Assembly (NCBI GenBank): GCA_000802045.1
Contig: JUEF01000135.1
Location: 8,287 to 72,286, forward strand
From: Peptococcaceae bacterium BICA1-8
GTDB lineage: Bacteria; Bacillota; Peptococcia; Peptococcales; BICA1-8
Reading direction: 5' to 3'
Length of the DNA: 64,000 nucleotides
Shown here: in pieces, positions 1 through 64,000 of the stretch
Position numbering within the stretch: position 1 is the stretch's first letter
Layout of the letters: the number at the start of each line of letters is the position of its first letter
The notes under the pieces: generated by a model
The model's input: the letters and a program-made list of their open reading frames with translations, nothing else
The model's database searches: none
Told to the model about the DNA's origin: nothing
Program-made: the position numbers and the translations under genes

Positions 1-2
1 CC

Positions 3-449
3 CAAGAAAGATTGGCAGCTGGCCCTGTGGCTGTTATTGAATGTTTTCAAGAAATCCCCTGCAACCCCTGTTGGGAAGCATGTGCTAAGGGAGCCATTTT
101 AGGGATGGATGATATGAACAATATTCCTCAGCTAGATCTTGATAAATGCAACGGCTGTGGGACCTGTGCCCTGAAATGCCCAGGCTTAGCCATATTTATT
201 ATTGACTCATCCTATAGTTCTACTGAGGCTGTTGTCCGGCTTCCCTATGAATTCTATCCTCTTCCCGAGGTGGATGAAGAAGTAATAGGCTTGAATAGGG
301 CTGGGGAAAAGCTGGGTAAATTCAAGGTGATAAAAGTGCAAAAAGGTGGAAAACAAAATAAAACCGCCTTAATATGGATTGCTGTTCCCCACGAGTTAGC
401 TATGGAATTAAGAAATATTCGGATAGAAAGGGTGGTAAACGTTGGATAA
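3..449 (+). CDS. Fe-S protein, C-terminal part (4Fe-4S-type Cys motifs); reading frame is open to the left window edge
   Basis: Motifs CNPCWEAC and CNGCGTCALKCP. No stop between nt 3 and the listed start at 12. Overlaps the next ORF by 8 nt, suggesting translational coupling. Confidence 0.6.
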   Translation, partial: QERLAAGPVAVIECFQEIPCNPCWEACAKGAILGMDDMNNIPQLDLDKCNGCGTCALKCPGLAIFIIDSSYSSTEAVVRLPYEFYPLPEVDEEVIGLNRAGEKLGKFKVIKVQKGGKQNKTALIWIAVPHELAMELRNIRIERVVNVG

Positions 450-708
450 AGAAATATTTGTTTGCCGCTGTGAAGATATTACTTTAACTCAAATTAAGGA
501 ATTAATCAGTCAAGGTCATAGAACTATAGATGAGATAAAAAGGGTTAGCAGGGCTGGGATGGGTCCCTGTCAGGGTAGAACTTGTCGAATGCTCATAGCT
601 CAAGAATTGGCTAAAGCCTATGGGGTAAATGTAGAAGAGGTTTTAATGCCTTCTTTTCGGCCACCGGTAAAGCCAATAAAATTAGGGCTTTTGGCGGGAG
701 GGGAATAA
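442..708 (+). CDS. BFD-like (2Fe-2S)-binding small protein
   Basis: CRCEDIT...GPCQGRTC motif pattern typical of BFD-like [2Fe-2S] domains. TTG start with AAGGGTGG RBS 6 nt upstream. Confidence 0.8.
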   Translation: MDKEIFVCRCEDITLTQIKELISQGHRTIDEIKRVSRAGMGPCQGRTCRMLIAQELAKAYGVNVEEVLMPSFRPPVKPIKLGLLAGGE

Positions 709-709
709 T

Positions 710-1858
710 ATGCAGAAAACAAGCAGCATAGTGATCATTGGCGGTGGAGTAATTGGCTGTGCTTTAGCTTATCAGTTAGCAAGACGGGGTGTTAAAGATA
801 TTGTAGTTTTAGAAAAGGAATACTTAACATCTGGCGCTACTGGTCGTTGTGGGGCAGGTGTTAGACAGCAATGGGCTACTGAGACTAACTGTTTATTAGC
901 AAAAGAAAGTGTAAGAATGTTTGAAAACATGAATGAAGAACTAGGCTACTCCAAGGATATAGAATTTAAGCAGAAGGGATATCTCTTGTTAGCTTATACG
1001 GACGATCAGTGGAATCAGTTTAAAAAGAATGTGAAATTGCAGAAGAGCTTAGGTATCCCCGTTGAAATGGTCAAACCCCAAAAAGCAAAAGAGATTGTAC
1101 CCCATCTTAATATTGAAGGTCTTATTGGAGCTACATATTGCGGTACTGACGGCCATGCTAATCCTTTTCATGTAACATATGCTTATGCTGAGGCAGCACG
1201 GAAGTTAGGTGTAAAAATTGAAACCTATACTGAGGTTATTGGCTTTGAAGTAGAAAAGGGGAAAATTAAGAAAGTGAAAACAAACAGGGGGGATATTTAT
1301 GCTCCTATTGTGGTCAACTGTGCTGGTCCACATAGTGGTGAGATTGCTAAAATGGCTGGGGAAGAAATTCCTATTTATCCCGAACGGCACCAAGCCTTGG
1401 TAACAGAACCCGTAGAAAGTATCCAAGATCCGATGGTGATTTCATTTCACCACCATATCTATTGCCAACAGGTACCTCATGGGAGTTTTGTTATGGGAAT
1501 GGGAGACCCTAATGAACCAACCAGCTTTAATCAAAAATCAAGCTGGCAGTTTTTAGAAGAAATGGCTCAGAAGGTTGTAAGTATTCTGCCACCACTAAAG
1601 GATATTAGAGTTGTGCGGCAATGGGCAGGTTTATATGATATGAGCCCTGATGCCAATCCAGTCATAGATGAGTTAGCAAGCGTTAAAGGCTTTTATACAG
1701 TGGCTGGCTTTAGTGGCCACGGGTTTATGGTGGCGCCTATTACAGGTGTAATGGTAGCTCAGTTGATTTTAGGTGAAGAGACTTCTCTGCCTGTTCATCC
1801 TTTTGGTTTAGAGCGTTTTAAAAGAGGAGAGTATCTCTTGGAGCATTCAGTTGTTTAG
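710..1858 (+). CDS. FAD-dependent oxidoreductase, DAO family (sarcosine/proline/opine dehydrogenase beta-subunit-like)
   Basis: N-terminal Rossmann fingerprint VIIGGGVIGCALAYQLARRG. Length 382 aa. Tightly packed behind the two Fe-S ORFs. Confidence 0.85.
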   Translation: MQKTSSIVIIGGGVIGCALAYQLARRGVKDIVVLEKEYLTSGATGRCGAGVRQQWATETNCLLAKESVRMFENMNEELGYSKDIEFKQKGYLLLAYTDDQWNQFKKNVKLQKSLGIPVEMVKPQKAKEIVPHLNIEGLIGATYCGTDGHANPFHVTYAYAEAARKLGVKIETYTEVIGFEVEKGKIKKVKTNRGDIYAPIVVNCAGPHSGEIAKMAGEEIPIYPERHQALVTEPVESIQDPMVISFHHHIYCQQVPHGSFVMGMGDPNEPTSFNQKSSWQFLEEMAQKVVSILPPLKDIRVVRQWAGLYDMSPDANPVIDELASVKGFYTVAGFSGHGFMVAPITGVMVAQLILGEETSLPVHPFGLERFKRGEYLLEHSVV

Positions 1859-1865
1859 TGGAAAT

Positions 1866-2036
1866 GGGACACACCTCCTTAAAAGCTAGACTCTGGTGCC
1901 GAGGAATGTCCCCATCTGTATTGGACGCACCTCCTTTGTAGATGCTTAACTCTTAGGCTGAGGAATGTCCCGATCGGTATGGGACACACCTCCTAAAAGC
2001 TAGACTCTGGTGCCGAGGAATGTCCCCGATTAAAAA
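1866..2036 (+). repeat. Tandem ~57-bp repeat, three units (outer two near identical, middle one diverged)
   Basis: GGGACACACCTCC(T)TAAAAGCTAGACTCTGGTGCCGAGGAATGTCCCC occurs at 1866 and 1981, with a degenerate copy at 1923. Each unit starts GGGACA and ends TGTCCC. Confidence 0.9.
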
Positions 2037-2081
2037 GAATTGGTGATAAAAAAAATAAAGTAAATAAGTGGGGTGAAATAG

Positions 2082-2501
2082 ATGAAATTTCTGGATAAGA
2101 ATGAGGAGCTTTGTACAAAATGTCATCTTTGTGAGGAAGTTTGTGCTGCTGCTATCAATAAAAGTGATGACAGAGAAAAATCCGCTATCAGAATTGATGA
2201 TGAGAAAGATATAGGTATAATTAATGTCTGCAATCAGTGCGGGGAATGTATTGAGGTTTGTTCGGAACAGGCTATTTTCAAGGCAAAAAATGGAGTAATC
2301 CTCATAAATAAAAGTAAGTGTATTGGATGTCTGATTTGTGTAGGCTATTGTCCCAGCCTGTCTATGATTTTTCATGAAGATATACCTGCTCCATTTAAAT
2401 GTATTGCCTGTGGCAAATGTACAGATGAATGTCCCAGCGGAGCTATTTTCCTTAAGGAAATAATAGACGAAGAGCAGGTAGCAGCAGGTGTAGCGGAATA
2501 A
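2082..2501 (+). CDS. Polyferredoxin-type 4Fe-4S protein (likely electron partner of the downstream AOR)
   Basis: Several CxxCxxCxxxC(P) motifs (CTKCHLCEEVC, CNQCGECIEVC, CIGCLICVGYCP, CIACGKCTDECP). 19 nt upstream of the AOR gene. Confidence 0.85.
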   Translation: MKFLDKNEELCTKCHLCEEVCAAAINKSDDREKSAIRIDDEKDIGIINVCNQCGECIEVCSEQAIFKAKNGVILINKSKCIGCLICVGYCPSLSMIFHEDIPAPFKCIACGKCTDECPSGAIFLKEIIDEEQVAAGVAE

Positions 2502-2520
2502 AAAGTTAAGGAGGAAAAAA

Positions 2521-4695
2521 ATGAGTTGTATTTTGACTGCAGAACATGTTCACAAAATAAAAGCAGCCCGTAAAGTTCTCAAAGAGTTTAAATACGAGCC
2601 GGCTAAGCTTGAAAAAGGTTATGCCAACAAATCCTTATATATCAATATTAGTAATAACTCAATAGTATCCAAAGATGTTACAGAAAAAATGAAGGATGTC
2701 TTTATCGGTGGTAAAGGTTTTGGTTTATGGTATCTATGGAATGCAGTTAACCCTCTAACCAAATGGAATGACCCCGAAAATGAAATTGTTATTTCACCGG
2801 GTCCTATCGCTGGTATTACCCAATATCCTGGTGCGGGGAAATCTTTGGTTGTCAGTATATCACCTACCACGGGCTCCGTGGTGGACAGTAATGTAGGCGG
2901 TCATTTTGGACCATTTTTAAAGTTTTCCGGCTGGGATGCTTTAGAAATTCAAGGTAAGGCTGATCGGGAAGTGATAATTTTTATTGACGGAAACAAAGGA
3001 ACTATTTCAATAGAAGAGGCACCTCTTGAATCCGTTGACACCCACTTAATTATTGAAGAATTGACAGAAATGTATGCTGAATCAGATGAGGATAAGAGAA
3101 ATATTTCTGTAGTATCTTCCGGTACTGCTGCTCAAAATTCTTATATTGGTTTGCTTAATTTCAGTTTTTACGATAAAAGGAGAAAGTCTCCCAGGGTAAA
3201 ACAGGCAGGCCGGGGGGGTATTGGAACTGTATTCAGAGACAAGAAAATTAAAGCCATCGTTGTCAAATTCAATGGTGTTAAGGGTGATTTGAACAACCCC
3301 GTAGACCTTAAAAAAATTCAAGAACTGGGAATTAAACTTCATAAAGAAATCCATGATTTTGATGCTATCCAGACCCAAAAGCGAGAAGTAGGTACTGCCA
3401 ATCTGGTGGAGATAATGAATGATTATGACCTGCTGCCGGTTAATAATTTTAAATACGGCAATCATCCTGAGACTTGGAAAATAGATTCTAAGCAGATTAA
3501 GAAAAAAGTAACACAAAATATGCCCGACGGCTGCTGGTACGGTTGTTCCATGGCCTGTGCCAAGGCGGTAGACGGCTTTATACTAAAAACAGGTCCTTAT
3601 AAAGGTCAAAAGGTCTTAATTGACGGACCGGAATATGAGACTGTCGCAGCAGTAGGCAGTAACTTGGGTATCTTTAACTTGGATCATGTTTTAGAGTGCA
3701 ACTTCTATTGTGATACTTATGGGGTTGATACCATTTCTCTAGGTACTACCACAGCCTTCTTGATGGAGTGCTATGAAAGCAATATTCTCAATAAAGAAAT
3801 TACCGGAGGCTTAGAGTTGACCTTTGGCAATAAGGACGCTGCCATGGAACTTCTCCATCAAATGTCTCGAGGTGAAAGCTTTGGTAAGATTGCTGGTCTA
3901 GGTGTTAGAAAAATTAAAGAGCTTCTGGTTAAGGAGTATGGTGCCGAGCCACAATTTTTAAATGATATTGGAATGGAAAATAAAGGTATGGAGTATTCCC
4001 AGTATATCTCTAAGGAATCTTTAGCCCAACAGGGTGGTTATGCCATGACCAACAAGGGACCCCAGCATGACGAGGCTTGGCTGATATTTATGGATATGGT
4101 TAATAACCAAATTCCTAGCTTTGAAGATAAGGCAGAAGCCCTGCATTATTTCCCAATGTTCCGTACTTGGTTCGGCCTAATGGGCTTATGTAAGCTGCCC
4201 TGGAATGATATAGAACCTGCTAATAATAGGCAGACAAGTGAACCTGCCAAGGTTCCTGAGCATGTACAGAACTATGTAGAGTTATTTAACAGTGTAACTG
4301 GAAAAACTATTAATAAACAAGAATTGATAGTCCAGTCTGAGCGGGTTTATAACTTCCAGCGGATTTTTAATATCAAAATGGGCTTTGGGCAGAAGGTTCA
4401 TGACAATCCGCCTTACCGCTCTGTTGGACCTGTAACAGTTGAGGAATATCTATCTCGTCAGGACCGTTATGACCAGCAGATGAAGGAATTAATAGGTGTA
4501 GCTCCTGACGGGAAAACTATTGAAGAGAAAATTAAGATTACCCGTAAATATAGAGAAGACCAATACGAAGAGTTAAGACAGACGGTTTATAAGAGAAGGG
4601 GCTGGACGGAAAACGGTATTCCAACTCTGGAGCACATTAGAAATCTGGGTATAGATTTCCCAGAGGTTCTAGAAGTTGTAAATAAACATCTCTAA
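2521..4695 (+). CDS. Aldehyde:ferredoxin oxidoreductase family (tungstopterin enzyme), long 724-aa variant
   Basis: AOR N-terminal domain pattern (GYANKSLYINIS...GGKGFG) and Cys cluster GCWYGCSMAC. Strong GGAGG RBS. Confidence 0.9.
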   Translation: MSCILTAEHVHKIKAARKVLKEFKYEPAKLEKGYANKSLYINISNNSIVSKDVTEKMKDVFIGGKGFGLWYLWNAVNPLTKWNDPENEIVISPGPIAGITQYPGAGKSLVVSISPTTGSVVDSNVGGHFGPFLKFSGWDALEIQGKADREVIIFIDGNKGTISIEEAPLESVDTHLIIEELTEMYAESDEDKRNISVVSSGTAAQNSYIGLLNFSFYDKRRKSPRVKQAGRGGIGTVFRDKKIKAIVVKFNGVKGDLNNPVDLKKIQELGIKLHKEIHDFDAIQTQKREVGTANLVEIMNDYDLLPVNNFKYGNHPETWKIDSKQIKKKVTQNMPDGCWYGCSMACAKAVDGFILKTGPYKGQKVLIDGPEYETVAAVGSNLGIFNLDHVLECNFYCDTYGVDTISLGTTTAFLMECYESNILNKEITGGLELTFGNKDAAMELLHQMSRGESFGKIAGLGVRKIKELLVKEYGAEPQFLNDIGMENKGMEYSQYISKESLAQQGGYAMTNKGPQHDEAWLIFMDMVNNQIPSFEDKAEALHYFPMFRTWFGLMGLCKLPWNDIEPANNRQTSEPAKVPEHVQNYVELFNSVTGKTINKQELIVQSERVYNFQRIFNIKMGFGQKVHDNPPYRSVGPVTVEEYLSRQDRYDQQMKELIGVAPDGKTIEEKIKITRKYREDQYEELRQTVYKRRGWTENGIPTLEHIRNLGIDFPEVLEVVNKHL

Positions 4696-4717
4696 AATAA
4701 TAAACCGGAGTGATATA

Positions 4718-4915
4718 ATGATAAAGGTAAACAACAGGCCGGTAGAGTGGCAGGAGGGTATGACCATAAAAAAACTAATAAACATCCTCAAATACTCCTA
4801 CCCTGTACTGATTGTCACTATAAACGGCGAACATATCCCAAGGGAAAAATATGAAGCAGCTACCGTCTCAGACGGTGATGACGTAAAAATAATCCATCCT
4901 ATTGCAGGAGGATAA
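4718..4915 (+). CDS. ThiS/MoaD-like ubiquitin-fold sulfur-carrier protein
   Basis: 65 aa ending in the diagnostic C-terminal GG (..HPIAGG). Sits directly after the AOR gene. Confidence 0.8.
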   Translation: MIKVNNRPVEWQEGMTIKKLINILKYSYPVLIVTINGEHIPREKYEAATVSDGDDVKIIHPIAGG

Positions 4916-4917
4916 AA

Positions 4918-4954
4918 ACAAAGCCGGCCTTTTGGGGTCGGTTTTGTTTCGTTT
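4918..4954 (+). terminator. Putative intrinsic terminator after the AOR operon
   Basis: 10-bp stem ACAAAGCCGG/TCGGTTTTGT (with G-U pairs), 10-nt loop, then a T-rich tract. Confidence 0.55.
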
Positions 4955-5055
4955 GGAAAGGGAAGTACTTGCTATGTTAGCATATATTTAATAGATAGGG
5001 ATATAATTGTATCATGCTGAATCCCTGAAGCATTTTCATAATATTTTCCCGTTGG

Positions 5056-5088
5056 TAGGGGCAGACCTGTGTATGTGCGTCTGCCCTA
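5056..5088. repeat. REP-like GC-rich hairpin (TAGGGGCAGAC ... GTCTGCCCTA)
   Basis: Near-perfect inverted repeat. Belongs to the GTAGGGG-hairpin class also seen at 23396, 23549 and 34771. Confidence 0.7.
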
Positions 5089-5194
5089 TGGTATTTTGTA
5101 TTTAACAAATAAAATAATTTCCATGAAGGAATTTGTTCTAAATTGTTGAATAAACTATGTTTAATTCTGTTTTTATAATAAGGGAGGGAATATA

Positions 5195-5482
5195 ATGCAG
5201 GCTAAAGGAAGTACAAGGATAGTTGTTACAGTTGTTGGTAAAGACAAAGTAGGTATCATCGCTGGTGTGGCTAACGTGTTGAGTGACTTAAATGCAAATA
5301 TCTTAGACATAAGCCAAACGATTTTACAGGATTTCTTTACCATGATAATGATTGTAGATATTGCCAAGTGTAATGTAGATTTCAATACGCTCAAAACAAG
5401 ACTGGAGGATAAAGGACAGGGAATCGGAGTAAAAATATCAGCACAGCATGAGGATGTTTTCGAATTTATGCATCGGATCTAA
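5195..5482 (+). CDS. ACT domain protein (UPF0237-type)
   Basis: VVTVVGKDKVGIIAGV ACT fold signature. Conserved pairing with the downstream UPF0210 gene. Confidence 0.85.
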   Translation: MQAKGSTRIVVTVVGKDKVGIIAGVANVLSDLNANILDISQTILQDFFTMIMIVDIAKCNVDFNTLKTRLEDKGQGIGVKISAQHEDVFEFMHRI

Positions 5483-5497
5483 AGGAGGAAGAAACAA

Positions 5498-6865
5498 ATG
5501 CCAATTTCCATTACTACAGAAGAAATATTAGAAACTATTCGGATGGTGGAGGCTGAGAATCTCGATATCCGTACAATTACTATGGGAATTTCTTTACGGG
5601 ACTGTGCCCATTCTGACCTAAAAGTTACCTGTAGAAAAATATATGATAAGGTGACCCATACAGCAGGAGATCTGCTAAAAGTAGGAGCACAAATTGAGGC
5701 AGAATATGGAATACCCATTATAAATAAAAGAATCTCTGTTACTCCTATTGCCATTGTGGCGGAAGCGTGTGAGGCGGAAAATTATGTTGATATAGCTATA
5801 AGTCTTGATAAAGCAGCCAAAGAGGTCGGCGTGAATTTTATCGGAGGTTTTTCCGCTTTAGTACATAAGGGATTAACCAAAGGTGATGAGAAGCTAATCT
5901 ATTCTATACCTCAAAGCTTGGCCCAAACAGAAAGAGTTTGTGCTTCTGTTAATGTTGCCACAACTAAAGCAGGCATCAATATGGACGCTGTAAAAATAAT
6001 GGGAAGAATAATTAAAGAAACAGCAGAATTAACCAAAGAAAAAAATGGCTTGGGTTGTGCAAAACTGGTAGTTTTCTGTAATGTACCAGAAGACAATCCC
6101 TTTATGGCCGGAGCCTTTCATGGTATTGGCGAACCGGAAGCAGTTATTAATGTAGGTGTCAGTGGCCCCGGGGTTATCTTAAATGTAGTCAGAGCAAACC
6201 CTGATATTACCTTTGGTGTGCTAGCTAGCAGGATTAAGGAAACTGCCTTTAAAATAACTAGAATGGGAGAATTAGTGGGTAAGCAAGCGGCTAGAAGATT
6301 AGGTCTTCCTTTTGGTATTGTTGACCTTTCTCTAGCTCCTACTCCTGCCGTCGGTGACAGTGTTGCTGATATTCTAGAAGCTATGGGTCTGGAAAGATGT
6401 GGAACCCACGGAACAACGGCTGCCTTAGCCATGCTTAATGATGCGGTAAAAAAAGGTGGGGCTATGGCATCTTCTTATGTAGGAGGTTTAAGTGGTGCGT
6501 TTATTCCCGTTAGTGAAGATGCAGGGATGATTAGGGCCGTTGAAGAGGGTGCCTTAGATATAAATAAATTAGAAGCCCTGACCTGTGTCTGTTCTGTTGG
6601 ATTGGATATGATTGCAGTACCAGGTGATACCAGTGCTGCAACTCTTTCCGCAATTATTGCCGATGAAGCAGCTATTGGAATGATCAATAAGAAAACCACT
6701 GCTGTTCGAATTATTCCTGTTCCAGGTAAGCAGGTAGGTGAGATGGTAGTCTTTGGCGGGTTATTAGGACGTGCTCCTATTATGCCTGTAAATAAATTTA
6801 GCTCGGAAAGCTTTATTAATCGAGGAGGCAGGATACCAGCACCTATCCATGCCCTAAACAACTAA
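5498..6865 (+). CDS. UPF0210 / PFL-like (DUF711) family protein
   Basis: 455 aa. N-terminus [30 protein letters not shown] is typical of UPF0210. Coupled to the ACT gene. Confidence 0.9.
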
Positions 6866-6890
6866 AGATTATTTTTAAGTTATTAGCTTT

Positions 6891-6921
6891 TACCGTCCTA
6901 AGCAGGGCGGTATTTTTTTTT
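6891..6921 (+). terminator. Intrinsic terminator
   Basis: 9-bp stem TACCGTCCT/AGGGCGGTA, loop AAGC, followed by T9. Confidence 0.85.
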
Positions 6922-6962
6922 CTTAAATGGGGAAAATATCACTAAGATGGGGAGGAGTTAGG

Positions 6963-7259
6963 GTGCTAAACACTAACAAAAAAATCGAAGATTTGCTTAA
7001 AAAATTATCACTAGATATGGAAAAAATGAAATTAGCCGAATATATTGAGCTCCTAAATAACCCCAAAAGACTTCTTTGGGTAAATTTTATTGCAGGGGTT
7101 GCTAGAGGATTAGGTACCGCTATAGGATTTACAATTCTTTTTGCAATAATTCTTTACTTTTTGCAGAAACTAGTATTGTTAAAGCTACCTCTGATAAGTG
7201 ATTTTATAGCAGATATCGTAAGGATGGTACAAAACAATACTAGAATTCCTAAATATTGA
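6963..7259 (+). CDS. Small membrane protein (DUF5665-like)
   Basis: Motif NFIAGVARGLGTAIGFTI plus a TM helix. GTG at 6963 is preferred because of the GGAGGAG RBS 5 nt upstream; the ORF track starts at 6927. Confidence 0.6.
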   Translation: MLNTNKKIEDLLKKLSLDMEKMKLAEYIELLNNPKRLLWVNFIAGVARGLGTAIGFTILFAIILYFLQKLVLLKLPLISDFIADIVRMVQNNTRIPKY

Positions 7260-7278
7260 GAAGAGGAAGGTATTATGT

Positions 7279-8004
7279 ATGGACAATCTAAAACAAAAAA
7301 AATATAAAGACCTATTGGAAAAACTTAAAGGGGAGTATAGTGAATTAATTAACTCATTAGAACAAGGATTAAATGATCCAATGAGTTGGACAACTTCAGA
7401 GCTCTCTTTATATGATAACCATCCTGCTGATGTAGCTAGTGAAGTTTATGAAAGAGGGAAAGACATCGGCTTTAAAACTTACGCTTTAGAGCAGATTGAA
7501 AAGGTAGAAGATGCTTTAGAAAGATTAGAACAAGGGAAGTATGGCACTTGTGATAAATGCGGCCAGTTTATTCCTGAAGAAAGGCTAGATACAATTCCCT
7601 TAACAACAATGTGTGTTAAATGTCGAAAAGAGGAATGGGAGGATGGAACCCAATATAACCTAAAAGCCAGGAGACCTGTAGAAGAAGAAGTGGTAATGCC
7701 GCCCTTTGGTGGGGAAACCAACGATACCTTTGAAGACAAATTAGGACAAGGATTAGATCTTAATGAATTCGATGGCGAGGATTCTTGGCAAGCCGTTGCC
7801 CGTTATGGCACTTCTGAGTCCCCTAGTGATATAGGAAGTGTCCTCAATTATAACAATACATATTATGATTATGATGAGGATATAGGAACAGTGGAGACGT
7901 ATGAACAGATTCCCGTATACAAGGATGAGGATGGGCAGTTTTATCAAGATTTTAAAGGATTAGATGATGAGGATGGACCACCCGATGCCCATGATGAAGA
8001 TTAG
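7279..8004 (+). CDS. DksA/TraR C4 zinc-finger protein, YteA/YlyA-like, with acidic C-terminal tail
   Basis: CDKCGQFIPEERL...CVKC zinc finger. Position upstream of lspA matches Bacillus ylyA synteny. Confidence 0.8.
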   Translation: MDNLKQKKYKDLLEKLKGEYSELINSLEQGLNDPMSWTTSELSLYDNHPADVASEVYERGKDIGFKTYALEQIEKVEDALERLEQGKYGTCDKCGQFIPEERLDTIPLTTMCVKCRKEEWEDGTQYNLKARRPVEEEVVMPPFGGETNDTFEDKLGQGLDLNEFDGEDSWQAVARYGTSESPSDIGSVLNYNNTYYDYDEDIGTVETYEQIPVYKDEDGQFYQDFKGLDDEDGPPDAHDED

Positions 8005-8014
8005 GTAATCTATT

Positions 8015-8599
8015 ATGTATTTATATGCGGATCGAATTATACTCCAAATATTAGCATTTTCCTTAGGACCATTTTTAGGATTACTAACCGCAGCATTTGT
8101 TAACCCTTGGGCAGGTATAATTATTGGACTGACAGCCTTTATATTTATATTTTTTCAGCCGTTTTTTTCTGATTGTTGCTTGAAAAATACTGCAAAAGAC
8201 CTCGGGTTAGAAAAAATATTACTAGCTGAAGGTAATGTAAAGTATTATTCCAGAAGTTTAGATTTAACAGGAAAACTATATCTTTGTCGGGACAAGATAA
8301 CCTTCGTCATAAATAATAAGGTGGACATTATTCTGCCAGTAGAAAAAATTTTAAAGGTGCAGGGGGAAACTGAGCAAATCGATGAGGAAGCTCTCAAGTT
8401 AACTCCTATGTTTGAACGAAGATCCCCCAATCTTCCTCAAGTTACTCAGATGGTTACGGAAATAGCTGTGTTAAACTGTGGTATCTTACAGATAACTGTT
8501 GAACAGAGTATTTTTAGCAATGAATTCTGCTTCGAGGTATCTGATATTAATCTATGGGTAAAAAAGGTAATTGAACTACAAAAAAGCCGGGCGCTGTAA
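8015..8599 (+). CDS. Hypothetical membrane protein (two N-terminal TM helices plus a soluble domain)
   Basis: ORF with a hydrophobic N-terminus. No family recognised. Confidence 0.55.
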   Translation: MYLYADRIILQILAFSLGPFLGLLTAAFVNPWAGIIIGLTAFIFIFFQPFFSDCCLKNTAKDLGLEKILLAEGNVKYYSRSLDLTGKLYLCRDKITFVINNKVDIILPVEKILKVQGETEQIDEEALKLTPMFERRSPNLPQVTQMVTEIAVLNCGILQITVEQSIFSNEFCFEVSDINLWVKKVIELQKSRAL

Positions 8600-8619
8600 G
8601 CCTGGCTTTAACACCTATT

Positions 8620-8810
8620 ATTTAACCACGGGCCCCTTCAGGGCACACGGATATACACGGTTAAAAAAATAAATAATATTAAAAATTATTTGTCTATCCT
8701 GAATGAGGCAAAACCCTAATTCATTACTATGGAAGTACTTATTGTTGCTGTGTCATCTCCTAATCCATACCGTGTTCATCTGTGTGCCCCAGAGGGGCCC
8801 GTGGTTAAAT
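8620..8810. mobile_element. MITE/BIME-like 191-bp element bounded by 33-bp inverted repeats
   Basis: Left end is ATTTAACCACGGGCCCCTTCAGGGCACACGGAT. The reverse complement of the right end is ATTTAACCACGGGCCCCTCTGGGGCACACAGAT (29/33 identical). No ORF inside. Confidence 0.6.
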
Positions 8811-8902
8811 TAATGCCTTTGCCTCTTGAACGTTGTAGGCGATTTGTTATTTTTATGCTAAAATTACAGGGTACAGAAATTTTTGTTGGTTGAAGGAGTG
8901 AC

Positions 8903-9349
8903 TTGCAGTTGTTTTTTTGGATAACTATAGTAATTGTATTAATTATTGATCAAGGCACTAAAATATTGGTGAAAACCACCATGTCGTTGTATGAAAGCAT
9001 AGCGTTGATCCCTAATATCTTTCACTTAACTTATATAGAAAATCCCGGAGCTGCTTTTGGATTACTTGCTAATCAAAGAGTTTTTTTTATAGTTATAACA
9101 ACTATAATTTTACTGGCAGTTATCTATTTTTATAATCAATTAAAGGGTCAACACCTGTTATTGCGAATTGCTTTAGGAATGGTAGTAGGAGGAGCATTAG
9201 GTAATTTAGTTGATCGAGTACGAATGGGTACAGTAACAGATTTTTTTGACTTTAGAATTTGGCCTGTTTTTAATATCGCCGATTCAGCCATTGTTTTAGG
9301 AATGATTTATATCTCATACCAGCTTCTCTTTCAAGGGGAGGAATTTTAA
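8903..9349 (+). CDS. lspA: Lipoprotein signal peptidase II
   Basis: Motifs NPGAAFG and FNIADSAI. TTG start (8903 or 8909) after a GAAGGAG RBS. Confidence 0.85.
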   Translation: MQLFFWITIVIVLIIDQGTKILVKTTMSLYESIALIPNIFHLTYIENPGAAFGLLANQRVFFIVITTIILLAVIYFYNQLKGQHLLLRIALGMVVGGALGNLVDRVRMGTVTDFFDFRIWPVFNIADSAIVLGMIYISYQLLFQGEEF

Positions 9350-10272
9350 TGGATAAATTAACCTTTATAGTTGAAGAAGATGAACAAGAACAGCGCTTAG
9401 ATGTCTTTATCTCTGAAAATTTGGAGGCAATATCCCGTTCCTATATCCAAAAATTAATTAGTGAAGAATTAATAAAGGTTAATGGAAAAAAAGTAAAATC
9501 TAATTACCGTTTAAAAGAAGAAGATTTAATAGAAGCAGTTATACCCGATCCTCAGCCTTTGGTTATTGAGGCTGAGAATATTCCGTTAGAAATAGTTTAT
9601 GAAGATAGTGATTTACTAGTAGTAAATAAACCAATTAATATGGTAGTTCATCCTGCGGCAGGTAATTATTCTGGTACTTTAGTCAATGCTTTACTTTACC
9701 ATTGTCAAGACCTATCAGGTATCAACGGAAAACTGCGGCCAGGAATTGTCCATCGAATTGATAAAGATACTTCCGGTTTGTTAATGGTTGCAAAAAATGA
9801 TATTAGTCATCAACAGTTAGCAAGGCAATTAAAGGAGCATACTGTTGATCGTGCATATTTGGCATTAGTTCATGGGAATGTTTCGGAACCTGGTGGAATT
9901 ATTGATGCTCCTGTGGGTCGACATCCTACCGATCGAAAAAAAATGGCAGTTACTCTAAAGAATTCCAAGAATGCCATTACTAAATATATGATTAAAGAGC
10001 GTTTCCTTGACTATTCCTTTGTGGAATGCAGATTAGAAACCGGTAGAACCCATCAAATTAGAGTACATATGGCTTATATTAGTCATCCCTTAGTAGGCGA
10101 TTTACTGTATGGATATAATAAAAGGAATAGCCTGGGCTTTGATGGTCAGGCTTTACATGCTTATCTTATTGGCTTTGAACACCCTCGTACTAAAGAAAGA
10201 ATGCAATTTCAAATTGATTTGCCAGATAATTATCAAGAAATTCTAAATAAATTACGTAAGGAGGATTTTTAA
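9349..10272 (+). CDS. rluD: RluA-family 23S rRNA pseudouridine synthase D
   Basis: S4 domain plus the HRIDKDTSGLL catalytic motif. lspA-rluD-pyrR synteny. Confidence 0.9.
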   Translation: MDKLTFIVEEDEQEQRLDVFISENLEAISRSYIQKLISEELIKVNGKKVKSNYRLKEEDLIEAVIPDPQPLVIEAENIPLEIVYEDSDLLVVNKPINMVVHPAAGNYSGTLVNALLYHCQDLSGINGKLRPGIVHRIDKDTSGLLMVAKNDISHQQLARQLKEHTVDRAYLALVHGNVSEPGGIIDAPVGRHPTDRKKMAVTLKNSKNAITKYMIKERFLDYSFVECRLETGRTHQIRVHMAYISHPLVGDLLYGYNKRNSLGFDGQALHAYLIGFEHPRTKERMQFQIDLPDNYQEILNKLRKEDF

Positions 10273-10818
<546 letters not shown>

Positions 10819-10921
10819 TTTTCTAAACATTTTTTTGTTGAATGCCCGAAAGAAGGAATATGAGGAAATAATGGCGAAATAAAGGTAATAAAAAATTCTT
10901 ATAGTTTGGGGGCATTTGATA

Positions 10922-11833
10922 TTGGTTAATGATAGCATTAGGGTCTTTCTGGCGGTAGCAGACAAAAGGAACTTTTCTAAGGCTGCTAAATCCTTGTTTT
11001 TGACCCAACCTGCAGTAAGCTTTCAGATTCAGATGCTAGAACAATATTATGGCACAGTCTTATTTGACAGAGTCAATCGCAATATTACATTAACATCTGC
11101 TGGTGAACTCCTATTGAGTTATGCGCAGGAATTAAGTACTCTTCAAGCAAATCTTGAAAGAGAAATGCAGGAGCTTACCGGTACAATTAAGGGTAGGTTG
11201 ATGCTGGGCGCTAGCACAACCATAGGTGAATATGTTTTGCCCTACCTGGTAGGAGGATTTAAAAAGCAATTTCCCGAAGTTGACGTAAGCTTAGTGGTAG
11301 CTAATACTGAGGATATTGAAACAAGTATTCTCAATACTACTTTAGATGTAGCATTAGTAGAGGGTCCTGTGAGTGGTAAAGATCTGAATACGGAGAAGTT
11401 TCTTGATGATGAATTAGTATTAATTACTCCGATGGATCACCCTTGGGTAAATAATAAAAGAATCTCTGTTTTTGAGTTAAGCCAATATCCTTTTATCACT
11501 AGAGAGAAAGGTTCAGGAACAAGGCATATTATGGAGAATGCTTTTAAAAAGGTGGGTTTTAACCCAAATAATCTGAACATTATAATGGAATTAGGTAGTA
11601 CTACTGCTATTAAAGCAGCAGTATCTAGCGGATTAGGTGTTTCAATCATTTCTGAATGGGCCGCTAAGGATTTGGTAAAACAAAACAAGTTGGCGACTAT
11701 AGCTATACATGAAACAAAGTTTGAACGCCAATTTACTGTTATTTATCATGAGAAAAAATTTAGAACAAAGGCTGCATATGAATTTCTAAACTTTTTGCGT
11801 AGTGAAGAGGTCCATGATATGCTAAAACAATAA
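10922..11833 (+). CDS. LysR-family transcriptional regulator (paralog 1, YeiE-like context)
   Basis: HTH region FSKAAKSLFLTQPAVSFQIQMLE. Start set by alignment to paralog 2 and a GGGGG RBS; the ORF track starts at 10916. Confidence 0.85.
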   Translation: MVNDSIRVFLAVADKRNFSKAAKSLFLTQPAVSFQIQMLEQYYGTVLFDRVNRNITLTSAGELLLSYAQELSTLQANLEREMQELTGTIKGRLMLGASTTIGEYVLPYLVGGFKKQFPEVDVSLVVANTEDIETSILNTTLDVALVEGPVSGKDLNTEKFLDDELVLITPMDHPWVNNKRISVFELSQYPFITREKGSGTRHIMENAFKKVGFNPNNLNIIMELGSTTAIKAAVSSGLGVSIISEWAAKDLVKQNKLATIAIHETKFERQFTVIYHEKKFRTKAAYEFLNFLRSEEVHDMLKQ

Positions 11834-11858
11834 TTTATTAATAAGGCAGGGAACGTTC

Positions 11859-12746
11859 GTGCTGATACGTAATAGTCTAAGTAAGGTTTTAAGGGAAAAA
11901 GAGATAACATTAGCACAACTAGCAGAGGAGAATAACATCCCCATAGCAACCTTAGAACAAATTTATTTAGGACACAAAGAGTTTACTCCTGAAATCTTAA
12001 ATAAAATAGCAGATTACTTAAATATTTCCCAAGAAGCTATATTATTTGACAGTAAAAAAAATATTTATGATAATATTGGTATCCAGCTCAGACAAATTAG
12101 GGAAGAAAAGAAGATGACCTTAATTCAATTGGGTAAAATATCCGGTGTTTCTTATACTCATATCAGTGAAATTGAGCGAGGGAAAACCTGCGCTTCCCTA
12201 AAAACTTTAGAAAAACTGGCCATAGTTTTAGAAATTCCTACAAGATATTTTTTTCAACTTGAGGAAAATTTTACCTTGGGTGATAAAGTAAGAAGGTTAA
12301 GGGAGAAGCAGAATCTTACCCAGGTTCAGCTAGCAGAAAAATTTGGTGTATCCCTAAGTCTAATAGGGCAAATTGAAACTGGTAGGGTTAAGCCTGCATT
12401 AGATACTTTACAAAGCATTGCCAATGTTTTTGGAGTGAATATTTGTTATTTTCTTATGACAGAAACTGAGGAAATGTCTTTGAGACAGGCGAACTCTGGC
12501 TGTGCAACTTCCTATGATAAACTTATAGAATTAACTCAAGGAATTCAGCCCCAAGGTTTTGCTTTAATAATTGATTTAATAAATGTATTAAAAACCCACA
12601 ATCGTTTTAATATCAATGATGAAATTATAAATAACCAGACTAAAGAACTATTAGATATTATGGCTGATCTTTCTGAGGATGATAAAAATTATATTATTGA
12701 AAACGCCCGTTGGGTTTTAAAAAAAGCAAAATCAAATACGCAATAA
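11859..12746 (+). CDS. Protein with three tandem XRE-type HTH domains plus a ~90-aa C-terminal domain
   Basis: Three repeats of the XRE pattern: ..ITLAQLAEENNIPIATLEQIYLG.., ..MTLIQLGKISGVSYTHISEIERGK.., ..LTQVQLAEKFGVSLSLIGQIETGR... Confidence 0.8.
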   Translation: MLIRNSLSKVLREKEITLAQLAEENNIPIATLEQIYLGHKEFTPEILNKIADYLNISQEAILFDSKKNIYDNIGIQLRQIREEKKMTLIQLGKISGVSYTHISEIERGKTCASLKTLEKLAIVLEIPTRYFFQLEENFTLGDKVRRLREKQNLTQVQLAEKFGVSLSLIGQIETGRVKPALDTLQSIANVFGVNICYFLMTETEEMSLRQANSGCATSYDKLIELTQGIQPQGFALIIDLINVLKTHNRFNINDEIINNQTKELLDIMADLSEDDKNYIIENARWVLKKAKSNTQ

Positions 12747-12768
12747 ATCGCCCAAAAGGCGATTTTTC
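12745..12768 (+). terminator. Intrinsic terminator
   Basis: AAATCGCC-CAAAA-GGCGATTT followed by TT; begins on the last base (12745) of the final sense codon CAA (12743-12745), so the TAA stop codon (12746-12748) lies inside the 5' stem. Confidence 0.7.
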
Positions 12769-13073
12769 CTATTTAGTACCTTCTACACTAGTTATATTCT
12801 GATAAGTCTTGTTAAATAAATTTACATTAATGTGACCGAACTTTCTTTAGATAAAAAGAAGGGAATAATAAAATAATTGTTGAATGTTGTAAATTGGGGT
12901 GATAAGGGACAGTATAAACATACATTATTAAACAAATTTCTTTACTATATTTTTCTGCTAGAAGTTTCTAAAATGGTTTAGAAATAAATAGTAGGTATTC
13001 AACGAAAGAGTGTAAAATCTAATTAATAAATATAAAAAAACTATTAATTATTTATGAAAGGTGGAATACGACT

Positions 13074-13985
13074 TTGTTAAATGATAGTATTAGAGTATTT
13101 CTGACAGTTGTTGATAAAAAAAGTTTTTCTAAGGCTGCAAAAGCATTGTTTCTTACACAGCCAGCTATTAGTTTTCAAATTCAGATGCTTGAAGAATATT
13201 ATGGGACAAGACTTTTTGATAGGGTAAGTAGGAATATTTCTTTGACTCAGGCCGGGCATTTATTGCTTGGATATGCTAATCACATGACTAAATTGCAAAG
13301 TGAGCTAGAGAGAGAAATGCAAGAATTAACCGGAACTATCAAAGGACGGCTATTAATCGGTGCCAGTACAACTATTGGTGAATATATTGTTCCCTATCTT
13401 TTAGGTGCATTTAAGAAAAAATATCCTGAGGTAGAGCTCTCCTTAGAGGTTGGTAATTCAGAGGATATTGAAAATAAGATTCACGATACATCATTGGATA
13501 TAGGGCTTGTGGAAGGACCGGTAACCGTTAAGGATATTGAAAAGGAACTGTTTTTAAAAGACCAAATGGTTTTAGTAGTTTCCCATGACCACCCTTGGGC
13601 TCAACTGGATAAAATATCCGTATTTGAATTAGATAAATTCCCCTTTATTTCTAGAGAAAAGGGGTCAGGGACAAGAATTGAGACTGAGCAGCATTTGAAA
13701 AAGACGGGTTTTTCTGCAAATAATTTAAAAGTTATTATGGAATTGGGAAGTACTTCTGCGATAAAAGCAGCAGTGGAAAGCGGCTTAGGTATGTCTATTA
13801 TCTCTAAGTGGGCCGCAAAAGAAAAGGTTAAACTGGGGCAGCTTGCGCAGCTTAATTTCAAGGAGGATATTTTTGAGAGAGATTTTAATGTTATCCACCA
13901 TAAGAAAAAGTTCCGTACCCAGGCAGCTGATGAGTTTCTGCGTTTTATAAAAACAAGTGAGGCTTTAGATTTATTAGAAAGGTAG
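13074..13985 (+). CDS. LysR-family transcriptional regulator (paralog 2)
   Basis: Collinear with the 10922-11833 product along its whole length (same HTH and TGTIKGRL motif). TTG start after AAGGTGG. Confidence 0.85.
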   Translation: MLNDSIRVFLTVVDKKSFSKAAKALFLTQPAISFQIQMLEEYYGTRLFDRVSRNISLTQAGHLLLGYANHMTKLQSELEREMQELTGTIKGRLLIGASTTIGEYIVPYLLGAFKKKYPEVELSLEVGNSEDIENKIHDTSLDIGLVEGPVTVKDIEKELFLKDQMVLVVSHDHPWAQLDKISVFELDKFPFISREKGSGTRIETEQHLKKTGFSANNLKVIMELGSTSAIKAAVESGLGMSIISKWAAKEKVKLGQLAQLNFKEDIFERDFNVIHHKKKFRTQAADEFLRFIKTSEALDLLER

Positions 13986-14040
13986 GATATTCACAAAATT
14001 AGACCTACTGTATCTACAGAGTTAAATATTATTTTATATA

Positions 14041-14086
14041 AATAAAGAAGAAGCACATTAAATAGTGCTTCTTCTTCTTTATTTAT
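14041..14086. terminator. Bidirectional hairpin terminator between convergent genes
   Basis: AATAAAGAAGAAGCAC-ATTAAATA-GTGCTTCTTCTTCTTTATT, flanked by A/T runs on both sides. Confidence 0.75.
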
Positions 14087-14382
14087 TATTTCTTACTTTC
14101 CATCCAAGATATAAATTTAAAGCAGGCGTATCCCCAAAGGAAAAAAAGGCCGAAGAAGAGGAAGGGTTGCTTAGTTCCTAAAGTAATGCTCTTTTCTCCA
14201 AAAAATATTTCTTCCCATCCAGGGAGATCCGTATAATAATATTGACCAGGGCCAAAGTCCAGACCCTCAATCAGACCTATATTATTACGCATTATGTATA
14301 TTGCAACAATTAGTACTGAAGCTAGAACTAGGATACTTAGTATATTTAGCCTGCGGGTCGTAAGGAATTTCTGACTACCCAT
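14086..14382 (-). CDS. Small two-TM membrane protein, family A/B (paralog of 18098-18367)
   Basis: GAGGTG RBS. Shares GxGxYYY, GTKxP, FFxLFFxW and CxxFxxWME motifs with the other small ORF. Confidence 0.7.
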   Translation of the reverse strand: MGSQKFLTTRRLNILSILVLASVLIVAIYIMRNNIGLIEGLDFGPGQYYYTDLPGWEEIFFGEKSITLGTKQPFLFFGLFFLWGYACFKFISWMESKK

Positions 14383-14617
14383 AACAACACCTCAATATGA
14401 TATGATTTTATAACTTTATTATACTGCTAATTGATGAATTGAAAAGATAATTCCAAAAAAACATTATATTAAAAGCTGTCTTCCTTTTAAAGCTCGCCTC
14501 CTTCCAGTGGAGCTAAAACTATGGCAAAGGAATATGTTTTCCGCTTAATAATTAAATTATAAGCATAAAAGGAACTTATGCATATCCCTCTTTTGTACTA
14601 ATTGACGAAATTTGCTG

Positions 14618-14651
14618 AAAAAAAAGGGTCCATTCCGTAAAGAATGGACCC
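14618..14651 (-). terminator. Intrinsic terminator of YeiH paralog 1
   Basis: On the minus strand: GGGTCCATTC-loop-GAATGGACCC followed by T8. Confidence 0.85.
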
Positions 14652-14664
14652 TTTAAAGAAGCAA

Positions 14665-16002
14665 TTATACTGTTAATACTGGAATTGGGAATATAACGCC
14701 ACTGAGTAGTAACCAAGCAACTAATAAGGTTAATACTAGGTTAAAGCTTTGACCTACAATGTATAACCAAAGTGGCTTACCGCCTTGGACAAGCTCAGCC
14801 ATTTCTTTAAAGTTGGACTCAAGGCCGATACAGACAAATGCCATACAGAAGCACCAGCCCTTCCAGCCACCTGTTAGACCTAATAGAGTTTTTGTTTCTT
14901 TAGCACCAATTGCCGGCTCAACAATAAAGGAGAAGATTAAAGACGCACCAATAAAACCAAGGATAAATTTGGGGAAACGGTGCCAGATTTCATCTGCTCC
15001 CACAGAAGGTCCGTCAACATCTTTCTCAACTTTTGTTGCAAAAAATACAGCAATGGCAAAAGCAATAACACCAATTAATACGTTTTGAATCATTTTAACA
15101 AGAGCAGCAACCTGACCCCCTAGTGGCCCTAATGCTTCACCGGCTAATACAACAGCACCTGTTGCGTCAACTGTACCACCGATCCAAGCACCGCCAACCA
15201 TAGGATCCATACCAATAGCTTTAATAAAGATAGGCATACCAACCATCATTAAAACTGTAAAAATTAAGGATAAGCCAATTGCAAAGGTTAAATCGTCCTT
15301 TTTAGCTTTGGAAGCGGCTGCTGCAGCGATAGCGGCTGAAACACCACAAACAGAAGTAGCAGTAGCGATAACTATTACCATAGGCTTACTGGTCATTTTA
15401 AGTATTTTTGTACCATAATGCCACATGAAAATAATTACGATAGGAGTAACGAACCAAGCAATACCTAAACCATAGATACCAAATTTAACTACATTGGAGA
15501 AAAGAACCTCAGCACCCATTAAAACCAGACCGGTTTTAATGTAGTATTCAGTTTTTACAGCAGGCTTTAACCAATCGGGAGTTTTTACAGTATTACTTAC
15601 TAAAAGACCTACTGCTAATGCCCAGAAAGCATACTCTACATATTTTTTCATAGTTGCTTGAGCACCTAATATATAGGCAATTGTAGCTAAGAGGAATATT
15701 ACAGGGAAGGCAATTGCAAATTTAGGTACGTTTTCGCCCATAAATACTAATCCAATTGAAAAAAGAGCAGTTAATACAACCATTGTGATTAGTAAACTAG
15801 CAATATCAAAAGAACCTAAGAAACTTGGAACCTTTTCGGTTCCCCATGTTGCGATCTTGGATGCATTAAACTTAAAAGCTCCTGTGGATTTACTGATAGC
15901 AGCTATTATAATTACGATAAGTCCAAGCCAAATTGCCCACCAGTCTTCTTTCTTTATTAAATCCGACCATTTAAACTTACTAGCTGTTACGACATCTGAC
16001 AT
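14665..16002 (-). CDS. YeiH/UPF0324 family membrane transporter (putative sulfate-exporter family), paralog 1
   Basis: Polytopic, 445 aa. Start moved to MSDVV (16002) by alignment with the paralogs and a GGAGGTG RBS 8 nt upstream. Confidence 0.9.
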   Translation of the reverse strand: MSDVVTASKFKWSDLIKKEDWWAIWLGLIVIIIAAISKSTGAFKFNASKIATWGTEKVPSFLGSFDIASLLITMVVLTALFSIGLVFMGENVPKFAIAFPVIFLLATIAYILGAQATMKKYVEYAFWALAVGLLVSNTVKTPDWLKPAVKTEYYIKTGLVLMGAEVLFSNVVKFGIYGLGIAWFVTPIVIIFMWHYGTKILKMTSKPMVIVIATATSVCGVSAAIAAAAASKAKKDDLTFAIGLSLIFTVLMMVGMPIFIKAIGMDPMVGGAWIGGTVDATGAVVLAGEALGPLGGQVAALVKMIQNVLIGVIAFAIAVFFATKVEKDVDGPSVGADEIWHRFPKFILGFIGASLIFSFIVEPAIGAKETKTLLGLTGGWKGWCFCMAFVCIGLESNFKEMAELVQGGKPLWLYIVGQSFNLVLTLLVAWLLLSGVIFPIPVLTV

Positions 16003-16383
16003 ATAAAGCACCTCCAAAATTTAAAATATTTTATAGGGTATTTGAACAATTAATTTTTTTAATCCCTCCTTATAATTTAGATAAATAACGCCGCGGTACA
16101 GTCATTGAGCATATTGATGCTGTCATACACACAAATTTAGGGTGTGTTTTAATTATAAGTTATCAAAAAAAATCTTTATATCATTCTTTAATACCATCTT
16201 TATTAAATGCATTAGGAAAATTTATTAATTTAGGAAAAAGCATTTGTTGAACTAAAAAATTAAGATAATGCAGGTAGATGAAATTAGACTAAATCTCATA
16301 ATAATAAAATAAAGAGGCCAGATGGCCGCTTTAAAAGGAAATAATTATTCAATTATCATTTTTCGTAGTAGTAGCATTTTAGT

Positions 16384-16420
16384 GAAAAATGGCACCATTC
16401 CTGAAGGAATGGTGCCATTT
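16384..16420 (-). terminator. Intrinsic terminator of YeiH paralog 2
   Basis: On the minus strand: AAATGGCACCATTCC-TTCA-GGAATGGTGCCATTT followed by TT. The stem is related to the paralog 1 terminator, with compensatory changes. Confidence 0.8.
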
Positions 16421-16424
16421 GATA

Positions 16425-17768
16425 TTATACTGTTAATACTGGAATTGGGAAGATAACGCCGCTTAGTAATAACCAGGCTACTAATAAGGTTAATACTAAG
16501 TTAAAGCTTTGTCCCACGACATACAGCCAAAGTGGCTTACCACCTTGAACAAGCTCAGCCATGTCCTTGAAGTTAGACTCAAGACCAATTGATACGAAGG
16601 CCATGCAGAAGCACCATGCTTTCCAACTTCCAGATAAGGAAAGTATAGCTTTAGTATCCTTTGTACCTATTGAAGGCTCAACCAAGAAGGAGAATATTAT
16701 CGATCCTACAATAAAACCAAGAATAAATTTAGGGAAACGGTGCCAAATTTCATCGGCGCCCACAGAGGGTCCATCAACATCTTTTTCAACTTTTGTTGCA
16801 AAAAATACGGCAATGGCAAAAGCGATAACACCAATAAGAACGTTTTGAATCATTTTAACCAGAGCAGCAACTTGACCTGCTAATGGCCCTAAGGTTTCTC
16901 CGGCAAGTACAACTGCACCGGTAGCATCAATGGTTCCACCCATCCATGCTCCACCAAGCATCTCATTCATACCAATAGCTTTAATGAACATAGGCATGAA
17001 GACCATCATTAATACGGTGAAGATAAGGGTTAAACCGATGGCAAAGGTTAAGTCTTCTTTCTTTGCTTTAGAAGCAGCGGCAGCGGCAATAGCTGCAGAA
17101 ACCCCGCAAACCGAAGTAGCTGTCGCAATAACGATAACCATAGGTTTGCTGGTCATTTTCAAGATTTTGGTACCATAATACCACATAAAGACTATAACAA
17201 TTGGAGTAACAAACCAAGCAATACCTAGACCGTAGAAACCAAATTTAACAACATTGGAGAATAGTACTTCAGCACCCATCAGTACAAGACCTGTTTTAAT
17301 ATAGTATTCTGTTTTAACGGCCGGCTTTAGCCACTCGGGGGTTTTTACGGTATTACTTACCGCAAGTCCGACCACTAGTGCCCAGAAGGCGTACTCAATA
17401 TATTTTTTCATTGTGGCTTGAGCACCAAATACATAAGCAATTGTTGCTAAGATAAAAACAACAGGGAAGGCGATTAAGAAGCCTTTCACATCTTCTCCCA
17501 TAACTTTAAGACCGAGAGCAAATAATGCACCTAGTACAATTAGACTGAAAATTAATAAGCCTACTTGACCATTAAAAGCATCCATAATGCTAGGCGCCTT
17601 TTCATTTCCCCAAGTAGCTATTTTGGCGGCCTTAAAGGCGAAAGCACCTGTAAATTTACTTATTGCTGCTAAAGCTAATACAATGAATCCAAGCCAAATT
17701 GCCCACCAATCTTCTTTCTTTGTTAAATCAGACCATTTAAACTTACTAGCTGTTACGATATCTGACAT
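16425..17768 (-). CDS. YeiH/UPF0324 family membrane transporter, paralog 2
   Basis: 447 aa. Very similar to paralog 1, including an identical C-terminus LLSGVIFPIPVLTV. Confidence 0.9.
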   Translation of the reverse strand: MSDIVTASKFKWSDLTKKEDWWAIWLGFIVLALAAISKFTGAFAFKAAKIATWGNEKAPSIMDAFNGQVGLLIFSLIVLGALFALGLKVMGEDVKGFLIAFPVVFILATIAYVFGAQATMKKYIEYAFWALVVGLAVSNTVKTPEWLKPAVKTEYYIKTGLVLMGAEVLFSNVVKFGFYGLGIAWFVTPIVIVFMWYYGTKILKMTSKPMVIVIATATSVCGVSAAIAAAAASKAKKEDLTFAIGLTLIFTVLMMVFMPMFIKAIGMNEMLGGAWMGGTIDATGAVVLAGETLGPLAGQVAALVKMIQNVLIGVIAFAIAVFFATKVEKDVDGPSVGADEIWHRFPKFILGFIVGSIIFSFLVEPSIGTKDTKAILSLSGSWKAWCFCMAFVSIGLESNFKDMAELVQGGKPLWLYVVGQSFNLVLTLLVAWLLLSGVIFPIPVLTV

Positions 17769-18097
17769 TTAATACACCTCCATAAAATTTTAGATAAAGA
17801 CGGAAGAAAAACATAGTAAAAATTTTAGTCAGTCCTCACCACCCATATAAATGACTTATTTGATCGATAAATTATTACGATTATATTATATTAAAAATTG
17901 TTATACACTGATAATCCACCATTCTTACTATTTTTTGACAAAAAAGTAAGTCAGGTAATAAGGGGTTGCGCTATATATAAATTTAGTATAAAAACATAAA
18001 TAGGAAAATACTTGCGGCTACTTGTTTTATTCTTTTTTAGCAGGAAATTGGGTACTTTTAGTTGAAGTAAAGCATGAGGTGATATGAGGTGATAAAT

Positions 18098-18367
18098 ATG
18101 AAGCAGAGGCCAAAAATAAATAGTAAGTTAGGGAAAATGAGTTTATTGATAATTTTAATAATTATAGTAGTAATTGTTTATGCTATTGTAGTAGATCCTT
18201 GGAACATAAGTGAGGCGCCTTACGGCGCTGGGGATTATTATTATGATGAAGTAGAGGGTTATGATTTTAGCATAAGCATAGGTACTAAACATCCTATTAT
18301 ATTTTTCATTTTGTTTTTTGGCTGGGCTTTTGGCTGCTGGCATTTTTTAAAGTGGATGGAAAGATAA
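18098..18367 (+). CDS. Small two-TM membrane protein, family A/B (paralog of 14086-14382)
   Basis: ATG at 18098 lies 5 nt after GAGGTG. Shares motifs with the 14086-14382 product. Confidence 0.7.
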   Translation: MKQRPKINSKLGKMSLLIILIIIVVIVYAIVVDPWNISEAPYGAGDYYYDEVEGYDFSISIGTKHPIIFFILFFGWAFGCWHFLKWMER

Positions 18368-18463
18368 AGCTTGGGATTTTTGATAAAAAGGATCATAATT
18401 AAACTTCGTTATAAAAAAAATAGGTTAATGAGAGAAAAACAGTAATAATAATTGAGTGTAAAG

Positions 18464-18492
18464 AAAAAAAGCCGAGCTATTGCTCGGCTTTA
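18464..18492. terminator. Bidirectional terminator (small ORF on +, YeiH paralog 3 on -)
   Basis: A7-GCCGAGC-TATT-GCTCGGC-TTTAATT. Confidence 0.75.
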
Positions 18493-18499
18493 ATTAATT

Positions 18500-19843
18500 T
18501 TACATTGTTAAATTGGGTATTGGGAAGATAATTCCACTTAACAGCAACCAAGCCACTAAGAGAGTTAATACTAAGTTAAAGGTTTGACCAACAATGTATA
18601 ACATTAATGGCTTGCCGCCTTGTACAAGCTCAGCCATATCTTTAAAGTTAGATTCTAATCCTATACAGGTAAAGGCCAGACAGAAGCACCATCCTCTAAA
18701 GCCTTTAGCTAAGCCCGTAACGCCCTTTGTTCCAGCTGCACCCAAAACGGGTTCTACTATAAAGGAAAAAATGACTGAGGCTGCTATGAAACCAAGGATG
18801 AATTTTGGGAAGCGATGCCAGATTTCACTAGCTCCTACAGCAGGGCCGTCGACATCTTTGTCTACTTTAGTTGCAAAAAATACAGCTATGGCGAAGGCGA
18901 TAACGCCTATAAGTACGTTTTGAATCATTTTAACCATTGCAGCTACTTGACCAGCCAAAGGTCCCAATGCTTCTCCAGCAAGAACAACTGCACCGGTAGC
19001 ATCAATTGTTCCACCCATCCAGGCTCCACCTATCATTTCGTTCATGCCAATAGCTTTAATAATCATAGGCATGAAGATCATCATTATAACTGTAAAAATG
19101 AGGGTTAAACCAATGGCGAAAGTTAAATCTTCTTTTTTAGCTTTAGAAGCTGCAGCAGCGGCAATGGCTGCCGAAACACCACAAACAGAAGTCGCGGTAG
19201 CGATTACAATAATCATGGGTTTGCTAACCATTTTTAATACTCTAGTACCGTAATACCACATAAATATTACTACTATTGGAGTAACAAACCAGGCTATACC
19301 TAATCCGTAAATACCGAATTTTACAATGTTTGAAAAGAGAACTCCAGAACCCATTACAACCAAACCTGTTTTTATATAATACTCTGTCTTAACAGCTGGT
19401 TTTAGCCATTCAGGGGTCTTTATAGTATTGCTAACCAAAAGACCAATAGCCAGCGCCCAAAAAGCGTAGCCTAAATAGTTTTTTATGCCGGCATTAGCTG
19501 AAAAGAGATAGGCTAATGTTGAAAGAATGAATACTACCGGGAAACCAATGAGGAATTTCCCAACATCACCGCCCATTACTTTCAGACCGATAGCGAATAA
19601 AGCGCCTAGTATTATCATTGTTATTAATAATGATGGTAAAGTACCATTAAAGGAATCAAAAATACTAGGTGCTTTCTCTACACCCCAGGTATTAAGTTTA
19701 GCGGCTTTAAAGCTAAAAGTACCAGTAGTAGAACTAATAAATGAGAGAATAAGGATAATAAATCCAAGCCAAATTGCCCACCAATCTTCTTTATTGATAA
19801 GATCTTTCCATTCAAACTTACTAGTCGTTACGACATCAGACAT
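18500..19843 (-). CDS. YeiH/UPF0324 family membrane transporter, paralog 3 (most diverged)
   Basis: 447 aa, collinear with paralogs 1 and 2. AGGAGGTG RBS. Confidence 0.9.
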   Translation of the reverse strand: MSDVVTTSKFEWKDLINKEDWWAIWLGFIILILSFISSTTGTFSFKAAKLNTWGVEKAPSIFDSFNGTLPSLLITMIILGALFAIGLKVMGGDVGKFLIGFPVVFILSTLAYLFSANAGIKNYLGYAFWALAIGLLVSNTIKTPEWLKPAVKTEYYIKTGLVVMGSGVLFSNIVKFGIYGLGIAWFVTPIVVIFMWYYGTRVLKMVSKPMIIVIATATSVCGVSAAIAAAAASKAKKEDLTFAIGLTLIFTVIMMIFMPMIIKAIGMNEMIGGAWMGGTIDATGAVVLAGEALGPLAGQVAAMVKMIQNVLIGVIAFAIAVFFATKVDKDVDGPAVGASEIWHRFPKFILGFIAASVIFSFIVEPVLGAAGTKGVTGLAKGFRGWCFCLAFTCIGLESNFKDMAELVQGGKPLMLYIVGQTFNLVLTLLVAWLLLSGIIFPIPNLTM

Positions 19844-20330
19844 TTAAATACACCTCCTGAAAATTTGAGAAGCTTAATTGAATTAATCTAAAGAACCAGA
19901 CCCTCCTTTCGTTATGTAAAAATAATTACAAACAAGAGAACATTGATTAAAGACAAATAAAAAATACTTATAAATTAATTTAGCTATAACTAATTATAAG
20001 TATAAATTATATTTAATAAAACCCCTCGATTTTACTAGAACTGTAAATTAACTAAAAATAATGACGGAAATTATTTAAAATAATTACTGTTTTGAACTTA
20101 TTGGTATAAAATACTGGTTAATAAAGGGAATGAAAAGGTGCATGTTAAAATTAATTTTAAATATAGAGTAAAGAAGTAAACGTTATATAATATAAAATTA
20201 TTAATAATATAAAAAATTCTTATATATATACTTTTGATAGTTATGTAGGTTTTCGAAATCCTTGTGTAGAATAGTACAAATTAACTATGAAAATACATAG
20301 TACTTCCTACCTAATTGGAGTTGATTTGAT

Positions 20331-21662
20331 GTGAAAAATAATTTAGAAGACTATTATGTGAATATCAAATGGATGGCTTTTGTTATTCCAGTCCTATGGG
20401 TAGGCATTTATGAAGTGTTACGGTTTCAAATTCTAGGCAATATATTTACGCCAATCATTAATAGTGTCATATTAATATGTTCAGTTGGTTTTTTCGGACT
20501 TATTTTTTCGGCATATTTGTTTAGAAAGATTAGGACTATTCATAATTCACTTTTTTTAGAACAGCAAAAACTGAAAACTATCTTTCATCATACATCTGAC
20601 GGAATTATCGTTTTAGGAGAGAATTGTCAGATCCTTGATATCAACCCAGCCGTAGAAAAATTAACAGGGTGGAAAGCTAAAGAGGTAATTAAGAAAATTA
20701 CTTGTGAAGAAATGAACCGGTGTTTAAAGAGTACAGAGGCCTGTTGGAATTCTCAAAATCCCGAAGGCTGCATGAATGTAGACTGTGGGCATAGGGAGTG
20801 CTGGGGTAAGACTTGCCTGGAAAAACAAATTTCAGTTCCCCATGTAGAGATGTGTCTTGTTTGTAAAAATGGTAAGAAAATTAAGGTTGCCGCCAGTTAT
20901 TCTTACATACCTGCTGTAGGCGAGGAAAAGCCGTTGGTAAAGCTTGTTCTAAGAGATATCTCTGAAAAAAAAGAATTTGAAAAGGCTATTCAAAATTATG
21001 CTACTTTAGAGGAAAGATACAGACTAGCCAGAGAAATGCATGATGGATTAGCGCAAGCTTTAGTTTATTTAAATATTAAGGCTTATAATATTCAAAAGAA
21101 TTTAGAAAAGCATGGTAACCATGATTCTATTATTAATGACCTAGTTGAAATAAGGCAGGTTACCCAGGAGGCTGTTAATGAAGTCCGTCAGAATATTTTT
21201 GATTTAAAAACACCTCCTAGAGATGAAACTAGTTGTTTTAGGGTATGGATTGAGGATTATCTAAAAAACTTTGGTTTTATAAATCATTTAGATACTGAGT
21301 TTTTCTGTAATTGTCAGGCAGCACTTATATTACCTACTGATGTCAAAGTTCAATTAATTAGGATTATTCAGGAGGCTTTAACTAATATCAGAAAGCATGC
21401 TCGAGCTACAAAAATAAATATCTTTTTAACAAAGAATGAGAAGAAATTAATTATTAAAATTACTGATAATGGAAAAGGTATTGATTTAACTACTCTAAAT
21501 ATGGACACAAAGGAACATTTCGGATTAACTATAATGAAGGAAAGAGCTCAAATTATCGGAGGAGATATAAAAATTATTCCAGGTGAAGCCCGAGGAACTC
21601 TTGTAGAATTGACTTTGCCATTGATTAATGGATATGAAAGAAATAATAGGATAGCAAATTAG
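20331..21662 (+). CDS. Membrane sensor histidine kinase, HisKA_3/NarL-partner type, with a PAS-like domain carrying a nine-Cys insert
   Basis: Two N-terminal TM helices, H-box REMHDGLAQAL, and HATPase motifs (DNGKGI, GLTIMKERA). Cys-rich segment encoded at 20703-20864. GTG start. Confidence 0.85.
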   Translation: MKNNLEDYYVNIKWMAFVIPVLWVGIYEVLRFQILGNIFTPIINSVILICSVGFFGLIFSAYLFRKIRTIHNSLFLEQQKLKTIFHHTSDGIIVLGENCQILDINPAVEKLTGWKAKEVIKKITCEEMNRCLKSTEACWNSQNPEGCMNVDCGHRECWGKTCLEKQISVPHVEMCLVCKNGKKIKVAASYSYIPAVGEEKPLVKLVLRDISEKKEFEKAIQNYATLEERYRLAREMHDGLAQALVYLNIKAYNIQKNLEKHGNHDSIINDLVEIRQVTQEAVNEVRQNIFDLKTPPRDETSCFRVWIEDYLKNFGFINHLDTEFFCNCQAALILPTDVKVQLIRIIQEALTNIRKHARATKINIFLTKNEKKLIIKITDNGKGIDLTTLNMDTKEHFGLTIMKERAQIIGGDIKIIPGEARGTLVELTLPLINGYERNNRIAN

Positions 21663-21693
21663 TTGTACCGGCTGATTTAAAGGGGGCATTGAA

Positions 21694-22347
21694 ATGTTAA
21701 AGTTTAAAGTACTTTTAGTCGATGACCACGCTTTATTCCGTAAAGGGATGGCCAGTTTATTAAATGAACTTAAGGAACTAGAAATAATTGGCGAAGCAAG
21801 TAATGGTAAAGAAGGGGTTGAGAAAGCTAGAGAACTCAAGCCAGATATTATTATCATGGATGTGGAAATGCCTGAGATGACAGGAGTAGAGGCAGTAAAA
21901 GTTATTAAAGAGGAACTTCCACAGTGTAAAGTAGTTATGCTAACAATATCTGAGGATGATGACAATTTATTTAAATCAATTAAAAATGGAGCTCAAGGGT
22001 ATTTATTAAAGAGTATGGACCCTGATGATTTAATTAGACAAATAAAAGATTTGTTAAAGGGTGAGGCTGCTTTATCAAAGACGATAGCTAGTAAAATTTT
22101 AAAAGAATTTGCAAACCTTTCTAAAAAGCAAAAGGAAGTAGATTATCATAAATTTAATCTGACTGAAAGAGAGGGAGAGGTTTTAATTCAGGTAGCTCAG
22201 GGAATTACTAATAAGGAGATTGCTCTTGAACTGGCGATTACTGAGAATACAGTTAAGAATCACCTCTGCAATATCATGGAAAAACTCCACCTCCAGAATC
22301 GTGTCCAGTTAGCGACTTTTGCCTGGCGGGAAGGGTTTGTTGAATAA
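21694..22347 (+). CDS. NarL/LuxR-family response regulator
   Basis: Receiver domain (VLLVDDH...DIIIMDVEMPEMTG) plus a LuxR-type HTH (LTEREGEVLIQVAQGITNKEIA). Confidence 0.9.
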   Translation: MLKFKVLLVDDHALFRKGMASLLNELKELEIIGEASNGKEGVEKARELKPDIIIMDVEMPEMTGVEAVKVIKEELPQCKVVMLTISEDDDNLFKSIKNGAQGYLLKSMDPDDLIRQIKDLLKGEAALSKTIASKILKEFANLSKKQKEVDYHKFNLTEREGEVLIQVAQGITNKEIALELAITENTVKNHLCNIMEKLHLQNRVQLATFAWREGFVE

Positions 22348-22369
22348 TAGGTATATTGGATAAATATTT

Positions 22370-22412
22370 AAGATGATACTATTCTTAATTAAGAAAGTAT
22401 CATCTTTGTTTT
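22370..22412 (+). terminator. Intrinsic terminator
   Basis: AAGATGATACTATTCTT-AATT-AAGAAAGTATCATCTT followed by TGTTTT. Confidence 0.8.
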
Positions 22413-22526
22413 ATGGTCGTTATGGCTAGATAGAGTTAAATCGCCAAAAGGGGTTTAACATATGAAGTGAAGGGTATAATAATTTATAATATTTTAGTGA
22501 TAGCTAAGTTTAGAGGGGGATAATAT

Positions 22527-23399
22527 ATGGAATTTCCTCAATGGGATATTCTAATTATCGGTTGTGGGCCCGCTGGGCTTTCAGCGGCGGTAAATGCGAC
22601 AATTCGTAACAAAAAGGCAATAGTATATGGCGGAGAGTTTTGCAGTCCCAAGCTTCATAAAGCTCCACATGTCAATAACTATTTAGGTTTCTGGGATGTA
22701 TCAGGAGAAGAATTGCGGAAAAAATATCTCAATCATGTTCAACAGTTAGATATAAAAATGGAATGTCATAAAATTGATAATATTTACCCTGCCGGGAAAT
22801 CTTTTAATGTTGTCAGTAAGGGCAATATGATTATGTGTAATGCAATAATAATTGCAGTAGGCTTGCAAAATCCTAAATACCTGCCAGGAGAAGAGGAACT
22901 GTTGGGCAAGGGTGTGGGTTATTGTGCTACCTGTGATGGCCCTTTGTATAAAGGGAAAAAGGTTGCAGTAATTGGTTATAACACAGAGGCAGAGGAAGAG
23001 GTTAACTATTTGGCCGGGTTAGCTAGCCAAGTTATATATCTTCCGTTGTATCAAGGGCTAGGAAGTATCGACAGTAGAGTTCGAATTTTAAATGAAAGAC
23101 CCAAGGCTCTATTAGGTACAGATAGATTACAAGCACTAGAAACGGAAGGGGAAACCCTAGAACTAGATGGATTATTTATTATTCGGGATAGTGTTCCTCC
23201 AGCTCAGCTTTTGCCTGGCTTGGAGCTTGAGGAAAACGCAATAGTAGTAAATAGAAAAATGTCTACAAATATAACCGGTGTATTTGCTGCCGGTGACTGC
23301 ACCGGTGCCCCTTATCAGCTGGCCAAAGCAGTAGGTGAAGGAGCAGTTGCAGGACTAAGTGCTGTGAGTTATTTGGAAGAAATGAATAAGGGAAAGTAG
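22527..23399 (+). CDS. Thioredoxin-reductase-like flavoprotein with a CATC redox motif but no recognisable NADPH-binding motifs
   Basis: IIGCGPAGLSAA FAD fingerprint and a CATCDG active site. The position of GGGxSA reads GYNTEA, and no HRRxxxR motif follows. Confidence 0.8.
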   Translation: MEFPQWDILIIGCGPAGLSAAVNATIRNKKAIVYGGEFCSPKLHKAPHVNNYLGFWDVSGEELRKKYLNHVQQLDIKMECHKIDNIYPAGKSFNVVSKGNMIMCNAIIIAVGLQNPKYLPGEEELLGKGVGYCATCDGPLYKGKKVAVIGYNTEAEEEVNYLAGLASQVIYLPLYQGLGSIDSRVRILNERPKALLGTDRLQALETEGETLELDGLFIIRDSVPPAQLLPGLELEENAIVVNRKMSTNITGVFAAGDCTGAPYQLAKAVGEGAVAGLSAVSYLEEMNKGK

Positions 23400-23496
23400 G
23401 GGGGCGCATTGCGCGTCCTACCTCATTCTCTTGTGTAATAATCATCCTGTGAATATGATTAGGCATAATCATATGTTTTTCAATAGTAACACCTGC
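23396..23496 (-). pseudogene. Remnant of an IS200/IS605-type (COG1943/RAYT-like) Y1 transposase; HUH strand only
   Basis: The minus-strand frame reads AGVTIEKHMIMPNHIHRMIITQENEVGRAMRPP. MPNHIH is the HUH hallmark. The frame is bounded by a stop upstream and runs into the antisense of the TrxR-like gene. Confidence 0.5.
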
Positions 23497-23570
23497 TCAA
23501 AATTTTGAATCAAATTATCAATTTTTTACTGATATTGGATGACCCACTGACGCGCAATGCGCGCCCCTAC
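23396..23570. mobile_element. 175-bp element bounded by 22-bp inverted REP-like hairpins, containing an HUH-transposase fragment
   Basis: GTAGGGGGGCGCATTGCGCGTC at 23396. The reverse complement of 23549-23570 is GTAGGGGCGCGCATTGCGCGTC (21/22 identical). Confidence 0.65.
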
Positions 23571-23598
23571 GACATTAATAAAAAAGACACCCGCCTTA

Positions 23599-25389
23599 TC
23601 AGAGCCCGGTATCTTTTTTGAGTAATTCTAAAGCTTTTTCTTCATCAGGTGTAATATAAATGGTTTTTTGGTTTTCATATATTACCATACCTGGTTTTGC
23701 TCCCCCGGGTTTTTTTACATGTTTTCTTAAAGTATAGTCTACAGGTACCTGTGCGGAATAACGTCCCTTGCTATAATAGGCTGCAAGATTAGCGGCTGTG
23801 TCTAAGATGCTTTTGGGAATTTCTTTTTTATCAGGATTTTTAATAATTACATGGGAACCTGGGATATCCTTGACGTGGAGCCATAAGTCATCATTCTTAC
23901 CTAACTTAAAAGTTACATAGTCATTTTGTTTGTTGTTTTTTCCAAGCAATATCTTATAATCTGAAATAGCAATTGCTAGGGGCTCTGACTGAGCATTACT
24001 TTTAACCTTATTTTTATTTTTTTGCGGCCGGGCTTTAACATACCCGGCTTCTTCTAATTCCCATCTAATATCCTGCAGATCCTGGGGATTATCAGATCCA
24101 TCTAGACTATTCTTAATGCTTTCCAAATAACCTAATTCTTCAATTGTGATTTTGCTTTGTTCAAGGGTTTTTTCGGAACCTACTTTGGCTTTACTGTACT
24201 TTTTAAAATACTTTTGCGCATTTTCATTAGGCGTTAAGTTTGGTTCTAGAGTAATAGCAATATTCTCCAATTCCTCTGAGTAAAAATTGGAAACTATTGC
24301 CTCTTGCCCTTGCTTGAGATTGTGCAAATTTGCAGTAATAAGTTCTCCCCATAATTTATATTTGGCGGCTATCTCAACCTCTGCGATTTTTTCCAGCTGC
24401 AGAGCTAATTTACGCTGGCAGCGGTCTAGTTCTCTATCAATTATTTTATCTAGGTCTCCGGATTTTTGTTTAAAGAAATTTGTTTCCTCACTTTTACCGA
24501 TGAAAGATTCTATCAAATCACCCATAGAAGAATGTGTTTCTTGTACTAAACCGTCAAACTGCTGCAAGGAAAAGGGAGCAAAAGCAAAAGGCTTGCCCTC
24601 AGTATCTCTGACAAGTGTTGGTTGGTATGTCTGGGATAATATCAGGGTTTTTAACCAGTTTAGACTTTTCCAAAGACTTAAGTATTCATATTCACCTAAA
24701 AATTCCAGACTGTTTTCCAAATCAATTCCAGCTCGAACAGTTAATTCTTTAGCCGTTTGGGGTCCAAAACCTTCCATTATATTAAGTAAAGCTTTATGAA
24801 CCTTTTGTTCGGGGGGCAGATTTTGAAATCTCTCAACTAGGGTTTCTTCAGTTATTTCCTCAAGCTTAACTTTTTCCTGGGGTGGTGGAGAAATATAAGG
24901 GGCCCCCGGTAGTATTTCGCGGTATTGATTTACTGCATGACTTAAGCGTTTAATACTATCAAGAATTATTCTTTCGTTTTGTTTTATCAAAATTAGATTA
25001 CTGTGTTTTCCCATAAACTCTCCGATGAGAATTTTACTCACCTTATCTCCTAATTCATCAAAACCTTCTAATATAAAGTGAACAATTCTTTCTAAACCTT
25101 GTTGTTCAATATTTACAATTTTACTACCTTCTAGGTGCTTTCTCAGAACCATACAAAACAAGGGGGGCTGGAGAGGGTTTTGTCTGGCAGTATTGGTTAA
25201 ATTGAAGCGAGCACTTTGGGGTTTTACGGTAATTAAAAGCCGTAGGTTTTTACCTGGCTGTCTAATTGTCATAACTAGAGTATTGTGATCAGGCTGTTGT
25301 ATCTTATCTATTCTACCGCCAATTAACTGAGGCTTCAGTTCATCAACTAAAGCTCTTATGGCTATACCGTCTAATGACAAGTTAGTCAC
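23599..25389 (-). CDS. rqcH: NFACT-family ribosome quality control protein (fibronectin-binding protein A / YloA)
   Basis: 596 aa. N-terminus LDGIAIRALVDEL...RIDKIQQP and a C-terminal DUF814-type region. AGGAGGTG RBS. yloA-yloB synteny. Confidence 0.85.
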   Translation of the reverse strand: MTNLSLDGIAIRALVDELKPQLIGGRIDKIQQPDHNTLVMTIRQPGKNLRLLITVKPQSARFNLTNTARQNPLQPPLFCMVLRKHLEGSKIVNIEQQGLERIVHFILEGFDELGDKVSKILIGEFMGKHSNLILIKQNERIILDSIKRLSHAVNQYREILPGAPYISPPPQEKVKLEEITEETLVERFQNLPPEQKVHKALLNIMEGFGPQTAKELTVRAGIDLENSLEFLGEYEYLSLWKSLNWLKTLILSQTYQPTLVRDTEGKPFAFAPFSLQQFDGLVQETHSSMGDLIESFIGKSEETNFFKQKSGDLDKIIDRELDRCQRKLALQLEKIAEVEIAAKYKLWGELITANLHNLKQGQEAIVSNFYSEELENIAITLEPNLTPNENAQKYFKKYSKAKVGSEKTLEQSKITIEELGYLESIKNSLDGSDNPQDLQDIRWELEEAGYVKARPQKNKNKVKSNAQSEPLAIAISDYKILLGKNNKQNDYVTFKLGKNDDLWLHVKDIPGSHVIIKNPDKKEIPKSILDTAANLAAYYSKGRYSAQVPVDYTLRKHVKKPGGAKPGMVIYENQKTIYITPDEEKALELLKKDTGL

Positions 25390-25436
25390 CTCCTAATTTG
25401 CAAGTATACCATATTACTCACGGGTTTAGCTAGCAG

Positions 25437-25574
25437 GTCGGAAATACTTAGGGTCTAGCTTGAGCGTCTGACAATACTATGGGGACAAATTGTTGCGTCT
25501 GACATCGCTAATGGGTTGAGTTTTAGGGTCTGACAGTACTATGGGGACATTTTATTGCGTTTGACACTAGCTTT
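25437..25574 (+). repeat. Array of five ~31-bp units with GTCTGACA core (direct orientation)
   Basis: Core starts at 25437 (degenerate), 25466, 25497, 25528 and 25559. Spacings are 29, 31, 31 and 31 bp. Confidence 0.9.
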
Positions 25575-25584
25575 GAGATTTTTT

Positions 25585-25660
25585 CTGGGTACTGAACCCT
25601 GGGCCCTGGACACTAAGCACTTGAACACCGAGCACTTGAGCACAGCGCTCTGGACACGAA
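25585..25660 (+). repeat. CTGGG(T/C)ACTG...GGACACGAA low-complexity cassette (GAGCACT/GGACACT words)
   Basis: CTGGGTACTGAACCCTGGGCCCTGGACACTAAGCACTTGAACACCGAGCACTTGAGCACAGCGCTCTGGACACGAA. Confidence 0.85.
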
Positions 25661-25772
25661 TTTATCAGACGAGATATCTTCGCCCAGAAGTATGATCCCA
25701 GAAGTAAATGTCATTTTTCCCTTGATATTTGAATAAAAATTACTTAGTACTCTGCAAAGTGAGGGGAAACTT

Positions 25773-28526
25773 ATGGCAAATAGATTTTGGTACAATATGC
25801 ATGATTTAAAAGTTTTAGAAGAATTTCAGGTTGATGTAAAAAAGGGTCTAGACTCAAAAGAGGCTCAGCGCAGGTTGGAGTTGGTGGGTTTTAATCAATT
25901 GCGGGAAAAAGTAAAAACATCACCAATTAAAATGTTTTTTAATCAGTTCAAGGATTTTATGGTTATCGTGCTTTTAGCAGCTACAATTATCTCTGGTTTT
26001 TTAGGGGAGTATGCTGATGCTATTACCATAATGGCTATAGTCATTCTTAATTCAATTTTAGGTTTTGTGCAGGAATACCGAGCAGAGAAGTCTATGGAAG
26101 CTTTAAAAAAATTAATAGCTCCTGAAGCAATGGTTATCAGAGATGGTATAGAAAAGAAAATCCCTGCCCGGGAACTAGTTCCAGGTGAACTGGTTTTATT
26201 AGAAACCGGTGTTATAATTCCTGCGGATTTGCGTTTATTAGAAACAATTCAAATGGAAATAGAAGAATCTTCTTTGACTGGTGAATCTGTTCCTGCTAAA
26301 AAAATAGCCAGTGCAATATTTGAAACAAATACCAGCTTAGGTGATAGGAAGAATATGGCCTATATGGGTACTACCGTAACCCGGGGCAAAGGAATGGGCA
26401 TAGTTGTTGATACTGGTATGCAAACGGAAATGGGGCAGATTGCGGGACTAATTCAAAAGGTTGGTGATGAACAAACTCCGCTCCAAAGAAGGTTAGAACA
26501 ATTAGGCAGATGGCTAGTAGCTTTTTGTCTGTTAATTGTGCTGGTAGTTGTTGTTACAGGAATTCTCCGGGGTGAGCCTATTTACCAAATGTTCTTAGTG
26601 GGAGTCAGTCTGGCGGTGGCTGCTATTCCTGAAGGATTGCCTGCAATTGTTACAATTGCTTTAGCCGTAGGAGTTCAAAAAATGCTTAAAAGAAGAGCAA
26701 TTATTAGGAAGCTGCCTGCAGTAGAAACCTTGGGATGTGCCACAGTAATATGTTCTGATAAAACAGGTACCCTTACTCAAAATGAGATGACAGTGCGCAG
26801 GATTGTTATTAGTAATGAAACAATTCAAATTACAGGGGAAGGTTATGATCCTAAAGGAGAGGTGGTTGTTCCCGGGGATAAATCCCGTATGATGAGGAAT
26901 AAGGAATCCTTAAATATAGCCTTTAAAATTGCCGCCTTGTGTAATAACTCAAAGCTAAGAAAAACAGAAACAGTTATAGCCGGAATTTTTAGAAAGAAAA
27001 GCTCGAATCCTTGGCAGGTTTTAGGAGACCCCACTGAAGGAGCTCTCCTAGTTTTAGCAGCAAAAGCAGGTTTTTGGAGAGAACGTGTAGAAAAAGATGA
27101 GCAAAGAGTTTATGAAATGCCCTTCGATTCTGAACGCAAGAGAATGTCTGTTATCTATCAAAATAAAGATAAGCTTAACATTTATACCAAAGGGGCCCCG
27201 GATATTGTATTAGAAAATTGCAAATATGTTTGGTGGGAAGGGAAAATCGTTCTTTTAAACCGAGAACTAAAACAAAAAATATTAGAAAATAATGATAAGA
27301 TGGCTAATGAAGCCCTTCGAGTTTTAGCTCTAGCTTATAAACAAATTTCTGCCAATTTTGACTATGAAAGAAATGAGGCAGAGATTGAAAATGACCTGAT
27401 TTTTGTAGGATTAGCTGGAATGATTGATCCGCCCCGTCCTGCAGCAATTAAAGCTGTAGCTGTATGTAAAAACGCAGGGATAAAAACAGTTATGATAACC
27501 GGGGACCATAAAATCACTGCCCAGGCAATTGGTAAAGAACTAAAAATTTATAATGATCAGGACCTTATTTTAACGGGCAGCCAATTAGATGAAATGCCAG
27601 ACCCGGAATTAAATAAAATTATTAATAATGTAACCGTTTATGCCAGAGTATCACCAAAACATAAGCTCAGGATTGTTAAAGCCCTCAAAAAGCGGGGACA
27701 TGTGGTTGCAATGACAGGGGACGGAGTAAATGATGCCCCAGCAATTAAAGAGGCGGATATTGGAATTTCCATGGGAATAAATGGTACCGATGTAACAAAG
27801 GAATCTTCCTCTATGATTTTAGGGGATGATAATTTTGCAACTATTGTAGCTGCCGTTGAGGAAGGTCGGGCTATTTATGATAATATCAGGAAATTCATTA
27901 GATATCTTTTATCCTGTAATGTAGGTGAAGTTTTAACAATGTTTTTTGCTTCATTATTGGGATTGCCTTTGCCTTTATTGCCAATACAGATATTGTGGGT
28001 TAACTTAGTAACTGATGGATTGCCAGCAATGGCTTTAGGTGTTGATACAGCTGATCCTGATATCATGTACAGAAAACCTAGACATCCGAAAGAAAGCATT
28101 TTTGCCTATGGCTTGGCTAGACGCATAGCAGTAAGGGGAACATTAATAGGTGTCGGTACCCTTTTAGTATTTATGATAGGTTATTACTTAAATAAGAATT
28201 TAGATATAGCTAGAACTATGGCTTTTACAACACTTGTTTTCTCCCAGCTGTTTCATGTTTTTGATTGTCGTTCGGAAAAATATTCTATTTTTGAATTAGG
28301 CTTTTTCACCAACCCATTTTTAGTAGGCGCCGTAAGCTGTTCGGTAATAATGCATTTAATGGTAATTTATTTACCCTTTTTCCAAAAAATATTCAAAACT
28401 ACTCCTCTCTCTTTTAATAGCTGGCTGATTATAATTGCCGTTTCCGGTGGGTTAACAATTATGCAGAACGTGTATCGGAGCTTGAAAAGATATTATTTGA
28501 ATTTAGGGAGAACATTAAGGGCTTGA
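25773..28526 (+). CDS. yloB: P-type Ca2+-transporting ATPase (SERCA/YloB type)
   Basis: CSDKTGTLT phosphorylation motif plus TGDGVNDAPA, TGES and PEGL motifs. 917 aa. Confidence 0.9.
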   Translation: MANRFWYNMHDLKVLEEFQVDVKKGLDSKEAQRRLELVGFNQLREKVKTSPIKMFFNQFKDFMVIVLLAATIISGFLGEYADAITIMAIVILNSILGFVQEYRAEKSMEALKKLIAPEAMVIRDGIEKKIPARELVPGELVLLETGVIIPADLRLLETIQMEIEESSLTGESVPAKKIASAIFETNTSLGDRKNMAYMGTTVTRGKGMGIVVDTGMQTEMGQIAGLIQKVGDEQTPLQRRLEQLGRWLVAFCLLIVLVVVVTGILRGEPIYQMFLVGVSLAVAAIPEGLPAIVTIALAVGVQKMLKRRAIIRKLPAVETLGCATVICSDKTGTLTQNEMTVRRIVISNETIQITGEGYDPKGEVVVPGDKSRMMRNKESLNIAFKIAALCNNSKLRKTETVIAGIFRKKSSNPWQVLGDPTEGALLVLAAKAGFWRERVEKDEQRVYEMPFDSERKRMSVIYQNKDKLNIYTKGAPDIVLENCKYVWWEGKIVLLNRELKQKILENNDKMANEALRVLALAYKQISANFDYERNEAEIENDLIFVGLAGMIDPPRPAAIKAVAVCKNAGIKTVMITGDHKITAQAIGKELKIYNDQDLILTGSQLDEMPDPELNKIINNVTVYARVSPKHKLRIVKALKKRGHVVAMTGDGVNDAPAIKEADIGISMGINGTDVTKESSSMILGDDNFATIVAAVEEGRAIYDNIRKFIRYLLSCNVGEVLTMFFASLLGLPLPLLPIQILWVNLVTDGLPAMALGVDTADPDIMYRKPRHPKESIFAYGLARRIAVRGTLIGVGTLLVFMIGYYLNKNLDIARTMAFTTLVFSQLFHVFDCRSEKYSIFELGFFTNPFLVGAVSCSVIMHLMVIYLPFFQKIFKTTPLSFNSWLIIIAVSGGLTIMQNVYRSLKRYYLNLGRTLRA

Positions 28527-28552
28527 CATTTACTCACAGGTTAATATATTGG

Positions 28553-28655
28553 GTCTGACATATGCTTGGGGGTGAAATATCGCGTCTGACAATACTCCTG
28601 GGTGAACATTTTGCGTCTGACATTTTACTTTTGGGTTGAGATGCTGCGTCTGATG
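28553..28655 (+). repeat. Array of four ~31-bp GTCTGACA units (direct orientation)
   Basis: Cores at 28553, 28584, 28615 and 28648 (the last reads GTCTGATG). Confidence 0.9.
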
Positions 28656-28658
28656 AAT

Positions 28659-28696
28659 GGTGCTCTGTGCTCAGTGCTCAGTGTCCAGTGCCCAGT
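28659..28696 (-). repeat. Heptamer block GTGCTCA/GTGTCCA, the inverted copy of the CTGGGCACTGGACACTGAGCAC cassette
   Basis: The reverse complement reads ACTGGGCACTGGACACTGAGCACTGAGCACAGAGCACC. Confidence 0.85.
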
Positions 28697-28707
28697 AAAA
28701 AACTAAT

Positions 28708-28872
28708 AAAGCTAGTGTCAGACGCAATAAATTGTCCCCATAGTACTGTCAGACCTTACAGCTTAACCCATGAGTAATTGTCAGACGCCCAAGCTAGACC
28801 CTTGAGTATTGTCCGACCCTAAAACTTAACCTATAAGTAGATGTCAGAAACGCAAAAGCTAGACCCCTAAGT
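28708..28872 (-). repeat. Array of five ~31-bp GTCTGACA units in inverted orientation
   Basis: TGTCAGAC-type cores at 28716, 28747, 28779, 28810 (TGTCCGAC) and 28842. 28708-28755 is 46/48 identical to the reverse complement of 25527-25574. Confidence 0.9.
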
Positions 28873-28885
28873 AGAAAGGAAGTGT

Positions 28886-29734
28886 TTGAGAGTGAATTTT
28901 GTAAAAATGCATGGAGCAGGAAATGATTTTATTTTAATTAATTTATTAGAGGGAAATTCGCCGTTAGATTATTCCTTACTGGCTCCTAAGCTTTGCGACC
29001 GGAATTTTGGAATTGGTGCTGATGGACTTTTGTTCATTATGCCTTCCGAGACCGCTGATATTAAAATGAGGATTATTAATTCCGATGGTAGTGAAGCTGA
29101 AATGTGTGGTAATGGTATTAGATGTTTTGCAAAATTTGTTTATGAAGAGGGAATAATTAATAAAAATATAATAGAAGTAGAAACCCTAGCGGGTAAAATC
29201 ATCCCGGAAATTATTTTAAATAATAACAAAGTAGCTTCTGTCCGAGTTGATATGGGTGAGCCTAAGCTAGAAAGAAGCCAAATTCCAATGTTTGGAGAAG
29301 AGGGACGGGTAATTAAGGAGAAGTTAGTGATTGCTGAGAAAGAATTTGAAGTCACTGCTGTTAGTATGGGTAATCCCCATTGCGTTATTTTTGTACCTAA
29401 TATAAAAGAGATAGAAATAGAAAAATGGGGTCCTTTAATTGAAAAGCATCCAGTTTTCCCCCGAAAAACAAATGTAGAATTTGTCCAAGTTATTACCCCC
29501 TCTGAGGTTGTTATGCGAGTATGGGAAAGGGGTGCAGGCATAACTTTAGCCTGTGGTACAGGAGCGTGTGCAACCTTAACTGCGGGTGTTCTAAATAATT
29601 ATATTAATAGGAAGGCTTCTATAAAATTACTTGGTGGTGAATTAACTGTTGAATGGGAAGAAAATAATCACCTCTATATGACAGGTCCGGCGATTGAAGT
29701 ATTTCGCGGGGTAATTAGTATAGGTAGTCTATAG
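28886..29734 (+). CDS. dapF: Diaminopimelate epimerase
   Basis: FVKMHGAGNDF N-terminus and catalytic Cys motifs (MCGNGIRC, ACGTGACA). Start is TTG 28886 or GTG 28892. Confidence 0.9.
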   Translation: MRVNFVKMHGAGNDFILINLLEGNSPLDYSLLAPKLCDRNFGIGADGLLFIMPSETADIKMRIINSDGSEAEMCGNGIRCFAKFVYEEGIINKNIIEVETLAGKIIPEIILNNNKVASVRVDMGEPKLERSQIPMFGEEGRVIKEKLVIAEKEFEVTAVSMGNPHCVIFVPNIKEIEIEKWGPLIEKHPVFPRKTNVEFVQVITPSEVVMRVWERGAGITLACGTGACATLTAGVLNNYINRKASIKLLGGELTVEWEENNHLYMTGPAIEVFRGVISIGSL

Positions 29735-29773
29735 TCGATAGTCCATAATCGATAATTATAGCGAAAATTAGCT

Positions 29774-29799
29774 AAAAAACGCCGCTTTGGCGTTTTTTT
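29774..29799 (+). terminator. Intrinsic terminator after dapF
   Basis: AACGCC-GCTTT-GGCGTT followed by T7. Confidence 0.85.
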
Positions 29800-29902
29800 A
29801 TGCAGGAAATATTTTTTTAAAAGAGAATTGTTTCCATTATGCTTGATTTACTAGGTTTTGGTTAATTATAGTATATATATTTAATTTTAGGAGGAATAAA
29901 AT

Positions 29903-30778
29903 ATGCGCAGTATGACAGGTTATGGGCGTGGGGAAGCTGAGAACTTCGCTAAAAAGTTTATAGTAGAAATAAAATCAATTAATCATAGATATTCAGAAAT
30001 TATTGCTAAGCAGCCCAGACAGTATATGTTATTAGAGGATAATATCAGACGGTTGGTACAAAAATATATTCAGCGGGGTAGGGTAGAAATTTATTTTAAA
30101 GTAGAAGAAACAGGAGCAAAAAAACCAGAGATTAAAGTTGACAAAGACAATGCCATAGCTTATTATAAGTCTTTGAAGGATTTGGCTAGTTATCTTGAAA
30201 TTCCCCCAAATATCAATATTCACCAGTTAGTGGCTTTACCTGAAGTCATAAAATTAGAAGAGCTAGAAGAGGATTTGGCTGATATTTGGACAGTAATGGA
30301 GACAGCACTCACCAAAGCTCTCAATCAACTCATTGAAATGCGGCAAACAGAAGGGGAAGCCTTAAAAAATGATCTCAAACAGCGGATTCTTCTTTTAAAA
30401 AAATTTAGTGAGCAAATAAGTGCCCGAGGTCCGGTGGTAATAGAGGAGTATCGAGAAAAATTAAAGGTAAGGATTAAAGAATTATTGGATGAGACCCAGT
30501 ATGACGAAAATAGATTAACACAAGAAATTGTCTATATTGCTGAAAAATGCAGCATTACTGAAGAATTAGTTCGCCTAGAAAGCCATTATAAACAATTTAT
30601 AGATTCCTTAGGTTCAAGTGAAAGTGTTGGACGCAAGCTGGATTTTCTCGTTCAGGAATTGAATAGGGAAACTAATACAATAGGTTCTAAGTCCAACGAT
30701 TTAGAAATTTCTCAGATTGTTGTGGATATGAAGAGTGAAATAGAGAAAATTAGAGAACAGGTACAGAATATAGAATGA
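29903..30778 (+). CDS. yicC: YicC/YloC family endoribonuclease
   Basis: MRSMTGYGRG N-terminus and C-terminal DUF1732-type motif LVQELNRETNTIGSK. Confidence 0.85.
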   Translation: MRSMTGYGRGEAENFAKKFIVEIKSINHRYSEIIAKQPRQYMLLEDNIRRLVQKYIQRGRVEIYFKVEETGAKKPEIKVDKDNAIAYYKSLKDLASYLEIPPNINIHQLVALPEVIKLEELEEDLADIWTVMETALTKALNQLIEMRQTEGEALKNDLKQRILLLKKFSEQISARGPVVIEEYREKLKVRIKELLDETQYDENRLTQEIVYIAEKCSITEELVRLESHYKQFIDSLGSSESVGRKLDFLVQELNRETNTIGSKSNDLEISQIVVDMKSEIEKIREQVQNIE

Positions 30779-30888
30779 AATAGTGTGACGGCTATGTGGC
30801 TTACTGAATGACAGTGTGTAAGCTTAAGGGATATACAAATTGTCAGTGCTACAGTGCTACAGAAATTTAGTTGGTTTGTTTATTCTCC

Positions 30889-30916
30889 TAGTCACTAGTC
30901 ACTAGTCACCAGTAAC
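30889..30916 (+). repeat. Heptamer tandem TAGTCAC x3 plus a degenerate fourth unit, 18 nt upstream of the remA start
   Basis: TAGTCACTAGTCACTAGTCACCAGTAAC. An octamer pair AGTGCTAC x2 lies at 30845-30860. Confidence 0.9.
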
Positions 30917-30933
30917 TATATAAGGAGGGCAAA

Positions 30934-31209
30934 ATGGGTATTAAATTGATAAATATTGGATTTGGAAATATTGTTTCCGCCAACAGAATTGTAGCAATTG
31001 TCAGTCCTGAGTCTGCTCCTATAAAAAGAATAATTCAGGAAGCCCGGGATAGGGGTATGTTAGTAGATGCAACATATGGCCGAAGGACTAGGGCTGTAGT
31101 TATTACTGACAGTGACCATGTTATACTTTCCGCAGTCCAACCAGAAACTGTTGCCCATCGGTTGGCAGCTAAGGATGCTCCGGTACATAATGAAGAGCAG
31201 GAAGATTAA
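30934..31209 (+). CDS. remA: RemA/YlzA (DUF370) regulator
   Basis: [32 protein letters not shown] is the highly conserved RemA N-terminus. Confidence 0.85.
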
Positions 31210-31223
31210 AGGAGTTGTTGGAT

Positions 31224-31817
31224 ATGACAAATAGGGAAGGGTTATTATTAGTATTATCTGGTCCTTCCGGTGCGGGAAAAGGTACTATTTGTAAAAGCTT
31301 ATTGAGAGAAGCTGATATTCAATATTCAATTTCAGCTACTACACGGGGCCCTAGAACTGGTGAAAAGGATGGAAGGGAGTATTTTTTTCTCACTAAAGAT
31401 GATTTTGAAAATAAAATAAAAGAGAATGCTTTTTTAGAATGGGCTAAGGTTTATGACAACTACTATGGAACACCAAAAAAATTTGTTGAAGATATGCTTT
31501 TAAATGGTAAAGACTGTATTTTAGAAATCGATCCTCAAGGAGCACATAAAGTTAGAGCAAACAAGCCGGATGGAGTAATGGTTTTTATTGCACCTCCTTC
31601 ATTGCATGAATTGAAAAATCGCATTACAAATAGGGGAACAGAAAATATTTTAGAAATTCAAAAAAGGTTAAGCTGTGCAAAAGAAGAAATGTTATGTATG
31701 CATAATTATGACTATGTTGTAATAAATGATCAAGTAGAGGTGGCAGTAGAAAAAATTAAGGCCATACTTGTTGCAGAAAAATGCAGGATCCAAAGGAACA
31801 AATCTTGCTACTTATAG
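31224..31817 (+). CDS. gmk: Guanylate kinase
   Basis: P-loop SGPSGAGKGT. ATG at 31224 lies 9 nt after AAAGGAG; the ORF track starts at 31215. Confidence 0.9.
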   Translation: MTNREGLLLVLSGPSGAGKGTICKSLLREADIQYSISATTRGPRTGEKDGREYFFLTKDDFENKIKENAFLEWAKVYDNYYGTPKKFVEDMLLNGKDCILEIDPQGAHKVRANKPDGVMVFIAPPSLHELKNRITNRGTENILEIQKRLSCAKEEMLCMHNYDYVVINDQVEVAVEKIKAILVAEKCRIQRNKSCYL

Positions 31818-31828
31818 GAGGAATTATT

Positions 31829-32035
31829 ATGATTAGGCCTTCAATAGATGTTTTGGTTACCAAGGCTGATAGTAAATATTCACTGGTTGTTGCAACTGCC
31901 AAAAGGGCAAGAAGTATTGTAGAGGGTGCGCCTATAATGGTAACTACCGATTCTACTAAACCCGTTACTTGTGCATTATTTGAAATTGCAGCAGGTAAAA
32001 TAACATACGAAAGAACTAAAACCGGAATCAAATAA
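31829..32035 (+). CDS. rpoZ: DNA-directed RNA polymerase subunit omega
   Basis: MIRPSIDVLV..KYSLVVATAKRAR motif. ATG preceded by a TAGGAGG RBS; the listed longer ORF overlaps the gmk end. Confidence 0.85.
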   Translation: MIRPSIDVLVTKADSKYSLVVATAKRARSIVEGAPIMVTTDSTKPVTCALFEIAAGKITYERTKTGIK

Positions 32036-32086
32036 GTCTATTAGTGGGCGAGACTTTTGGGGAATCGATGGAGGGCAGTTTTATGG

Positions 32087-32240
32087 GATGCATCTACTCA
32101 TAGGCTTTACTGCAAGATGCATCAGATGAATGCCAATTTTTTTGATGCATCCTTTAAGTTAGACCGCAGAGCAGATGCCTCAATAGGATTTTACATGCAT
32201 AGGATGCATCCCAAAATGTATGCCAAAATAGGATTCTAGG
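32087..32240 (+). repeat. ~29-bp periodic array with GATGCATC palindromic core
   Basis: Cores at 32087, 32116, 32144, 32174 (GATGCCTC) and 32203. Preceded by TATTAGTGGGCGAG at 32038-32051. Confidence 0.85.
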
Positions 32241-32284
32241 TTGATTGAAATATTGACCAGTAACTATGATTGGGGTTTTTCCTA

Positions 32285-33478
32285 ATGTTAAGAAATAAAA
32301 CCATTGTTGTTGGTGTAACAGGAGGGATTGCAGCCTATAAAACTGCTGAAATAGTAAGTAGGCTAAAAAAGTTAGGTGCTGATGTTTATTGTATAATGAC
32401 AAAAGGTGCACAGGCTTTTCTTACGCCCCTTACTTTAAGTACTTTGTCAGGTAATCCTGTAATAACTGATATGTTTCAGAAACCTGAAAAATGGAATGTA
32501 GAACACATAGCACTTGCTGATAAGGCAGATTTCTTTTTGATAGCACCAGCGACCGCCAATGTTGTTGGTAAGGTTTCCTCTGGAATTGCAGATGATTTTT
32601 TAACAACAACCATAATGGCAACAAAAGCTAAAGTTATTTTTGCTCCGGCTATGAATGTGAATATGTATAATAATCCTATTTTCCAGGAAAATATGACTAA
32701 ACTGAAAAATCTAGGTTATTATTTTATTGAACCTCAGGAAGGCAATTTAGCTTGTGGCTACAGTGGAAAAGGAAAAATGGCTGAGCCAGAATCTATTATG
32801 AATTATTTATTGGATTTTTTGAAAAAGGACTTGGAAGGAAAAAATATTTTGATTACTGCAGGACCTACTAGAGAGCCAATTGACCCAGTCCGTTATTTGA
32901 CAAATAGAAGCAGCGGCAAAATGGGTTATGCTCTGGCTAGGTGTGCATATAGTAGAGGAGCCCAAGTCACTTTAATATCAGGACCTACTAACTTGGACAG
33001 GCCTCAGGGTGTAGTTTTTATTCCTGTTGAGTCTGCAGAAGAAATGTTTGTAGAAGTAAACAAGCATTATCTAGAACAGGATATAATTATTAAGGCTGCT
33101 GCTGTGGCTGATTATCGTCCCCAAAGCTACAATGGACAGAAAGTAAAGAAGCTAAATAATGATTTGCAATTACAGCTAGAGAGAACTACAGATATTCTAA
33201 GCTTTCTGGGAGAAAACAAAGGAAATAAGGTTTTGGTTGGATTTGCAGCAGAAACTAATGATATAAAAGAAAATGCTCAGAAAAAACTAATAAAAAAGAA
33301 TTTGGACTTCATCGTAGCTAATGATGTTACCGCAAAGGATGCTGGTTTTAATTATGATACCAATAAAGTGACCTTGTACTATAGAGATGGTAATCAACAG
33401 GACTTGCCTCTTTTAAGTAAAGATGAAGTTGCCAATTATATTCTTAATGAAGTAAGCAAGCTATTAAAAAAGGAGTGA
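32285..33478 (+). CDS. coaBC: Bifunctional phosphopantothenoylcysteine decarboxylase / synthetase
   Basis: [15 protein letters not shown] flavoprotein motif and a C-terminal CoaB domain. Start at the ATG at 32285 (MLRNK). Confidence 0.9.
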
Positions 33479-33483
33479 TTGTT

Positions 33484-34671
33484 TTGCGCAAATTTTTTAC
33501 TTCCGAATCGGTAACAGAGGGTCATCCTGATAAAATATGTGACCAGATTTCCGATGCTGTTTTGGACGCGATTTTCCAATGTGACCCTCAGGCTAGGGTT
33601 GCATGCGAAACTGCGGTAACTACCGGTTTGGTTTTAGTTATGGGTGAAATTACTACATCCTGTTATGTAGATATCCCAAAAATTGTTAGAGAAACACTTA
33701 GGGATATTGGCTATACTCGAGCTAAGTATGGTTTTGATTCTGACACTTGTGCTGTAATAACTTCCATTGATGAGCAATCTTCTGATATTGCTCTAGGTGT
33801 TGATAAGGCACTTGAAGCTAAAACAGGAGAAATGCTTGACGACCTCATTGAGGCAATTGGGGCAGGAGATCAAGGAATGATGTTTGGTTATGCTTCCAAT
33901 GAAACACCTGAGTATATGCCCTTACCAATATCCTTAGCACATAAGCTTACTAAAAAGCTCAGTGATGTTAGAAAGAATAATGAATTAGATTATTTATTAC
34001 CTGATGGCAAATCCCAGGTTACTGTTGAATATGAGGGGGATAATCCATTAAGGGTTGATACTGTTGTTATTTCTACACAGCATAGTTCAGCGGTAGATCT
34101 TGAGACAATAAGAAAAGATGTGATTGAGAAAGTAATAAAGCCTGTCATATCTGCTGAATTAATTGATGATAAAACCCGATATTTAATAAATCCTACCGGC
34201 CGTTTTGTCATTGGTGGTCCCCAAGGTGATTCTGGCTTAACTGGAAGGAAAATTATCGTAGATACATATGGTGGTATGGCTCGTCATGGTGGCGGAGCGT
34301 TTTCTGGTAAAGACCCCACTAAGGTTGACAGATCTGCTGCTTATGCTGCAAGATATGTGGCCAAAAATGTAGTAGCTGCTGGTTTAGCCGACCGCTGTGA
34401 AATTCAACTTGCTTATGCAATTGGTGTTGCTCACCCTGTGTCAGTTTTAGTTGAGACCTTTGGAACAAACAAGGTCGCTGAAGAGAAAATCTCCCACGCT
34501 ATTAATAAAGTATTCGACCTGCGGCCTGCAGCAATTATTAAAGATTTAGATTTGAGAAAGCCTATCTATAGGCAGATTGCAGCATATGGGCATTTTGGTC
34601 GACCCGATCTTGATTTACCCTGGGAGCGGCTAGACAGAGTTGAACAATTGAAAAAAGAAGTAGGTATGTAA
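33484..34671 (+). CDS. metK: S-adenosylmethionine synthetase
   Basis: [20 protein letters not shown] and [16 protein letters not shown] motifs. TTG at 33484 lies 8 nt after AGGAG; the ORF track starts at 33475. Confidence 0.92.
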
Positions 34672-34673
34672 TA

Positions 34674-34701
34674 AAAAGTTGGGCGCTGCCCAACTTTTTT
34701 A
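34674..34701 (+). terminator. Intrinsic terminator after metK
   Basis: AGTTGGGC-GCT-GCCCAACT followed by T6. Confidence 0.9.
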
Positions 34702-34708
34702 TTAACTA

Positions 34709-34966
34709 TATTAAACCACGGGCCCCAATGGGGCACACGGATAAATGTCCTGTTCTATCAGGTATTCTTTGTAGGGGCGCGCATTGCGCGTCCGACTTCA
34801 CTTCTTAGTCCATAATATGCTAAAATACAATTAACAAAAAATATCACCATGGACCATTCGCCAAACTAACATGACACAAAACGTCATCAACAGAATATGA
34901 ATATAGTTTAATCCCTAAATAATTAATCTGCGTTAACCGTGTGCCCTGTAGGGGCCCGTGGTTTGA
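34709..34966. mobile_element. Second MITE/BIME-like element (258 bp) with the same inverted ends as 8620-8810 and a nested GTAGGGGCGCGCATTGCGCG hairpin
   Basis: Left end is ATTAAACCACGGGCCCCAATGGGGCACACGGATA. The reverse complement of the right end is ATCAAACCACGGGCCCCTACAGGGCACACGGTTA. The interior is unrelated to the 8.6-kb copy. Confidence 0.6.
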
Positions 34967-34979
34967 TAAAATGCTTTTT

Positions 34980-35048
34980 CTGGGCACTGGACACTGAGGA
35001 CTGGTCACGAACCCCGAAAATTTCTACGGACTCGCCCACTCGCCCACT
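34980..35048 (+). repeat. CTGGGCACTG...CACGAACCCCGAAAA cassette plus octamer pair CGCCCACT x2, ending 25 nt before the priA start
   Basis: CTGGGCACTGGACACTGAGGACTGGTCACGAACCCCGAAAATTTCTACGGACTCGCCCACTCGCCCACT. Confidence 0.85.
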
Positions 35049-35072
35049 AAATAGACGTAGGAGGAAAAAGTT

Positions 35073-37517
35073 TTGCCGAAAATTGCAGCGGTTTGCGTTA
35101 ACATTACCACCAAAATAGACACTAAAGTATTTCATTATAATGTTCCTCCTTCTATGGAAGAAGTATTGCAGGTTGGCTGTCGTGTTCAAGTTCCTTTGGG
35201 ATTCCAGCTATGTGATGGTTTTGTGGTAGATTTTCCTAATTCTAGTGAAACAATGAATTTGAAAGAAATTAAAGATATTATTGATAAAGAACCGGTGATT
35301 TCCCAGGAAATGGTAGAATTAGCCCTTTGGGTTAGCAATTATTATCTTTCACCTTTACATAAAATATTAGAATACATTTTACCGCCTTATGCCAGAGTCC
35401 AAAAGGAAAAGTGGGTAAAGCTTGAAGATGCTTGCTCGTTAGGAGAAATAACCCAAACTTTAGCTCTATTAGATTCTTTGATAAAAGATATTATTGAGGC
35501 TTTAGGTAAGGGGCCGCAAAAAATTGATAAACTAATAAAAAGGTTTGGTTCAAACTGTAATAGTGCACTAGAAGATTTACAGTCTAGAGGAGTAGTAATT
35601 ATTTTCTGGCAGTTTATTCCTCTGGGTAAAGAAAAAATAATCACTTTTTATAGAGCTAAAGTCATCATAGAAGAAGAAATAACTAATCAATTTAAAAGAG
35701 CCCCTAAGCAAATGGAAGTTCTACAATACCTTATAAGAAATGGCCCGCAATCTAAAGCTCAGCTTACTAATATTTTAGGGAAAAATATTTATATCCTGAA
35801 TACTCTAGTCAATAAAGGAATAATTGAGAAGTACGAGTTTCGGGAGCAACGACTACCAGAATTGCATGAAGAGTTTGCTAATAACGTGGTCTTAGAGTTG
35901 AATAATTATCAAAAAGAGGCAATAAAGAGAATAATTGAAGCCTTAGATGCTAAAATCCATACAACCTTTTTAATACATGGCATAACAGGTAGTGGAAAAA
36001 CTGAGGTATATCTTACAAGTATTAAAGCTGCTATCATGAGGGGGCAGGGAGCCATACTGTTGGTTCCGGAAATAGCTTTGACTCCTCAAATAATTGGCCG
36101 CTTCAAAAGTATATTAGGAGATAAAGTGGTTGTGCTCCATAGCAACCTATCCCAAGGGGAAAGATTGGATGCTTGGGAGAGTCTGCGGGTAGGACAGGCT
36201 AAGGTTATTATTGGAGTACGAAGTGCAATTTTTGCTCCTGTACAAAGCTTGGGGTTGATCATAATTGATGAAGAACATGAAACAACATATAAACAAAGTG
36301 AGCCTGAACCTCGTTATCATGCCAGGGAAGTTGCTCTAAAAAGGGCACAATTGACAAATGCTGTTTTAGTTTTAGGGAGTGCTACCCCCTCAATAGAAAG
36401 TTATTTTTCTGCCCAAAAGGGTGATTATGACTTAATAGAAATGCCAGAAAGAGTTACCAAACATTCATTGCCAGATGTTAAGGTTGTTGACCTCAGAGAA
36501 GAATTTAAATTAGGAAATAAAAGTATTTTCAGTACGGCTCTTTCCGAGGCCATAACGGAAGCATTAAATAAATATGAACAAATAATTCTTTTCTTAAATC
36601 GACGAGGCTTTTCAACTTTTGTTTTATGTAGAGAATGCGGCAGTCCTCTAAAGTGTCGGAATTGTTCTATTTCTTTAACATATCATGCAGCTACTCTGGA
36701 AATGAAGTGCCATTATTGTAGTTATAAGACTAGAGTACCCCCACGTTGTCCAAATTGTGGCAGTTCTTTTATTCGTTATTTTGGTACGGGTACACAGCAG
36801 GTAGAACAGGAAATAAAGTCAATTTGGCCTCATGCTAGGGTCACACGTATGGACGTTGATACAACTGGTAATAAAAACGCCCATCAGAATTTACTAGCTC
36901 CATTTAAAAAAGGAGAATCAAATATTCTAGTAGGTACTCAAATGATCACTAAGGGCTTAGATTTTCCTAACGTAACCTTGGTAGGTGTTATAGCTGCCGA
37001 TATTTCCTTAAATCTTCCTGACTACACCTCCAGTGAGCGTACCTTTCAGCTGCTAACCCAGGTTGCTGGTAGAGCTGGACGGGGGGCAAAAAAAGGGCAG
37101 GTTATTATTCAAACATATAGCCCTGACAATTACTCGATTGTAGCTGGTAAAAACCAGGATTTTTTAGGATTTTATCGGCAGGAACTGGCTGCTAGAAAGA
37201 TTATGGATTATCCACCCTTTAGCTATCTAATTAGGATATTAGTTACTGATTATCACGAAAAAACAGTGATTCTTTATCTAGAAGCTTTTACTGAGATCAT
37301 CAAAAAGGATTTTGTGGATAATGTGGAAATATTAGGTCCTGCTCAAGCCCCAATAGGCAAAATAAAAAACCGCTACCGCTGGCAGATTATTTTGAAGGGC
37401 ATAGATTTGGAGCTTTTGAAAAATGCAGCCCTAAGGGGATTGCATCAAACTCAAAAAGGAGAAACTAATAAAACTCTTAGAGTTATTCTTGATGTTGAAC
37501 CGCAAAGTATTCTATAA
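35073..37517 (+). CDS. priA: Primosomal replication restart helicase PriA
   Basis: Walker A GITGSGKTEV, DEEH box and Cys4 zinc-binding region (CRECGSPLKCRNC...CHYC...CPNCGS). TTG start after TAGGAGG. Confidence 0.9.
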   Translation: MPKIAAVCVNITTKIDTKVFHYNVPPSMEEVLQVGCRVQVPLGFQLCDGFVVDFPNSSETMNLKEIKDIIDKEPVISQEMVELALWVSNYYLSPLHKILEYILPPYARVQKEKWVKLEDACSLGEITQTLALLDSLIKDIIEALGKGPQKIDKLIKRFGSNCNSALEDLQSRGVVIIFWQFIPLGKEKIITFYRAKVIIEEEITNQFKRAPKQMEVLQYLIRNGPQSKAQLTNILGKNIYILNTLVNKGIIEKYEFREQRLPELHEEFANNVVLELNNYQKEAIKRIIEALDAKIHTTFLIHGITGSGKTEVYLTSIKAAIMRGQGAILLVPEIALTPQIIGRFKSILGDKVVVLHSNLSQGERLDAWESLRVGQAKVIIGVRSAIFAPVQSLGLIIIDEEHETTYKQSEPEPRYHAREVALKRAQLTNAVLVLGSATPSIESYFSAQKGDYDLIEMPERVTKHSLPDVKVVDLREEFKLGNKSIFSTALSEAITEALNKYEQIILFLNRRGFSTFVLCRECGSPLKCRNCSISLTYHAATLEMKCHYCSYKTRVPPRCPNCGSSFIRYFGTGTQQVEQEIKSIWPHARVTRMDVDTTGNKNAHQNLLAPFKKGESNILVGTQMITKGLDFPNVTLVGVIAADISLNLPDYTSSERTFQLLTQVAGRAGRGAKKGQVIIQTYSPDNYSIVAGKNQDFLGFYRQELAARKIMDYPPFSYLIRILVTDYHEKTVILYLEAFTEIIKKDFVDNVEILGPAQAPIGKIKNRYRWQIILKGIDLELLKNAALRGLHQTQKGETNKTLRVILDVEPQSIL

Positions 37518-37532
37518 TTAAGATAAATTCGT

Positions 37533-37561
37533 CAATAGACAATAGACAATAGACCAAAGAC
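37533..37561 (+). repeat. Heptamer tandem CAATAGA x3 plus a degenerate unit, in the priA-def spacer
   Basis: CAATAGACAATAGACAATAGACCAAAGAC, followed by a TGTCCCCAGTCATTA word. Confidence 0.9.
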
Positions 37562-37604
37562 CATTCTATATGTCCCCAGTCATTAATCGTTAGGAGAGAG
37601 CAAG

Positions 37605-38060
37605 ATGGCAATTTATAATATTATTAAAAAAGAAGACCCTCAACTAAGGGAAAAATCAAAACGTGTTAAGGCGATAACACCCAATATTACTAAATTAGTA
37701 AAAAATATGTTAGAAACTATGTATGACGCAAATGGTGTAGGATTAGCGGCTCCCCAGATTGGGGTTTTAAAAAGAGTAATTGTAATTGACGTAGGAGAAG
37801 GAAGTATTGCCTTAATTAATCCTGAAATAATTGAGGCTAGTGGGGAAGAAACCGATACAGAAGGTTGTTTAAGCTGCCCCGGATTACTTGGAGAGGTTTC
37901 CAGAAATGCAAAGGTAAAGGTCAAGGCAATCAACACTGAAGGTAAAGAGGTAGTAATTGAAGGCGAGGGATTCCTAGCTAGAGCTTTACAACATGAAATA
38001 GACCATCTAGAGGGAATTGTCTTTTTAGATAAGGCTAAAAATATACGAACCCAGGATTAG
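37605..38060 (+). CDS. def: Peptide deformylase
   Basis: [15 protein letters not shown] and QHEIDHL motifs. Confidence 0.9.
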
Positions 38061-38070
38061 GAGGGTAGCT

Positions 38071-39018
38071 ATGGGTATAGTATTTATGGGAACACCCCAC
38101 TTTGCTGTTGAAACCTTTGAACAGCTTATACAAGCAGGTCATCAGATTTTGGGAGTAGTGACCCAACCTGATCGTCCTAAAGGACGGGGTAATAAGTTAA
38201 ATCCTTCTCCTGTAAAAGTAAAAGCTTTAGATTATGGGCTGCCTATCTATCAGCCTGAAAAGGTTAGAGATCCTATCTTTATTAAAAAACTAGCTGACCT
38301 TAAGCCGGAAGTAATAGTTGTTGTGGCTTATGGGCAGATATTACCTAAGGAGATATTGGAATTGCCGCCCTTAGGCTGTATTAATGTTCATGCTTCCCTT
38401 TTACCAAAATACCGGGGAGCTGCACCCATCCACTGGGCAATTATTAACGGAGAAAAGGAAACAGGAGTAACAACTATGCTGATGGATCAAGGATTAGATA
38501 CAGGCAATATGTTGCTTAATACTTCCGTGGAAATTGGCTCTGATGTGACAACCGGGGAACTACATGACAAATTAGCGGTATTAGGGGGCCAACTTCTAAC
38601 TAAAACCCTATATATGCTAGCCAAAGGAGAAATTACCCCTCAACCTCAAGATGATGGACAGGCTACCTATGCATCACTTATAAATAAAGAACATGAGCTA
38701 ATTAATTGGCAGAAGAAAGCCCAGGATATTCACAACTTAATTAGGGGTATGAATCCATGGCCTGGCGCATATTCCTTTTTTATGGGCACCAGGTTAAAAG
38801 TATGGGAGACATCTTTACAGGATTACCCCGGCTCAAATTCTGGCTCAATTGGTGAAATTGTCTATCAAGATGACCTAGGGTTTTGGGTCCAAACTGGTGA
38901 TAAACCAGTATTGATTAAAAAAATACAGCCTGCAGGGAAAAATATTATGACTGCCAATTCTTTTGTAAATGGTTATGGTCTGTCCCTGGGTCAGTTTTTA
39001 GGTGATAAAAATGAATGA
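38071..39018 (+). CDS. fmt: Methionyl-tRNA formyltransferase
   Basis: IVFMGTP..., HASLLPKYRGAAPI motif. Confidence 0.9.
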   Translation: MGIVFMGTPHFAVETFEQLIQAGHQILGVVTQPDRPKGRGNKLNPSPVKVKALDYGLPIYQPEKVRDPIFIKKLADLKPEVIVVVAYGQILPKEILELPPLGCINVHASLLPKYRGAAPIHWAIINGEKETGVTTMLMDQGLDTGNMLLNTSVEIGSDVTTGELHDKLAVLGGQLLTKTLYMLAKGEITPQPQDDGQATYASLINKEHELINWQKKAQDIHNLIRGMNPWPGAYSFFMGTRLKVWETSLQDYPGSNSGSIGEIVYQDDLGFWVQTGDKPVLIKKIQPAGKNIMTANSFVNGYGLSLGQFLGDKNE

Positions 39019-39772
39019 AGCAAGAAAGCGCCTTTTTGTTTTTTTAATGGCTTTTAGTCTTTTTGGAATCGCTTTAATTTCTTTATTTGCTTGGTGGTTA
39101 GTTTCTAAGCAATACTTACTTATGAATCAGATTATTCTAACCCTCACCTTGGTATTTTTTATCCTGCTTTTTCTTATTATATCAATAGGCGTTTTTTTAT
39201 TAATCTACAGTCTGTGGAGCTTTAGGGTTTATAAAGGAACAAACATATTTATCAGGAACGCCATAGATTTTCTTTTTCCATTGGCTTTAAAGTTAGGACA
39301 GTGGTTGGGCATTGAGGATGATAAAATAAAGAGTTCTTATATTCAAGTCAGCAATCAACTTGTTAAGCTTGAACAAAAAATTATTATGCCAGAAAAAATC
39401 CTAATTTTAGCACCACATTGTTTGCAAAGGGTTCAGTGTCCATATAAGATTACTGTTGATGTTAATAATTGCAAACAATGTGGTCAATGCCCGGTAGGTG
39501 ACTTGTTAGCATTAAGTAAAGAAAAAGGGACCCAAATGGTAGTAGCTACCGGAGGAACCTTTGCCCGCAAATTTATTAAAGAGAAAAGGCCACAAGCAAT
39601 AGTAGCAATTGCCTGTGAAAGGGATTTAACCAGTGGAATTCAGGACGTAGAGATTATTCCTGTAATTGGTGTTGTTAATGAAAGGCCTGAAGGCCCCTGT
39701 CATAACACCAGAGTAAATATGTGTCAAGTTGAAAGGGCAGTAAACTATTTTGCAGAAGGAGGAGAAGTATAA
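39011..39772 (+). CDS. DUF116 family membrane protein with Cys-rich C-terminal domain
   Basis: TM helices followed by APHCLQRVQCPYKITVDVNNCKQCGQCPVGDL. ATG at 39011 lies after AGGTGA; the ORF track starts at 39002. Confidence 0.75.
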   Translation: MNEARKRLFVFLMAFSLFGIALISLFAWWLVSKQYLLMNQIILTLTLVFFILLFLIISIGVFLLIYSLWSFRVYKGTNIFIRNAIDFLFPLALKLGQWLGIEDDKIKSSYIQVSNQLVKLEQKIIMPEKILILAPHCLQRVQCPYKITVDVNNCKQCGQCPVGDLLALSKEKGTQMVVATGGTFARKFIKEKRPQAIVAIACERDLTSGIQDVEIIPVIGVVNERPEGPCHNTRVNMCQVERAVNYFAEGGEV

Positions 39773-40474
39773 ATGTTTCCAGGCATGTTTTTTGACTCAA
39801 CGATGATATTACTAATTCCGGGTATTATTTTAGCTATGTATGCTCAGGGAAAGGTTAAGACTACATTTCATAAGTATTCTAAGGTTTTATCTAAAAGAGG
39901 TATCACTGGTGCCGAGACTGCTAGAAGAATTTTAGATGGTTATGGTTTACATGATGTACAGATAGAAATGACAGGGGGGCAATTATCTGACCATTATGAC
40001 CCCCGTTCCCGCAAGGTTAGATTGTCCAATGATGTTTACCGAGGCAGTTCTCTAGCTTCATTAGGAGTAGCAGCCCATGAAGTAGGGCATGCTATCCAAC
40101 ATGATACCGGATATGCTCCTCTTCATATCCGAAACAGTATTGTTCCTGTAACTCAGATTGGCTCAACCTTATCCTTTCCCCTATTACTTTTAGGTCTTTT
40201 TATGGGGATTCCTTCATTAGCTCAATTAGGTGTTCTATTGTTTACTGGGGTAGTGCTATTTCAGATTATTACCCTACCTGTGGAATTTAATGCTAGTTCT
40301 CGAGCCTTGGCTATTTTGGACCAGGAAGGCTTTTTAAGCAGCGAAGAATTAAATGGCACAAAAAAGGTGTTGGATGCTGCTGCATTAACATATGTTGCGG
40401 CAGCTTTAATGGCAGCCTTAAACTTATTAAGACTTTTAATAATTTCAGGTATGTTAGGTGGTAGAAGGGATTAA
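39773..40474 (+). CDS. Membrane zinc metallopeptidase (YugP/Zn_peptidase_2 type)
   Basis: HEVGHAIQH zinc motif and flanking TM helices. Confidence 0.8.
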   Translation: MFPGMFFDSTMILLIPGIILAMYAQGKVKTTFHKYSKVLSKRGITGAETARRILDGYGLHDVQIEMTGGQLSDHYDPRSRKVRLSNDVYRGSSLASLGVAAHEVGHAIQHDTGYAPLHIRNSIVPVTQIGSTLSFPLLLLGLFMGIPSLAQLGVLLFTGVVLFQIITLPVEFNASSRALAILDQEGFLSSEELNGTKKVLDAAALTYVAAALMAALNLLRLLIISGMLGGRRD

Positions 40475-41814
40475 TGGACGCCCGCCAATTTGCTCTAAAA
40501 GTTCTGTATCAGGTCAATGAAGAGGAAGCTTATGCTAATATTGCCTTAGATAAGGCTTTTTCTCAGTTCCAATTAGACGACCCTCGAGATAAAGGGTTGG
40601 CTACGGAACTGGTTTATGGTTGTATAAAATACAAGGGTCATTTAGATTGGGTTGTTAATAAATTTGCAAAGCCACAAGTGAATAAAATGGCACCTTGGAT
40701 CAGAAATATTATTAGACTGGGACTTTATCAGATTATGTTTTTAGATAAGGTCCCGGTTTCTGCTGCTATTAATGAATCAGTCAAGCTGGCAAAGAAATAT
40801 GGGCATCAGGGTACAGTTAAATTTGTGAACGGAGTCTTAAGAAATATAGAAAGAAATAGACAGAAAATAAATTACCCATCGTTGGCAAAAGAACCAGTTC
40901 AACATATTAGTATTGTTTATTCCTTTCCTGTCTGGCTGGTAGAAAGGTGGATTGGCGAATTTGGAGTAGAAAATACTATTAAGCTATGTGTTTTCTTTAA
41001 TAATCCATCTCCTTTATGGATAAGAACAAATACACTGCAAACAACCAGGAATGGCTTAAAAGAGGCTTTAGAAGCACAGGCAGTTAACTGCCAAGAAAGC
41101 ATGAAAACCCCTGAGGGATTAAGAATAATAAACAGTGTAGATATTAGCAAAATTGAAGCGTTTAAGGCCGGATTATTTACTGTCCAAGATGAAAGCTCAA
41201 TGCTTGTAAGCCATATTCTCTCACCACAAGCAGGCCAGCGTATTTTAGATGTCTGTAGCGGGCCGGGTGGTAAAACCAGCCATCTTGCTCAATTAATGAA
41301 CAATGACGGGGAAATTATCGCCTTTGATGTACATGAGCATCGTTTAGAATTGATTAGGGAAACTTGTGAGAGGCTGGGGATCACAATAGTAAAAACAGTG
41401 CTGCAGGATGCCAGAGCTGCAACCCAAATAGTACTAGAACAAGTCGATGCTGTTTTAGTTGATGCTCCTTGTACAGGCTTAGGGGTCTTAGGAAGGCGCC
41501 CTGATGCTAGGTGGCGTAAAAAGCCGGAGGATATAGCGGAGTTAGAGCATATTCAAAAGGAAATCTTAAAAGAAGCTTCTCGCCTGGTAAAATCCGGTGG
41601 TGCTTTGGTGTACAGTACTTGTACAATTAACCAGGAAGAAAATATTAATGTGATAAATGACTTTTTAAAGGACAACCCAGATTTTTCCCTTGATACAAAT
41701 TTATCTAAATATATACCTTATAGTACTGATGAAGGTCAAAAAGGCTGGATACAATTTCTGCCTTTTAGCCATAATATGGATGGATTTTTTATAGCTCGTA
41801 TGCAAAGGAATTGA
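40474..41814 (+). CDS. rsmB: 16S rRNA (cytosine967-C5)-methyltransferase
   Basis: NusB-like N-terminal domain, SAM motif DVCSGPGGKT and catalytic DAPCTGLG/YSTCT motifs. Confidence 0.9.
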   Translation: MDARQFALKVLYQVNEEEAYANIALDKAFSQFQLDDPRDKGLATELVYGCIKYKGHLDWVVNKFAKPQVNKMAPWIRNIIRLGLYQIMFLDKVPVSAAINESVKLAKKYGHQGTVKFVNGVLRNIERNRQKINYPSLAKEPVQHISIVYSFPVWLVERWIGEFGVENTIKLCVFFNNPSPLWIRTNTLQTTRNGLKEALEAQAVNCQESMKTPEGLRIINSVDISKIEAFKAGLFTVQDESSMLVSHILSPQAGQRILDVCSGPGGKTSHLAQLMNNDGEIIAFDVHEHRLELIRETCERLGITIVKTVLQDARAATQIVLEQVDAVLVDAPCTGLGVLGRRPDARWRKKPEDIAELEHIQKEILKEASRLVKSGGALVYSTCTINQEENINVINDFLKDNPDFSLDTNLSKYIPYSTDEGQKGWIQFLPFSHNMDGFFIARMQRN

Positions 41815-41819
41815 TCGAT

Positions 41820-42875
41820 ATGAAAAAAGACTTGCGTTCGATGAGTTTAGAAGAAATCAAAGAATTAATGATTGAGTTAAACGAACCAGCCTTTAGGGCA
41901 AAACAGCTATTTGAGTGGGTTCATAAAAAAGGTATAGATAGCCTAGAAGAGATCTCTAATTTCAGCAAGGAATTAAAAGATAAAATAGCACTGAATTTTA
42001 AAATTACCTGCTTTAACTTGATAACTAAACAAGTATCAGAAGATGGTACTATTAAATATCTTTTTGCTTTAGAAGATAACAATTATATTGAATGTGTACT
42101 GATGAGATATCGGGGTACGAAAAGCAAAAAGCGTAATACCTTATGTGTTTCTAGCCAGGTAGGTTGTGCCATGGGCTGTGGCTTTTGTGCAACTGGTCTA
42201 GGTGGATTTCAGCGGAACCTAACTGCTGGGGAAATTCTAAGTCAAGTTTATACTGTCAATAATTATTTAAAAATAGAAAATGATGATTTTATGGTAGGAA
42301 ATATAGTTTATATGGGAATGGGTGAACCACTCCTAAACTTTCAGAATCTGATTAAATCTATAAGATTATTAAATGAACTACTAGGTCAGAATATAAGTAT
42401 AAGAAGGATAACTATATCAACATGTGGAATAATACCCAAGATAATTGACTTGGCAGATTTAAATTTAGATCTAGTACTTGCTGTTTCTCTTCATGCTCCA
42501 ACAGACCAACTACGGTCACAGATAATGCCTGTTAATAATCAGTATCCTTTAAAAGTATTAAAAGATGCCTGCTTATATTATGTTGAGAAAACCCGAAGAC
42601 GGCTCACTTTTGAATATGCCTTAGTTAATAACTTTAATGATACTAAAGAGCATGCTTACCAATTAGCTGATTATTTAAAGGATATCTTTAGCCATGTTAA
42701 TCTAATTCCTGTTAACCCTACTGTCACCGAAAAATATCAAAGGCCTCAAAGAGTTAAAGTTCAAGACTTTTTAGAGGTACTTACCAGTTTAGGCATTGAA
42801 GCGAGTATCCGTGAGGAACGGGGTAAAGATATTGCTGCCGCTTGCGGACAATTAAGAGGGAAAGTGGTGGAGTAA
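41820..42875 (+). CDS. rlmN: 23S rRNA/tRNA adenine-C2 methyltransferase (radical SAM)
   Basis: CAMGCGFCATG radical-SAM cluster motif. ATG at 41820 (MKKDLRS). Confidence 0.9.
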   Translation: MKKDLRSMSLEEIKELMIELNEPAFRAKQLFEWVHKKGIDSLEEISNFSKELKDKIALNFKITCFNLITKQVSEDGTIKYLFALEDNNYIECVLMRYRGTKSKKRNTLCVSSQVGCAMGCGFCATGLGGFQRNLTAGEILSQVYTVNNYLKIENDDFMVGNIVYMGMGEPLLNFQNLIKSIRLLNELLGQNISIRRITISTCGIIPKIIDLADLNLDLVLAVSLHAPTDQLRSQIMPVNNQYPLKVLKDACLYYVEKTRRRLTFEYALVNNFNDTKEHAYQLADYLKDIFSHVNLIPVNPTVTEKYQRPQRVKVQDFLEVLTSLGIEASIREERGKDIAAACGQLRGKVVE

Positions 42876-43259
42876 GTGTGGTTATTAGCATATTGGTGGC
42901 AAGCTTTAATATTAATACTTTTATATAGTTTCCTGTTTTTAGTTTATAAAGAAATGAACAGAGAACATTTTAGAGAGCCTGCCGCCATACTTATGGTAAC
43001 TCAAGAGCCAATGGGCATAGAGGTAAATATATTTTCGGTAGGTCAAGCACTTTTAATATACCCTCAAGAACCTTTAGAAATACAGGATGAAAAAATATAT
43101 GTCCACAATGAAAATATTATTTTAGAGCGTAAAGGTGAAATAAAAAAGATATCTGCTGGAGAAGTTTTCGATTTTGCAGGTGGTACTCTAGAGCTGGTGA
43201 GGTGGAATAATGCACGTCAACTCATTAACAAATATCGGGCTGGTACGAAAAGCCAATGA
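42876..43259 (+). CDS. Hypothetical membrane-anchored protein (127 aa) overlapping the stp start by 50 nt
   Basis: GTG-start ORF with one N-terminal TM helix. No family recognised. Sits where FHA-domain proteins sit in related clusters. Confidence 0.45.
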   Translation: MWLLAYWWQALILILLYSFLFLVYKEMNREHFREPAAILMVTQEPMGIEVNIFSVGQALLIYPQEPLEIQDEKIYVHNENIILERKGEIKKISAGEVFDFAGGTLELVRWNNARQLINKYRAGTKSQ

Positions 43260-43932
43260 GGATAGTTTTCTCACTGACAAAAACAGAGGCCTTTTTGTGG
43301 TTGCTGATGGTATGGGAGGTCATGAAGCAGGAGAACTGGCAAGCAGCATAGCCATCAAAACATTAGACGATTTTTTAACCAGGGAAGTAATTACTAATCA
43401 AAAAAGTAAGGGCTTATGTCAGGCTATTCAGAAAGCTAATGAACTGGTTAATGAAGAATCCAGATTAAATACTAATTGCGCAGGTATGGGTACCACTATT
43501 ACAGCTGCTTTATTAATTGATAATATGCTATATATCGCGCATATTGGCGATAGCCGGGCTTATCTTGTTAGGGACAAAACGATTAGTTTATTGACAAAGG
43601 ATCATTCTCTCGTAGGAGAATTATTAAGACAGGGAGAGTTGACGGAAAGTGAAGCATATAGACATCCCCATCGTAATATTCTAACCCGAGCCTTAGGGAC
43701 AGAACGGGAAGTAGAAATTGACCAAGTAGAAATAAAAATAAACCCCGGGGATTTACTCCTTTTATGTACAGATGGTCTTTATAATTTAGTACATGATAAT
43801 GAAATTTTAAGGGAAATTATTCATAATAGCAGTGATATGAAAAAATCAGTAGATCAATTAGTACAAATAGCCCTTGACCGAGGAGGAGTCGATAATATTA
43901 CGATTATTTTGGTAAGTTGTGATGAGCAATAG
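43210..43932 (+). CDS. stp: PP2C-family Ser/Thr phosphatase
   Basis: TNIGLVRKANEDSF, VADGMGGHEAG and DNITIILV motifs. GAGGTGG RBS. Confidence 0.9.
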   Translation: MHVNSLTNIGLVRKANEDSFLTDKNRGLFVVADGMGGHEAGELASSIAIKTLDDFLTREVITNQKSKGLCQAIQKANELVNEESRLNTNCAGMGTTITAALLIDNMLYIAHIGDSRAYLVRDKTISLLTKDHSLVGELLRQGELTESEAYRHPHRNILTRALGTEREVEIDQVEIKINPGDLLLLCTDGLYNLVHDNEILREIIHNSSDMKKSVDQLVQIALDRGGVDNITIILVSCDEQ

Positions 43933-46504
43933 AATAAAGAGCAATATCTTCCTCTATTTGGCGGTTTTTATGGGGCTAGCTGGGTATATGTCTTTATCAA
44001 TTCATTTAGATTGGATGCAAAAATTATTTCTTCCTACTTTAATTTTAATATTTATCCTCTATCTAACCTTTTTTGCTGTGAAACACATCATGGGGGAAGT
44101 AAACATTCTGTTTTCATTGGTTACCTTTATGGTTATTATTGGCTGGCTGATTCTTATCAGATTACAGCCTCAGTTGGCATTAAGGCACTTGCTTTGGATA
44201 GCTTTGGGTTGTTTACTACTGATCGTATTTTTAAAAACTTTACATATATTACCCAATGATTTTATTTTAAAACACAAATTTTATTGGCTTTTACTAACTC
44301 TTGTTTTACTTCTTATACCTTTAGAGTTTGGGATTAGAATTGGTGGAGCTAAAAGTTGGGTGGATATCTTTGGCTTGCGTTTTCAGCCTTCAGAAGTCGC
44401 CAAACTCTCTTATCTGGTTTTTTTGGCCAGTTGGTTTAAAGATAATGCAAGGGGCGCATGGCAAAAGTCGTGGCCTGCCTGGTTGGGTACAATTGGCTGC
44501 ATAGCCTTACTTGTTTTACAAAGGGATTTAGGAACAGCCTTGATTTTCTATTTAGCATTTTTATTAATCTTATATCTGACATCAGGTAAATTACAGTATT
44601 CTTTTCAAGGCCTATTACTTTTAATAATCGGTTCAATAATTGCATATTTTTCTTTTACCCATGTTCGAGTTCGGGCCATAAGTTGGCTTAATCCTTGGTT
44701 GGAACCCGAAGGCAATGGATATCAAATTATCCAATCCCTTTTTGCTTTAGCCAATGGTGGGATTGTGGGAATGGGTTTAGGTGGTGGTTTCCCTAATAAT
44801 ATTCCTGAAGCACACACTGATTTCGTTTTTGCTGTAATCGGTGAACAGTTAGGTTTACTAGGAGCTACTGGTGTAGTTTTACTGTATCTATTTTTTGCCT
44901 TTTTTTCTTTGAAAAGGGCTCAGTTTATTTCTACTTTTGGGAGTAGGCTTTTGGCCTCAGGGTTAACTTTTGTGCTGGTAGTCCAAGCATTTGTAATAAT
45001 GGGTGGGGTTACGAAGCTGATTCCTTTAACTGGTTTACCCCTTCCCTTTATGGGCTATGGAGGCAGTTCCACTATTAGCAGCTTTGGCATGTTAGGAATT
45101 ATTATCTGGTTAGGTAGGGAAAAAGGTTTTGTATCATCAATGTCCAGAAGCCGATTAATCAATATTAATAAGCTGATTTGGTTTGTTTTTCTCCTCCTAA
45201 TATTGAACCTAGGATATTGGCAGGTAATAAAGGCACAAAATTTGATCGAGCATCCATTTAATGCTAGATCCCGACTTGTGGAAAAATTTACAACCAAAGG
45301 AGTTATTTATGCCGCTGATGGTTCTTTGCTAGCTGGAAATAATGATGAAGGTAACATTCGTTATTATCCTTTAAAAGAAGCGGCTGCTCATATTACGGGC
45401 TATGATTCATTAAAATATGGTAAAGCCGGATTAGAAAGTTCTTTAAATTCATTTTTATACGCAAAAACTCTGCTTAAACCAGGATTTATAGATAGAAAAA
45501 GTGTTGGATGGAATGTATACACCACTATTAATTCAGAATTACAAAAAACAGCATGGTTATTACATAGAGAAAAGGCAGGAGCATCTGTTGTAATAGAAGT
45601 AAAAACAGGTAATATATTAGCACTGGTTTCTAACCCCTCCTATGACCCTAACAGCCTATTAAAAGAATGGGAAAATTATATAGAAAATGAAAGTGGAGTT
45701 TTTTTAAATAGAGCAACTCAAGGCTTATATCCACCTGGTTCAGTGTTTAAAATTATCTCTGGTACAGCCTTATTACGATTAAAACCAGAGGTGGCACGAG
45801 AGTCAAGCTTTATAGAACCACAGATAAATGCTGGCGGTTATGTAATTAAAGATATGTTATACAGATCTAATTTAACTTTTCAAGAGGCTTTAGGTTATTC
45901 AAGTAATCTGTTTTTTGTTAAACATTTTCTTGACTTAGACTGGGAAGATGTTGCCCAGGAATTGCAAAATAGTTTTATGATTTCCAATGATTTTTCTAGT
46001 AAAGAAATCCCTCTTGCTAAGGCTCAACTTGGAAAAGTAATTGATCAAGTTGATGTAGCCTTTACTGTCATCGGACAGGGAGAAGTAGTTGTTACTCCTT
46101 TGCACATTGCAATTTGGGCTGGGGCTATAGCCAATGCGGGATTAATATTGCAGCCTAATATTATAGATAGAATTGTTGATCAGCATGGAATAATCATCGA
46201 AAAGAAAAAGCCCACTGTTTTAGGCAGAGCTTGTTCAGAGGAAAATGCCCAACTTGTTCTGGAAGGTCTAAAATACTCTGTTCAATCAGGAACCGGCAAA
46301 AATGCCAAAATCCCTGGTATGTCCATTGGCGGCAAAACAGGAACGGCTGAAAATATTCATGGTGATCCCCATGCTTGGTTTGTAGGTATAGGCCCTCTGG
46401 AGGATCCTAAAATTGTAGTAGTTACAATTGTAGAAAACGGGGGAAGAGGCGGGGACGCAGCTCTTCCAATAGCGAAAAGTTTGATAGAAGGAGCCCTTCG
46501 GTAA
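43919..46504 (+). CDS. Fusion protein: SEDS glycosyltransferase (RodA/FtsW) plus class B penicillin-binding transpeptidase
   Basis: Residues up to about 410 are polytopic SEDS (…GLPLPFMGYGGSS…). An extra TM helix follows, then a PBP domain with SVFK (SxxK), SSN (SxN) and KTGT motifs. Single uninterrupted 861-aa ORF. Confidence 0.85.
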   Translation: MMSNRIKSNIFLYLAVFMGLAGYMSLSIHLDWMQKLFLPTLILIFILYLTFFAVKHIMGEVNILFSLVTFMVIIGWLILIRLQPQLALRHLLWIALGCLLLIVFLKTLHILPNDFILKHKFYWLLLTLVLLLIPLEFGIRIGGAKSWVDIFGLRFQPSEVAKLSYLVFLASWFKDNARGAWQKSWPAWLGTIGCIALLVLQRDLGTALIFYLAFLLILYLTSGKLQYSFQGLLLLIIGSIIAYFSFTHVRVRAISWLNPWLEPEGNGYQIIQSLFALANGGIVGMGLGGGFPNNIPEAHTDFVFAVIGEQLGLLGATGVVLLYLFFAFFSLKRAQFISTFGSRLLASGLTFVLVVQAFVIMGGVTKLIPLTGLPLPFMGYGGSSTISSFGMLGIIIWLGREKGFVSSMSRSRLININKLIWFVFLLLILNLGYWQVIKAQNLIEHPFNARSRLVEKFTTKGVIYAADGSLLAGNNDEGNIRYYPLKEAAAHITGYDSLKYGKAGLESSLNSFLYAKTLLKPGFIDRKSVGWNVYTTINSELQKTAWLLHREKAGASVVIEVKTGNILALVSNPSYDPNSLLKEWENYIENESGVFLNRATQGLYPPGSVFKIISGTALLRLKPEVARESSFIEPQINAGGYVIKDMLYRSNLTFQEALGYSSNLFFVKHFLDLDWEDVAQELQNSFMISNDFSSKEIPLAKAQLGKVIDQVDVAFTVIGQGEVVVTPLHIAIWAGAIANAGLILQPNIIDRIVDQHGIIIEKKKPTVLGRACSEENAQLVLEGLKYSVQSGTGKNAKIPGMSIGGKTGTAENIHGDPHAWFVGIGPLEDPKIVVVTIVENGGRGGDAALPIAKSLIEGALR

Positions 46505-46516
46505 AGAGGTGGTAGC

Positions 46517-48418
46517 ATGATAGGAAAAAAAATAGGAAATAGATACGAAATATTAGCCCTTATCGGTGGAGGGGGTATGTCTTTAGTTTATCAAGCTAAA
46601 GATATATATTTAAATCGTATTGTGGCTGTAAAGATATTAAGGGAATATTTTACAAGTGACAATGAGTTTGTTCGGCGTTTTAGGCGAGAGGCTCAGGCAG
46701 TTGCCAGTTTATCCCATCCTAATATTGTAAATATTTATGATGTGGGTCAAGATGGAGATACCCATTATTTAGTGATGGAATATATCAAAGGTAAAACCTT
46801 AAAAGAGATAATTATTGAACAAGCTCCGATATCTCTAAATGAAACTATTGATATTGTTAAACAGATATGTGATGCCTTGGAACATGCTCATGAAAACTCT
46901 ATTGTCCATAGAGATATAAAACCCCATAACATCATCATAACTCGGGGTGGACGGGTCAAGGTAACGGATTTTGGTATTGCCAGGGCTGTAAGCACAGCTA
47001 CTGTTACCCATACTCGAGGTATAATAGGTTCTGTTCACTATTTTTCACCAGAGCAGGCTAAAGGTGAGGTTACCGGCGAAAAATCCGATATTTATTCACT
47101 GGGTATTGTCCTTTACGAAATGGTTACCGGTAAGCTTCCCTTTGAAGGGGAGTCACCTATTAGTGTTGCTTTAATGCATATTCAAAGTGAACCAGTGCCA
47201 CCATCTAGACACAATCCCAATCTTACCGATAATATTGAAAAGATTATTTTGAAAGCTATCAAGAAGAATCCTGATGAAAGATATGAAACAGTGGCTAAAC
47301 TTCGGTTAGACTTAAGGGCCTCACTGTTAGGGAAAATATCAGCCCCTGTTGGTGACGCTGGTGACCAACAGGTATTTAGGAATAAAAAATCAGTACAAAC
47401 TGTGTCAGATGATACCTTGGTACTTGATGATAAACCAAGCTTGAAAAATAAACCACCAGAAAAACAACATGGGGAAAAAACTAGAAAAATAAGACCTCTG
47501 GGATATTTGCTCTTAACGCTTCTAAGCCTATTAATTATTGGAGGAGCCATTTGGGGGCTGGGGAAGCTTTGGGTAAAAGAAGAAATTCTGGTTCCAGATA
47601 TTATTGAGCTGTCTGCACCTGAGGCTCAACGGATTCTTGCGGCTGAAAACCTGAAAATGGCCATTGAGAGAGAGATTCCTCATCCTGACATAAAGAAGGA
47701 TCATATTATTAGTCAAGACCCTCTTCCTGAAACAAGAACAAAATCGGGACGTACTATTCAGGTGCTAGTAAGCTCTGGACCTGCCTTAGTCCCAGTACCA
47801 AATGTTGTAGGCAGTTCCCAAATTATTGCTGATGTCAATATTACTAACGCTGGATTGACTGTCGGCAAGGTAGAGCAGCAATACAGTTCTCAATATGCAA
47901 ATGGTATAGTAATGGGTCAGTATCCTGAAGCAGGTGGGCTGGTTCCAGAAAAAAGTTCTATCGACCTTGTAGTTAGTAAGGGTCCCGAACCTCGTAATAT
48001 CTCAATGCCCCCTTTAATTGGGTTGGATTTAAATAACGTAGAAGCGAGGCTTCAGGAAACAGGATTGGAATTAGGTGAAATAACTAGACAAAAAAGTGAA
48101 TTATATCCCTATGATTTTGTTATAGAACAGAATCCTATGGCGGGTAAAGAGGTAATTCAAGGCTCAAAGGTTAACCTGGTGCTAAGTGATGGTCCAGGGC
48201 CTTCAACTCAGTCAGCTAGGGTAGTCCTTAAATTAAATGAATCAGGGCAAGTCAAAATCCAGGTACGGGATGTAAAGGGCGATAGGATTGCCTATGAAAA
48301 ATACCATGAACAAGGGGATGCCTTTGTTGTAAATGTTAATTATTTTGGGCAAGGACTCATAACAGTATATATTGATGATAAAAAGATTAAAGAACAAGTA
48401 GTGCCATCGGAACAATAA
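46517..48418 (+). CDS. pknB: PASTA-domain Ser/Thr protein kinase
   Basis: Hanks kinase motifs (VAVK, HRDIKPHN, DFG), a TM helix and three PASTA repeats. Confidence 0.9.
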   Translation: MIGKKIGNRYEILALIGGGGMSLVYQAKDIYLNRIVAVKILREYFTSDNEFVRRFRREAQAVASLSHPNIVNIYDVGQDGDTHYLVMEYIKGKTLKEIIIEQAPISLNETIDIVKQICDALEHAHENSIVHRDIKPHNIIITRGGRVKVTDFGIARAVSTATVTHTRGIIGSVHYFSPEQAKGEVTGEKSDIYSLGIVLYEMVTGKLPFEGESPISVALMHIQSEPVPPSRHNPNLTDNIEKIILKAIKKNPDERYETVAKLRLDLRASLLGKISAPVGDAGDQQVFRNKKSVQTVSDDTLVLDDKPSLKNKPPEKQHGEKTRKIRPLGYLLLTLLSLLIIGGAIWGLGKLWVKEEILVPDIIELSAPEAQRILAAENLKMAIEREIPHPDIKKDHIISQDPLPETRTKSGRTIQVLVSSGPALVPVPNVVGSSQIIADVNITNAGLTVGKVEQQYSSQYANGIVMGQYPEAGGLVPEKSSIDLVVSKGPEPRNISMPPLIGLDLNNVEARLQETGLELGEITRQKSELYPYDFVIEQNPMAGKEVIQGSKVNLVLSDGPGPSTQSARVVLKLNESGQVKIQVRDVKGDRIAYEKYHEQGDAFVVNVNYFGQGLITVYIDDKKIKEQVVPSEQ

Positions 48419-48430
48419 TGGAGGTTTTGC

Positions 48431-49306
48431 ATGTTAGAAGGAACTATTTTAAAAGGATACAGTGGTTTTTACTATGTCAAATATGAGGAAAAAACCTATG
48501 AATGCTCATTAAGGGGTAAAAACAGATTGAAAAAGGCAAAATTTCTCCCGGGTGATAATGTTGCTTTTGAAGTATTAACTGCTGATTCAGGGGTTATTGC
48601 TAGTATTTTACCTCGTAGGAATGAGTTGATAAGACCTCCAATAGCTAATGTAGAACAGGTAATAATTGTAAGTTCCCTAAACCCTGAACCTGACCTTTGG
48701 TTAATAGATCGGTTAACAATTTTAGCTTTATGGAATGATGTACAGCCTGTAATTTGTTTTAATAAGGCTGATCAGGTTAGCGAAGAAAGTATTTCCATTT
48801 ACCAGGATATATATATTAGTGCCCAGTTCCCTGTTATTGTTACCAGTACTAAAGATAGCAGGGGAATAGACCAGTTGAAAGCTATCCTAAAAAACCGTAT
48901 TTCTGTAGTTGCCGGAGCCTCGGGTGTAGGAAAATCCAGTCTTTTGAACGCTGTTCAACCTGGCCTAAAGCTTCAGACCGGAGAAGTAAGCCAAAAACTA
49001 AAAAGAGGCAGACATACTACACGCCATGTAGAATTATTGCCCTTATCTTCAGGGGGATTAGTTGCTGATACCCCTGGTTTTAGTTCTTTAAATTTACCTC
49101 CAGAAATAATAAGAGAAGAATTATCTTCTTTGTTTCCTGATTTTCAGGAGTTTCGGGAAAATTGTAAATTTTCAACCTGCCAGCATAGGGTAGAGCCGAA
49201 ATGTAGTGTGCGGGAAGCAGTTTCAGAAGGTAAATTATCTGTAAATAGGTATAATAATTACTTAACTTTTTTAGATGAAGTAATTAAACAAGAAAGGAGC
49301 TTTTAA
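48431..49306 (+). CDS. rsgA: Ribosome small-subunit-dependent GTPase A
   Basis: GASGVGKSSL P-loop and C-terminal Cys zinc knuckle (CKFSTCQHRVEPKC). Confidence 0.9.
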   Translation: MLEGTILKGYSGFYYVKYEEKTYECSLRGKNRLKKAKFLPGDNVAFEVLTADSGVIASILPRRNELIRPPIANVEQVIIVSSLNPEPDLWLIDRLTILALWNDVQPVICFNKADQVSEESISIYQDIYISAQFPVIVTSTKDSRGIDQLKAILKNRISVVAGASGVGKSSLLNAVQPGLKLQTGEVSQKLKRGRHTTRHVELLPLSSGGLVADTPGFSSLNLPPEIIREELSSLFPDFQEFRENCKFSTCQHRVEPKCSVREAVSEGKLSVNRYNNYLTFLDEVIKQERSF

Positions 49307-49957
49307 GTGACGATCATTGCGCCTTCATTATTATCTGCAGATTTTAGCATTTTACAAAGTGAAGTACAAAGTATAGAAAATGGAGGTGCGGATTGGCTCC
49401 ATCTAGATATTATGGATGGACATTTTGTACCTAATATTACCTTTGGGCCTATAGTTATTCAATCCCTACGGGCTCACAGTCGTCTTTTTTTTGATTGCCA
49501 TTTAATGATTGAAAAGCCTGATGCATATATAGAAGATTTTGTTAATGCTGGTTCTGATTTGATTACTATTCATGCTGAGACTGTAAATCATTTGCATCGT
49601 TCAATTCAGATTATAAAAAGTTATGGTGTTAAGGCAGGGATTTCTTTAAATCCTGCTACACCTCTTTCGAGCTTAGAATATGTATTAGAAGAGATAGACT
49701 TGGTTTTATTAATGAGTGTCAATCCCGGATTTGGAGGGCAAAAATTTATTCCACAGGTTTTACCAAAAATTAAAATGTTAAAACAAATGATTATGGACCG
49801 TGGGTTAAGTACTGATATTCAGGTTGATGGCGGGGTAAATGCTCAAACAGCTCCCCAAATTGTTAGTGCAGGTGCCAATGTTCTTGTGGCAGGCTCCTTT
49901 GTATTTGGCAGTGATAATAGAGCACAGGCTATATCAGAGTTGAAAAATTTTATTTAA
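49307..49957 (+). CDS. rpe: Ribulose-phosphate 3-epimerase
   Basis: [22 protein letters not shown] and [12 protein letters not shown] motifs. GTG start. Confidence 0.9.
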
Positions 49958-49962
49958 TTTTA

Positions 49963-49991
49963 TTGACATTACCCACCGTTTTACTTAATAT
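49963..49991 (+). promoter_or_regulatory. Sigma-A-type promoter for the FMN riboswitch/ribU transcript
   Basis: TTGACA (49963-49968), 17-nt spacer, TAATAT (49986-49991), about 20 nt upstream of the aptamer. Confidence 0.7.
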
Positions 49992-50011
49992 TATATTAAA
50001 GTTAATAATTT

Positions 50012-50121
50012 ACTCTTTCGGGGTTAGGTGCAATTCCTTACCGGCGGTATAGCCCGCGAGCCAAATGGCAGATCCGGTTTAATTCCGGAGCCGACAGTTA
50101 AAGTCTGGATGGAAGAAAGAG
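50012..50121 (+). promoter_or_regulatory. FMN riboswitch (RFN element) aptamer
   Basis: Matches the RFN core: CTCTTTCGGGGTTAGGTGCAATTCCTTACCGGCGGT..AGCCCGCGAGCC...GGTTTAATTCCGGAGCCGACAGTTAAAGTCTGGATGGAAGAAAGAG. The P1 stem closes CTCTTTC with GAAAGAG. Confidence 0.92.
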
Positions 50122-50176
50122 ATTGATTACTATTCATTGCATTTTTGCTTTTGAATGGTAATTATCTTGTTTTATT

Positions 50177-50212
50177 GCCCCGAAGCTCTTATTGCTTCGG
50201 GGCTTATTTGTG
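50177..50212 (+). terminator. Riboswitch expression-platform terminator
   Basis: GCCCCGAAGC-TCTTATT-GCTTCGGGGC followed by TTATTTGTG. Confidence 0.75.
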
Positions 50213-50214
50213 TA

Positions 50215-50500
50215 GTTTTATTAGTGGGCGAGTGGGCGAGAAGTATTATTTAACCACGGGCCCCTCCGGGGCACACCGATAAACACTGTTAAACGATAAG
50301 TGACTAAATTAATGGTTGATGCATCCCTTAAGTTAGACCTTTGAGCAGATGCATCCTGTAATTTTCACTTGCATCGGGTGCCTCCTAATCGGTGACACGG
50401 TAGCACGTCAAGGAAAGCTAGACATTCATGTTCACACGTCCTTACTAGTCACAGATCCCCGGCCACTGAGTACGAATCCCGAAAGACTGTCCCCTAATAC
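50215..50500 (+). repeat. Composite of dispersed repeat modules between the riboswitch terminator and ribU
   Basis: TAGTGGGCGAGTGGGCGAG (50222-50240). Solo ATTTAACCACGGGCCCCTCCGGGGCACACCGAT end (50248-50281). GATGCATC units (50318, 50348). AAGCTAGAC, TAGTCAC, TACGAATCCCGAAAG and TGTCCCC words (50415-50495). Confidence 0.85.
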
Positions 50501-50523
50501 AAAAAACGAGGAGCGATTTTAAA

Positions 50524-51087
50524 ATGACTACAAAAATTTTAGCAAGGATTTCATTACTAGCGGCATTTGGGCTTATTCTGCAGTTTTTTAGCTTTCCATT
50601 ACCATTTTTTCCAGAATACCTTCGTTATGATGCAGCCGAGGTTCCGGCACTTATTGCAGCCTTTGCCATTGGTCCTTGGGCTGGAGTATTGGTGGATTTA
50701 GGAAAAAATCTACTTTCTTTTCTAATTGGTAATGCTCCTGCTGGCATAATCGGAATTACAGCTAATTTTATTGCTGGTGCAACATTCGCTTTTGTTGCTG
50801 GGGTAATTTACTCTATAAATAAAACTAAAGGCAGGGCTGTCTTTGCACTAAGCTGTGGTGTTATTGCCACTACAATAGTAATGGTTGTATCTAATTATTA
50901 TTGGCTTTTACCCTTATGGGGAATACCCAGAAATGCTATCTTGCCATTATTAACTGCATCAATAATCCCCTTTAATCTTTTTAAAGGGGGCTTAACAGGC
51001 TTATTTACTTTTGTTCTTTATAAAAAAGTAAAAGGTTATTTAGAACCGGCGGTAAGTCGGAAAAATGAAGCCTTGGCGGAAAAATAA
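50524..51087 (+). CDS. ribU: ECF-transporter S component for riboflavin (RibU/YpaA type)
   Basis: 187-aa six-TM protein downstream of an FMN riboswitch. GAGGAG RBS. Confidence 0.8.
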   Translation: MTTKILARISLLAAFGLILQFFSFPLPFFPEYLRYDAAEVPALIAAFAIGPWAGVLVDLGKNLLSFLIGNAPAGIIGITANFIAGATFAFVAGVIYSINKTKGRAVFALSCGVIATTIVMVVSNYYWLLPLWGIPRNAILPLLTASIIPFNLFKGGLTGLFTFVLYKKVKGYLEPAVSRKNEALAEK

Positions 51088-51096
51088 GTTACTGGC

Positions 51097-51125
51097 TAGT
51101 GACTAGTGACTAGTGACTGGTGACT
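51097..51125 (-). repeat. Heptamer tandem TAGTGAC x3 plus TGGTGAC (reverse complement of the TAGTCAC family)
   Basis: TAGTGACTAGTGACTAGTGACTGGTGACT. Confidence 0.9.
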
Positions 51126-51131
51126 GGTAAT

Positions 51132-51166
51132 AAGGCTATAGTCCATTGACTATAGTCTATAGCCTT
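51132..51166. repeat. Perfect 10-bp-stem hairpin made of CTATAG words (possible weak ribU terminator)
   Basis: AAGGCTATAG-15 nt-CTATAGCCTT. Contains the ATAGTCCAT word also seen at 29739, 34808 and 52453. Confidence 0.6.
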
Positions 51167-51276
51167 TAGCCGATAGTCAATAGACTATAGTAGAAGTTTT
51201 TAATGACCTGCTTAGCAGGTCTTTTCTTTATCATAAATTGACTATATACTGATTGTTTTTCATAAAGGTCCTTTAT

Positions 51277-51347
51277 CTGGGCACTAGTCACTGAACAACT
51301 AGTCACTGAACAACTAGTCACTGAACAACTGGACACGAAACCAAAAA
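51277..51347 (+). repeat. CTGGGCACT cassette containing an exact 15-bp tandem repeat x3, ending GGACACGAAACCAAAAA
   Basis: AGTCACTGAACAACT at 51286, 51301 and 51316 (exact copies). Confidence 0.95.
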
Positions 51348-51522
51348 TTAGCACAATCACCAGTCATTAGTTACTAATAACCATTGACCATCAACTATCG
51401 TCCAGCGTCCCCAACAAAGCTATTTCTTGTCTTATCCAGATTCTTGTATTAAACTAGTATATGTTTGCAATTATAATAACAAATAACAACTATTAGCTTA
51501 ATTGTACTTGGAGGTTGAATTA

Positions 51523-52395
51523 ATGTGGGATAGTATAGTAAGGGCAACAGCACTAAATAATACCATTAGAGTTTCGGCTGTGGTTACTACAAAGCTGACA
51601 AATGAGGCTAGTTTAAGACATCAAACCTTTCCGGTTGCTACTGCTGCTTTGGGCAGGGTTATGAGTGCCGCTTTATTATTAACTTGGGGTTTAAAAGGAG
51701 AGGGCGCAATTACGGTACGGGTTTTTGGTGATGGACCTTTAGGTGGAATAATTGCTGATGCCAATACTGAAGGTGAAGTAAGGGGTTATGTACAAAACCC
51801 CCATGTTGATTTGCCCTTAAATAATAAAGGCAAGTTAGATGTAGGTGGGGGAGTAGGGGTCGGTAATCTTTATATTACAAAAGATATAGGTTTAAAAGAA
51901 GCATATACTGGCAGTATCCCTCTTGTTTCTGGGGAAATAGGTGAAGATATTGCTAGTTATCTAACAAGGTCGGAGCAAATACCATCATTAGTTTCTTTAG
52001 GTGTTTTAGTAAATCCTGATTTTTCTGTTGAAGCTAGTGGAGGGATTATTATCCAGGTATTACCGGACACTCCTGAAGAGGTTCTCGTGAAAATAGAAGA
52101 AAATACTGCTGAGCTTAAGCCTATTAGCACATTGATTAATGAAGGCAATGGACCGAAAGAATTAATTGCTTTATACCTAAAGGGTATAGATATTAATTAC
52201 TTAGAAGAAAAGCCAGTAAACTTTCGGTGTAAATGCAGCGAAGATAGGATTAAAAATATTTTAGTAAGCTTAGGAGAAGAAGAACTAAAGGATATGATAA
52301 AAAAAGATGGCAAAGGTGAAGTTACCTGCCATTTTTGTAATGAAATATATACCTTAAGTAAAGCAGAGCTAGAAGATATTCTGGAAAATATATAA
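51523..52395 (+). CDS. hslO: Redox-regulated chaperone Hsp33
   Basis: C-terminal zinc centre CKCS...CHFC. ATG at 51523 lies 7 nt after GGAGGT; the ORF track starts at 51502. Confidence 0.9.
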   Translation: MWDSIVRATALNNTIRVSAVVTTKLTNEASLRHQTFPVATAALGRVMSAALLLTWGLKGEGAITVRVFGDGPLGGIIADANTEGEVRGYVQNPHVDLPLNNKGKLDVGGGVGVGNLYITKDIGLKEAYTGSIPLVSGEIGEDIASYLTRSEQIPSLVSLGVLVNPDFSVEASGGIIIQVLPDTPEEVLVKIEENTAELKPISTLINEGNGPKELIALYLKGIDINYLEEKPVNFRCKCSEDRIKNILVSLGEEELKDMIKKDGKGEVTCHFCNEIYTLSKAELEDILENI

Positions 52396-52399
52396 ATAG

Positions 52400-52473
52400 T
52401 TGAGAATTGAGAATGGTCGATGGTATATAGTTATTGGACTAACCCCGTAGGCCATAGTCCATGGGCTATCGAC
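52400..52473. repeat. Heptamer pair TGAGAAT x2 followed by a segment with GTCGAT...ATCGAC inverted ends
   Basis: TGAGAATTGAGAATGGTCGATGGTATATAG...GGCCATAGTCCATGGGCTATCGAC. Confidence 0.75.
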
Positions 52474-52480
52474 GTTATAT

Positions 52481-52513
52481 AAAAAAGATCACCCTGTTGG
52501 GGTGATCCTTTTT
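52481..52513. terminator. Bidirectional terminator between convergent hslO and rpmB
   Basis: A6-GATCACCC-TGTT-GGGGTGATC-CTTTTT. Confidence 0.8.
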
Positions 52514-52703
52514 ATACAGCACGCTTTACTTTTCCGGAACGTAAACAACGGGTGCATACAGTAACTCTTTTGGGAGTACCTTTAACAATCGCTCTTACTT
52601 TTTGTAAGTTAGGCGCCCATTTTTTCTTAGTTCTGATATGGGAGTGACTAACCTGCATACCAGTCATAACACCTTTTCCACAAACATCACATACTCTTGC
52701 CAC
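52512..52703 (-). CDS. rpmB: 50S ribosomal protein L28
   Basis: ARVCDVCGKG...HSHIRTKKKW. GTG start at 52703 lies 8 nt after GGAGGTG; the listed ORF extends further upstream to 52730. Confidence 0.9.
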   Translation of the reverse strand: MARVCDVCGKGVMTGMQVSHSHIRTKKKWAPNLQKVRAIVKGTPKRVTVCTRCLRSGKVKRAV

Positions 52704-52927
52704 GGTGCGCACACCTCCTTCAGTAAACAATCAATCTATTACAAATTAAAAGAAAAATCACTGTTTAATTCTAACAAAAAGCCATGCCCATTGCAAGGTC
52801 AAAAATGATTAAGTACAATATATTTAAAATAAAACCGATGGGTATTATTATATTTTCCTTATGATAAGTGTTTTAAAGCATATAAATGGTATAAAATTAA
52901 ACAAGCTCCCTACTTCTACCTTGGAGA

Positions 52928-53926
52928 GTGATCAATGTGAAAATTAAAATATTAAAAGTTTTAAGCAATTCGGAGGATTTTATTTCCGGGGAACGATTAA
53001 GTGAATTATGTGGTGTATCCCGTACTGCCATTTGGAAGAATATTAATAGTCTTAAAGAAGAAGGTTATGAGATAGAAACACAACCACGTTGGGGATATCG
53101 GCTGATAAGCCGGCCAGATGCTTTATTAAAGACAGAGATACTCAACAATCTGCAAACTGAAAAATGGGGAAAGGAATTTTTATTTACCTTTGATGAAGTT
53201 GATTCAACAAATGCTCTAGCTAAAGCATATGCAGCTTCAGGTAAACCAGAAGGAACTGTTGTTATTGCTGAAAAACAGCGGCAGGGTAAAGGGAGACTAG
53301 GTAGAGCCTGGGATTCTCCTAAAGGAAAAGGAATTTGGGTTTCAGTCCTTTTGCGTCCTGAGATTCCACCTACTAGTGCTCCACAAATTTCATTTGTTTT
53401 AGCAGTAGGTATGGTTAGAGCTTTAGAAAAAGCTCTGGGAGTTAACGCAGGAATAAAGTGGCCCAATGATATACTTATTAATAAGCAAAAAGTAGCAGGT
53501 ATTTTAACGGAGTTATCAGCAGAAATCGAAAGGGTAAATTATATTGTCTTTGGAATAGGGGTAAATGTTAACCAAGGCAAGGAGGAATTTCCTGAAAAAT
53601 TTAGGGATAATGCTACCTCATTAAAAATAGCTTTAGGCCATTTAGTATCTAGAGTTCAAGTTTTTCAAGCCATGCTTGAGGAAATAGAAAAAACTTATAA
53701 TCAATATTTAGAGCAGGGTTTCTCTTTTATTATAGAAGAATGGAAAAGAAATTCGGTGACTCTGGGGGAAGATGTACTAATAATAATGCCTCAGGAAAGA
53801 TTAGAAGGGAAAGCAGTTGATGTGGATAGGGACGGTTTTCTAATTGTAAGAGATAACAACAATGACTTACATCGCATCCTTGTTGGTGATGTGTCATTAA
53901 GAAATTCACAAGGGAAATATGCATAA
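52928..53926 (+). CDS. birA: Bifunctional biotin operon repressor / biotin-protein ligase
   Basis: N-terminal HTH (ISGERLSELCGVSRTAIWKNI) and ligase motif GKGRLGRAW. Start is GTG 52928 or GTG 52937. Confidence 0.88.
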   Translation: MINVKIKILKVLSNSEDFISGERLSELCGVSRTAIWKNINSLKEEGYEIETQPRWGYRLISRPDALLKTEILNNLQTEKWGKEFLFTFDEVDSTNALAKAYAASGKPEGTVVIAEKQRQGKGRLGRAWDSPKGKGIWVSVLLRPEIPPTSAPQISFVLAVGMVRALEKALGVNAGIKWPNDILINKQKVAGILTELSAEIERVNYIVFGIGVNVNQGKEEFPEKFRDNATSLKIALGHLVSRVQVFQAMLEEIEKTYNQYLEQGFSFIIEEWKRNSVTLGEDVLIIMPQERLEGKAVDVDRDGFLIVRDNNNDLHRILVGDVSLRNSQGKYA

Positions 53927-54127
53927 AGTGATAGTGAAAAGTTTAATTATGAAGGATTTTGCTTTCCATGGGCGAATATTTTATAGTTAAGAATTTTCAG
54001 GAAAAATGCTAATGATTATAAATATAAATATAAATATTATGTGAAAAATGGTACCAACAAATTTAAGTTAGGCGTATAATTTGCTTATATGTTTATTAAA
54101 TTAAAGACAGGAAGGAGAGTAGATAAT

Positions 54128-55819
54128 ATGTATGACAAAGAGAAATTAGAAAAGATTAAACAAGACAATCGTAATTATGAAGCCGATTGGGAAAAAGGTG
54201 TTGAAAAACTAGCAGCTAAAGGTAAAAAGGGAGAGCGCAAGGATAAATTTGTGACAGGCTCAGGAGCTTCTGTAAATCAACTTTATACGCCCTTAGATAT
54301 TGATATTGATTATAGAAGTGAGATTGGTTTTCCCGGACAATACCCCTTTACTAGAGGGGTACAGCCTAATATGTATAGGGGTCGTTTCTGGACTATGCGT
54401 CAGTATGCCGGCTTTTCCTCGGCAGAAGAATCCAATGCTCGTTATAAATATTTATTAGAACAGGGTCAAACAGGGCTTTCCGTAGCTTTTGACCTACCAA
54501 CCCAAATAGGTTATGACTCAGATCATCCTATGTCTGAAGGTGAAGTAGGCAAAGTCGGAGTTGCCATTGACTCTTTAGCTGATATGGAAATTTTATTTAA
54601 CGGGATTCCTTTGGATAAAGTAAGTACCTCAATGACGATTAATGCACCTGCTTCTGTTTTATTGGCTTTTTACATAGCGGTTGGTGAAAAACAGGGTGTT
54701 ACACCAGATAAATTAAATGGTACAATTCAAAATGATATACTAAAAGAATACTCAGCTCGGGGAACTTATATCTTTCCGCCTACCCCATCCATGCGTTTGA
54801 TTACAGATATTTTTGACTTTTGTACTAGGAATGTCCCAAATTGGAATACAATTAGTATTTCTGGTTATCACATTAGAGAAGCAGGTTCAACTGCTTCTCA
54901 GGAAGTAGCCTTTACTTTAGCTGATGGTATTGCTTATGTTAATGCGGCTATTATTGCCGGGTTAGATGTTGATACCTTTGCTGGACGTTTATCATTTTTC
55001 TTTAACGCTCACAATGACCTGTTAGAGGAGGTTGCTAAATTTAGAGCTGCCCGCCGAATATGGGCTAAGCTAATGAAGGAACGTTTCAAGGCAAAAAGTG
55101 AACGTTCTATGATGCTCCGTTTTCATACTCAAACAGGGGGCTCAACCCTTACTGCACAACAGCCAGATAATAATATTGTTCGGGTTGCCATTCAAACCTT
55201 GGCTGCAGTACTAGGTGGCACCCAATCCTTACATACTAACTCAAAAGATGAAGCGTTAGCACTACCTGCAGAAGATTCAGTTCGCATAGCATTACGTACA
55301 CAACAAATTGTTGCCTATGAAAGTGGTGTTACTGAGACAGTAGATCCATTAGCTGGTTCATATTATGTAGAAGCTTTAACAAAGCGTATTGAGGATGAAG
55401 CCTGGGCTTACATCAATAAAATTGATGAATTAGGAGGAGCTGTTAAAGCAATAGAGCAGGGCTATATTCAAAAGGAAATTCAGGATGCTGCATATGAATA
55501 CCAAAAAGAAGTTGAAGCTGGCAAACGGGTTGTTGTCGGTATGAACAAATTTCAGATAAAAGAGAAACCACCCCAAGGACTTTTAAGAGTAGATCCAAGT
55601 ATGGGTTTTTTACAGGCTAAAAAGGTTGCGGAAATGAAGTCAAAGCGGGATGGTAATATGGTCCAAGCTATCCTTGATGAACTAAGGTCAGCAGCAAAAG
55701 GCAATGATAATATGATGCCCATCATGCTGAAGGCTGCCAAAGCTTATTGTACTGAGGGTGAAATATGTGATGTACTACGGGAAGTATTTGGTGAATACAC
55801 ACCAATTCAGGTACTTTAA
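54128..55819 (+). CDS. Methylmalonyl-CoA mutase, catalytic (large) subunit
   Basis: [10 protein letters not shown] and RQYAGF motifs. ATG at 54128 lies after GGAAGGAGAG; the ORF track starts at 54089. Confidence 0.9.
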
Positions 55820-55841
55820 TATCTGGTATTAGGAGGTTAGT

Positions 55842-56243
55842 ATGATGACTGAGAGGAAAATTAGAGTCCTGGTTGCTAAGCCAGGCTTAGATGGTCATGA
55901 TCGTGGTGCAAAAATAATTGCCCGTGCTTTTCGGGATGCTGGTTTTGAAGTTATCTATACAGGATTAAGGCAAACTCCTGAACAAATAGTTGCTGTTAGT
56001 ATTCAAGAAGACGTTGATGTGGTGGCTATTAGCTTATTATCCGGTGCCCACGGGACTTTGATGCCTAAAGTGGTTAAATTATTGCGAGAAAAGGGTGCAG
56101 ATGACAAACTAATAATCGGAGGTGGAGTAATACCAGATGATGATATTCCCGCTCTAAAAGAGGCGGGAGTAGCGGAAATATTTACTCCTGGCACACCTAC
56201 CTCTGTTCCCATTGAATTTATTAAAGCCAATGTCAGGCAATAA
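55842..56243 (+). CDS. Methylmalonyl-CoA mutase, cobalamin-binding (small) subunit
   Basis: B12-binding DxHxxG motif: [10 protein letters not shown]. Confidence 0.9.
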
Positions 56244-56273
56244 GATGATATTCTAGTAAAAGGCGGTGGAATA

Positions 56274-57212
56274 ATGGATTTGGTGCAACTGGTTAAGGAA
56301 GGCAATCGTGTTGCTATCGCCCGCCTCATAACAAAAGCTGAAAATGAAGCCCCAGAAGCCGCCATAGCCATGCGGCAACTTTATTCCGAAACAGGTAAGG
56401 CTTTTTTGATAGGCATCACTGGACCTCCAGGTTCAGGGAAAAGTACCTTGACCGACAAAATGGTTAAAGAGTTGCGTAAAAGAGGTAAGACTGTTGGAGT
56501 AATTGCTGTTGATCCCAGTAGTCCCTTTACTGGTGGGGCAATTCTTGGTGATAGAATTCGCATGTCAGATTTAGCTTTGGATGACGGGGTATTTATCAGA
56601 AGCATGGGCACAAGAGGCAGTTTAGGGGGCCTTTCCAAAGCAACCTATGATACTATAAAAATATTGGATGCTGCTGGATTTGAGTATATTTTAATTGAAA
56701 CTGTTGGTGTAGGCCAGTCGGAAGTTGATATTGTCAAGACTGCTGATACAACAGTTGTAGTTTCTGTTCCAGGGTTAGGTGATGATATTCAAGCTATAAA
56801 GGCTGGTATAATGGAGATCGGTGATGTATTTGTTGTCAATAAAGCTGATCGCGAAGGAGCAGAAAGAGTAGTTATAGAATTAGCTCAAATGCTGGAACTC
56901 AATGCAAATATGGGCGATTGGTTCCCGCCGATTCTAAAAACTGTAGCTGTCCGCAATGAAGGTATTGTGGAAGTAGTGGATAAGATTATGGAGCATCGAG
57001 AATTTTTGACATCTTCAGGTGAATTGCGCAACCGAAGAAAAGAAAGAATTAGTAATGAACTTTTTAATCTTATTTTAAAAAAGGTGTCAGCTAAAATTTC
57101 CACTAAGCTTTCTGAGGAAAATTTTTGGGATAGTCAACTGGATGAGATTATAGAAAATCAGAAAAATCCCTATGATGTTATAGACCGTGTTATAGACGGG
57201 ATATTACAATAA
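56274..57212 (+). CDS. meaB: Methylmalonyl-CoA mutase-associated G-protein chaperone (ArgK/MeaB)
   Basis: P-loop GPPGSGKST and NKAD specificity motif. Confidence 0.9.
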   Translation: MDLVQLVKEGNRVAIARLITKAENEAPEAAIAMRQLYSETGKAFLIGITGPPGSGKSTLTDKMVKELRKRGKTVGVIAVDPSSPFTGGAILGDRIRMSDLALDDGVFIRSMGTRGSLGGLSKATYDTIKILDAAGFEYILIETVGVGQSEVDIVKTADTTVVVSVPGLGDDIQAIKAGIMEIGDVFVVNKADREGAERVVIELAQMLELNANMGDWFPPILKTVAVRNEGIVEVVDKIMEHREFLTSSGELRNRRKERISNELFNLILKKVSAKISTKLSEENFWDSQLDEIIENQKNPYDVIDRVIDGILQ

Positions 57213-57250
57213 AAATTTGGTTAAATTTAATCAAAGGAGGTTAAAATGGG

Positions 57251-57655
57251 ATGCAGGTTTTAAAAATAGATCATATTGGAATTGCTGTAAAAAACTTAGA
57301 AGAAAGTCTAAGTTTTTATACTGATGTTCTAGGTCTTAAATGTCAAGGAATAGAACTAGTTGAAGAACAAAAAGTAAAAGTTGCTTTTCTACCTTGTGGT
57401 GAAAGTGAACTAGAATTATTGGAATCGACATCACCTGAGGGACCAATAGCAAGATTTATTGAAAAAAATGGCGAGGGTATTCAGCATATTGCTCTACAAG
57501 TTGAGAACATTGAAGAAGCATTAGAATATCTAAAAGAGCAGGGTATGCGTCTAATAGATGAAAAACCCCGTTATGGTGCCGGTGGGGCTAAGATAGCCTT
57601 CCTTCACCCGAAAGCTACAAAAGGAATACTTTTAGAGTTATCTGAAAGGGCGTAG
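57251..57655 (+). CDS. mce: Methylmalonyl-CoA epimerase (VOC/glyoxalase fold)
   Basis: IDHIGIAV...GIQHIAL pattern, 134 aa, in the mutase/decarboxylase cluster. Confidence 0.88.
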
Positions 57656-57692
57656 ATTATATTTTAGAAAGAAGTGAGGGGAGTTTCCAAAC

Positions 57693-59243
57693 ATGAGTAC
57701 TCGAGCAAAATTAGAAGAACTACGGTTAAGAAACCAAGAAATTGAGCTAGGTGGTGGCGCCAAGGCCATAGAAAAACAGCATGAGCGAGGTAAATATACG
57801 GCTCGCGAGCGTTTAACGCTGCTTTTTGATGAAGGCTCTTTTACGGAGCTGGATAAGTTTGTTACACACCGCTGCGTTAATTTTGGTATGGAAAATATTT
57901 CTACACCAGCTGAAGGTGTTGTTACCGGTTATGGTACTATTGATGGAAGATTAGTTTATGCTTTTGCTCAAGACTTTACAGTGGTAGGTGGTTCTTTAGG
58001 AGAAATGCATGCCAAGAAAATCTGTAAAGTATTAGACTTAGCGTTAAAAATGGGCGCTCCCTGTATTGGTATAAATGATTCTGGTGGAGCCCGAATCCAA
58101 GAAGCGGTAGATGCTCTTAGCGGTTATGGTGATATTTTCTATCGAAATACTATTGCTTCCGGTGTAATACCGCAGATTTCTGTAATTATGGGACCCTGTG
58201 CAGGGGGAGCGGTATACTCCCCAGCAATAACCGATTTTGTATTCATGGTTAAAAATACTTCTCAAATGTTTATAACCGGACCGCAGGTTATTAAGGCAGT
58301 AACCGGAGAAGAGGTAAGTGCTGAAAAGCTAGGTGGAGCCATGACTCATAACAGTGTTAGTGGGGTTGCTCACTTTGCCGCAGAAAATGAAGAAGACTGC
58401 ATATTGCAGATCCGGGCTTTACTAAGCTATATTCCCAACAACAATTTAGAGGAAGCACCAGTCTTTGATACCGGTGATGATCCTGAACGTCGGGATGAAA
58501 CTCTAAATGATATTATACCCGATAACCCCAATGCTCCTTATGATATCAAAGACGTAATAATAAAAATTGCTGATAGTGGCGAGATCTTTGAAGTGCAGCC
58601 CTATTATGCTCAGAATATAGTCACCGCCTATATCCGACTAAATGGGAAAAGTATAGGAGTTATAGCCAACCAACCCAAATTTATGGCTGGTTGCTTAGAC
58701 ATTAATGCTAGTGATAAATCAGCAAGATTTATTCGTTTCTGTGATGCTTTCAATATTCCAATATTAACTGTAGTAGATGTTCCAGGATTTTTACCTGGGG
58801 TCAACCAGGAATTTGGCGGTATAATTCGCCATGGTGCTAAAATGCTCTATGCTTATTCGGAAGCAACTGTACCCAAAGTTACCTTAATTACCAGAAAGGC
58901 TTATGGGGGAGCTTATATCGCGATGTCTTCACGCCACCTGGGAGGTGACCAGGTAATTGCCTGGCCTACAGCTGAGATTGCCGTTATGGGTGCTGGAGGT
59001 GCTGCAAACATCATTTTCCGTAAGGATATTGAAGCTGCTCAAGATAAAGAAGCCAAACGAACTGAAATAATTAAGCAGTATGAAGAACGATTTGCTACAC
59101 CTTATGTTGCCGCTGAAAGAGGTTATGTGGACATGGTTATCGAGCCTGCTGTAACAAGACCAGTTCTAATAAACGCTTTTGAAATGCTATCTACCAAACG
59201 GGAAACCCGTCCTGCCAAAAAACACGGCAATATTCCTTTGTAA
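57693..59243 (+). CDS. mmdA: Methylmalonyl-CoA decarboxylase alpha subunit / acyl-CoA carboxyltransferase
   Basis: 516-aa carboxyltransferase fold (GGARIQE, GPCAGGAVYSPA). Confidence 0.9.
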   Translation: MSTRAKLEELRLRNQEIELGGGAKAIEKQHERGKYTARERLTLLFDEGSFTELDKFVTHRCVNFGMENISTPAEGVVTGYGTIDGRLVYAFAQDFTVVGGSLGEMHAKKICKVLDLALKMGAPCIGINDSGGARIQEAVDALSGYGDIFYRNTIASGVIPQISVIMGPCAGGAVYSPAITDFVFMVKNTSQMFITGPQVIKAVTGEEVSAEKLGGAMTHNSVSGVAHFAAENEEDCILQIRALLSYIPNNNLEEAPVFDTGDDPERRDETLNDIIPDNPNAPYDIKDVIIKIADSGEIFEVQPYYAQNIVTAYIRLNGKSIGVIANQPKFMAGCLDINASDKSARFIRFCDAFNIPILTVVDVPGFLPGVNQEFGGIIRHGAKMLYAYSEATVPKVTLITRKAYGGAYIAMSSRHLGGDQVIAWPTAEIAVMGAGGAANIIFRKDIEAAQDKEAKRTEIIKQYEERFATPYVAAERGYVDMVIEPAVTRPVLINAFEMLSTKRETRPAKKHGNIPL

Positions 59244-59358
59244 AAACTGACTAAGTGTCAGTTTTAAGGCTAAGGCTAAGGCCTGTGTTTATGTGTTTCC
59301 ATTGTTGTATATTTCTGGGCACTGAACACCAGTCACCGGGCACGATAACCCGAAAAAT
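59243..59358 (+). repeat. Repeat insertion inside the mmd operon: hairpin, AAGGCT x3 and a CTGGGCACTG...CACGATAACCCGAAAAAT cassette
   Basis: AAAACTGAC-TAAGT-GTCAGTTTT (59243-59265). AAGGCTAAGGCTAAGGCC (59266-59283). Cassette at 59315-59358. Confidence 0.85.
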
Positions 59359-59404
59359 CCACTATCACACTAAAACACTTACGTTACAAGGAGGGGATTA
59401 CAGA

Positions 59405-59749
59405 ATGATAATATATGGGTTAAAGGTTGCTTTGTTAGGGATGGGTATAGTTTTTGTCGCATTATTAATTTTGATGTTTTTGATTCAGGTCCAATCCAGT
59501 TTCCTAGCACCAAAGCCCAAAAGGAAAGAAGAACTGAAAATAGCAGATAACTCTAATAAAGAACAGTCACTGGCTGTTGAAATAGTAGAAAATGATGATA
59601 CTGATGAAATTGCAGCAGTAATCTCGGCAGCCATAGCCGCCTGTGGTCAACAGGTTGTTATCAAAGCTATTACTCGTATTTCCGGAACAGACGGTTCGGC
59701 TTGGGCCCAAAGAGGTCGTACTGAAGCTATGAACCTGCGTCAACTATAA
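59405..59749 (+). CDS. OadG-like gamma/delta subunit of the Na+-translocating decarboxylase
   Basis: N-terminal TM helix LKVALLGMGIVFVALLILMFLI. ATG at 59405 lies 7 nt after GGAGGGG. The listed ORF start at 59255 reads through the repeats. Confidence 0.7.
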   Translation: MIIYGLKVALLGMGIVFVALLILMFLIQVQSSFLAPKPKRKEELKIADNSNKEQSLAVEIVENDDTDEIAAVISAAIAACGQQVVIKAITRISGTDGSAWAQRGRTEAMNLRQL

Positions 59750-59775
59750 TAAAGCAGATTGGAAGGAGAATGAAG

Positions 59776-60162
59776 ATGAGAAAGTTTAACATAACTGTTA
59801 ATGGAAAAACCTATGAAGTAGAAGTGGAAGAAGTGGGGGGGGTTGCAGCTCCAGTTAGAATGGCACCAATTAGTGCACCTAAAGCTAGCGTACCAGCTGC
59901 GCCAACCCCGGCAGCAGCACAACCTAAGACTCAAGCTCCGGTAACTGGTGGAGAATCGGTAACAGCTCCAATGCCCGGTAAAGTATTTAAGGTTATTAAA
60001 GGCGAGGGAACGCAGGTTAAAAATGGCGAAGTAGTTATGATTTTAGAAGCGATGAAAATGGAAAACGAAATTACAGCTCCTGTAGATGGGACTGTTCAAC
60101 AAATCACGGCCAAAGAAGGAGCTGCCGTTAATCCTGGTGATGTTTTGTTTATAATTGGCTAG
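59776..60162 (+). CDS. mmdC: Biotin carboxyl carrier subunit
   Basis: Biotinylation motif EAMKMENEI and an Ala/Pro-rich linker. ATG at 59776 lies 7 nt after AAGGAG. Confidence 0.85.
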   Translation: MRKFNITVNGKTYEVEVEEVGGVAAPVRMAPISAPKASVPAAPTPAAAQPKTQAPVTGGESVTAPMPGKVFKVIKGEGTQVKNGEVVMILEAMKMENEITAPVDGTVQQITAKEGAAVNPGDVLFIIG

Positions 60163-60229
60163 TGCTCCTATAGGACAAGCATTAATACCAATAACTTTTT
60201 AAAGCAGAGAGAGGAGTTGAACTAGCTTA

Positions 60230-61405
60230 ATGGATTACCAAATGGACCTGGGTAAGGCTCTTATACAGCTTATTAATAGCACAGGTTTTCTGACTATCAG
60301 TATAGGGCAAATAATAATGATAATTATATCTTTTATTTTATTATATTTGGCCATTGTTAAAAAATACGAACCATTACTTTTATTACCAATAGCTTTTGGA
60401 ATGCTGTTAACTAACTTTCCGGGAACTGGGATTATGGATCCACCCATCTATGACCCTAATGACTCACATAATGTATTGCAACCAGGGGGCTTGCTTTACT
60501 ATTTATACTTGGGAGTAAAGTTAGGTATTTATCCTCCCTTAATCTTCTTAGGTGTAGGGGCAATGACCGATTTCGGTCCCTTAATTGCAAATCCAAAAAC
60601 ATTGCTTTTGGGTGCAGCTGCCCAATTTGGTATATTCACAACTTTTATTGGTGCACTTTTTTTAGGTTTTACTCCCCAAGAAGCTTCTTCTATAGGTATA
60701 ATTGGTGGAGCTGACGGTCCAACGGCTATTTATTTAACAAGTAAACTAGCACCCCACCTTTTAGGGCCGATAGCTGTTGCTGCTTATTCCTATATGGCCT
60801 TGGTACCTATTATCCAGCCGCCAATTATGAAGGCTTTAACTACTAAAAAGCAGCGTCAGGTGGTTATGGAACAGTTACGTCCTGTTTCCAAGGTGGAAAG
60901 AGTTGTTTTCCCCATCATGGTTAGTATAGTTTGTGTTTTGTTCTTACCAAGTGCTGCACCATTAATTGGCATGCTCATGCTAGGGAACCTTTTTAGAGAA
61001 TCAGGTGTTGTAGAACGATTGAATGATACTGCCCAAAATGCCTTAATAAATATTGTAACTATCGCTTTAGGCACAACTGTAGGGGCAACTGCAACGGCAG
61101 CAAAGTTTTTGACACCTGCAACTCTTAAGATAATTGTTATGGGCTTGCTAGCCTTTTCCATTGGAACGGCTGCCGGGGTACTTTTAGGTCGTCTAATGTA
61201 TGTACTGACTGGTGGAAAAGTAAATCCTTTGATTGGTTCTGCAGGAGTGTCTGCTGTACCTATGGCTGCAAGGGTTTCGCAGGTAGTGGGACAAAAAGAA
61301 AATCCCCGCAATTTCCTATTAATGCATGCCATGGGACCTAATGTCGCCGGTGTTATCGGTTCTGCTGTGGCAGCAGGTGCCCTTTTATCCTTATTTGGTA
61401 GTTAA
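60230..61405 (+). CDS. mmdB: Na+-translocating decarboxylase beta subunit (OadB/MmdB family)
   Basis: Polytopic, 391 aa, with conserved OadB-family regions ([24 protein letters not shown]). Confidence 0.9.
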
Positions 61406-61430
61406 ATATAATATTATTAATGCAAATTAT

Positions 61431-61466
61431 AAGAAGGATGACTTAGGTCATCCTTCTTAGTTTTAG
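61431..61466 (+). terminator. Intrinsic terminator after the mmd operon
   Basis: AAGAAGGATGAC-TTAG-GTCATCCTTCTT followed by AGTTTT. Confidence 0.7.
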
Positions 61467-61551
61467 ACAGCTATCTATGGAATTTATTTAAGACTATCTA
61501 AAGGAGAAAACAGTAACAATAAAGAATAGACTTTAGTATAAACAATAAGCT

Positions 61552-61596
61552 AAAAAAGTGACTAGTCACCAGTCACTAGTAACTAGTCACTTTTTT
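61552..61596. repeat. Perfect 15-bp-stem hairpin built from TAGTCAC-family words and flanked by A6/T6
   Basis: AAAAAAGTGACTAGT-CACCAGTCACTAGTA-ACTAGTCACTTTTTT, ending 21 nt before the next start codon. Confidence 0.85.
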
Positions 61597-61616
61597 AATA
61601 AGGGAGAGTGGTTTGA

Positions 61617-61823
61617 ATGATAAATAAAAATATGTCAATAACAGAACTACTACAAGCCCATCCGCAAACAGCCGGTATATTAAAAGAAGTAGGTATGGCG
61701 TGTTCTCTTTGTATGGGAGCCTCTACAGAAACCTTAGAACAGGGTATTAAAGCCCACGGTCTAAAACTAGAAGAAGTATTAAGACAGTTAAATGCTGTTA
61801 TAAATGAAAATAATGGTGTTTAA
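61617..61823 (+). CDS. DUF1858-type small protein (ScdA N-terminal-like; CxxC)
   Basis: 68 aa with the ITELLQAHPQTAGILKEVGMACSLCMGA pattern. Confidence 0.75.
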   Translation: MINKNMSITELLQAHPQTAGILKEVGMACSLCMGASTETLEQGIKAHGLKLEEVLRQLNAVINENNGV

Positions 61824-61849
61824 CTATTTGAAGCATATAGGAGAAAAAA

Positions 61850-64000
61850 ATGTTAAATGAAGAACAAAAAAATTTAATAGCTAAGGCAATTAAAGCAGAA
61901 TTAAAATTAAATTTATCAAATGGTGGAGTAATAGGGGGCTTTAATAATTTCCTGCTAGATTTTTTTAACAAAACATTTACATTAGAGGAACTAGGTGATT
62001 TACCACAACGCTTAAGCCGATATAATTCTTTATTACGAAAAGAAAAGTTTGAACTATTAAAGGACTTGGAAATTTGGATAGAAAAAGGAATTGTTACAGA
62101 AAAAAGAGCTAAACCAAAAGAAGCTAAGAGTATTTTAACTAAAAAAGCAGGGGATATACTAAATATCCCTGGTATAGGTAAAAAGAGGCAGGAGGATTTA
62201 GCGAAGCTTGGCTTAAAGAGCATTGAAGACTTCCTATATTACATACCCCGTAGGTATGAAGATAGATCACAATTAAAGCCTTTTAGTAAATTAGTAAATG
62301 GAAATGTAGAAACTGTTTTGGGAACTATAAGTAAAGTGGAGATCTTACGGCCGAAAAAACATGTTAGTATTTTCAAAATTATTTTGCATAATAACTGGCA
62401 AAGTATAGCTGCCGTTTGGTTTAATCAGACTTTTTTGAAAAATAGATTAAAGCAGGGCATGCAAGTGATTGTTACTGGAAAAGTTGATCTCCGTTTTGAA
62501 AAACAAATCGTGGTAAGTGATTATGAAGTATACTATCCTGATGGGGAGCAGCTGCATACTGCCAGAATTGTACCAGTATATTCGGGCTCGGAACAAATTA
62601 CTTCCAAATTTTTGAGGGATGTTATTTATAATATTTTAGAAAAATCCCTGCATAATATTACAGAGATTATTCCCGAGGAAATAATCAACAAATATAATTT
62701 GCTGAGTCTTAGGGAAGCTATTAAAGAAATGCATTTTCCTAGCAGTTGGCAGGTATTAAAAAGAGCCCGTTATCGAATGGCTTTTGAAGAACTGCTCCTT
62801 TTACAGCTGGGTATTAAAAGCCTACGAAGTAAGCTCGTAAATTTAGTTGGGATTAGCCATTCTAAAGACAAAAAATTACCAGATAGTCTAAATAAAAGTA
62901 TTCCATTTTCCTTAACCCAGGCTCAATTACGAGTAATCTCAGAAGTTAATAAGGACATGGAAGAAAATAAGGTTATGAACCGCCTCGTACAAGGTGATGT
63001 CGGATCAGGGAAAACTATTATAGCCGCTTGGTCTTTAGTCAAAGCTTTAGGCGGCGGATACCAAGGTGCTTTAATGGCACCTACTGAGATTTTAGCTGAG
63101 CAGCATTATCTAAGCTTAAAAGAAATGCTAGCGCCTTTAGGGATTGAACCTGTTTTACTAACGGGCAGTCTAACACTCAATGAAAAAAGAAAAAAACTTT
63201 ATCATATTTTACAAGGTGATATAAAATTAGTAATAGGAACCCATGCTTTAATTCAAGATGAGGTTGTTTTCCGCAATTTAGGATTAGTGGTTATAGATGA
63301 GCAACATCGATTTGGAGTTAAACAGCGCTTGGCTTTACAAGAAAAAGGCTTAAATACAGATATTTTAGTAATGACTGCTACTCCTATACCTAGGTCCTTA
63401 GCCTTAACATTATATGGTGATATGGATTTATCTGTTATCGATGAACTGCCTCCGGGCAGACAACCAGTAAAAACACACCATATCTCGGAAAGTATGCGTC
63501 CTAAGGTGTACAATTTAATTAATAGAGAAATCAAAAATGGACAGCAGGTCTATATCGTTTGTCCTTTAATTGAAGAATCGGAGAAGCTTGACTTAGAAAA
63601 TGCGATAAGGTTGGCCGAGTATTTAAAAACAAATATCTTTCCTCAGTTTGAAATTGGTATTTTGCATGGCAGGATGAGGATGGAAGAAAAAGAAAAGGTA
63701 ATGGCTCAATTACGGACTGGTAAGATAGCAATTTTGGTTACTACTACAGTAATTGAAGTAGGAGTAAATGTGCCTAATGCTACTGTAATAGTAATAGAGA
63801 ATGCCGAAAGATTTGGTCTTGCACAGCTGCATCAACTAAGAGGCAGGGTCGGTCGGGGAGATAAGCAGGCTTACTGCATATTAATTTCGGACCCGAAAAC
63901 TGAGGAAGGGAAAGCTAGGATGGAAGTAATGACCCAAAGCTGTGATGGCTTTTATATTGCAGAACAGGATTTAAAAATAAGAGGACCTGGTGAAATTTTT
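61850..64000 (+). CDS. recG: ATP-dependent DNA helicase RecG (3' end beyond the window)
   Basis: My own translation from ATG 61850 (RBS AGGAG) is open to the window end. It contains GDVGSGKT (Walker A), VIDEQHRFGV (DEQH box) and the wedge-domain region. It is absent from the ORF track because no stop lies in the window. Confidence 0.9.
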   Translation, partial: MLNEEQKNLIAKAIKAELKLNLSNGGVIGGFNNFLLDFFNKTFTLEELGDLPQRLSRYNSLLRKEKFELLKDLEIWIEKGIVTEKRAKPKEAKSILTKKAGDILNIPGIGKKRQEDLAKLGLKSIEDFLYYIPRRYEDRSQLKPFSKLVNGNVETVLGTISKVEILRPKKHVSIFKIILHNNWQSIAAVWFNQTFLKNRLKQGMQVIVTGKVDLRFEKQIVVSDYEVYYPDGEQLHTARIVPVYSGSEQITSKFLRDVIYNILEKSLHNITEIIPEEIINKYNLLSLREAIKEMHFPSSWQVLKRARYRMAFEELLLLQLGIKSLRSKLVNLVGISHSKDKKLPDSLNKSIPFSLTQAQLRVISEVNKDMEENKVMNRLVQGDVGSGKTIIAAWSLVKALGGGYQGALMAPTEILAEQHYLSLKEMLAPLGIEPVLLTGSLTLNEKRKKLYHILQGDIKLVIGTHALIQDEVVFRNLGLVVIDEQHRFGVKQRLALQEKGLNTDILVMTATPIPRSLALTLYGDMDLSVIDELPPGRQPVKTHHISESMRPKVYNLINREIKNGQQVYIVCPLIEESEKLDLENAIRLAEYLKTNIFPQFEIGILHGRMRMEEKEKVMAQLRTGKIAILVTTTVIEVGVNVPNATVIVIENAERFGLAQLHQLRGRVGRGDKQAYCILISDPKTEEGKARMEVMTQSCDGFYIAEQDLKIRGPGEIF

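Follow-up and report, generated by a model that had tools for sequence, protein, structure and literature searches.

Mosaic intergenic repeats and the rpoZ-coaBC array

Among the Firmicutes, intergenic repeats of modular build and in many copies are represented by the BOX elements of Streptococcus pneumoniae (boxA-boxB(n)-boxC) and by the bcr repeats of the Bacillus cereus group, which are non-coding, occur in both orientations and vary in the number of their internal units. MITEs carry terminal inverted repeats of about 15-30 bp, and RAYTs are Y1 HUH transposase genes that are typically flanked by REPs. The heterocystous cyanobacteria reportedly harbour SDRs and the heptamer arrays termed STRRs, with the SDRs lying among the heptamer arrays. 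One of the SDRs, SDR5, inserts precisely within the octamer palindrome HIP1 (PMC4390886). REP units are assembled into BIMEs in Enterobacteria and Pseudomonas (PMC3733652; PMC3116915), and a 2013 survey of tagged REPs has no Firmicutes among its listed phyla.

The array described here lies between rpoZ and coaBC in Peptococcaceae bacterium BICA1-8, within a stretch of 64 kb that was analysed as a whole and is referred to as the window. Its unit of about 29 bp is composed of an 8-bp palindromic core, GATGCATC, and a filler of 20-22 nt that is drawn from a small set of modules. It is proposed, with a probability of roughly 0.6, that the array (the type I composite repeat of Table 1) is a copy of a lineage-specific, multicopy and non-coding mosaic element of the BIME, BOX or SDR kind that has been copied as a block and remodelled through gains and losses of whole units at the cores.

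The element behaves like the mosaic intergenic repeats known as BIMEs, BOX, bcr and SDR/STRR. With BIMEs it shares the intergenic mosaic of palindromic units in alternating orientation, the few linker motifs, the variable unit number, the many copies and the location mostly between co-directional or convergent genes; the modules follow a grammar of A, M+, M-, D and E, and 69 of 70 arrays are intergenic. REPs differ in being hairpins of 20-40 nt that carry a GTAG or CGTC tag and have a link to RAYT (Y1) transposases, whereas the palindrome here is 8 bp long, too short for a hairpin and untagged, and no RAYT was seen near the elements. A REP hairpin was also rejected on the grounds that the core is a loopless perfect palindrome and that the fillers are not self-complementary. 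All of the properties named above for BOX and bcr are found in the present element too, but the BOX unit measures 45 nt, is predicted to form stable RNA structures and has no regularly spaced palindromic core, and there is no sequence similarity between the two.

The SDRs resemble the present modules in being very short (21-27 nt), dispersed and intergenic, in lying often within heptamer arrays or larger mini-elements and in the tie of one SDR family to an 8-bp palindrome (SDR5 in HIP1). The window heptamers CACTAGT, GCTCAGT and CTATAGT furthermore fit the NNNYAGT pattern of STRR1 (CCCCAGT). The differences are that the phylum here is Bacillota, that the sequences are unrelated, and that the modules sit between complete cores at a strict 28-30 bp and travel as multi-unit blocks of 170-330 nt.

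MITEs such as RUP, NEMIS/Correia, Nezha and Bcr1 are comparable in size (100-400 bp), intergenic position, copy number and variable presence among close relatives, but no related transposase was found for the GATGCATC element. A MITE was rejected since the ends of the consensus are unrelated beyond the palindromic core and 2-3 nt, which leaves no terminal inverted repeats. No consistent target-site duplication was detected, the borders fading into octamer and heptamer modules with no clean empty site. The failure to find terminal inverted repeats, a target-site duplication or, among 94 flanking ORFs and in the window, a transposase was counted against the reading of a block-copied mosaic element. 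CRISPR arrays likewise have short palindromic words that are regularly spaced by stretches of similar length, but their near-identical repeats measure 23-55 bp against 8 bp here and their spacers are unique and unrelated from one array to another, whereas the 20-22-nt 'spacers' of the present element are conserved between copies, its arrays have five to seven units and occupy tens of loci per genome, and no cas genes lie nearby. A CRISPR array was thus rejected, the sole invariant repeated word being 8 bp long and the fillers being conserved in 10 copies from BRH/BICA and 17 from AS01.

The rpoZ-coaBC spacer and the ribU leader

The genes around the array follow the order yicC-remA-gmk-rpoZ-coaBC-metK-priA, and the features of the spacer are collected in Table 1. 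The array locus is not an assembly artefact, because two assemblies made independently of each other, Logan SRR1539101 and JGI 3300002838, contain the identical sequence. Exact copies of GATGCATC occur six times in the window against an expectation of 0.59 ± 0.71, a count that is reached in none of 100 shuffles, and all six are confined to two intergenic blocks with a spacing of 28-30 bp, which bears out the original observation of a periodic array. In the rpoZ-coaBC block the gap in the series is occupied by GATGCCTC, so that the spacings are 29, 28, 30 and 29 bp, and the pair of cores in the ribU leader lies 30 bp apart. Outside arrays GATGCATC is not over-represented, and every core in the window is found inside an array. 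Restriction-site avoidance was rejected, as ATGCAT shows no depletion in the window (24 observed and 15.4 expected).

Many intergenic regions of the window are patchworks of short repeats that include heptamer tandems, a AGTGGGCG octamer tandem, a GC-rich hairpin in inverted pairs and GTCTGACA arrays with a period of 31-32 bp. Both GATGCATC blocks begin, as had been noted beforehand, after the word TATTAGTGGGCGAG, which in addition to its two exact matches has a reverse-strand copy with two mismatches at 35039, giving three matches in the window against 0.31 expected. At three units, the same word opens the rpoZ-coaBC spacer in the relatives L115 and L119 and the ribU leader in L149.

Table 1 Features of the rpoZ-coaBC spacer and of the ribU leader, with positions in the window
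Feature	Position	Strand	Evidence and remarks
rpoZ (RNA polymerase omega)	31829..32035	+	PF01192 on the gene called in the identical contigs L001 and L002; upstream gene
TATTAGTGGGCGAG, remnant of (AGTGGGCG)n octamer tandem	32039..32052	+	Opens the mosaic directly 3' of the rpoZ stop; exact matches at 32039 and 50219
Type I composite repeat	32057..32226	.	nhmmer with a profile of nine copies, E = 4.7e-49; alignment with nine BRH_c20a copies
Type I layout, first half			A-filler / GATGCATC 32087 / M+ filler / GATGCATC 32116 / A filler
Type I layout, second half			GATGCATC 32144 / M- filler / GATGCCTC 32174 (degenerate core) / E filler / GATGCATC 32203 / tail
3' part of spacer	32227..32284	+	Heptamer remnant CCAGTAACTA, then TGATTGGGGTTTTTCC before the coaBC start; outside the element and common to relatives (spacer alignment of window, L114, L115 and L119)
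coaBC	32285..33478	+	PF02441 and PF04127; product 100% identical to the Peptococcaceae bacterium BICA1-8 protein; downstream gene
FMN riboswitch aptamer	50010..50124	+	Rfam RF00050, 116.8 bits
FMN riboswitch terminator	~50180-50215		Upstream of the ribU-leader mosaic
TATTAGTGGGCGAGTGGGCGAG octamer tandem	50219..50240	+	Opens the ribU-leader mosaic directly 3' of the riboswitch terminator
GC-rich hairpin module ACCACGGGCCCCTCCGGGGCACAC	50244..50293	.	Between the octamers and the type II element; direct-repeat copies at 8616 and 34706
Type II composite repeat, ribU leader	50294..50467	.	nhmmer, E = 5.9e-45
Type II layout			GATGCATC 50318 / M- filler / GATGCATC 50348 / A- filler / degenerate core GGTGCCTC / (one unit missing) / GACACGGTAGCAC / CACGTC-AAGCTAGAC module-CACGTC

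The ribU leader had been thought to hold a second copy of 38 nt at 50318-50355. A related copy is indeed present, with 32142-32181 recurring at 50316-50355 at 88% identity over 40 nt, but its length is about 170 nt and not 38, because the profile search places it at the borders of the type II element (Table 1). The same search of the window returned no copies beyond these two elements. The ribU-leader copy is without a unit of about 37 nt that the BRH_c20a copies carry, as judged from an alignment with five of the latter.

Two ORFs overlie the array, one of which, on the minus strand (32154-32411), extends antisense into the start of coaBC. Both had been taken for artefacts, and in accordance with this the other ORF (32057-32239; 60 aa) is open in the window copy only and interrupted in all nine homologous copies, which have between one and nine stops per frame. 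A protein-coding gene was rejected on the basis of these stops, which occur in all three frames.

A dispersed family of composite elements

One genome per GTDB species was scanned for three cores lying 27-31 bp apart (a gap of N19-23 after the 8-bp core), which gave at least 111 loci with the triple-core pattern. Among the matches listed, the related Bacillota MAGs account for at least 14 loci in BRH_c20a, at least about 30 in AS01afH2WH_13, at least eight in Betzabe_MAG005, at least six in UBA3933 and at least one in Bins.048, and variant arrangements are present in at least four other Bacillota MAGs besides the sister genome BRH_c20a. The periodic enrichment that had been suggested as a genome-wide check is therefore seen in the relatives, with many loci in four related MAGs and at least one in Bins.048. 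Those of the remaining GTDB matches that were inspected proved to be tandem repeats of unrelated kinds, located for the most part in DNA that is coding-like or high in GC, and the high-GC matches in Dactylosporangium and Actinoplanes were set aside as unrelated on account of their 14-bp period. A link to phages was rejected, as the 14 matches to the triple-core pattern in IMG/VR are all unrelated tandem repeats, and blastn of the rpoZ-coaBC spacer against phage and plasmid collections gave no match. A literature search found no description of GATGCATC arrays, and BRH_c20a appears in it just as a MAG; 'Clostridiaceae bacterium BRH_c20a' stems from the hydrogen-injection experiment in the Mont Terri Opalinus Clay (PMC5067608).

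The window copy and nine copies from BRH_c20a align to a consensus of about 170 nt in which the fillers are position-specific. Its 5' part reads ..CGATGAATGnCAGnTTTTTGG / GATGCATC / TACTATTAGGTTATACTGCAT / GATGCATC / AGATGAATGnCAATTTATTTT / GATGCATC and its 3' part CTTTAAGCTAGACCTAGGTGCA / GATGCCTC / ATTnAATATTnACATGCATAG / GATGCATC / CCATAATATT.., with the fourth core degenerate (GATGCCTC) in almost every aligned copy including that of the window. The position-specific fillers and the shared degenerate fourth core imply that the block predates its arrival at rpoZ-coaBC and exclude its local expansion. The idea of an array that was generated in place hence has to be abandoned in favour of the copying of a pre-formed composite, whose fourth core was already degenerate elsewhere.

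The spacing of the cores is tightly kept throughout the family genomes, where 212 of the 217 core-to-core intervals fall within 28-30 bp (28 bp in 45, 29 bp in 103 and 30 bp in 64 cases, with four intervals of 31 bp and one of 32 bp). Module A begins with the degenerate core CGATGAATG and follows the pattern CGATGAATGnCA..TTT. Module M has the skeleton TRCTnnnnGGKTnnAnnTnnnGC and is used in both orientations, M+ and M-, which are just about 60% complementary, and consistently so across copies; the remaining filler modules are D and E. The composites are copied as whole blocks to many intergenic sites, and each genome has its own master arrangement, namely A/M+/A/M-/E in BRH and BICA and mostly A/M+/A/D/M-/E in AS01, with A/M+/D/M- additionally carried by Betzabe. 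It follows from these genome-specific arrangements that the differences between copies are whole units. The presence or absence of module D makes a difference of exactly one filler and one core between copies, and the BRH copy L090 is a recombinant with a head of type I and a tail of type II.

In AS01 the GATGCATC block forms the middle of a composite of about 330 nt that is flanked by particular heptamer and octamer tandems and is common to at least 17 copies. The filler columns are about 84% identical to the consensus and the core columns are conserved at 94%, a difference that is partly biased by the way in which the loci were found. Across genomes whose CoaBC proteins are only about 70-75% identical the family consensus is still recognisable. 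Its persistence and the slightly better conservation of the cores would also fit a function for the host, for instance in protein binding. A Pfam search of 94 ORFs flanking arrays in five genomes found housekeeping genes with no recurrent family and no transposase or RAYT, and neither of the latter was found in the window by Pfam on nine of its ORFs.

Turnover at orthologous sites

The rpoZ-coaBC spacer is poorly maintained among relatives. In the window (CoaBC identity 100%) it measures 249 nt and contains the type I element. BRH_c20a (L114), with 92% identity in CoaBC, has a spacer of 233 nt with a different mosaic that matches the type II tail only, and JGI 3300031485 (L115; 90%) has one of 110 nt with AGTGGGCG octamers and heptamers. 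At 79% identity, the spacer comprises 283 nt with octamers, a hairpin and heptamers in L119 and 32 nt with no repeats in L117 and L118. The closest relatives have no type I element between rpoZ and coaBC.

The ribU leader shows the same pattern of turnover. Its mosaic is 300 nt long in the window and 245 nt in L149, both opening with the octamer word and being otherwise different, and in the repeat-free L150 and L151 the ribosome-binding site of ribU follows within about 30 nt of the riboswitch terminator. In the 18 kb shared by BICA1-8 and BRH_c20a, two orthologous GTCTGACA arrays differ by whole units and in their heptamer counts, and the spacer between priA and def has been replaced between conserved flanks. 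Taken together, these comparisons of spacer, leader and shared region mark the type I element at rpoZ-coaBC as a recent and lineage-specific gain in a hypervariable spacer. An unrelated spacer in close relatives had been expected to point to a neutral expansion on the spot; the spacer is indeed unrelated in the closest relative, but the cause lies in the turnover of dispersed elements and not in local expansion.

Spread of the element and competing explanations

The composites may have spread by a copy-and-paste route, one option for which would be a trans-acting enzyme that recognises the conserved words. Alternatively, ectopic recombination or gene conversion could have proceeded through the flanking octamer and heptamer tandem arrays. 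Changes in the number of units would come about through unequal recombination, or through slippage during replication, between cores of identical sequence. The intercistronic region of rpoZ-coaBC would have grown from about 30 nt to 249 nt through the insertion, which brought no recognisable terminator with it. The terminator scan of the spacer predicted none, and coaBC is thus predicted probably to stay co-transcribed with rpoZ; a weak promoter-like match is located at 32241-32270. The rpoZ-coaBC copy is probably a neutral passenger that is tolerated in the operon.

It is conceivable that the units of spread were originally much smaller. The fillers of about 21-23 nt, above all M/AAGCTAGAC, would in that case be mobile themselves. 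Their targets would be short words or short tandem arrays, the same 8-10-nt word coming to stand on both sides of the insert, and arrays with a period of about 29-32 bp and a target-dependent core would grow by repeated insertion, the present composites being later block copies. This is considered unlikely, but it would account for the relationship between the GATGCATC and the GTCTGACA arrays. Between GATGCATC cores the M filler reads TGCTTAAAGGTCTAGCTTAAGG, and a filler of nearly the same sequence, ATTGCTTAAAGGTCTAGCTTGAGC, stands between GTCTGACA cores; the best pair of 22-nt fillers from the two kinds of array agrees at 20 of 22 positions, the mean best alignment score between the filler sets is 4.18 as opposed to 2.63 ± 0.33 after shuffling (about 4.7 sd), and the fillers of both have the skeleton TACTnnnGGGTnnAnnTnnTGC in common. 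The layout had been described as the same with a different core, and this is real because the 22-nt filler is common to both kinds of array. A single mechanism that generates both, with exchangeable core words, had also been suggested and may apply.

The AAGCTAGAC module is furthermore bracketed by direct repeats of three words, which are GATGCATCC with a period of 30, ATTGTCAGAC with a period of 32 and GACACGTCA or CACGTC with a period of 30-31, and some copies lie inside (GGCACGNN)n octamer arrays. M/AAGCTAGAC accordingly resembles an SDR as a module of 21-27 nt in differing contexts, between three flanking words and by octamer and heptamer arrays. Mobile fillers would also agree with the exact one-filler, one-core difference made by module D and with the position of the elements among heptamer arrays, as is reported for SDRs. 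However, for no single module was an orthologous locus found that is filled in one genome and cleanly empty in another, unequal recombination between cores yields the same patterns, and the module D copies are explained equally well by deletion. SDR5, moreover, interrupts HIP1 between nucleotides 3 and 4, whereas complete cores stand on both sides of the present modules and GATGCATC has no excess outside arrays. In 64 kb of unbiased sequence every core lies within an array, and a pre-existing target word is therefore no more than putative. There is only a small chance that the fillers spread autonomously, as the equivalent in Bacillota of the cyanobacterial SDRs, by inserting into octamer and heptamer words.

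Alternatively, the arrays could be binding platforms. GATGCATC and its half-site relatives GATGAATG and ATGCATGG would serve as operators for a dimeric DNA-binding protein of the lineage, for instance a global regulator or a nucleoid-associated protein, and the arrays would bind it with high avidity or insulate genes from one another. The 8 bp of the core form a perfect palindrome, related words are dense and make up the best conserved columns, and the consensus persists across diverged genomes. The orientation of the arrays relative to co-directional flanking genes (18 same and 13 opposite) is irrelevant, as would be expected of a symmetric DNA site, and the elements are rare between divergent genes (two of 53 classified contexts). 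Yet the period of 28-30 bp corresponds to about 2.8 helical turns, and successive cores are therefore not on one face of the helix; the sister arrays have another period (31-32 bp), which is set by the length of the filler. Site occupancy is not conserved even at 92% CoaBC identity, the flanking genes have no common function, and the cores exceed the fillers in conservation by a modest margin, part of which stems from the way in which the loci were found; all of this makes a protein-binding array quite unlikely. With random orientation and unrelated flanking genes, the array is not a locus-specific operator of coaBC.

A role at the level of RNA, in which self-complementary GAUGCAUC words form stem-loops in the operon mRNA that determine processing or stability, in the manner of E. 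coli REP and pneumococcal BOX elements, and uncouple the expression of rpoZ and coaBC, is very unlikely. The element is almost certainly transcribed because it lies within operons and 5' leaders, core 1 is matched with core 5, and core 2 with core 3, in a predicted fold whose stability exceeds that of shuffled sequences (z ~ -2.4), and heptamer arrays are often inverted around elements and terminators. Against this, the opposite strand folds equally stably, the consensus pairs cores with cores only, and RNAalifold on nine copies found compensatory change in none of 27 predicted pairs, with an unfavourable covariation term. The orientation is random with respect to transcription, and the M+ and M- fillers have only the limited complementarity given above. 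Rfam at the gathering threshold reported the FMN riboswitch alone in the whole window and nothing at the array, and at E ≤ 1 on 31950-32350 it gave just a chance miRNA match (E = 0.94). A structured ncRNA or riboswitch was rejected on the missing Rfam family, the absence of covarying pairs and the random orientation.

Finally, a local tandem expansion of a 29-bp unit at rpoZ-coaBC with subsequent drift, which would agree with the completely different spacer of the closest relatives and, if the units had strongly diverged, with the lack of a Tandem Repeats Finder call at 32038-32240 (itself, with the match of units to the same position in distant copies, the ground for rejecting a simple local tandem repeat), is refuted by the paralogous copies and retains a negligible probability, seeing that the fillers match same-position fillers of distant copies far better than their neighbours, that the degenerate fourth core is common to other copies and that the profile recognises the element with the E value of Table 1.

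Implications for the lineage

In annotations the array calls for masking as a repeat, and both overlying ORFs should be dropped. The array is neither a gene nor a small RNA, and neither a CRISPR array nor a coaBC-specific operator. The copy at rpoZ-coaBC is most likely a tolerated passenger. If the fillers were autonomous, they would be among the smallest mobile DNA elements known, and the insertion machinery, possibly RNA-templated, would be shared or exchanged among Bacillota, Cyanobacteria and Beggiatoaceae with intergenic DNA filled by NNNYAGT heptamers.

The lineage, which consists of uncultured Peptococcaceae-like bacteria from deep clay rock and anaerobic digesters, has intergenic DNA made of interchangeable short modules, namely octamer and heptamer tandems, GC hairpins in inverted pairs and periodic arrays of 29-32 bp. 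Such regions turn over completely at 92% identity of a housekeeping protein, and close relatives are without any of them at two compared loci. To our knowledge, an architecture of this type has been described in detail mainly for heterocystous cyanobacteria, and a second, unrelated lineage offers an independent comparison for what makes and moves very short repeats. The arrays also explain contig breaks in these MAGs. Insertions of 170-300 nt in an essential operon or behind a riboswitch, without a recognisable terminator, provide natural test cases of neutrality.

Repeat families and their placement

Many spacers, both in the window and in three rpoZ-coaBC loci, L114 (sister genome BRH_c20a) and L115 and L119 (relatives), are filled by tandem heptamers of the form NNNYAGT (Table). 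The units seen include CTAGTCA, GTGCTCA, CTATAGT and CAATAGA. Several of these arrays stop a few bases 5' of a ribosome-binding site, and the position of the array 5' of remA is conserved in four relatives. The heptamer unit AGTCACT is similar to the WATCACW heptads that are bound by the omega repressor. The cyanobacterial STRR1 repeat (CCCCAGT) also fits the NNNYAGT pattern, as does the reverse complement of the TAACTGA repeats of Beggiatoaceae, which are located immediately 5' of start codons (PMC4679880).

The GTCTGACA arrays are often paired in inverted orientation, such that a forward array is followed by a short heptamer-bearing centre and then by a reverse array, the inverted pair taking up the whole intergenic region. 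Two of these arrays are orthologous between BICA1-8 and BRH_c20a, and they differ by whole units. The GC-rich ACCACGGGCCCCnnnGGGGCACACGG hairpin module is present in the window as two inverted pairs, with spacings of approximately 170 and 230 nt, and as one single copy. The layout of the pairs resembles that of REPIN doublets, and the 34706/34939 pair is also kept in BRH_c20a.

The edge of the repeat mosaics is marked by an octamer tandem of two to three units, AGTGGGCG or AGTGAGCG, that lies immediately 3' of a stop codon or terminator or, if reversed, immediately 5' of a ribosome-binding site; this edge placement holds in several lineages. Such a mosaic makes up the DNA between the FMN riboswitch terminator and the ribU start, which lies about 300 nt further on in the window; the same gap is about 30 nt in two relatives that are without repeats. 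The 56-nt units contain the same AAGCTAGAC module as the periodic arrays; in these units the module has CCTCC on one side and GAGG on the other, so that its flanks form an inverted and not a direct repeat.

Several MAG contigs start or stop within an array (L015, L051, L058 and L096 of the Bacillota MAG AS01afH2WH_13, and the start of L152 of BRH_c20a). The repeats therefore act as assembly breakpoints, and array copy numbers from these MAGs are underestimates.

Table. Positions of repeat families and neighbouring features
Feature	Location	Remarks
Heptamer tandem arrays	28660-28696, 29725-29754, 30888-30918, 37533-37561, 51096-51191, 51283-51330, 61557-61592	window
GTCTGACA arrays	25451-25566; 28538-28640 with 28715-28873	window; 31-32 bp period
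GTCTGACA arrays	L089 4580-4900; L110 6310-6700; L152 1-300 and 3060-3440	31-32 bp period
GC-rich hairpin module (ACCACGGGCCCCnnnGGGGCACACGG)	8616-8665 with 8782-8820, 34706-34755 with 34939-34977; 50244-50293	inverted pairs; single copy
AGTGGGCG (or AGTGAGCG) octamer tandem	32042-32052, 50223-50240; 35030-35048 (reverse strand)	window; also L115, L119 and L149 (a relative's ribU leader)
FMN riboswitch, terminator and mosaic up to ribU	50010-50523	RF00050, 116.8 bits
56-nt unit (TAAAAGCTAGACTCTGGTGCCGAGGAATGTCCCC..GGGACACACCTCCT)	1880-2049	window; three copies
PF03601 (Cons_hypoth698) membrane protein paralogues and LysR-type regulator genes	14665-19843 and 10916-13985	window
metK	33475-34671	between coaBC and priA

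Gene content and order

The PF03601 membrane protein is encoded by three tandem paralogues with 72-84% DNA identity, which are adjoined by duplicated LysR-type regulator genes. The metK start and the coaBC stop overlap by 4 nt, and the order coaBC-metK-priA is conserved in every relative examined.

Follow-up and report, generated by a model that had tools for sequence, protein, structure and literature searches.

The cassettes found upstream of several genes of Peptococcaceae bacterium BICA1-8 are short dispersed modules, and the body of each is a tandem heptanucleotide repeat with the unit consensus C-Y-R-R-N-C-A, as in CTGGGCA, CTGGACA and CTAGTCA. They belong to a lineage-wide family of arrays residing in the intergenic spacers of this organism and of related uncultured Peptococcales/Clostridia. 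The arrays run 5' to 3' toward the nearest gene end, i.e., in sense upstream of ribosome binding sites (RBS) and in antisense after stop codons. Coordinates refer to the window, which is the whole analysed stretch of 64,000 nucleotides from contig JUEF01000135.1, except where a locus of a relative is named. The observation reported in the initial annotation is real and non-random. We infer that it concerns leader-associated, orientation-constrained arrays, neither promoter elements nor a cassette of five genes, and that its interpretation was thus partly right.

All six copies of the initial annotation were present in the sequence at their positions. The distances to the start codons were likewise correct, 25 nt for priA, 47 nt for the decarboxylase gamma gene, 39 nt for ribU, 113 nt for yloB and 176 nt for hslO, if the gamma gene is taken to start at ATG 59405 and hslO at ATG 51523. 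The gene identities were confirmed by Pfam as P-type ATPase (yloB-like), PriA, ECF S-component (ribU-like), Hsp33 and OAD gamma, and the inverted copy was recovered as a reverse match at 28661-28695. On the plus strand of the window the head CTGGG(C/T)ACT was found only at 25585, 34980, 51277 and 59315, all intergenic, and the tail ACGAWnCCCGAAA at 35007, 50472, 51335 and 59342. The pattern CTGGGCACTGRACAC-N11-CACGA with up to three mismatches matched five times in the window, compared with 0.00 for 100 shuffled sequences, in agreement with the proposal that the copies are not random junk. A position weight matrix (PWM) of the heptamer detected nine arrays in the window where shuffles gave 0.18. 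Matches to CTGGGCACT on the reverse strand at 48826 and 17385 were located inside ORFs and look like chance.

The variable word repeats described for the cassette do exist, but they are a single tandem heptamer array read in another phase. Head-to-tail copies of 7 nt were recorded as period-7 arrays by Tandem Repeats Finder (TRF), which listed other intergenic arrays of the same period in the window at 28660, 29725, 30888, 37533, 51096, 51136 and 61557. A discrete cassette shared by five genes is not what the window contains; the five copies are one flavour of a general family of heptamer tandem repeats. By the PWM, the arrays comprise 3-14 units in register, and the commonest length is four units, found in approximately 10 of 19 copies. 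Unit position 1 was invariant, while position 5 differed in 49 of 98 pairs of adjacent units (chi-square p = 2e-14). Such concentration of variation at position 5 suggests constraint on the heptamer unit, and in part it is an ascertainment effect, since the PWM favours units of this kind.

Two classes of copies were distinguished. Class 1 copies are stand-alone and unstructured, and consist of a T-run, the heptamer array and a CGAWACCCGAAAA tail. Class 2 arrays constitute the apical loops of palindromic elements of 200-350 nt, which are built of 31-nt repeats with a GTCTGAC core. The class 1 copy of priA occupies 34975-35020 on the plus strand, with the T-run at 34975-34979, the four units CTGGGCA CTGGACA CTGAGGA CTGGTCA at 34980-35007 and the tail CGAACCCCGAAAA at 35008-35020. 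The segment 35030-35048 had been counted as part of the cassette; it is a separate octamer repeat on the plus strand, ACTCGCCC in 2.4 copies according to TRF, of which reverse-complement copies occur at 50223-50240, and of which the relatives L122 and L126 (we refer to the loci of relatives by such handles) keep one and two copies, respectively. The class 1 copy of the gamma gene (59312-59358, plus strand) reads CTGGGCA CTGAACA CCAGTCA CCGGGCA followed by CGATAACCCGAAAAAT, and it lies inside the methylmalonyl-CoA decarboxylase (mmd) operon, between the carboxyltransferase and gamma genes. The hslO copy, also of class 1 (51272-51347, plus strand), is placed between the ribU terminator and hslO and is composed of CTGGGCA, three copies of CTAGTCA CTGAACAA, CTGGACA and CGAAACCAAAAA, the internal 15-mer being scored by TRF as 3.2 copies. 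The ribU copy (50445-50485, plus strand) is partial, CTAGTCA CAGATCC CCGGCCA CTGAGTA and CGAATCCCGAAAG, and lacks both the T-run and the CTGGGCA head.

The two class 2 copies of the window flank yloB. The upstream one, a T-run and about ten heptamers at 25579-25660 on the plus strand, is the apex of a composite at approximately 25440-25740 built from 31-nt GCGTCTGACA repeats. The downstream one is antisense (28659-28703, minus strand), reads CTGGGCA CTGGACA CTGAGCA CTGAGCA CAGAGCA in reverse complement, and forms the apex of a palindromic composite at 28524-28873. Three further arrays were noted next to gene ends. The remA array (30888-30915, plus strand) consists of CTAGTCA three times and CCAGTAA in sense and ends 8 nt before the remA Shine-Dalgarno sequence. 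The post-ribU array (51093-51127, minus strand), with antisense CTAGTCA/CCAGTCA units, begins 5 nt past the ribU stop codon, and the DUF1858 array (61562-61589, plus strand) is a sense array of CTAGTCA type directly upstream of the RBS of the DUF1858 gene.

In total about 30 arrays were found in about 250 kb of DNA of the lineage, all of them intergenic except for one weak match. The sample consisted of a few syntenic regions of MAG contigs, fetched via PriA and Hsp33 homologues or, for the region of Clostridiaceae bacterium BRH_c20a (L132), via a DUF4129 protein, and the sites were assigned to genes by hand. The heptamer PWM detected no arrays in L129 or in Desulfonispora thiosulfatigenes (L131), the latter having short intergenic regions. 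A pattern scan of metagenomes returned three matches, one from a true relative (L004) and two on contigs of one organism with 58% GC, which carries the heptamers CTGGGCA CTGGACA CTGGTCG upstream of a gene. Among 42 matches in a scan of a genome collection only two were real, those in BRH_c20a and in Clostridia bacterium AS01afH2WH_13. As a negative control, a viral scan with the 15-mer head gave 75 matches, all coding or chance. The Hsp33 encoded in the window showed 100% identity to its counterpart in the MAG of Peptococcaceae bacterium BICA1-8, and a 10-kb piece of the window was present in JGI metagenome 3300002838. The intergenic regions holding the arrays are densely occupied by other repeats, of at least five families, and are much longer than those of Desulfonispora.

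In the relative with 91-96% protein identity (L122, L127), every cassette site was occupied and the unit numbers differed, the flanks being 76-87% identical. The priA site has four units in the window vs. two in L122 (PriA 91% identical), a gap of 14 nt. Four units at the gamma site stand against five in L127 (CAGGGCA and four CTGGGCA) with the same tail; in L128 an antisense CTAGTCA-type array is found at this site instead. At the ribU site four units correspond to five in L127, and at the hslO site three copies of the 15-mer correspond to one. The yloB arrays number 10, 4 and 4 units on the 5' side and 5, 14 and 3 units on the 3' side in the window, L122 and L126, respectively. At the remA site L122 and L126 carry an array in the same place, made of different units. 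The antisense array after the ribU stop codon is missing in L127, which retains the DUF1858 array in part. Since orthologous arrays at this level of protein identity differ by whole units, the gains and losses point to slipped-strand mispairing as the likely process. In the relative at 70-80% identity (L126/L128), both yloB flank arrays and the remA array are in place with their orientation kept and their units and unit numbers changed, and the priA, hslO and gamma sites hold other types of array or none. Both yloB flanks and the remA site are thereby conserved down to a PriA identity of 70%, in intergenic regions too diverged for the boundaries of the elements to be defined.

There were two immediate observations regarding orientation. 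Firstly, the overall excess of sense arrays, 15 against 6 antisense, was not significant (p = 0.08) with orthologous sites counted once each and one PWM miscall corrected. The miscall concerned the array at 9946 in L130, called antisense by the PWM; inspection showed it to be in sense, CTAGTCA CCAGTCA CTAGCAC, 12 nt before the hslO Shine-Dalgarno sequence, and it is counted so in our tallies. The second observation was that, of the arrays no more than 70 nt away from a start codon, all 12 were in sense (binomial p = 0.0005). The co-orientation with the downstream gene that had been claimed, and for which a statistical test had been proposed, holds close to start codons, the more clearly with the relatives included, and is weak overall. 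As all genes of this stretch lie on the plus strand, which is the leading strand, the five of five co-oriented copies are also less informative than they seem. Where an array is placed along its intergenic region depended on its orientation, sense or antisense (relative positions, Mann-Whitney p = 0.002, Fisher p = 0.005). Antisense arrays were found 5-31 nt past the stop codon of the upstream gene at ribU, ribD, dapF (L126) and mmdA (L128), and those at yloB and before the DUF4129 gene occupied the stop-proximal part of the intergenic region. Indeed, complete antisense cassettes running from head to tail follow dapF in L126 and, in BRH_c20a, precede the DUF4129 gene, so that a rule of constant co-orientation is too simple. 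On the start side, the arrays are followed by Shine-Dalgarno sequences of GGAGG type. The plus strand of the window shows positive GC skew throughout and carries nearly all genes. Transcription and replication polarity are inseparable in this sample, since all sampled genes are co-oriented with replication.

The context of several copies is informative about transcription. The ribU leader contains an FMN riboswitch at 50010-50124 on the plus strand (Rfam RF00050, 116.8 bits), followed by a hairpin resembling a terminator at 50177-50203. In the window as well as in L127, the ribU copy is situated downstream, between the riboswitch and the RBS. A full cassette is found in BRH_c20a between another FMN riboswitch, at 15223-15357 of L132, and ribD, which starts at 15865 of this locus. 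With two copies thus placed between riboswitch and gene and one copy, that of the gamma gene, inside an operon, the arrays are probably transcribed spacers and not promoters. If the riboswitches and the mmd operon work as they do elsewhere, the arrays belong to mRNAs. The earlier assignment to either 5'-UTRs or promoters is partly supported, with the arrays being apparently leader-associated and constrained in orientation; promoter-like hexamers occurred at the frequency of the shuffles.

The description with the best support is a family of slippage-prone heptamer repeats that probably lie in the leaders, spacers and 3' regions of mRNAs. Our preferred reading, to which we give tentatively a little less than an even chance, is that the family acts there as a protein-binding or tuning element. 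The arrays would be transcribed within mRNA leaders, intercistronic spacers and 3' regions, and as transcribed elements they would be constrained in orientation relative to the adjacent coding region. They would act neither by folding nor as promoters. The single-stranded heptamer register could act as a multivalent scaffold, bound by an abundant single-strand-binding protein whose footprint is 7 nt and which is of the cold-shock-domain or S1-like type, and slippage in unit number may then serve as a quantitative tuning knob for expression. At genes that have copies of opposite orientation on their two sides, as yloB and ribD do, a long duplex could form between the 5' and 3' flanks.

Several other mechanisms were considered and found not to account for the arrays. 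Ten folds of 48-91 nt, on both strands, and seven folds of 150 nt from class 1 copies had z-scores from -1.6 to +2.1 and no common structure, and the Rfam search gave no match besides the FMN riboswitches. A closing stem of the T-run and CTGGG with CCCGAAAA appeared only in the minimum-free-energy fold of the class 1 copy of priA and was not conserved; weak pairing of TTTTCTGGG with CCCGAAAA was confined to the same fold. Opening or sequestration of the RBS was not supported, the native arrays being indistinguishable from shuffled ones (mean z = -0.05, p = 0.89) over 15 leaders, among which the start of DUF1858 is mis-set. A coding function is incompatible with a 7-nt period in terms of reading frame. 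Outside the arrays, CACTG and CAGTG were equally frequent in intergenic DNA (4 vs. 4), which does not suggest that the motif by itself is under selection, and the downstream genes had no common functional theme.

It is a serious possibility, if a somewhat doubtful one, that we are dealing with repeat DNA of a non-adaptive or selfish kind, which arises and persists by replication slippage, spreads by recombination or some form of mobilisation and is tolerated with no function of its own. The start/stop polarity would then reflect only purifying selection against the harmful orientation, since antisense units near a true RBS would bring, for instance, start- and SD-like GTG and GGTGA in every unit. 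The hypervariable copy number among relatives with 91-96% protein identity fits this explanation, as do the appearance and disappearance of arrays, their long intergenic regions full of other repeats, the missing enrichment of the motif outside arrays, and the lack of RNA structure, RBS effect and regulon logic. The cyanobacterial heptamer repeats, for which we know of no demonstrated function since 1990, may be taken as a further parallel. Mere tolerance is, however, harder to reconcile with sites and orientations that persist to 70% PriA identity while the intergenic surroundings diverge. The units within one array vary, yet they retain C1, C6 and A7; the four-unit mode is clear; and in several species essential genes tolerate arrays at 3-25 nt from their Shine-Dalgarno sequences.

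The palindromic copies raise the question of pairing between transcript ends. Hairpins of class 2 elements were predicted with z = -5.8 in L122, z = -3.4 in L126 and z = -7.6 for the part 28520-28880 of the window, on the 3' side of yloB. In all three species yloB is bracketed by two composites as inverted repeats. The arms of the window, 25508-25584 and 28698-28774, are 86% complementary, and within each genome the yloB arms are 86-92% complementary and have species-specific tail variants in common. In BRH_c20a ribD is bracketed by arms of 32 nt with 88% complementarity. The predicted duplexes between the 5' and 3' flanks reached -168 kcal/mol for yloB vs. -51 for shuffles, and -57 kcal/mol for ribD vs. 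-19 for shuffles. Bracketing pairs of sense and antisense copies may accordingly be imagined to form a transcript duplex, either processed by RNase III or stabilising the mRNA, at yloB and ribD only; we regard this as unlikely to be the main explanation. It would resemble the stems of rRNA precursors. There is precedent in the (ATCTTTC)n hairpin in the 5' UTR of hmw1A, which is cleaved by RNase III (PMC12721329), and the yloB arms are indeed more alike within a genome than between species. This likeness may indicate that pairing is selected for or that the arms undergo gene conversion, however, and conversion of inverted DNA repeats would explain it equally well. Moreover, each yloB flank can fold on itself in competition with long-range pairing, the complementarity of the array pair at ribU was not significant, and the majority of copies, among them those of priA, gamma, hslO and remA, are unpaired.

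A role at the DNA level, as promoter, UP-like element or array of binding sites for a transcription factor, is very unlikely. Boxes resembling a -10 element precede some heads, i.e., TAAAAT at ribD, TATAAT in L117 and the extended TGATAAAAT at 34964-34972 before the priA copy, the last noted by reading and not significant, and TGGACA in the last unit resembles a -35 hexamer. Hexamer scans nevertheless found promoter-like sites no commoner than in shuffles, and by our own estimate the -10-like boxes at about 4 of 10 copies compare with about two expected in such AT-rich DNA. A sigma-54 promoter does not match by eye in the -24/-12 spacing. Copies inside an operon, copies downstream of riboswitch terminators, antisense copies after stop codons and a 7-bp period out of phase with the helix all speak against action on DNA. 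That the repeats are G-quadruplex-forming, as the GGGNATC heptamers of Xanthomonas and Nostoc are, can practically be dismissed: the four-unit mode would suit a requirement for four G-tracts (PMC4692102) and the gamma copy of L127 has five GGG tracts and a quadruplex in its minimum-free-energy fold, but this is the only one of 16 copies with four G3 tracts or a predicted quadruplex, and CTAGTCA-type arrays have no G-tracts whatsoever.

By analogy, the arrays appear to be the Firmicute counterpart of the cyanobacterial heptamer repeats (STRRs) known since 1990, for which Mazel and co-workers reportedly described the units CCCCAGT, TTGGTCA and CAACAGT. Both are tandem arrays of 7-nt units, dispersed in large number over the intergenic regions of a genome and varying in length by unit steps, and STRR1 can be written as CTGGGGA and STRR2 as TTGGTCA, to be compared with CTGGGCA and CTGGTCA here. 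The units of our arrays are close to STRR units in the strict sense and not identical with them. The hosts differ as well, cyanobacteria in one case and a low-GC Firmicute, known as a Peptococcaceae MAG, in the other. In addition, the present arrays combine heterogeneous units with either conserved non-repeat flanks (T-run and CGAWACCCGAAAA) or a position at the apex of a palindrome. The same features of unit length, dispersal and stepwise variation are shared with the long simple sequence repeats of prokaryotes described by Mrazek (2007), as summarised in PMC4679880.

The TAACTGA direct repeats of marine Beggiatoaceae, cyanobacteria and Bacteroidetes (MacGregor, 2015; PMC4679880) come close in several respects. 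They form short sets, of 2-6 units, in forward orientation directly upstream of start codons, show 7-nt indels between strains, have an ACTG core, and precede genes with no functional theme; the source also mentions occasional reverse sets near the upstream ORF and cites the binding of one CspB protein per heptamer. Their units are different, however, and in Beggiatoaceae they usually replace a recognisable RBS, whereas here a canonical GGAGG Shine-Dalgarno sequence comes after the array and antisense arrays past stop codons make up a consistent set. The G-rich GGGNATC and GGGGA(C/T)T heptamers of Xanthomonas and Nostoc (Rehm, 2015; PMC4692102) share with our arrays the over-representation in non-coding DNA between co-directional genes, the preference for four units, the choice of strand, which depends on whether an ORF follows the array or a stop codon precedes it, and the mostly transcribed state, inferred in our case. 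In contrast to these, the polarity is reversed here, with the G-richer strand being the coding strand upstream of ORFs, and 15 of the 16 copies have no quadruplex potential.

Among the heptamer repeats compared, the only mechanistically solved case is (ATCTTTC)n of hmw1A/hmw2A in Haemophilus influenzae, a 5'-UTR repeat of at least 11 units with a proven effect on expression and cleavage by RNase III (PMC12721329). Like our putatively transcribed arrays, it is a heptamer repeat of a 5' UTR that shifts its copy number by slippage, and it is able to contribute one arm to a long hairpin, a structure predicted for class 2 copies too. Unlike them, it is a single contingency locus; here many housekeeping loci are involved, mostly with four units and known from sequence alone. 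The arrays may finally be compared to modular palindromic repeats. Such intergenic elements include the pneumococcal BOX of the form A-B(n)-C, REP/BIME and MITE-like elements. Ours are likewise dispersed, intergenic and, as we argue, transcribed, with conserved ends around variable internal tandem modules, and the class 2 copies are predicted to fold as long hairpins. The internal module is only 7 nt here, and class 1 copies, unlike the elements named, have no usable terminal inverted repeat or fold. Neither a target-site duplication nor a link to a transposase could be demonstrated, all sites being occupied in the relatives at 91-96%.

Heptamer repeats near gene ends have been reported in cyanobacteria, Beggiatoaceae, Bacteroidetes and Xanthomonas with no mechanism established, and in the library that we searched there was no report of such repeats in Firmicutes. 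The case of an anaerobic Firmicute adds very similar units, sites conserved across species, a start/stop polarity and a four-unit preference with no G-quadruplex potential. That the same repeats are found in this lineage argues that the phenomenon is general, and G-quadruplexes, a popular explanation of the four-unit preference, are removed as such in it. There is a practical side too, as the repeats break metagenome assemblies and mislead gene callers; PriA of one relative was annotated with 37 residues too many, its ORF having been carried on upstream into the intergenic region bearing the cassette. The copies bracketed by riboswitch and gene and the inverted pairs of yloB and ribD are concrete test cases for the action of arrays in mRNA. 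At its most far-reaching, and improbable as we consider it, the interpretation would be that the oriented arrays are a lineage-wide post-transcriptional code, in which a sequence-specific single-strand-binding protein would read the sense (CACUG-NN)n tracts of leaders and the complementary tracts after stop codons, or the two would pair 5' to 3' as RNase III substrates, and that the ACTG core shared with STRRs and TAACTGA repeats would be the mark of one ancient heptamer-recognition system of several phyla. If true, this would provide a mechanism for the 35-year-old puzzle of the STRRs.

The intergenic 7-nt tandem repeats, here called heptamer arrays, are accompanied by 31-32-nt direct repeats (GCGTCTGACAatactatggggaca...) with a palindromic GTCTGAC core. 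These were found in the window at 25464-25566, 28524-28623 and 28713-28873, in the syntenic loci of the closer relative (L122, 300-640 and 3560-3900) and the more distant one (L126, 200-560 and 3396-3740), and at about 17010-17130 in the ribD region of Clostridiaceae bacterium BRH_c20a (L132). At the P-type ATPase gene yloB they are kept at both the 5' and the 3' flank in three species, and further loci have them too. The repeats stand in mirror-image sets on either side of heptamer arrays and fold into long hairpins. Octamer tandem repeats were also companions of the arrays, with positions kept across species (window 30844-30862, 35030-35048, 50223-50240 and 59360-59385; 8890-8925 in L128 of the more distant relative). 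Their units were CAGTGCTA, ACTCGCCC with its reverse complement AGTGGGCG, CACTNNNN and CTGTAGNN.

Between the FMN riboswitches and the regulated genes, ribU (window 50125-50523; L127 of the closer relative, 1455-2005) and ribD (L132, 15358-15864), there are 400-550 nt of dense repeat modules. Such spacers are unusually long for a riboswitch leader, and they raise the question of whether FMN regulation is still functional. In the ribD leader, sense CTGG-type and CCAG-type arrays occur together (15772-15844), complementary at 6/7 positions per unit, and they base-pair in the predicted fold, which was not significant (z=-1.1).

A further element resembles a MITE and has terminal inverted repeats (TAAACCACGGGCCCCnnnnGGGGCACACGGAT) approximately 30 nt long. 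It was located in the window at 34712-34970 and 8618-8812, with a solo end at 50245-50285; its priA copy is retained in L122. Where one strand of its repeat hairpin has A.C mismatches, the other has G.U pairs, a hint of an RNA hairpin specific to one strand. The GC-rich palindrome GGGGCGCGCATTGCGCGTCC is an additional small repeat family, present as an inverted pair enclosing approximately 140 nt (23400-23420 / 23558-23580) and as a solo copy (34772-34795). More dispersed repeats lie at 1859-2040, 32080-32230 and 50320-50370, comprising three copies of a ~60-nt unit, GGGACACACCTCC...CCGAGGAATGTCCCC, and a second type containing GATGCATCC. None of the repeat families was found in the AT-rich intergenic regions of the PF03601 block (13074-23399, minus strand, three paralogous membrane-protein genes), which may be a later acquisition.

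The repeats upstream of priA also affect annotation. The PriA orthologue of L122 (P0001) was called with 851 aa instead of 814 aa, the ORF having been prolonged by the gene caller into the intergenic region with the cassette form of the array (10001-10111); the overlong call is an artefact due to these repeats.

CTGGNCA-type heptamers were also observed in an unrelated organism of 58% GC (L002, 1401-1498 and 1774-1811; L003, 492-534 and 660-758), where CTGGGCA, CTGGACA, CTGGTCG, CTTCGCA, CGAGTCG and CGAATCA stand upstream of a gene. Arrays of this type therefore extend beyond the BICA1-8 lineage.

Follow-up and report, generated by a model that had tools for sequence, protein, structure and literature searches.

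[quoted passage not shown] The locus raises the question of whether this fusion is real, and of what kind of enzyme it would make. We examined it within the window, that is, the whole 64,000-nucleotide stretch of DNA that was analysed, following up an original prediction made from the sequence. We conclude that the fusion is genuine and that the gene encodes a peptidoglycan synthase of the actinobacterial RodA/PbpA type, bifunctional by prediction.

Domain architecture of the fused protein

The frame starts with a GTG at 43919, followed by an ATG at 43922, and the ORF listing contained no internal stops. It shares its first 14 nt with the end of stp, including the stp stop, and its 3' end lies 12 nt ahead of pknB. 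Pfam searches detected PF01098 at residues 85-400 (E 2.6e-71; 240.9 bits, cut-off 26.4), PF21922 at residues 461-514 (E 3.9e-08; 33.9 bits, cut-off 27), and PF00905 at residues 554-857 (E 2.3e-44; 152.3 bits, cut-off 22.1). All three scores exceed the gathering scores, so the matches are far beyond chance, and one ORF with Pfam domains of both halves bears out the uninterrupted 861-residue SEDS-bPBP protein that had been proposed. The sequences quoted in the original prediction were recovered as well: the C-terminal end of the SEDS part (...GLPLPFMGYGGSSTISSFGMLGIIIWLGREKG) at residues 372-403, the bPBP transmembrane (TM) helix (LIWFVFLLLILNLGYW) at residues 419-434, and SVFK, SSN, and KTGT at residues 608-611, 661-663, and 806-809. 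AlphaFold2 (AF2) modelled the full-length fusion as a single confident chain (mean pLDDT 93.3, pTM 0.82). Judged by alignment, neither half has lost a catalytic residue (Table 1).

Table 1. Features of the fused gene and its neighbours (window positions)
Feature	Position	Strand	Basis or detail
ORF127, N-terminal TM helix and small all-beta domain, 127 aa	42876..43259	+	AF2 model
stp, Stp1/IreP-type PP2C Ser/Thr phosphatase	43210..43932	+	NF033484 280.7 bits (cut-off 230); PF00481/PF13672
Whole fused gene	43919..46504	+	861 codons and stop; SEDS glycosyltransferase, linker/TM, PbpA-type pedestal, transpeptidase
Two extra N-terminal TM helices, residues 1-60, ahead of canonical SEDS TM1	43919..44098	+	hydropathy, AF2
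10-TM SEDS core, residues 61-398	44099..45112	+	PF01098, alignment to 6BAR
SEDS essential residues E159; K162; D203; D301	44393-44395; 44402-44404; 44525-44527; 44819-44821	+	6BAR alignment
Junction, residues 399-437: basic cytoplasmic loop (GREKGFVSS) and bPBP anchor helix 407-437	45113..45229	+	AF2, alignments
Juxtamembrane HPxNxR motif and PbpA-type dimerisation/pedestal-like module, residues 438-553	45230..45577	+	PF21922
Penicillin-binding transpeptidase (TPase) domain, residues 554-861	45578..46501	+	PF00905
TPase motifs S608-V-F-K611; S661-S-N663; K806-T-G-T	45740-45751; 45899-45907; 46334 onward	+	
pknB/stk1, PASTA-domain Ser/Thr kinase	46517..48418	+	NF033483 698.8 bits (cut-off 450); Pkinase domain and 3 PASTA stretches
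Terminator-like hairpin after rpe	50177..50203	+	10-bp stem, 8 G-C pairs, T-rich tail; consensus scan only

In the SEDS half, residues E108, K111, D152, and D255 of Thermus thermophilus RodA (6BAR) aligned with E159, K162, D203, and D301, the last being the catalytic Asp of extracellular loop 4, and these positions were invariant or conservatively substituted across 108 fused homologs. The AF2 helices between residues 63 and 398 mapped onto RodA TM1-TM10, and the dN/dS of the core was 0.106. The two additional helices at the N-terminus were evident as hydropathy peaks at residues 10-28 and 36-54 and as AF2 helices at 2-29 and 31-58; solved RodA/FtsW structures aligned to the fusion from residue ~63 onward only. 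Residues 1-60 are kept in orthologs, yet they show the weakest constraint within the gene (dN/dS 0.36). Membership of the SEDS family predicts a moenomycin-insensitive lipid II polymerase activity. The NCBIfam equivalog scores were below cut-off for RodA (TIGR02210, 200.1 bits against 336.7), FtsW (TIGR02614, 232.2 against 337.5), SpoVE (TIGR02615, 191.2 against 448.8), and, for the other half, MrdA (TIGR03423, 218 against 455). As all four cut-offs were missed, the cellular role is not assignable by homology, and the N-terminal half should best be filed as a SEDS protein, without a choice among RodA, FtsW, and SpoVE.

The C-terminal half has the class B features of a single N-in anchor and a non-catalytic N-terminal module, here PF21922; the classical PBP_dimer pedestal (PF03717) had no Pfam match in the window protein and only faint matches in orthologs. 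P446 and N448 were invariant across homolog alignment A1, and the TPase motif columns lined up with Mycobacterium tuberculosis PBPA and the Atopobium 4JBF protein. PBPA (3UN7/3LO7) aligned over residues 446-860 (E 1e-41), and Foldseek gave target-normalised TM-scores of 0.83-0.88 against 3UPP, 4R3J, and 4MNR, and of 0.83-0.86 against M. tuberculosis PBPA. The best solved relatives of the PBP half are thus PBPA and Coriobacteriia proteins, and it superposes on Coriobacteriia TPase domains crystallised with beta-lactams bound. By its sequence, the half belongs to the PbpA subtype of class B PBPs. Acylation by beta-lactams would be expected by analogy, since homologous proteins of Atopobium and M. 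tuberculosis have been solved as beta-lactam complexes.

The two halves are connected by a loop of ~8 residues that leads into one long AF2 helix, with five K/R among residues 400-418. This segment aligned with the N-termini of separately encoded PbpA proteins (pattern M-basic-TM-Y(W/F)Q), including those of split relatives in which rodA and pbpA are coupled via ATGA/TGATG. Hydropathy and the helix order of the AF2 model agree with the topology that had been claimed, in which the SEDS core ends in the cytoplasm and the basic loop is followed by a bPBP anchor running in-to-out; since the extra helices number two, parity is preserved and the N-in topology stays. The S/T residues of the linker vary among orthologs, which argues against the linker as a conserved PknB phosphosite.

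Genomic context

The flanking genes were those that had been named, a small membrane ORF, a PP2C phosphatase, and a PASTA kinase, and they lie with the fusion in a housekeeping operon, def-fmt-rsmB-rlmN...rsgA-rpe. A consensus scan found no hairpin between def and rpe comparable to that after rpe, which likely marks the end of the transcription unit containing the fusion, as predicted from the DNA. The gene overlaps and the lack of an internal terminator speak in favour of one operon.

The original prediction held that this order mirrors the actinobacterial arrangement rather than that of Bacillus subtilis. We take the M. tuberculosis order to be fhaA-fhaB-pstP-rodA-pbpA-pknA-pknB (RodA Rv0017c, PbpA Rv0016c). 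The likeness to it stood, given PF21922, the PBPA and Coriobacteriia relatives, and the occurrence of stp-rodA-pbpA-pknB in Actinomycetota. The opposition to B. subtilis did not: the outer frame rsmB-rlmN ... rsgA-rpe is presumably Bacillus-type, so the locus is better described as that frame with an FHA-like/SEDS/PbpA module inserted than as an alternative to it.

The small membrane protein ORF127 is conserved at all orthologous loci and occupies the place of FhaB in actinobacterial clusters; true FHA proteins hold this position in Thermoanaerobacterium and Leptolinea. Its AF2 model (pLDDT 77.9) comprises a helix at residues 2-31 and eight strands across 37-109, and its best Foldseek matches were mostly FHA domains, at weak scores (E 0.1-1, TM 0.4-0.5). 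Searches with five orthologs gave no Pfam match even at E<=10, FHA (PF00498) included, hhalign against a true TM+FHA neighbour protein aligned the TM helix and nothing else, and the pThr-binding residues of FHA domains (GR...SxxH...NG) were absent from the invariant positions of alignments A3 and A4. The equivalence of ORF127 to fhaB is weakly supported.

Relationship to natural fusions and known systems

The rarity of SEDS-PBP fusions that the original prediction had implied proved wrong. Natural fusions have been published, and halves of them are in the PDB; a 2025 survey lists 117 proteins that it calls "bifunctional class B", among them one from Coriobacteriales with a Ser/Thr kinase gene and a phosphatase gene on its flanks (PMC12516126). 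When proteins were clustered at 50% identity, at least 131 clusters had the fused architecture, which recurs in many lineages. The BICA1-8 protein is a new example, not a new kind of enzyme, since such fusions are documented and common.

The Coriobacteriia fusions are represented by the 931-aa protein of Senegalimassilia faecalis (PMC12516126) and, under the PDB title 'peptidoglycan glycosyltransferase', by structures from Atopobium parvulum (4JBF, 4R0Q, and others) and Eggerthella lenta (4MNR). 4MNR and 4JBF are the soluble halves of such fusions: a fused Coriobacteriia protein matched them across its C-terminal half with E 1e-124 and 1e-114, respectively. These proteins share with the window protein three identical Pfam domains in the same order, provide the best structural and sequence matches to its PBP half, and, as in the S. 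faecalis example (PMC12516126), are encoded between a Ser/Thr phosphatase and a kinase gene, as the window fusion is with stp directly upstream and pknB directly downstream, a context that marks the subtype and not the class. They differ in that identity is only ~31%, their N-terminus and linker are extended, which adds 70-100 residues to their length, they belong to Actinomycetota and not to Bacillota, and only the window cluster sits inside the rlmN...rsgA-rpe operon.

Mycobacterium has the same PF21922 and PF00905 domains in PbpA, and Actinomycetota loci have the same order of phosphatase, SEDS, PBP, and PASTA kinase, with a small membrane protein upstream. In Mycobacterium, however, two genes take the place of the single ORF and pknA plus pknB that of the single kinase, and the upstream small ORF of the window is without a recognisable FHA sequence signature. 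Engineered or complexed counterparts are T. thermophilus 6PL5/6PL6, the E. coli 8TJ3 fusion construct, and RodA-(GGGS)3-PBP2. In engineered RodA-PBP2, too, the SEDS C-terminus is joined to the bPBP N-terminus and the SEDS catalytic residues are conserved, but the linkers are artificial in place of a natural 8-residue loop, PBP2 has the classical PF03717 pedestal in place of the shorter PbpA type, and SEDS identity to RodA-PBP2 systems is only about 25-30%. Such engineered fusions showed activity both in living cells and in vitro (PMC6207328), and the stimulation of RodA by the PBP2 TM helix alone (PMC10449877) is the kind of mechanism that we propose for the window protein. Class A PBPs also combine both peptidoglycan-synthesis activities (predicted here) and a penicillin-binding TPase domain in one polypeptide; their glycosyltransferase, however, is of an unrelated fold, a soluble, moenomycin-sensitive GT51 domain with one TM anchor, as against the polytopic SEDS protein here, and the likeness is one of analogy, not homology.

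Truncated and transpeptidase-dead relatives

The closest non-fused relatives were 474-aa SEDS proteins of Desulfonispora thiosulfatigenes and its relatives (P0025, P0016, and P0041; 41-49% identity), encoded in identical synteny (rlmN-ORF126-stp-SEDS-pknB-rsgA-rpe). Like the fusion, they have the two additional helices at the N-terminus, the linker, an 11th core helix, and HPxNPR, and they end ~25 residues past the membrane helix; no PBP gene follows, and pknB begins 3 nt later. They appear to derive from the fusion by truncation, and the tree topology agrees, with weak support. In addition, 51 of the 131 fused cluster representatives (~40%), the named ones all Chloroflexota, have lost SxxK, SxN, and KTG and kept the SEDS residues.

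We tentatively suggest that fused synthases form a natural 'deletion series' with the window protein at its intact end, a reading that is possible rather than probable. Such a series may run from the full fusion (Peptococcaceae, Coriobacteriia, and others) through fusions with a dead TPase (typified by Anaerolineae, Chloroflexia, and Caldilineae) to SEDS with the PBP helix and ~25 residues (Desulfonispora group). If so, selection would maintain the tether mainly for permanent activation or stabilisation of SEDS by the bPBP helix and pedestal, not for coupling of polymerisation to cross-linking, and whole lineages would build their wall with a SEDS protein whose 'partner' never cross-links.

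Proposed mechanism and alternative explanations

The best overall explanation, to which we assign a probability of about 0.85, is a single-chain bifunctional peptidoglycan synthase derived from joined rodA-like and pbpA-like genes and co-transcribed with Stp and the PASTA kinase. Its enzymatic activities, activation in cis, co-regulation by PknB/Stp, and cellular role, be it elongation, division, or spore-related, are inferred. The N-terminal SEDS domain would polymerise lipid II into glycan strands, and the C-terminal PbpA-type domain would cross-link their stem peptides. The fusion probably originated by read-through joining of adjacent, translationally coupled genes, as the coupled rodA-pbpA of split relatives suggests, by which the short cytoplasmic SEDS tail would have become continuous with the N-in PBP anchor. 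The tether would set a 1:1 ratio, and the parts of the PBP that activate SEDS polymerases, its membrane helix and pedestal, would stay docked on the polymerase at all times, the helix being assumed to dock on SEDS TM8/TM9. Through their co-transcription with the fusion, Stp and the PASTA kinase would probably tune the activity or localisation of the synthase to cell-wall precursors.

A fusion of this kind could have been produced by a sequencing or assembly error, a frameshift or lost stop between real rodA and pbpA genes, as many relatives from other orders have the two genes side by side or overlapping (59 of 80 GTDB loci), and the junction DNA holds short A5/T4 runs. However, the identical fused gene was present in an independently assembled read set (Logan SRR1539101), and orthologs with 56-89% identity, which come from other metagenomes and represent at least five further samples, were fused in the same frame; those in GCA_049366715, ERZ795095, ERZ21838773, and JGI 3300001682 share the synteny (ortholog order rlmN–ORF127–stp–fusion–pknB–rsgA–rpe). 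The linker and TM (residues 399-445) are conserved as protein (dN/dS 0.057, dS 0.65; whole gene 0.14), and the junction segment persists even in the 474-aa relatives. Together with the number of clusters of the same architecture, this effectively refutes an artefact: the junction, which had been flagged for checking, is reproduced in independent assemblies and under purifying selection, and the survey of fused and split versions found many fused orthologs, so that the fusion is not unique to the BICA1-8 assembly. The cell might nevertheless make mostly two proteins, if translation starts internally at M408 or a protease cuts the cytoplasmic loop, and the fusion would then be of little consequence. 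An in-frame ATG at 45140-45142 has AAAGG 13 nt upstream and would give a product (MSRSRLININKLIWF...) resembling native PbpA N-termini, and purified engineered RodA-PBP2 fusions were partially cleaved in the linker (PMC6207328). This is decidedly unlikely, because Met is not conserved at this position (V, F, S, or H in orthologs), a loop this short before a continuous high-pLDDT helix is a poor protease target, and the loop would not need to be under such strong purifying selection in frame if the halves were made separately.

As to function, the PBP half might be a non-catalytic scaffold or activator, with cross-linking left to other enzymes, as the dead-TPase Chloroflexota fusions and the retention of just the PBP TM helix in the closest SEDS-only relatives would allow; the TM helix of PBP2 alone, fused to RodA, already stimulates polymerisation (PMC10449877). 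We consider this highly improbable for the window protein, since it and its whole clade keep all three TPase motifs (S608/K611, S661/N663, and K806-T-G), its TPase domain has a dN/dS of 0.164, and its PF00905 score of 152 bits compares with 43 bits in Leptolinea. It is also unlikely, to a lesser degree, that the protein is a spore-related synthase for germination, outgrowth, or cortex, an analogue of SpoVE-SpoVD, rather than an enzyme of vegetative elongation or division. There are endospore formers among the Peptococcaceae, and Bacillota PASTA kinases signal germination on muropeptides. The STK/STP flanking recalls spoVD/spoVE contexts, as remarked in PMC12516126, and a SpoVE-SpoVD fusion is functional in B. 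subtilis, according to work cited in PMC6207328. Against a spore role, the SpoVE score given above and a SpoVD score of 130 against 688 are far under the equivalog cut-offs, the same module occurs in non-sporulating Actinomycetota, Coriobacteriia, and Chloroflexota, and the operon is a housekeeping one.

Implications

For the window, the main value of the single-chain synthase reading is a correct annotation, bifunctional SEDS–PbpA-type peptidoglycan synthase in place of "FtsW/RodA/SpoVE family cell cycle protein", and the recognition that the actinobacterial pstP–rodA–pbpA–pknB module exists, fused, inside a Bacillota rlmN–stp–pknB–rsgA operon. Since engineered fusions were needed for the E. 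coli complex structure, natural single-chain synthases lend themselves to structural and biochemical study, and this 97-kDa protein, with its confident model and very short natural linker, could serve as such a subject. The truncated SEDS-plus-anchor proteins and the dead-TPase Chloroflexota fusions bear on which part of a bPBP activates SEDS, and on whether transpeptidase activity is dispensable for that activation.

The fusion gene and its operon

As claimed from the sequence alone, the candidate SEDS–PBP fusion was a single uninterrupted open reading frame of 861 codons in the ORF listing, and every peptide string quoted in that original prediction was found where it had been placed. Read from the sequence, the gene starts with GTG, has a 14-nt overlap with the end of the phosphatase gene upstream, stop codon included, and is separated from the downstream kinase gene by a gap of 12 nt. 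Three Pfam domains were recognised, all well above the gathering score, the second being the N-terminal domain of Mycobacterium tuberculosis PbpA (Table). In NCBIfam, the upstream and downstream neighbours scored above the equivalog cut-offs for a Stp1/IreP-type PP2C phosphatase and a Stk1/PknB-type PASTA kinase, respectively. The fusion missed all equivalog cut-offs, which ruled out its assignment to the RodA, FtsW, SpoVE, MrdA, or SpoVD orthogroups; a role in elongation, division, or germination/outgrowth is therefore not assignable by family. The fusion gene lies within a larger housekeeping operon of the Bacillota type, with the order gmk, coaBC, metK, priA, def, fmt, DUF116, Zn-peptidase, rsmB, rlmN, ORF127 (a small membrane ORF), stp, fusion, pknB, rsgA, and rpe, followed by a strong terminator-like hairpin. 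Downstream of the operon, genes for methylmalonyl-CoA mutase, MeaB, a carboxyltransferase, and the gamma and beta subunits of a Na+-translocating decarboxylase form a cluster that looks like a succinate/propionate-type decarboxylation pathway, with no relation to the fusion.

Coordinates of the fusion, its surroundings, and homologous loci (L-numbers, each in its own coordinates; P-numbers, homologous proteins)
Feature	Nucleotide position	Residues	Basis or remark
ORF127	42876-43259 (+)		127 aa, between rlmN and stp
Fusion ORF	43919..46504 (+)		ORF listing
Two extra N-terminal hydrophobic helices	43919-44098 (+) (region 1-60)	2-29, 31-58	Hydropathy and AF2
SEDS core		Helix 63-82 through helix 382-398	AF2 model
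FTSW_RODA_SPOVE		85-400	Pfam, E 2.6e-71
Cytoplasmic basic loop GREKGFVSS, ~8 residues		Directly after SEDS core	5 K/R in 400-418
PBP anchor, one continuous helix		407-437	AF2
PBP_dimer_2		461-514	Pfam, E 3.9e-08
Transpeptidase		554-857	Pfam, E 2.3e-44
In-frame ATG	45140-45142 (+)	M408	In cytoplasmic linker
Terminator-like hairpin	50177-50203		After rpe
Decarboxylation-type cluster	54089-61405 (+)		Downstream of operon
474-aa SEDS proteins	L001 8001-9425; L002 8001-9425; P0041		L001, Desulfonispora thiosulfatigenes GCA_900176035
Motif-less fused ORFs	About 5700-8500 of locus		L009, L011-L014, L017, L020-L022, L024, L025, L027-L029, L032, L035
Motif-less fused proteins	P0046-P0120
Fused SEDS-PBP in MAG labelled Cellvibrionaceae	L010 3272-5863		13-kb contig
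TM+FHA protein	L019 5459-5860		Thermoanaerobacterium thermosulfurigenes
Two FHA proteins	L014 2797-4052		Leptolinea sp. HRD-7

The fused reading frame

We weighed the single frame against a frameshift or assembly artefact at the junction. A Logan contig, assembled independently from SRR1539101, encoded the protein at 100% identity among the same neighbours, the gene caller there placing the start at M18. Fused orthologs from other samples, at 89, 67, 61, and 56% identity (ERZ21838773, JGI 3300001682, GCA_049366715, and ERZ795095, respectively) were single ORFs of 858–861 aa in the context rlmN–ORF127–stp–fusion–pknB–rsgA. Compared with the 89% ortholog, dN/dS was 0.14 for the whole gene and 0.057, at dS 0.65, for the 47 junction codons (residues 399–445), the most strongly constrained stretch of the gene, and this constraint acts in the fused frame. 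The independent assemblies, the orthologs, and the junction dN/dS rule out an artefact. An AlphaFold2 (AF2) model, which had been proposed as a check, was computed from a 108-sequence alignment and gave a single confident chain (mean pLDDT 93.3, pTM 0.82). The fusion is thus real on four independent lines (assembly, orthologs, selection, and fold); neither a junction frameshift nor confinement to one assembly, the two outcomes that the original prediction had named as counting against it, was found. A separate observation concerns M408, whose ATG has AAAGG 13 nt upstream and is followed by a peptide resembling a native PbpA N-terminus. From these features M408 could possibly be an internal start; a conserved internal start was ruled out, the Met lacking conservation among orthologs.

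Anatomy of the protein

The RodA/FtsW structures 8TJ3_B, 8BH1, 8P1U, 6BAR, and 6PL5 aligned with the fusion from residue ~63 onward only. The two extra helices precede the canonical SEDS TM1 and were conserved in all relatives aligned; since they number two, an N-in topology is kept. Constraint within the gene was weakest over residues 1–60 (dN/dS 0.36). Thermus thermophilus RodA residues E108, K111, D152, and D255 aligned to E159, K162, D203, and D301 of the fusion. The anchor helix ends in a conserved juxtamembrane motif, YWQV...HPxNxR, and from residue 446 to its end the protein aligned with the Atopobium parvulum protein 4JBF and, at E about 1e-41, with M. tuberculosis PBPA (3UN7, 3LO7). 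In these alignments S608-V-F-K611, S661-S-N663, and K806-T-G-T occupied the catalytic columns, and Foldseek superposed the PBP half on the same structures with target-normalised TM-scores of 0.83–0.88. With the essential SEDS residues and the transpeptidase motifs all mapped, both active sites are intact. The helix order of the AF2 model agrees with the proposed topology, in which the SEDS C-terminus is cytoplasmic and the PBP anchor runs from inside to outside, and the structural interpretation first put forward is supported. Collectively, the gene is a bona fide natural fusion of a SEDS protein and a PbpA-type class B PBP (bPBP), under purifying selection and with intact active sites in both halves, within an stp–pknB operon.

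Distribution and origin

A word-indexed search retrieved 496 relatives at E ≤ 1e-20. Among the best 120 of these, nearly all contained PF01098, PF21922, and PF00905 in proteins of 800–950 aa; the source names included Peptococcales, Coriobacteriia, Chloroflexota, and Anaerolineae, and some JGI annotations read 'FtsW/FtsI'. When 1.84 billion representatives of 50%-identity clusters were searched exhaustively, 131 of the 150 best matches were proteins of fused length; the clade of the window protein formed one such cluster, and the next relatives stood at 38–39% identity. One fused protein with a degenerate transpeptidase, very like the Chloroflexota type, occurred in a gammaproteobacterial MAG labelled Cellvibrionaceae; it is probably contamination from binning rather than a genuine proteobacterial gene.

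That the fusion is unique or rare is ruled out by the hundreds of database proteins that share it, by its presence in no fewer than 131 clusters (50% identity), and by publication. In 'A global view of morphogenetic peptidoglycan synthases across the domain Bacteria' (2025; PMC12516126), 117 InterPro proteins joining a SEDS glycosyltransferase and a bPBP transpeptidase are called putative bifunctional class B synthases. The paper illustrates a 931-aa TPase–PBPA_dimer–GTase protein from Senegalimassilia faecalis (Coriobacteriales), whose gene lies between those of a Ser/Thr kinase and a Ser/Thr phosphatase. It also shows an example from Rhodococcus jostii and one from Pedobacter with a kinase and a phosphatase on its flanks; its text makes no mention of a Peptococcaceae (Bacillota) representative. 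Related structures have been in the PDB since 2013, including Eggerthella lenta 4MNR, titled 'D,D-transpeptidase domain of peptidoglycan glycosyltransferase', and the A. parvulum homologue (4JBF and others), crystallised with many beta-lactams bound. A fused Coriobacteriia protein matched 4MNR (E 1e-124) and 4JBF (E 1e-114) across its C-terminal half, from just past the anchor, and these entries are thus excised halves of natural fusions. The novelty implied by the original prediction was therefore not borne out, the architecture being widespread and already described in PMC12516126; the window protein is a Peptococcaceae (Bacillota) example of it.

Fused and split forms were compared in species representatives by a profile search of the family. 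The two halves were separate adjacent genes in 59 of the 80 loci among the matches listed, which contained no close Peptococcales genome. Split genes typically overlapped by a few nucleotides (ATGA, TGATG), and the split PBP N-termini, of the form M–basic residues–TM–Y(W/F)Q, aligned to the linker and anchor of the window protein, so the fusion corresponds to a simple read-through join of a translationally coupled pair. In Actinomycetota, the split pair was preceded by stp and followed by pknB. A Limnochordales MAG resembled the window in having rlmN–stp–fusion–pknB, and a Coriobacteriia MAG had stp–fusion–pknB.

ORF127 and neighbouring FHA proteins

ORF127 was conserved in all orthologous loci, and its size and position fit the slot of an FHA protein upstream of the module. 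It is 100% identical to JM58_16865 of the MAG 'Peptococcaceae bacterium BICA1-8', which the window matches. An FHA assignment by sequence was ruled out: Pfam (E ≤ 10) gave no family and no FHA match, comparison by hhalign with a genuine FHA protein from a neighbourhood of this kind found no profile-level similarity except the TM helix, and the pThr-binding residues of FHA domains were absent. The predicted structure, an N-terminal TM helix and a small beta-sandwich, had FHA domains as its best, weak structural matches (E 0.1–1, TM 0.4–0.5). On this modelled fold resemblance, a degenerate FhaB-like protein is plausible but unproven. In Thermoanaerobacterium, the SEDS–PbpA module forms an insertion between uvrA and uvrC, and a genuine small TM+FHA protein is encoded immediately before the split pair; the two FHA proteins of Leptolinea sp. 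HRD-7 lie ~2 kb upstream of its fusion. These FHA proteins accompany the module even in loci without stp and pknB. An FHA–SEDS–PbpA module is apparent in at least three phyla, suggesting an ancient unit common to Bacillota, Actinomycetota, and Chloroflexota.

Proposed working

SEDS proteins are lipid II polymerases whose activity depends on a cognate bPBP, which touches the SEDS protein via its TM helix and pedestal. Ser/Thr phosphorylation control is known for the mycobacterial cluster, and by analogy the fusion, co-transcribed with the genes of Stp and the PASTA kinase, may be regulated by these enzymes in the same way. The cytoplasmic linker was ruled out as a conserved PknB phosphosite: its S/T residues vary from one ortholog to another, making the loop an unlikely conserved kinase target. 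An engineered Escherichia coli RodA–(GGGS)3–PBP2 fusion restored rod shape and polymerised lipid II in vitro, and the same report describes a SpoVE–SpoVD fusion functional in Bacillus subtilis sporulation (PMC6207328). A fusion construct also yielded the cryo-EM structure of E. coli RodA–PBP2, and RodA carrying the PBP2 TM helix alone (to residue 47) was strongly stimulated compared with RodA alone (PMC10449877). The engineered RodA–PBP2 fusions share the C-to-N tether of the window protein, whose loop is natural and much shorter. By analogy, the window protein would be a single-chain glycosyltransferase–transpeptidase, in which the tether would keep the activating helix and pedestal permanently in cis and fix the stoichiometry at 1:1.

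Truncated relatives and degenerate transpeptidases

The closest unfused relatives were not split. They were 474-aa SEDS proteins of D. thiosulfatigenes and two metagenomic relatives, which hold the exact operon slot of the fusion, with pknB beginning 3 nt later and no PBP gene next in the locus. What they keep extends from the two N-terminal helices through the SEDS core and linker to the PBP anchor helix with its HPxNPR motif, and the chain ends ~25 residues past the membrane helix; a C-terminal 'P-x-S-x-x-K' aligned to SxxK was treated as a MAFFT artefact. Neighbour-joining on the SEDS core placed them in a clade (95% bootstrap) sister to the fused Peptococcales clade, with the next outgroup likewise fused and deeper nodes at 21–32% bootstrap. 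The parsimonious reading is that the 474-aa form would be a fused ancestor minus its PBP ectodomain, with the anchor retained; because the nesting beside the fused clade is poorly supported (32%, 21%), this scenario leans mainly on synteny and on the retained helix and motif. Such proteins would parallel, in nature, the engineered RodA whose polymerase activity is stimulated by the PBP2 TM helix.

Among fused proteins, the SEDS residues were kept essentially everywhere. All three transpeptidase motifs (SxxK, SxN, and KTG) were lost together in 67 of 108 sequences in the first alignment and in 51 of 131 fused cluster representatives, whose taxonomy was not assigned. In an independent alignment the motifs were lost in named genomes of Anaerolineales, Anaerolinea, Leptolinea sp. 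HRD-7, Caldilineaceae, Chloroflexia, and Chloroflexus, and kept in fusions of Limnochordales, a Clostridiales MAG, Coriobacteriia, and an Actinomycetota MAG. PF00905 was still recognised in Leptolinea, weakly (42.8 bits versus 152 bits in the window protein). With every SEDS catalytic residue kept and the transpeptidase motifs lost, the fusions of Anaerolineae, Chloroflexia, and Caldilineae are apparently an intact polymerase tethered to a dead transpeptidase; in the full-text literature searched, and within that limit, we found no description of a Chloroflexi SEDS protein with a catalytically inactive transpeptidase. The window fusion is of modest specialist interest; the truncated relatives and dead transpeptidases are more unusual and deserve a separate look. 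Together, they suggest that what is conserved in the family is the SEDS protein plus the non-catalytic N-terminal part of the bPBP.
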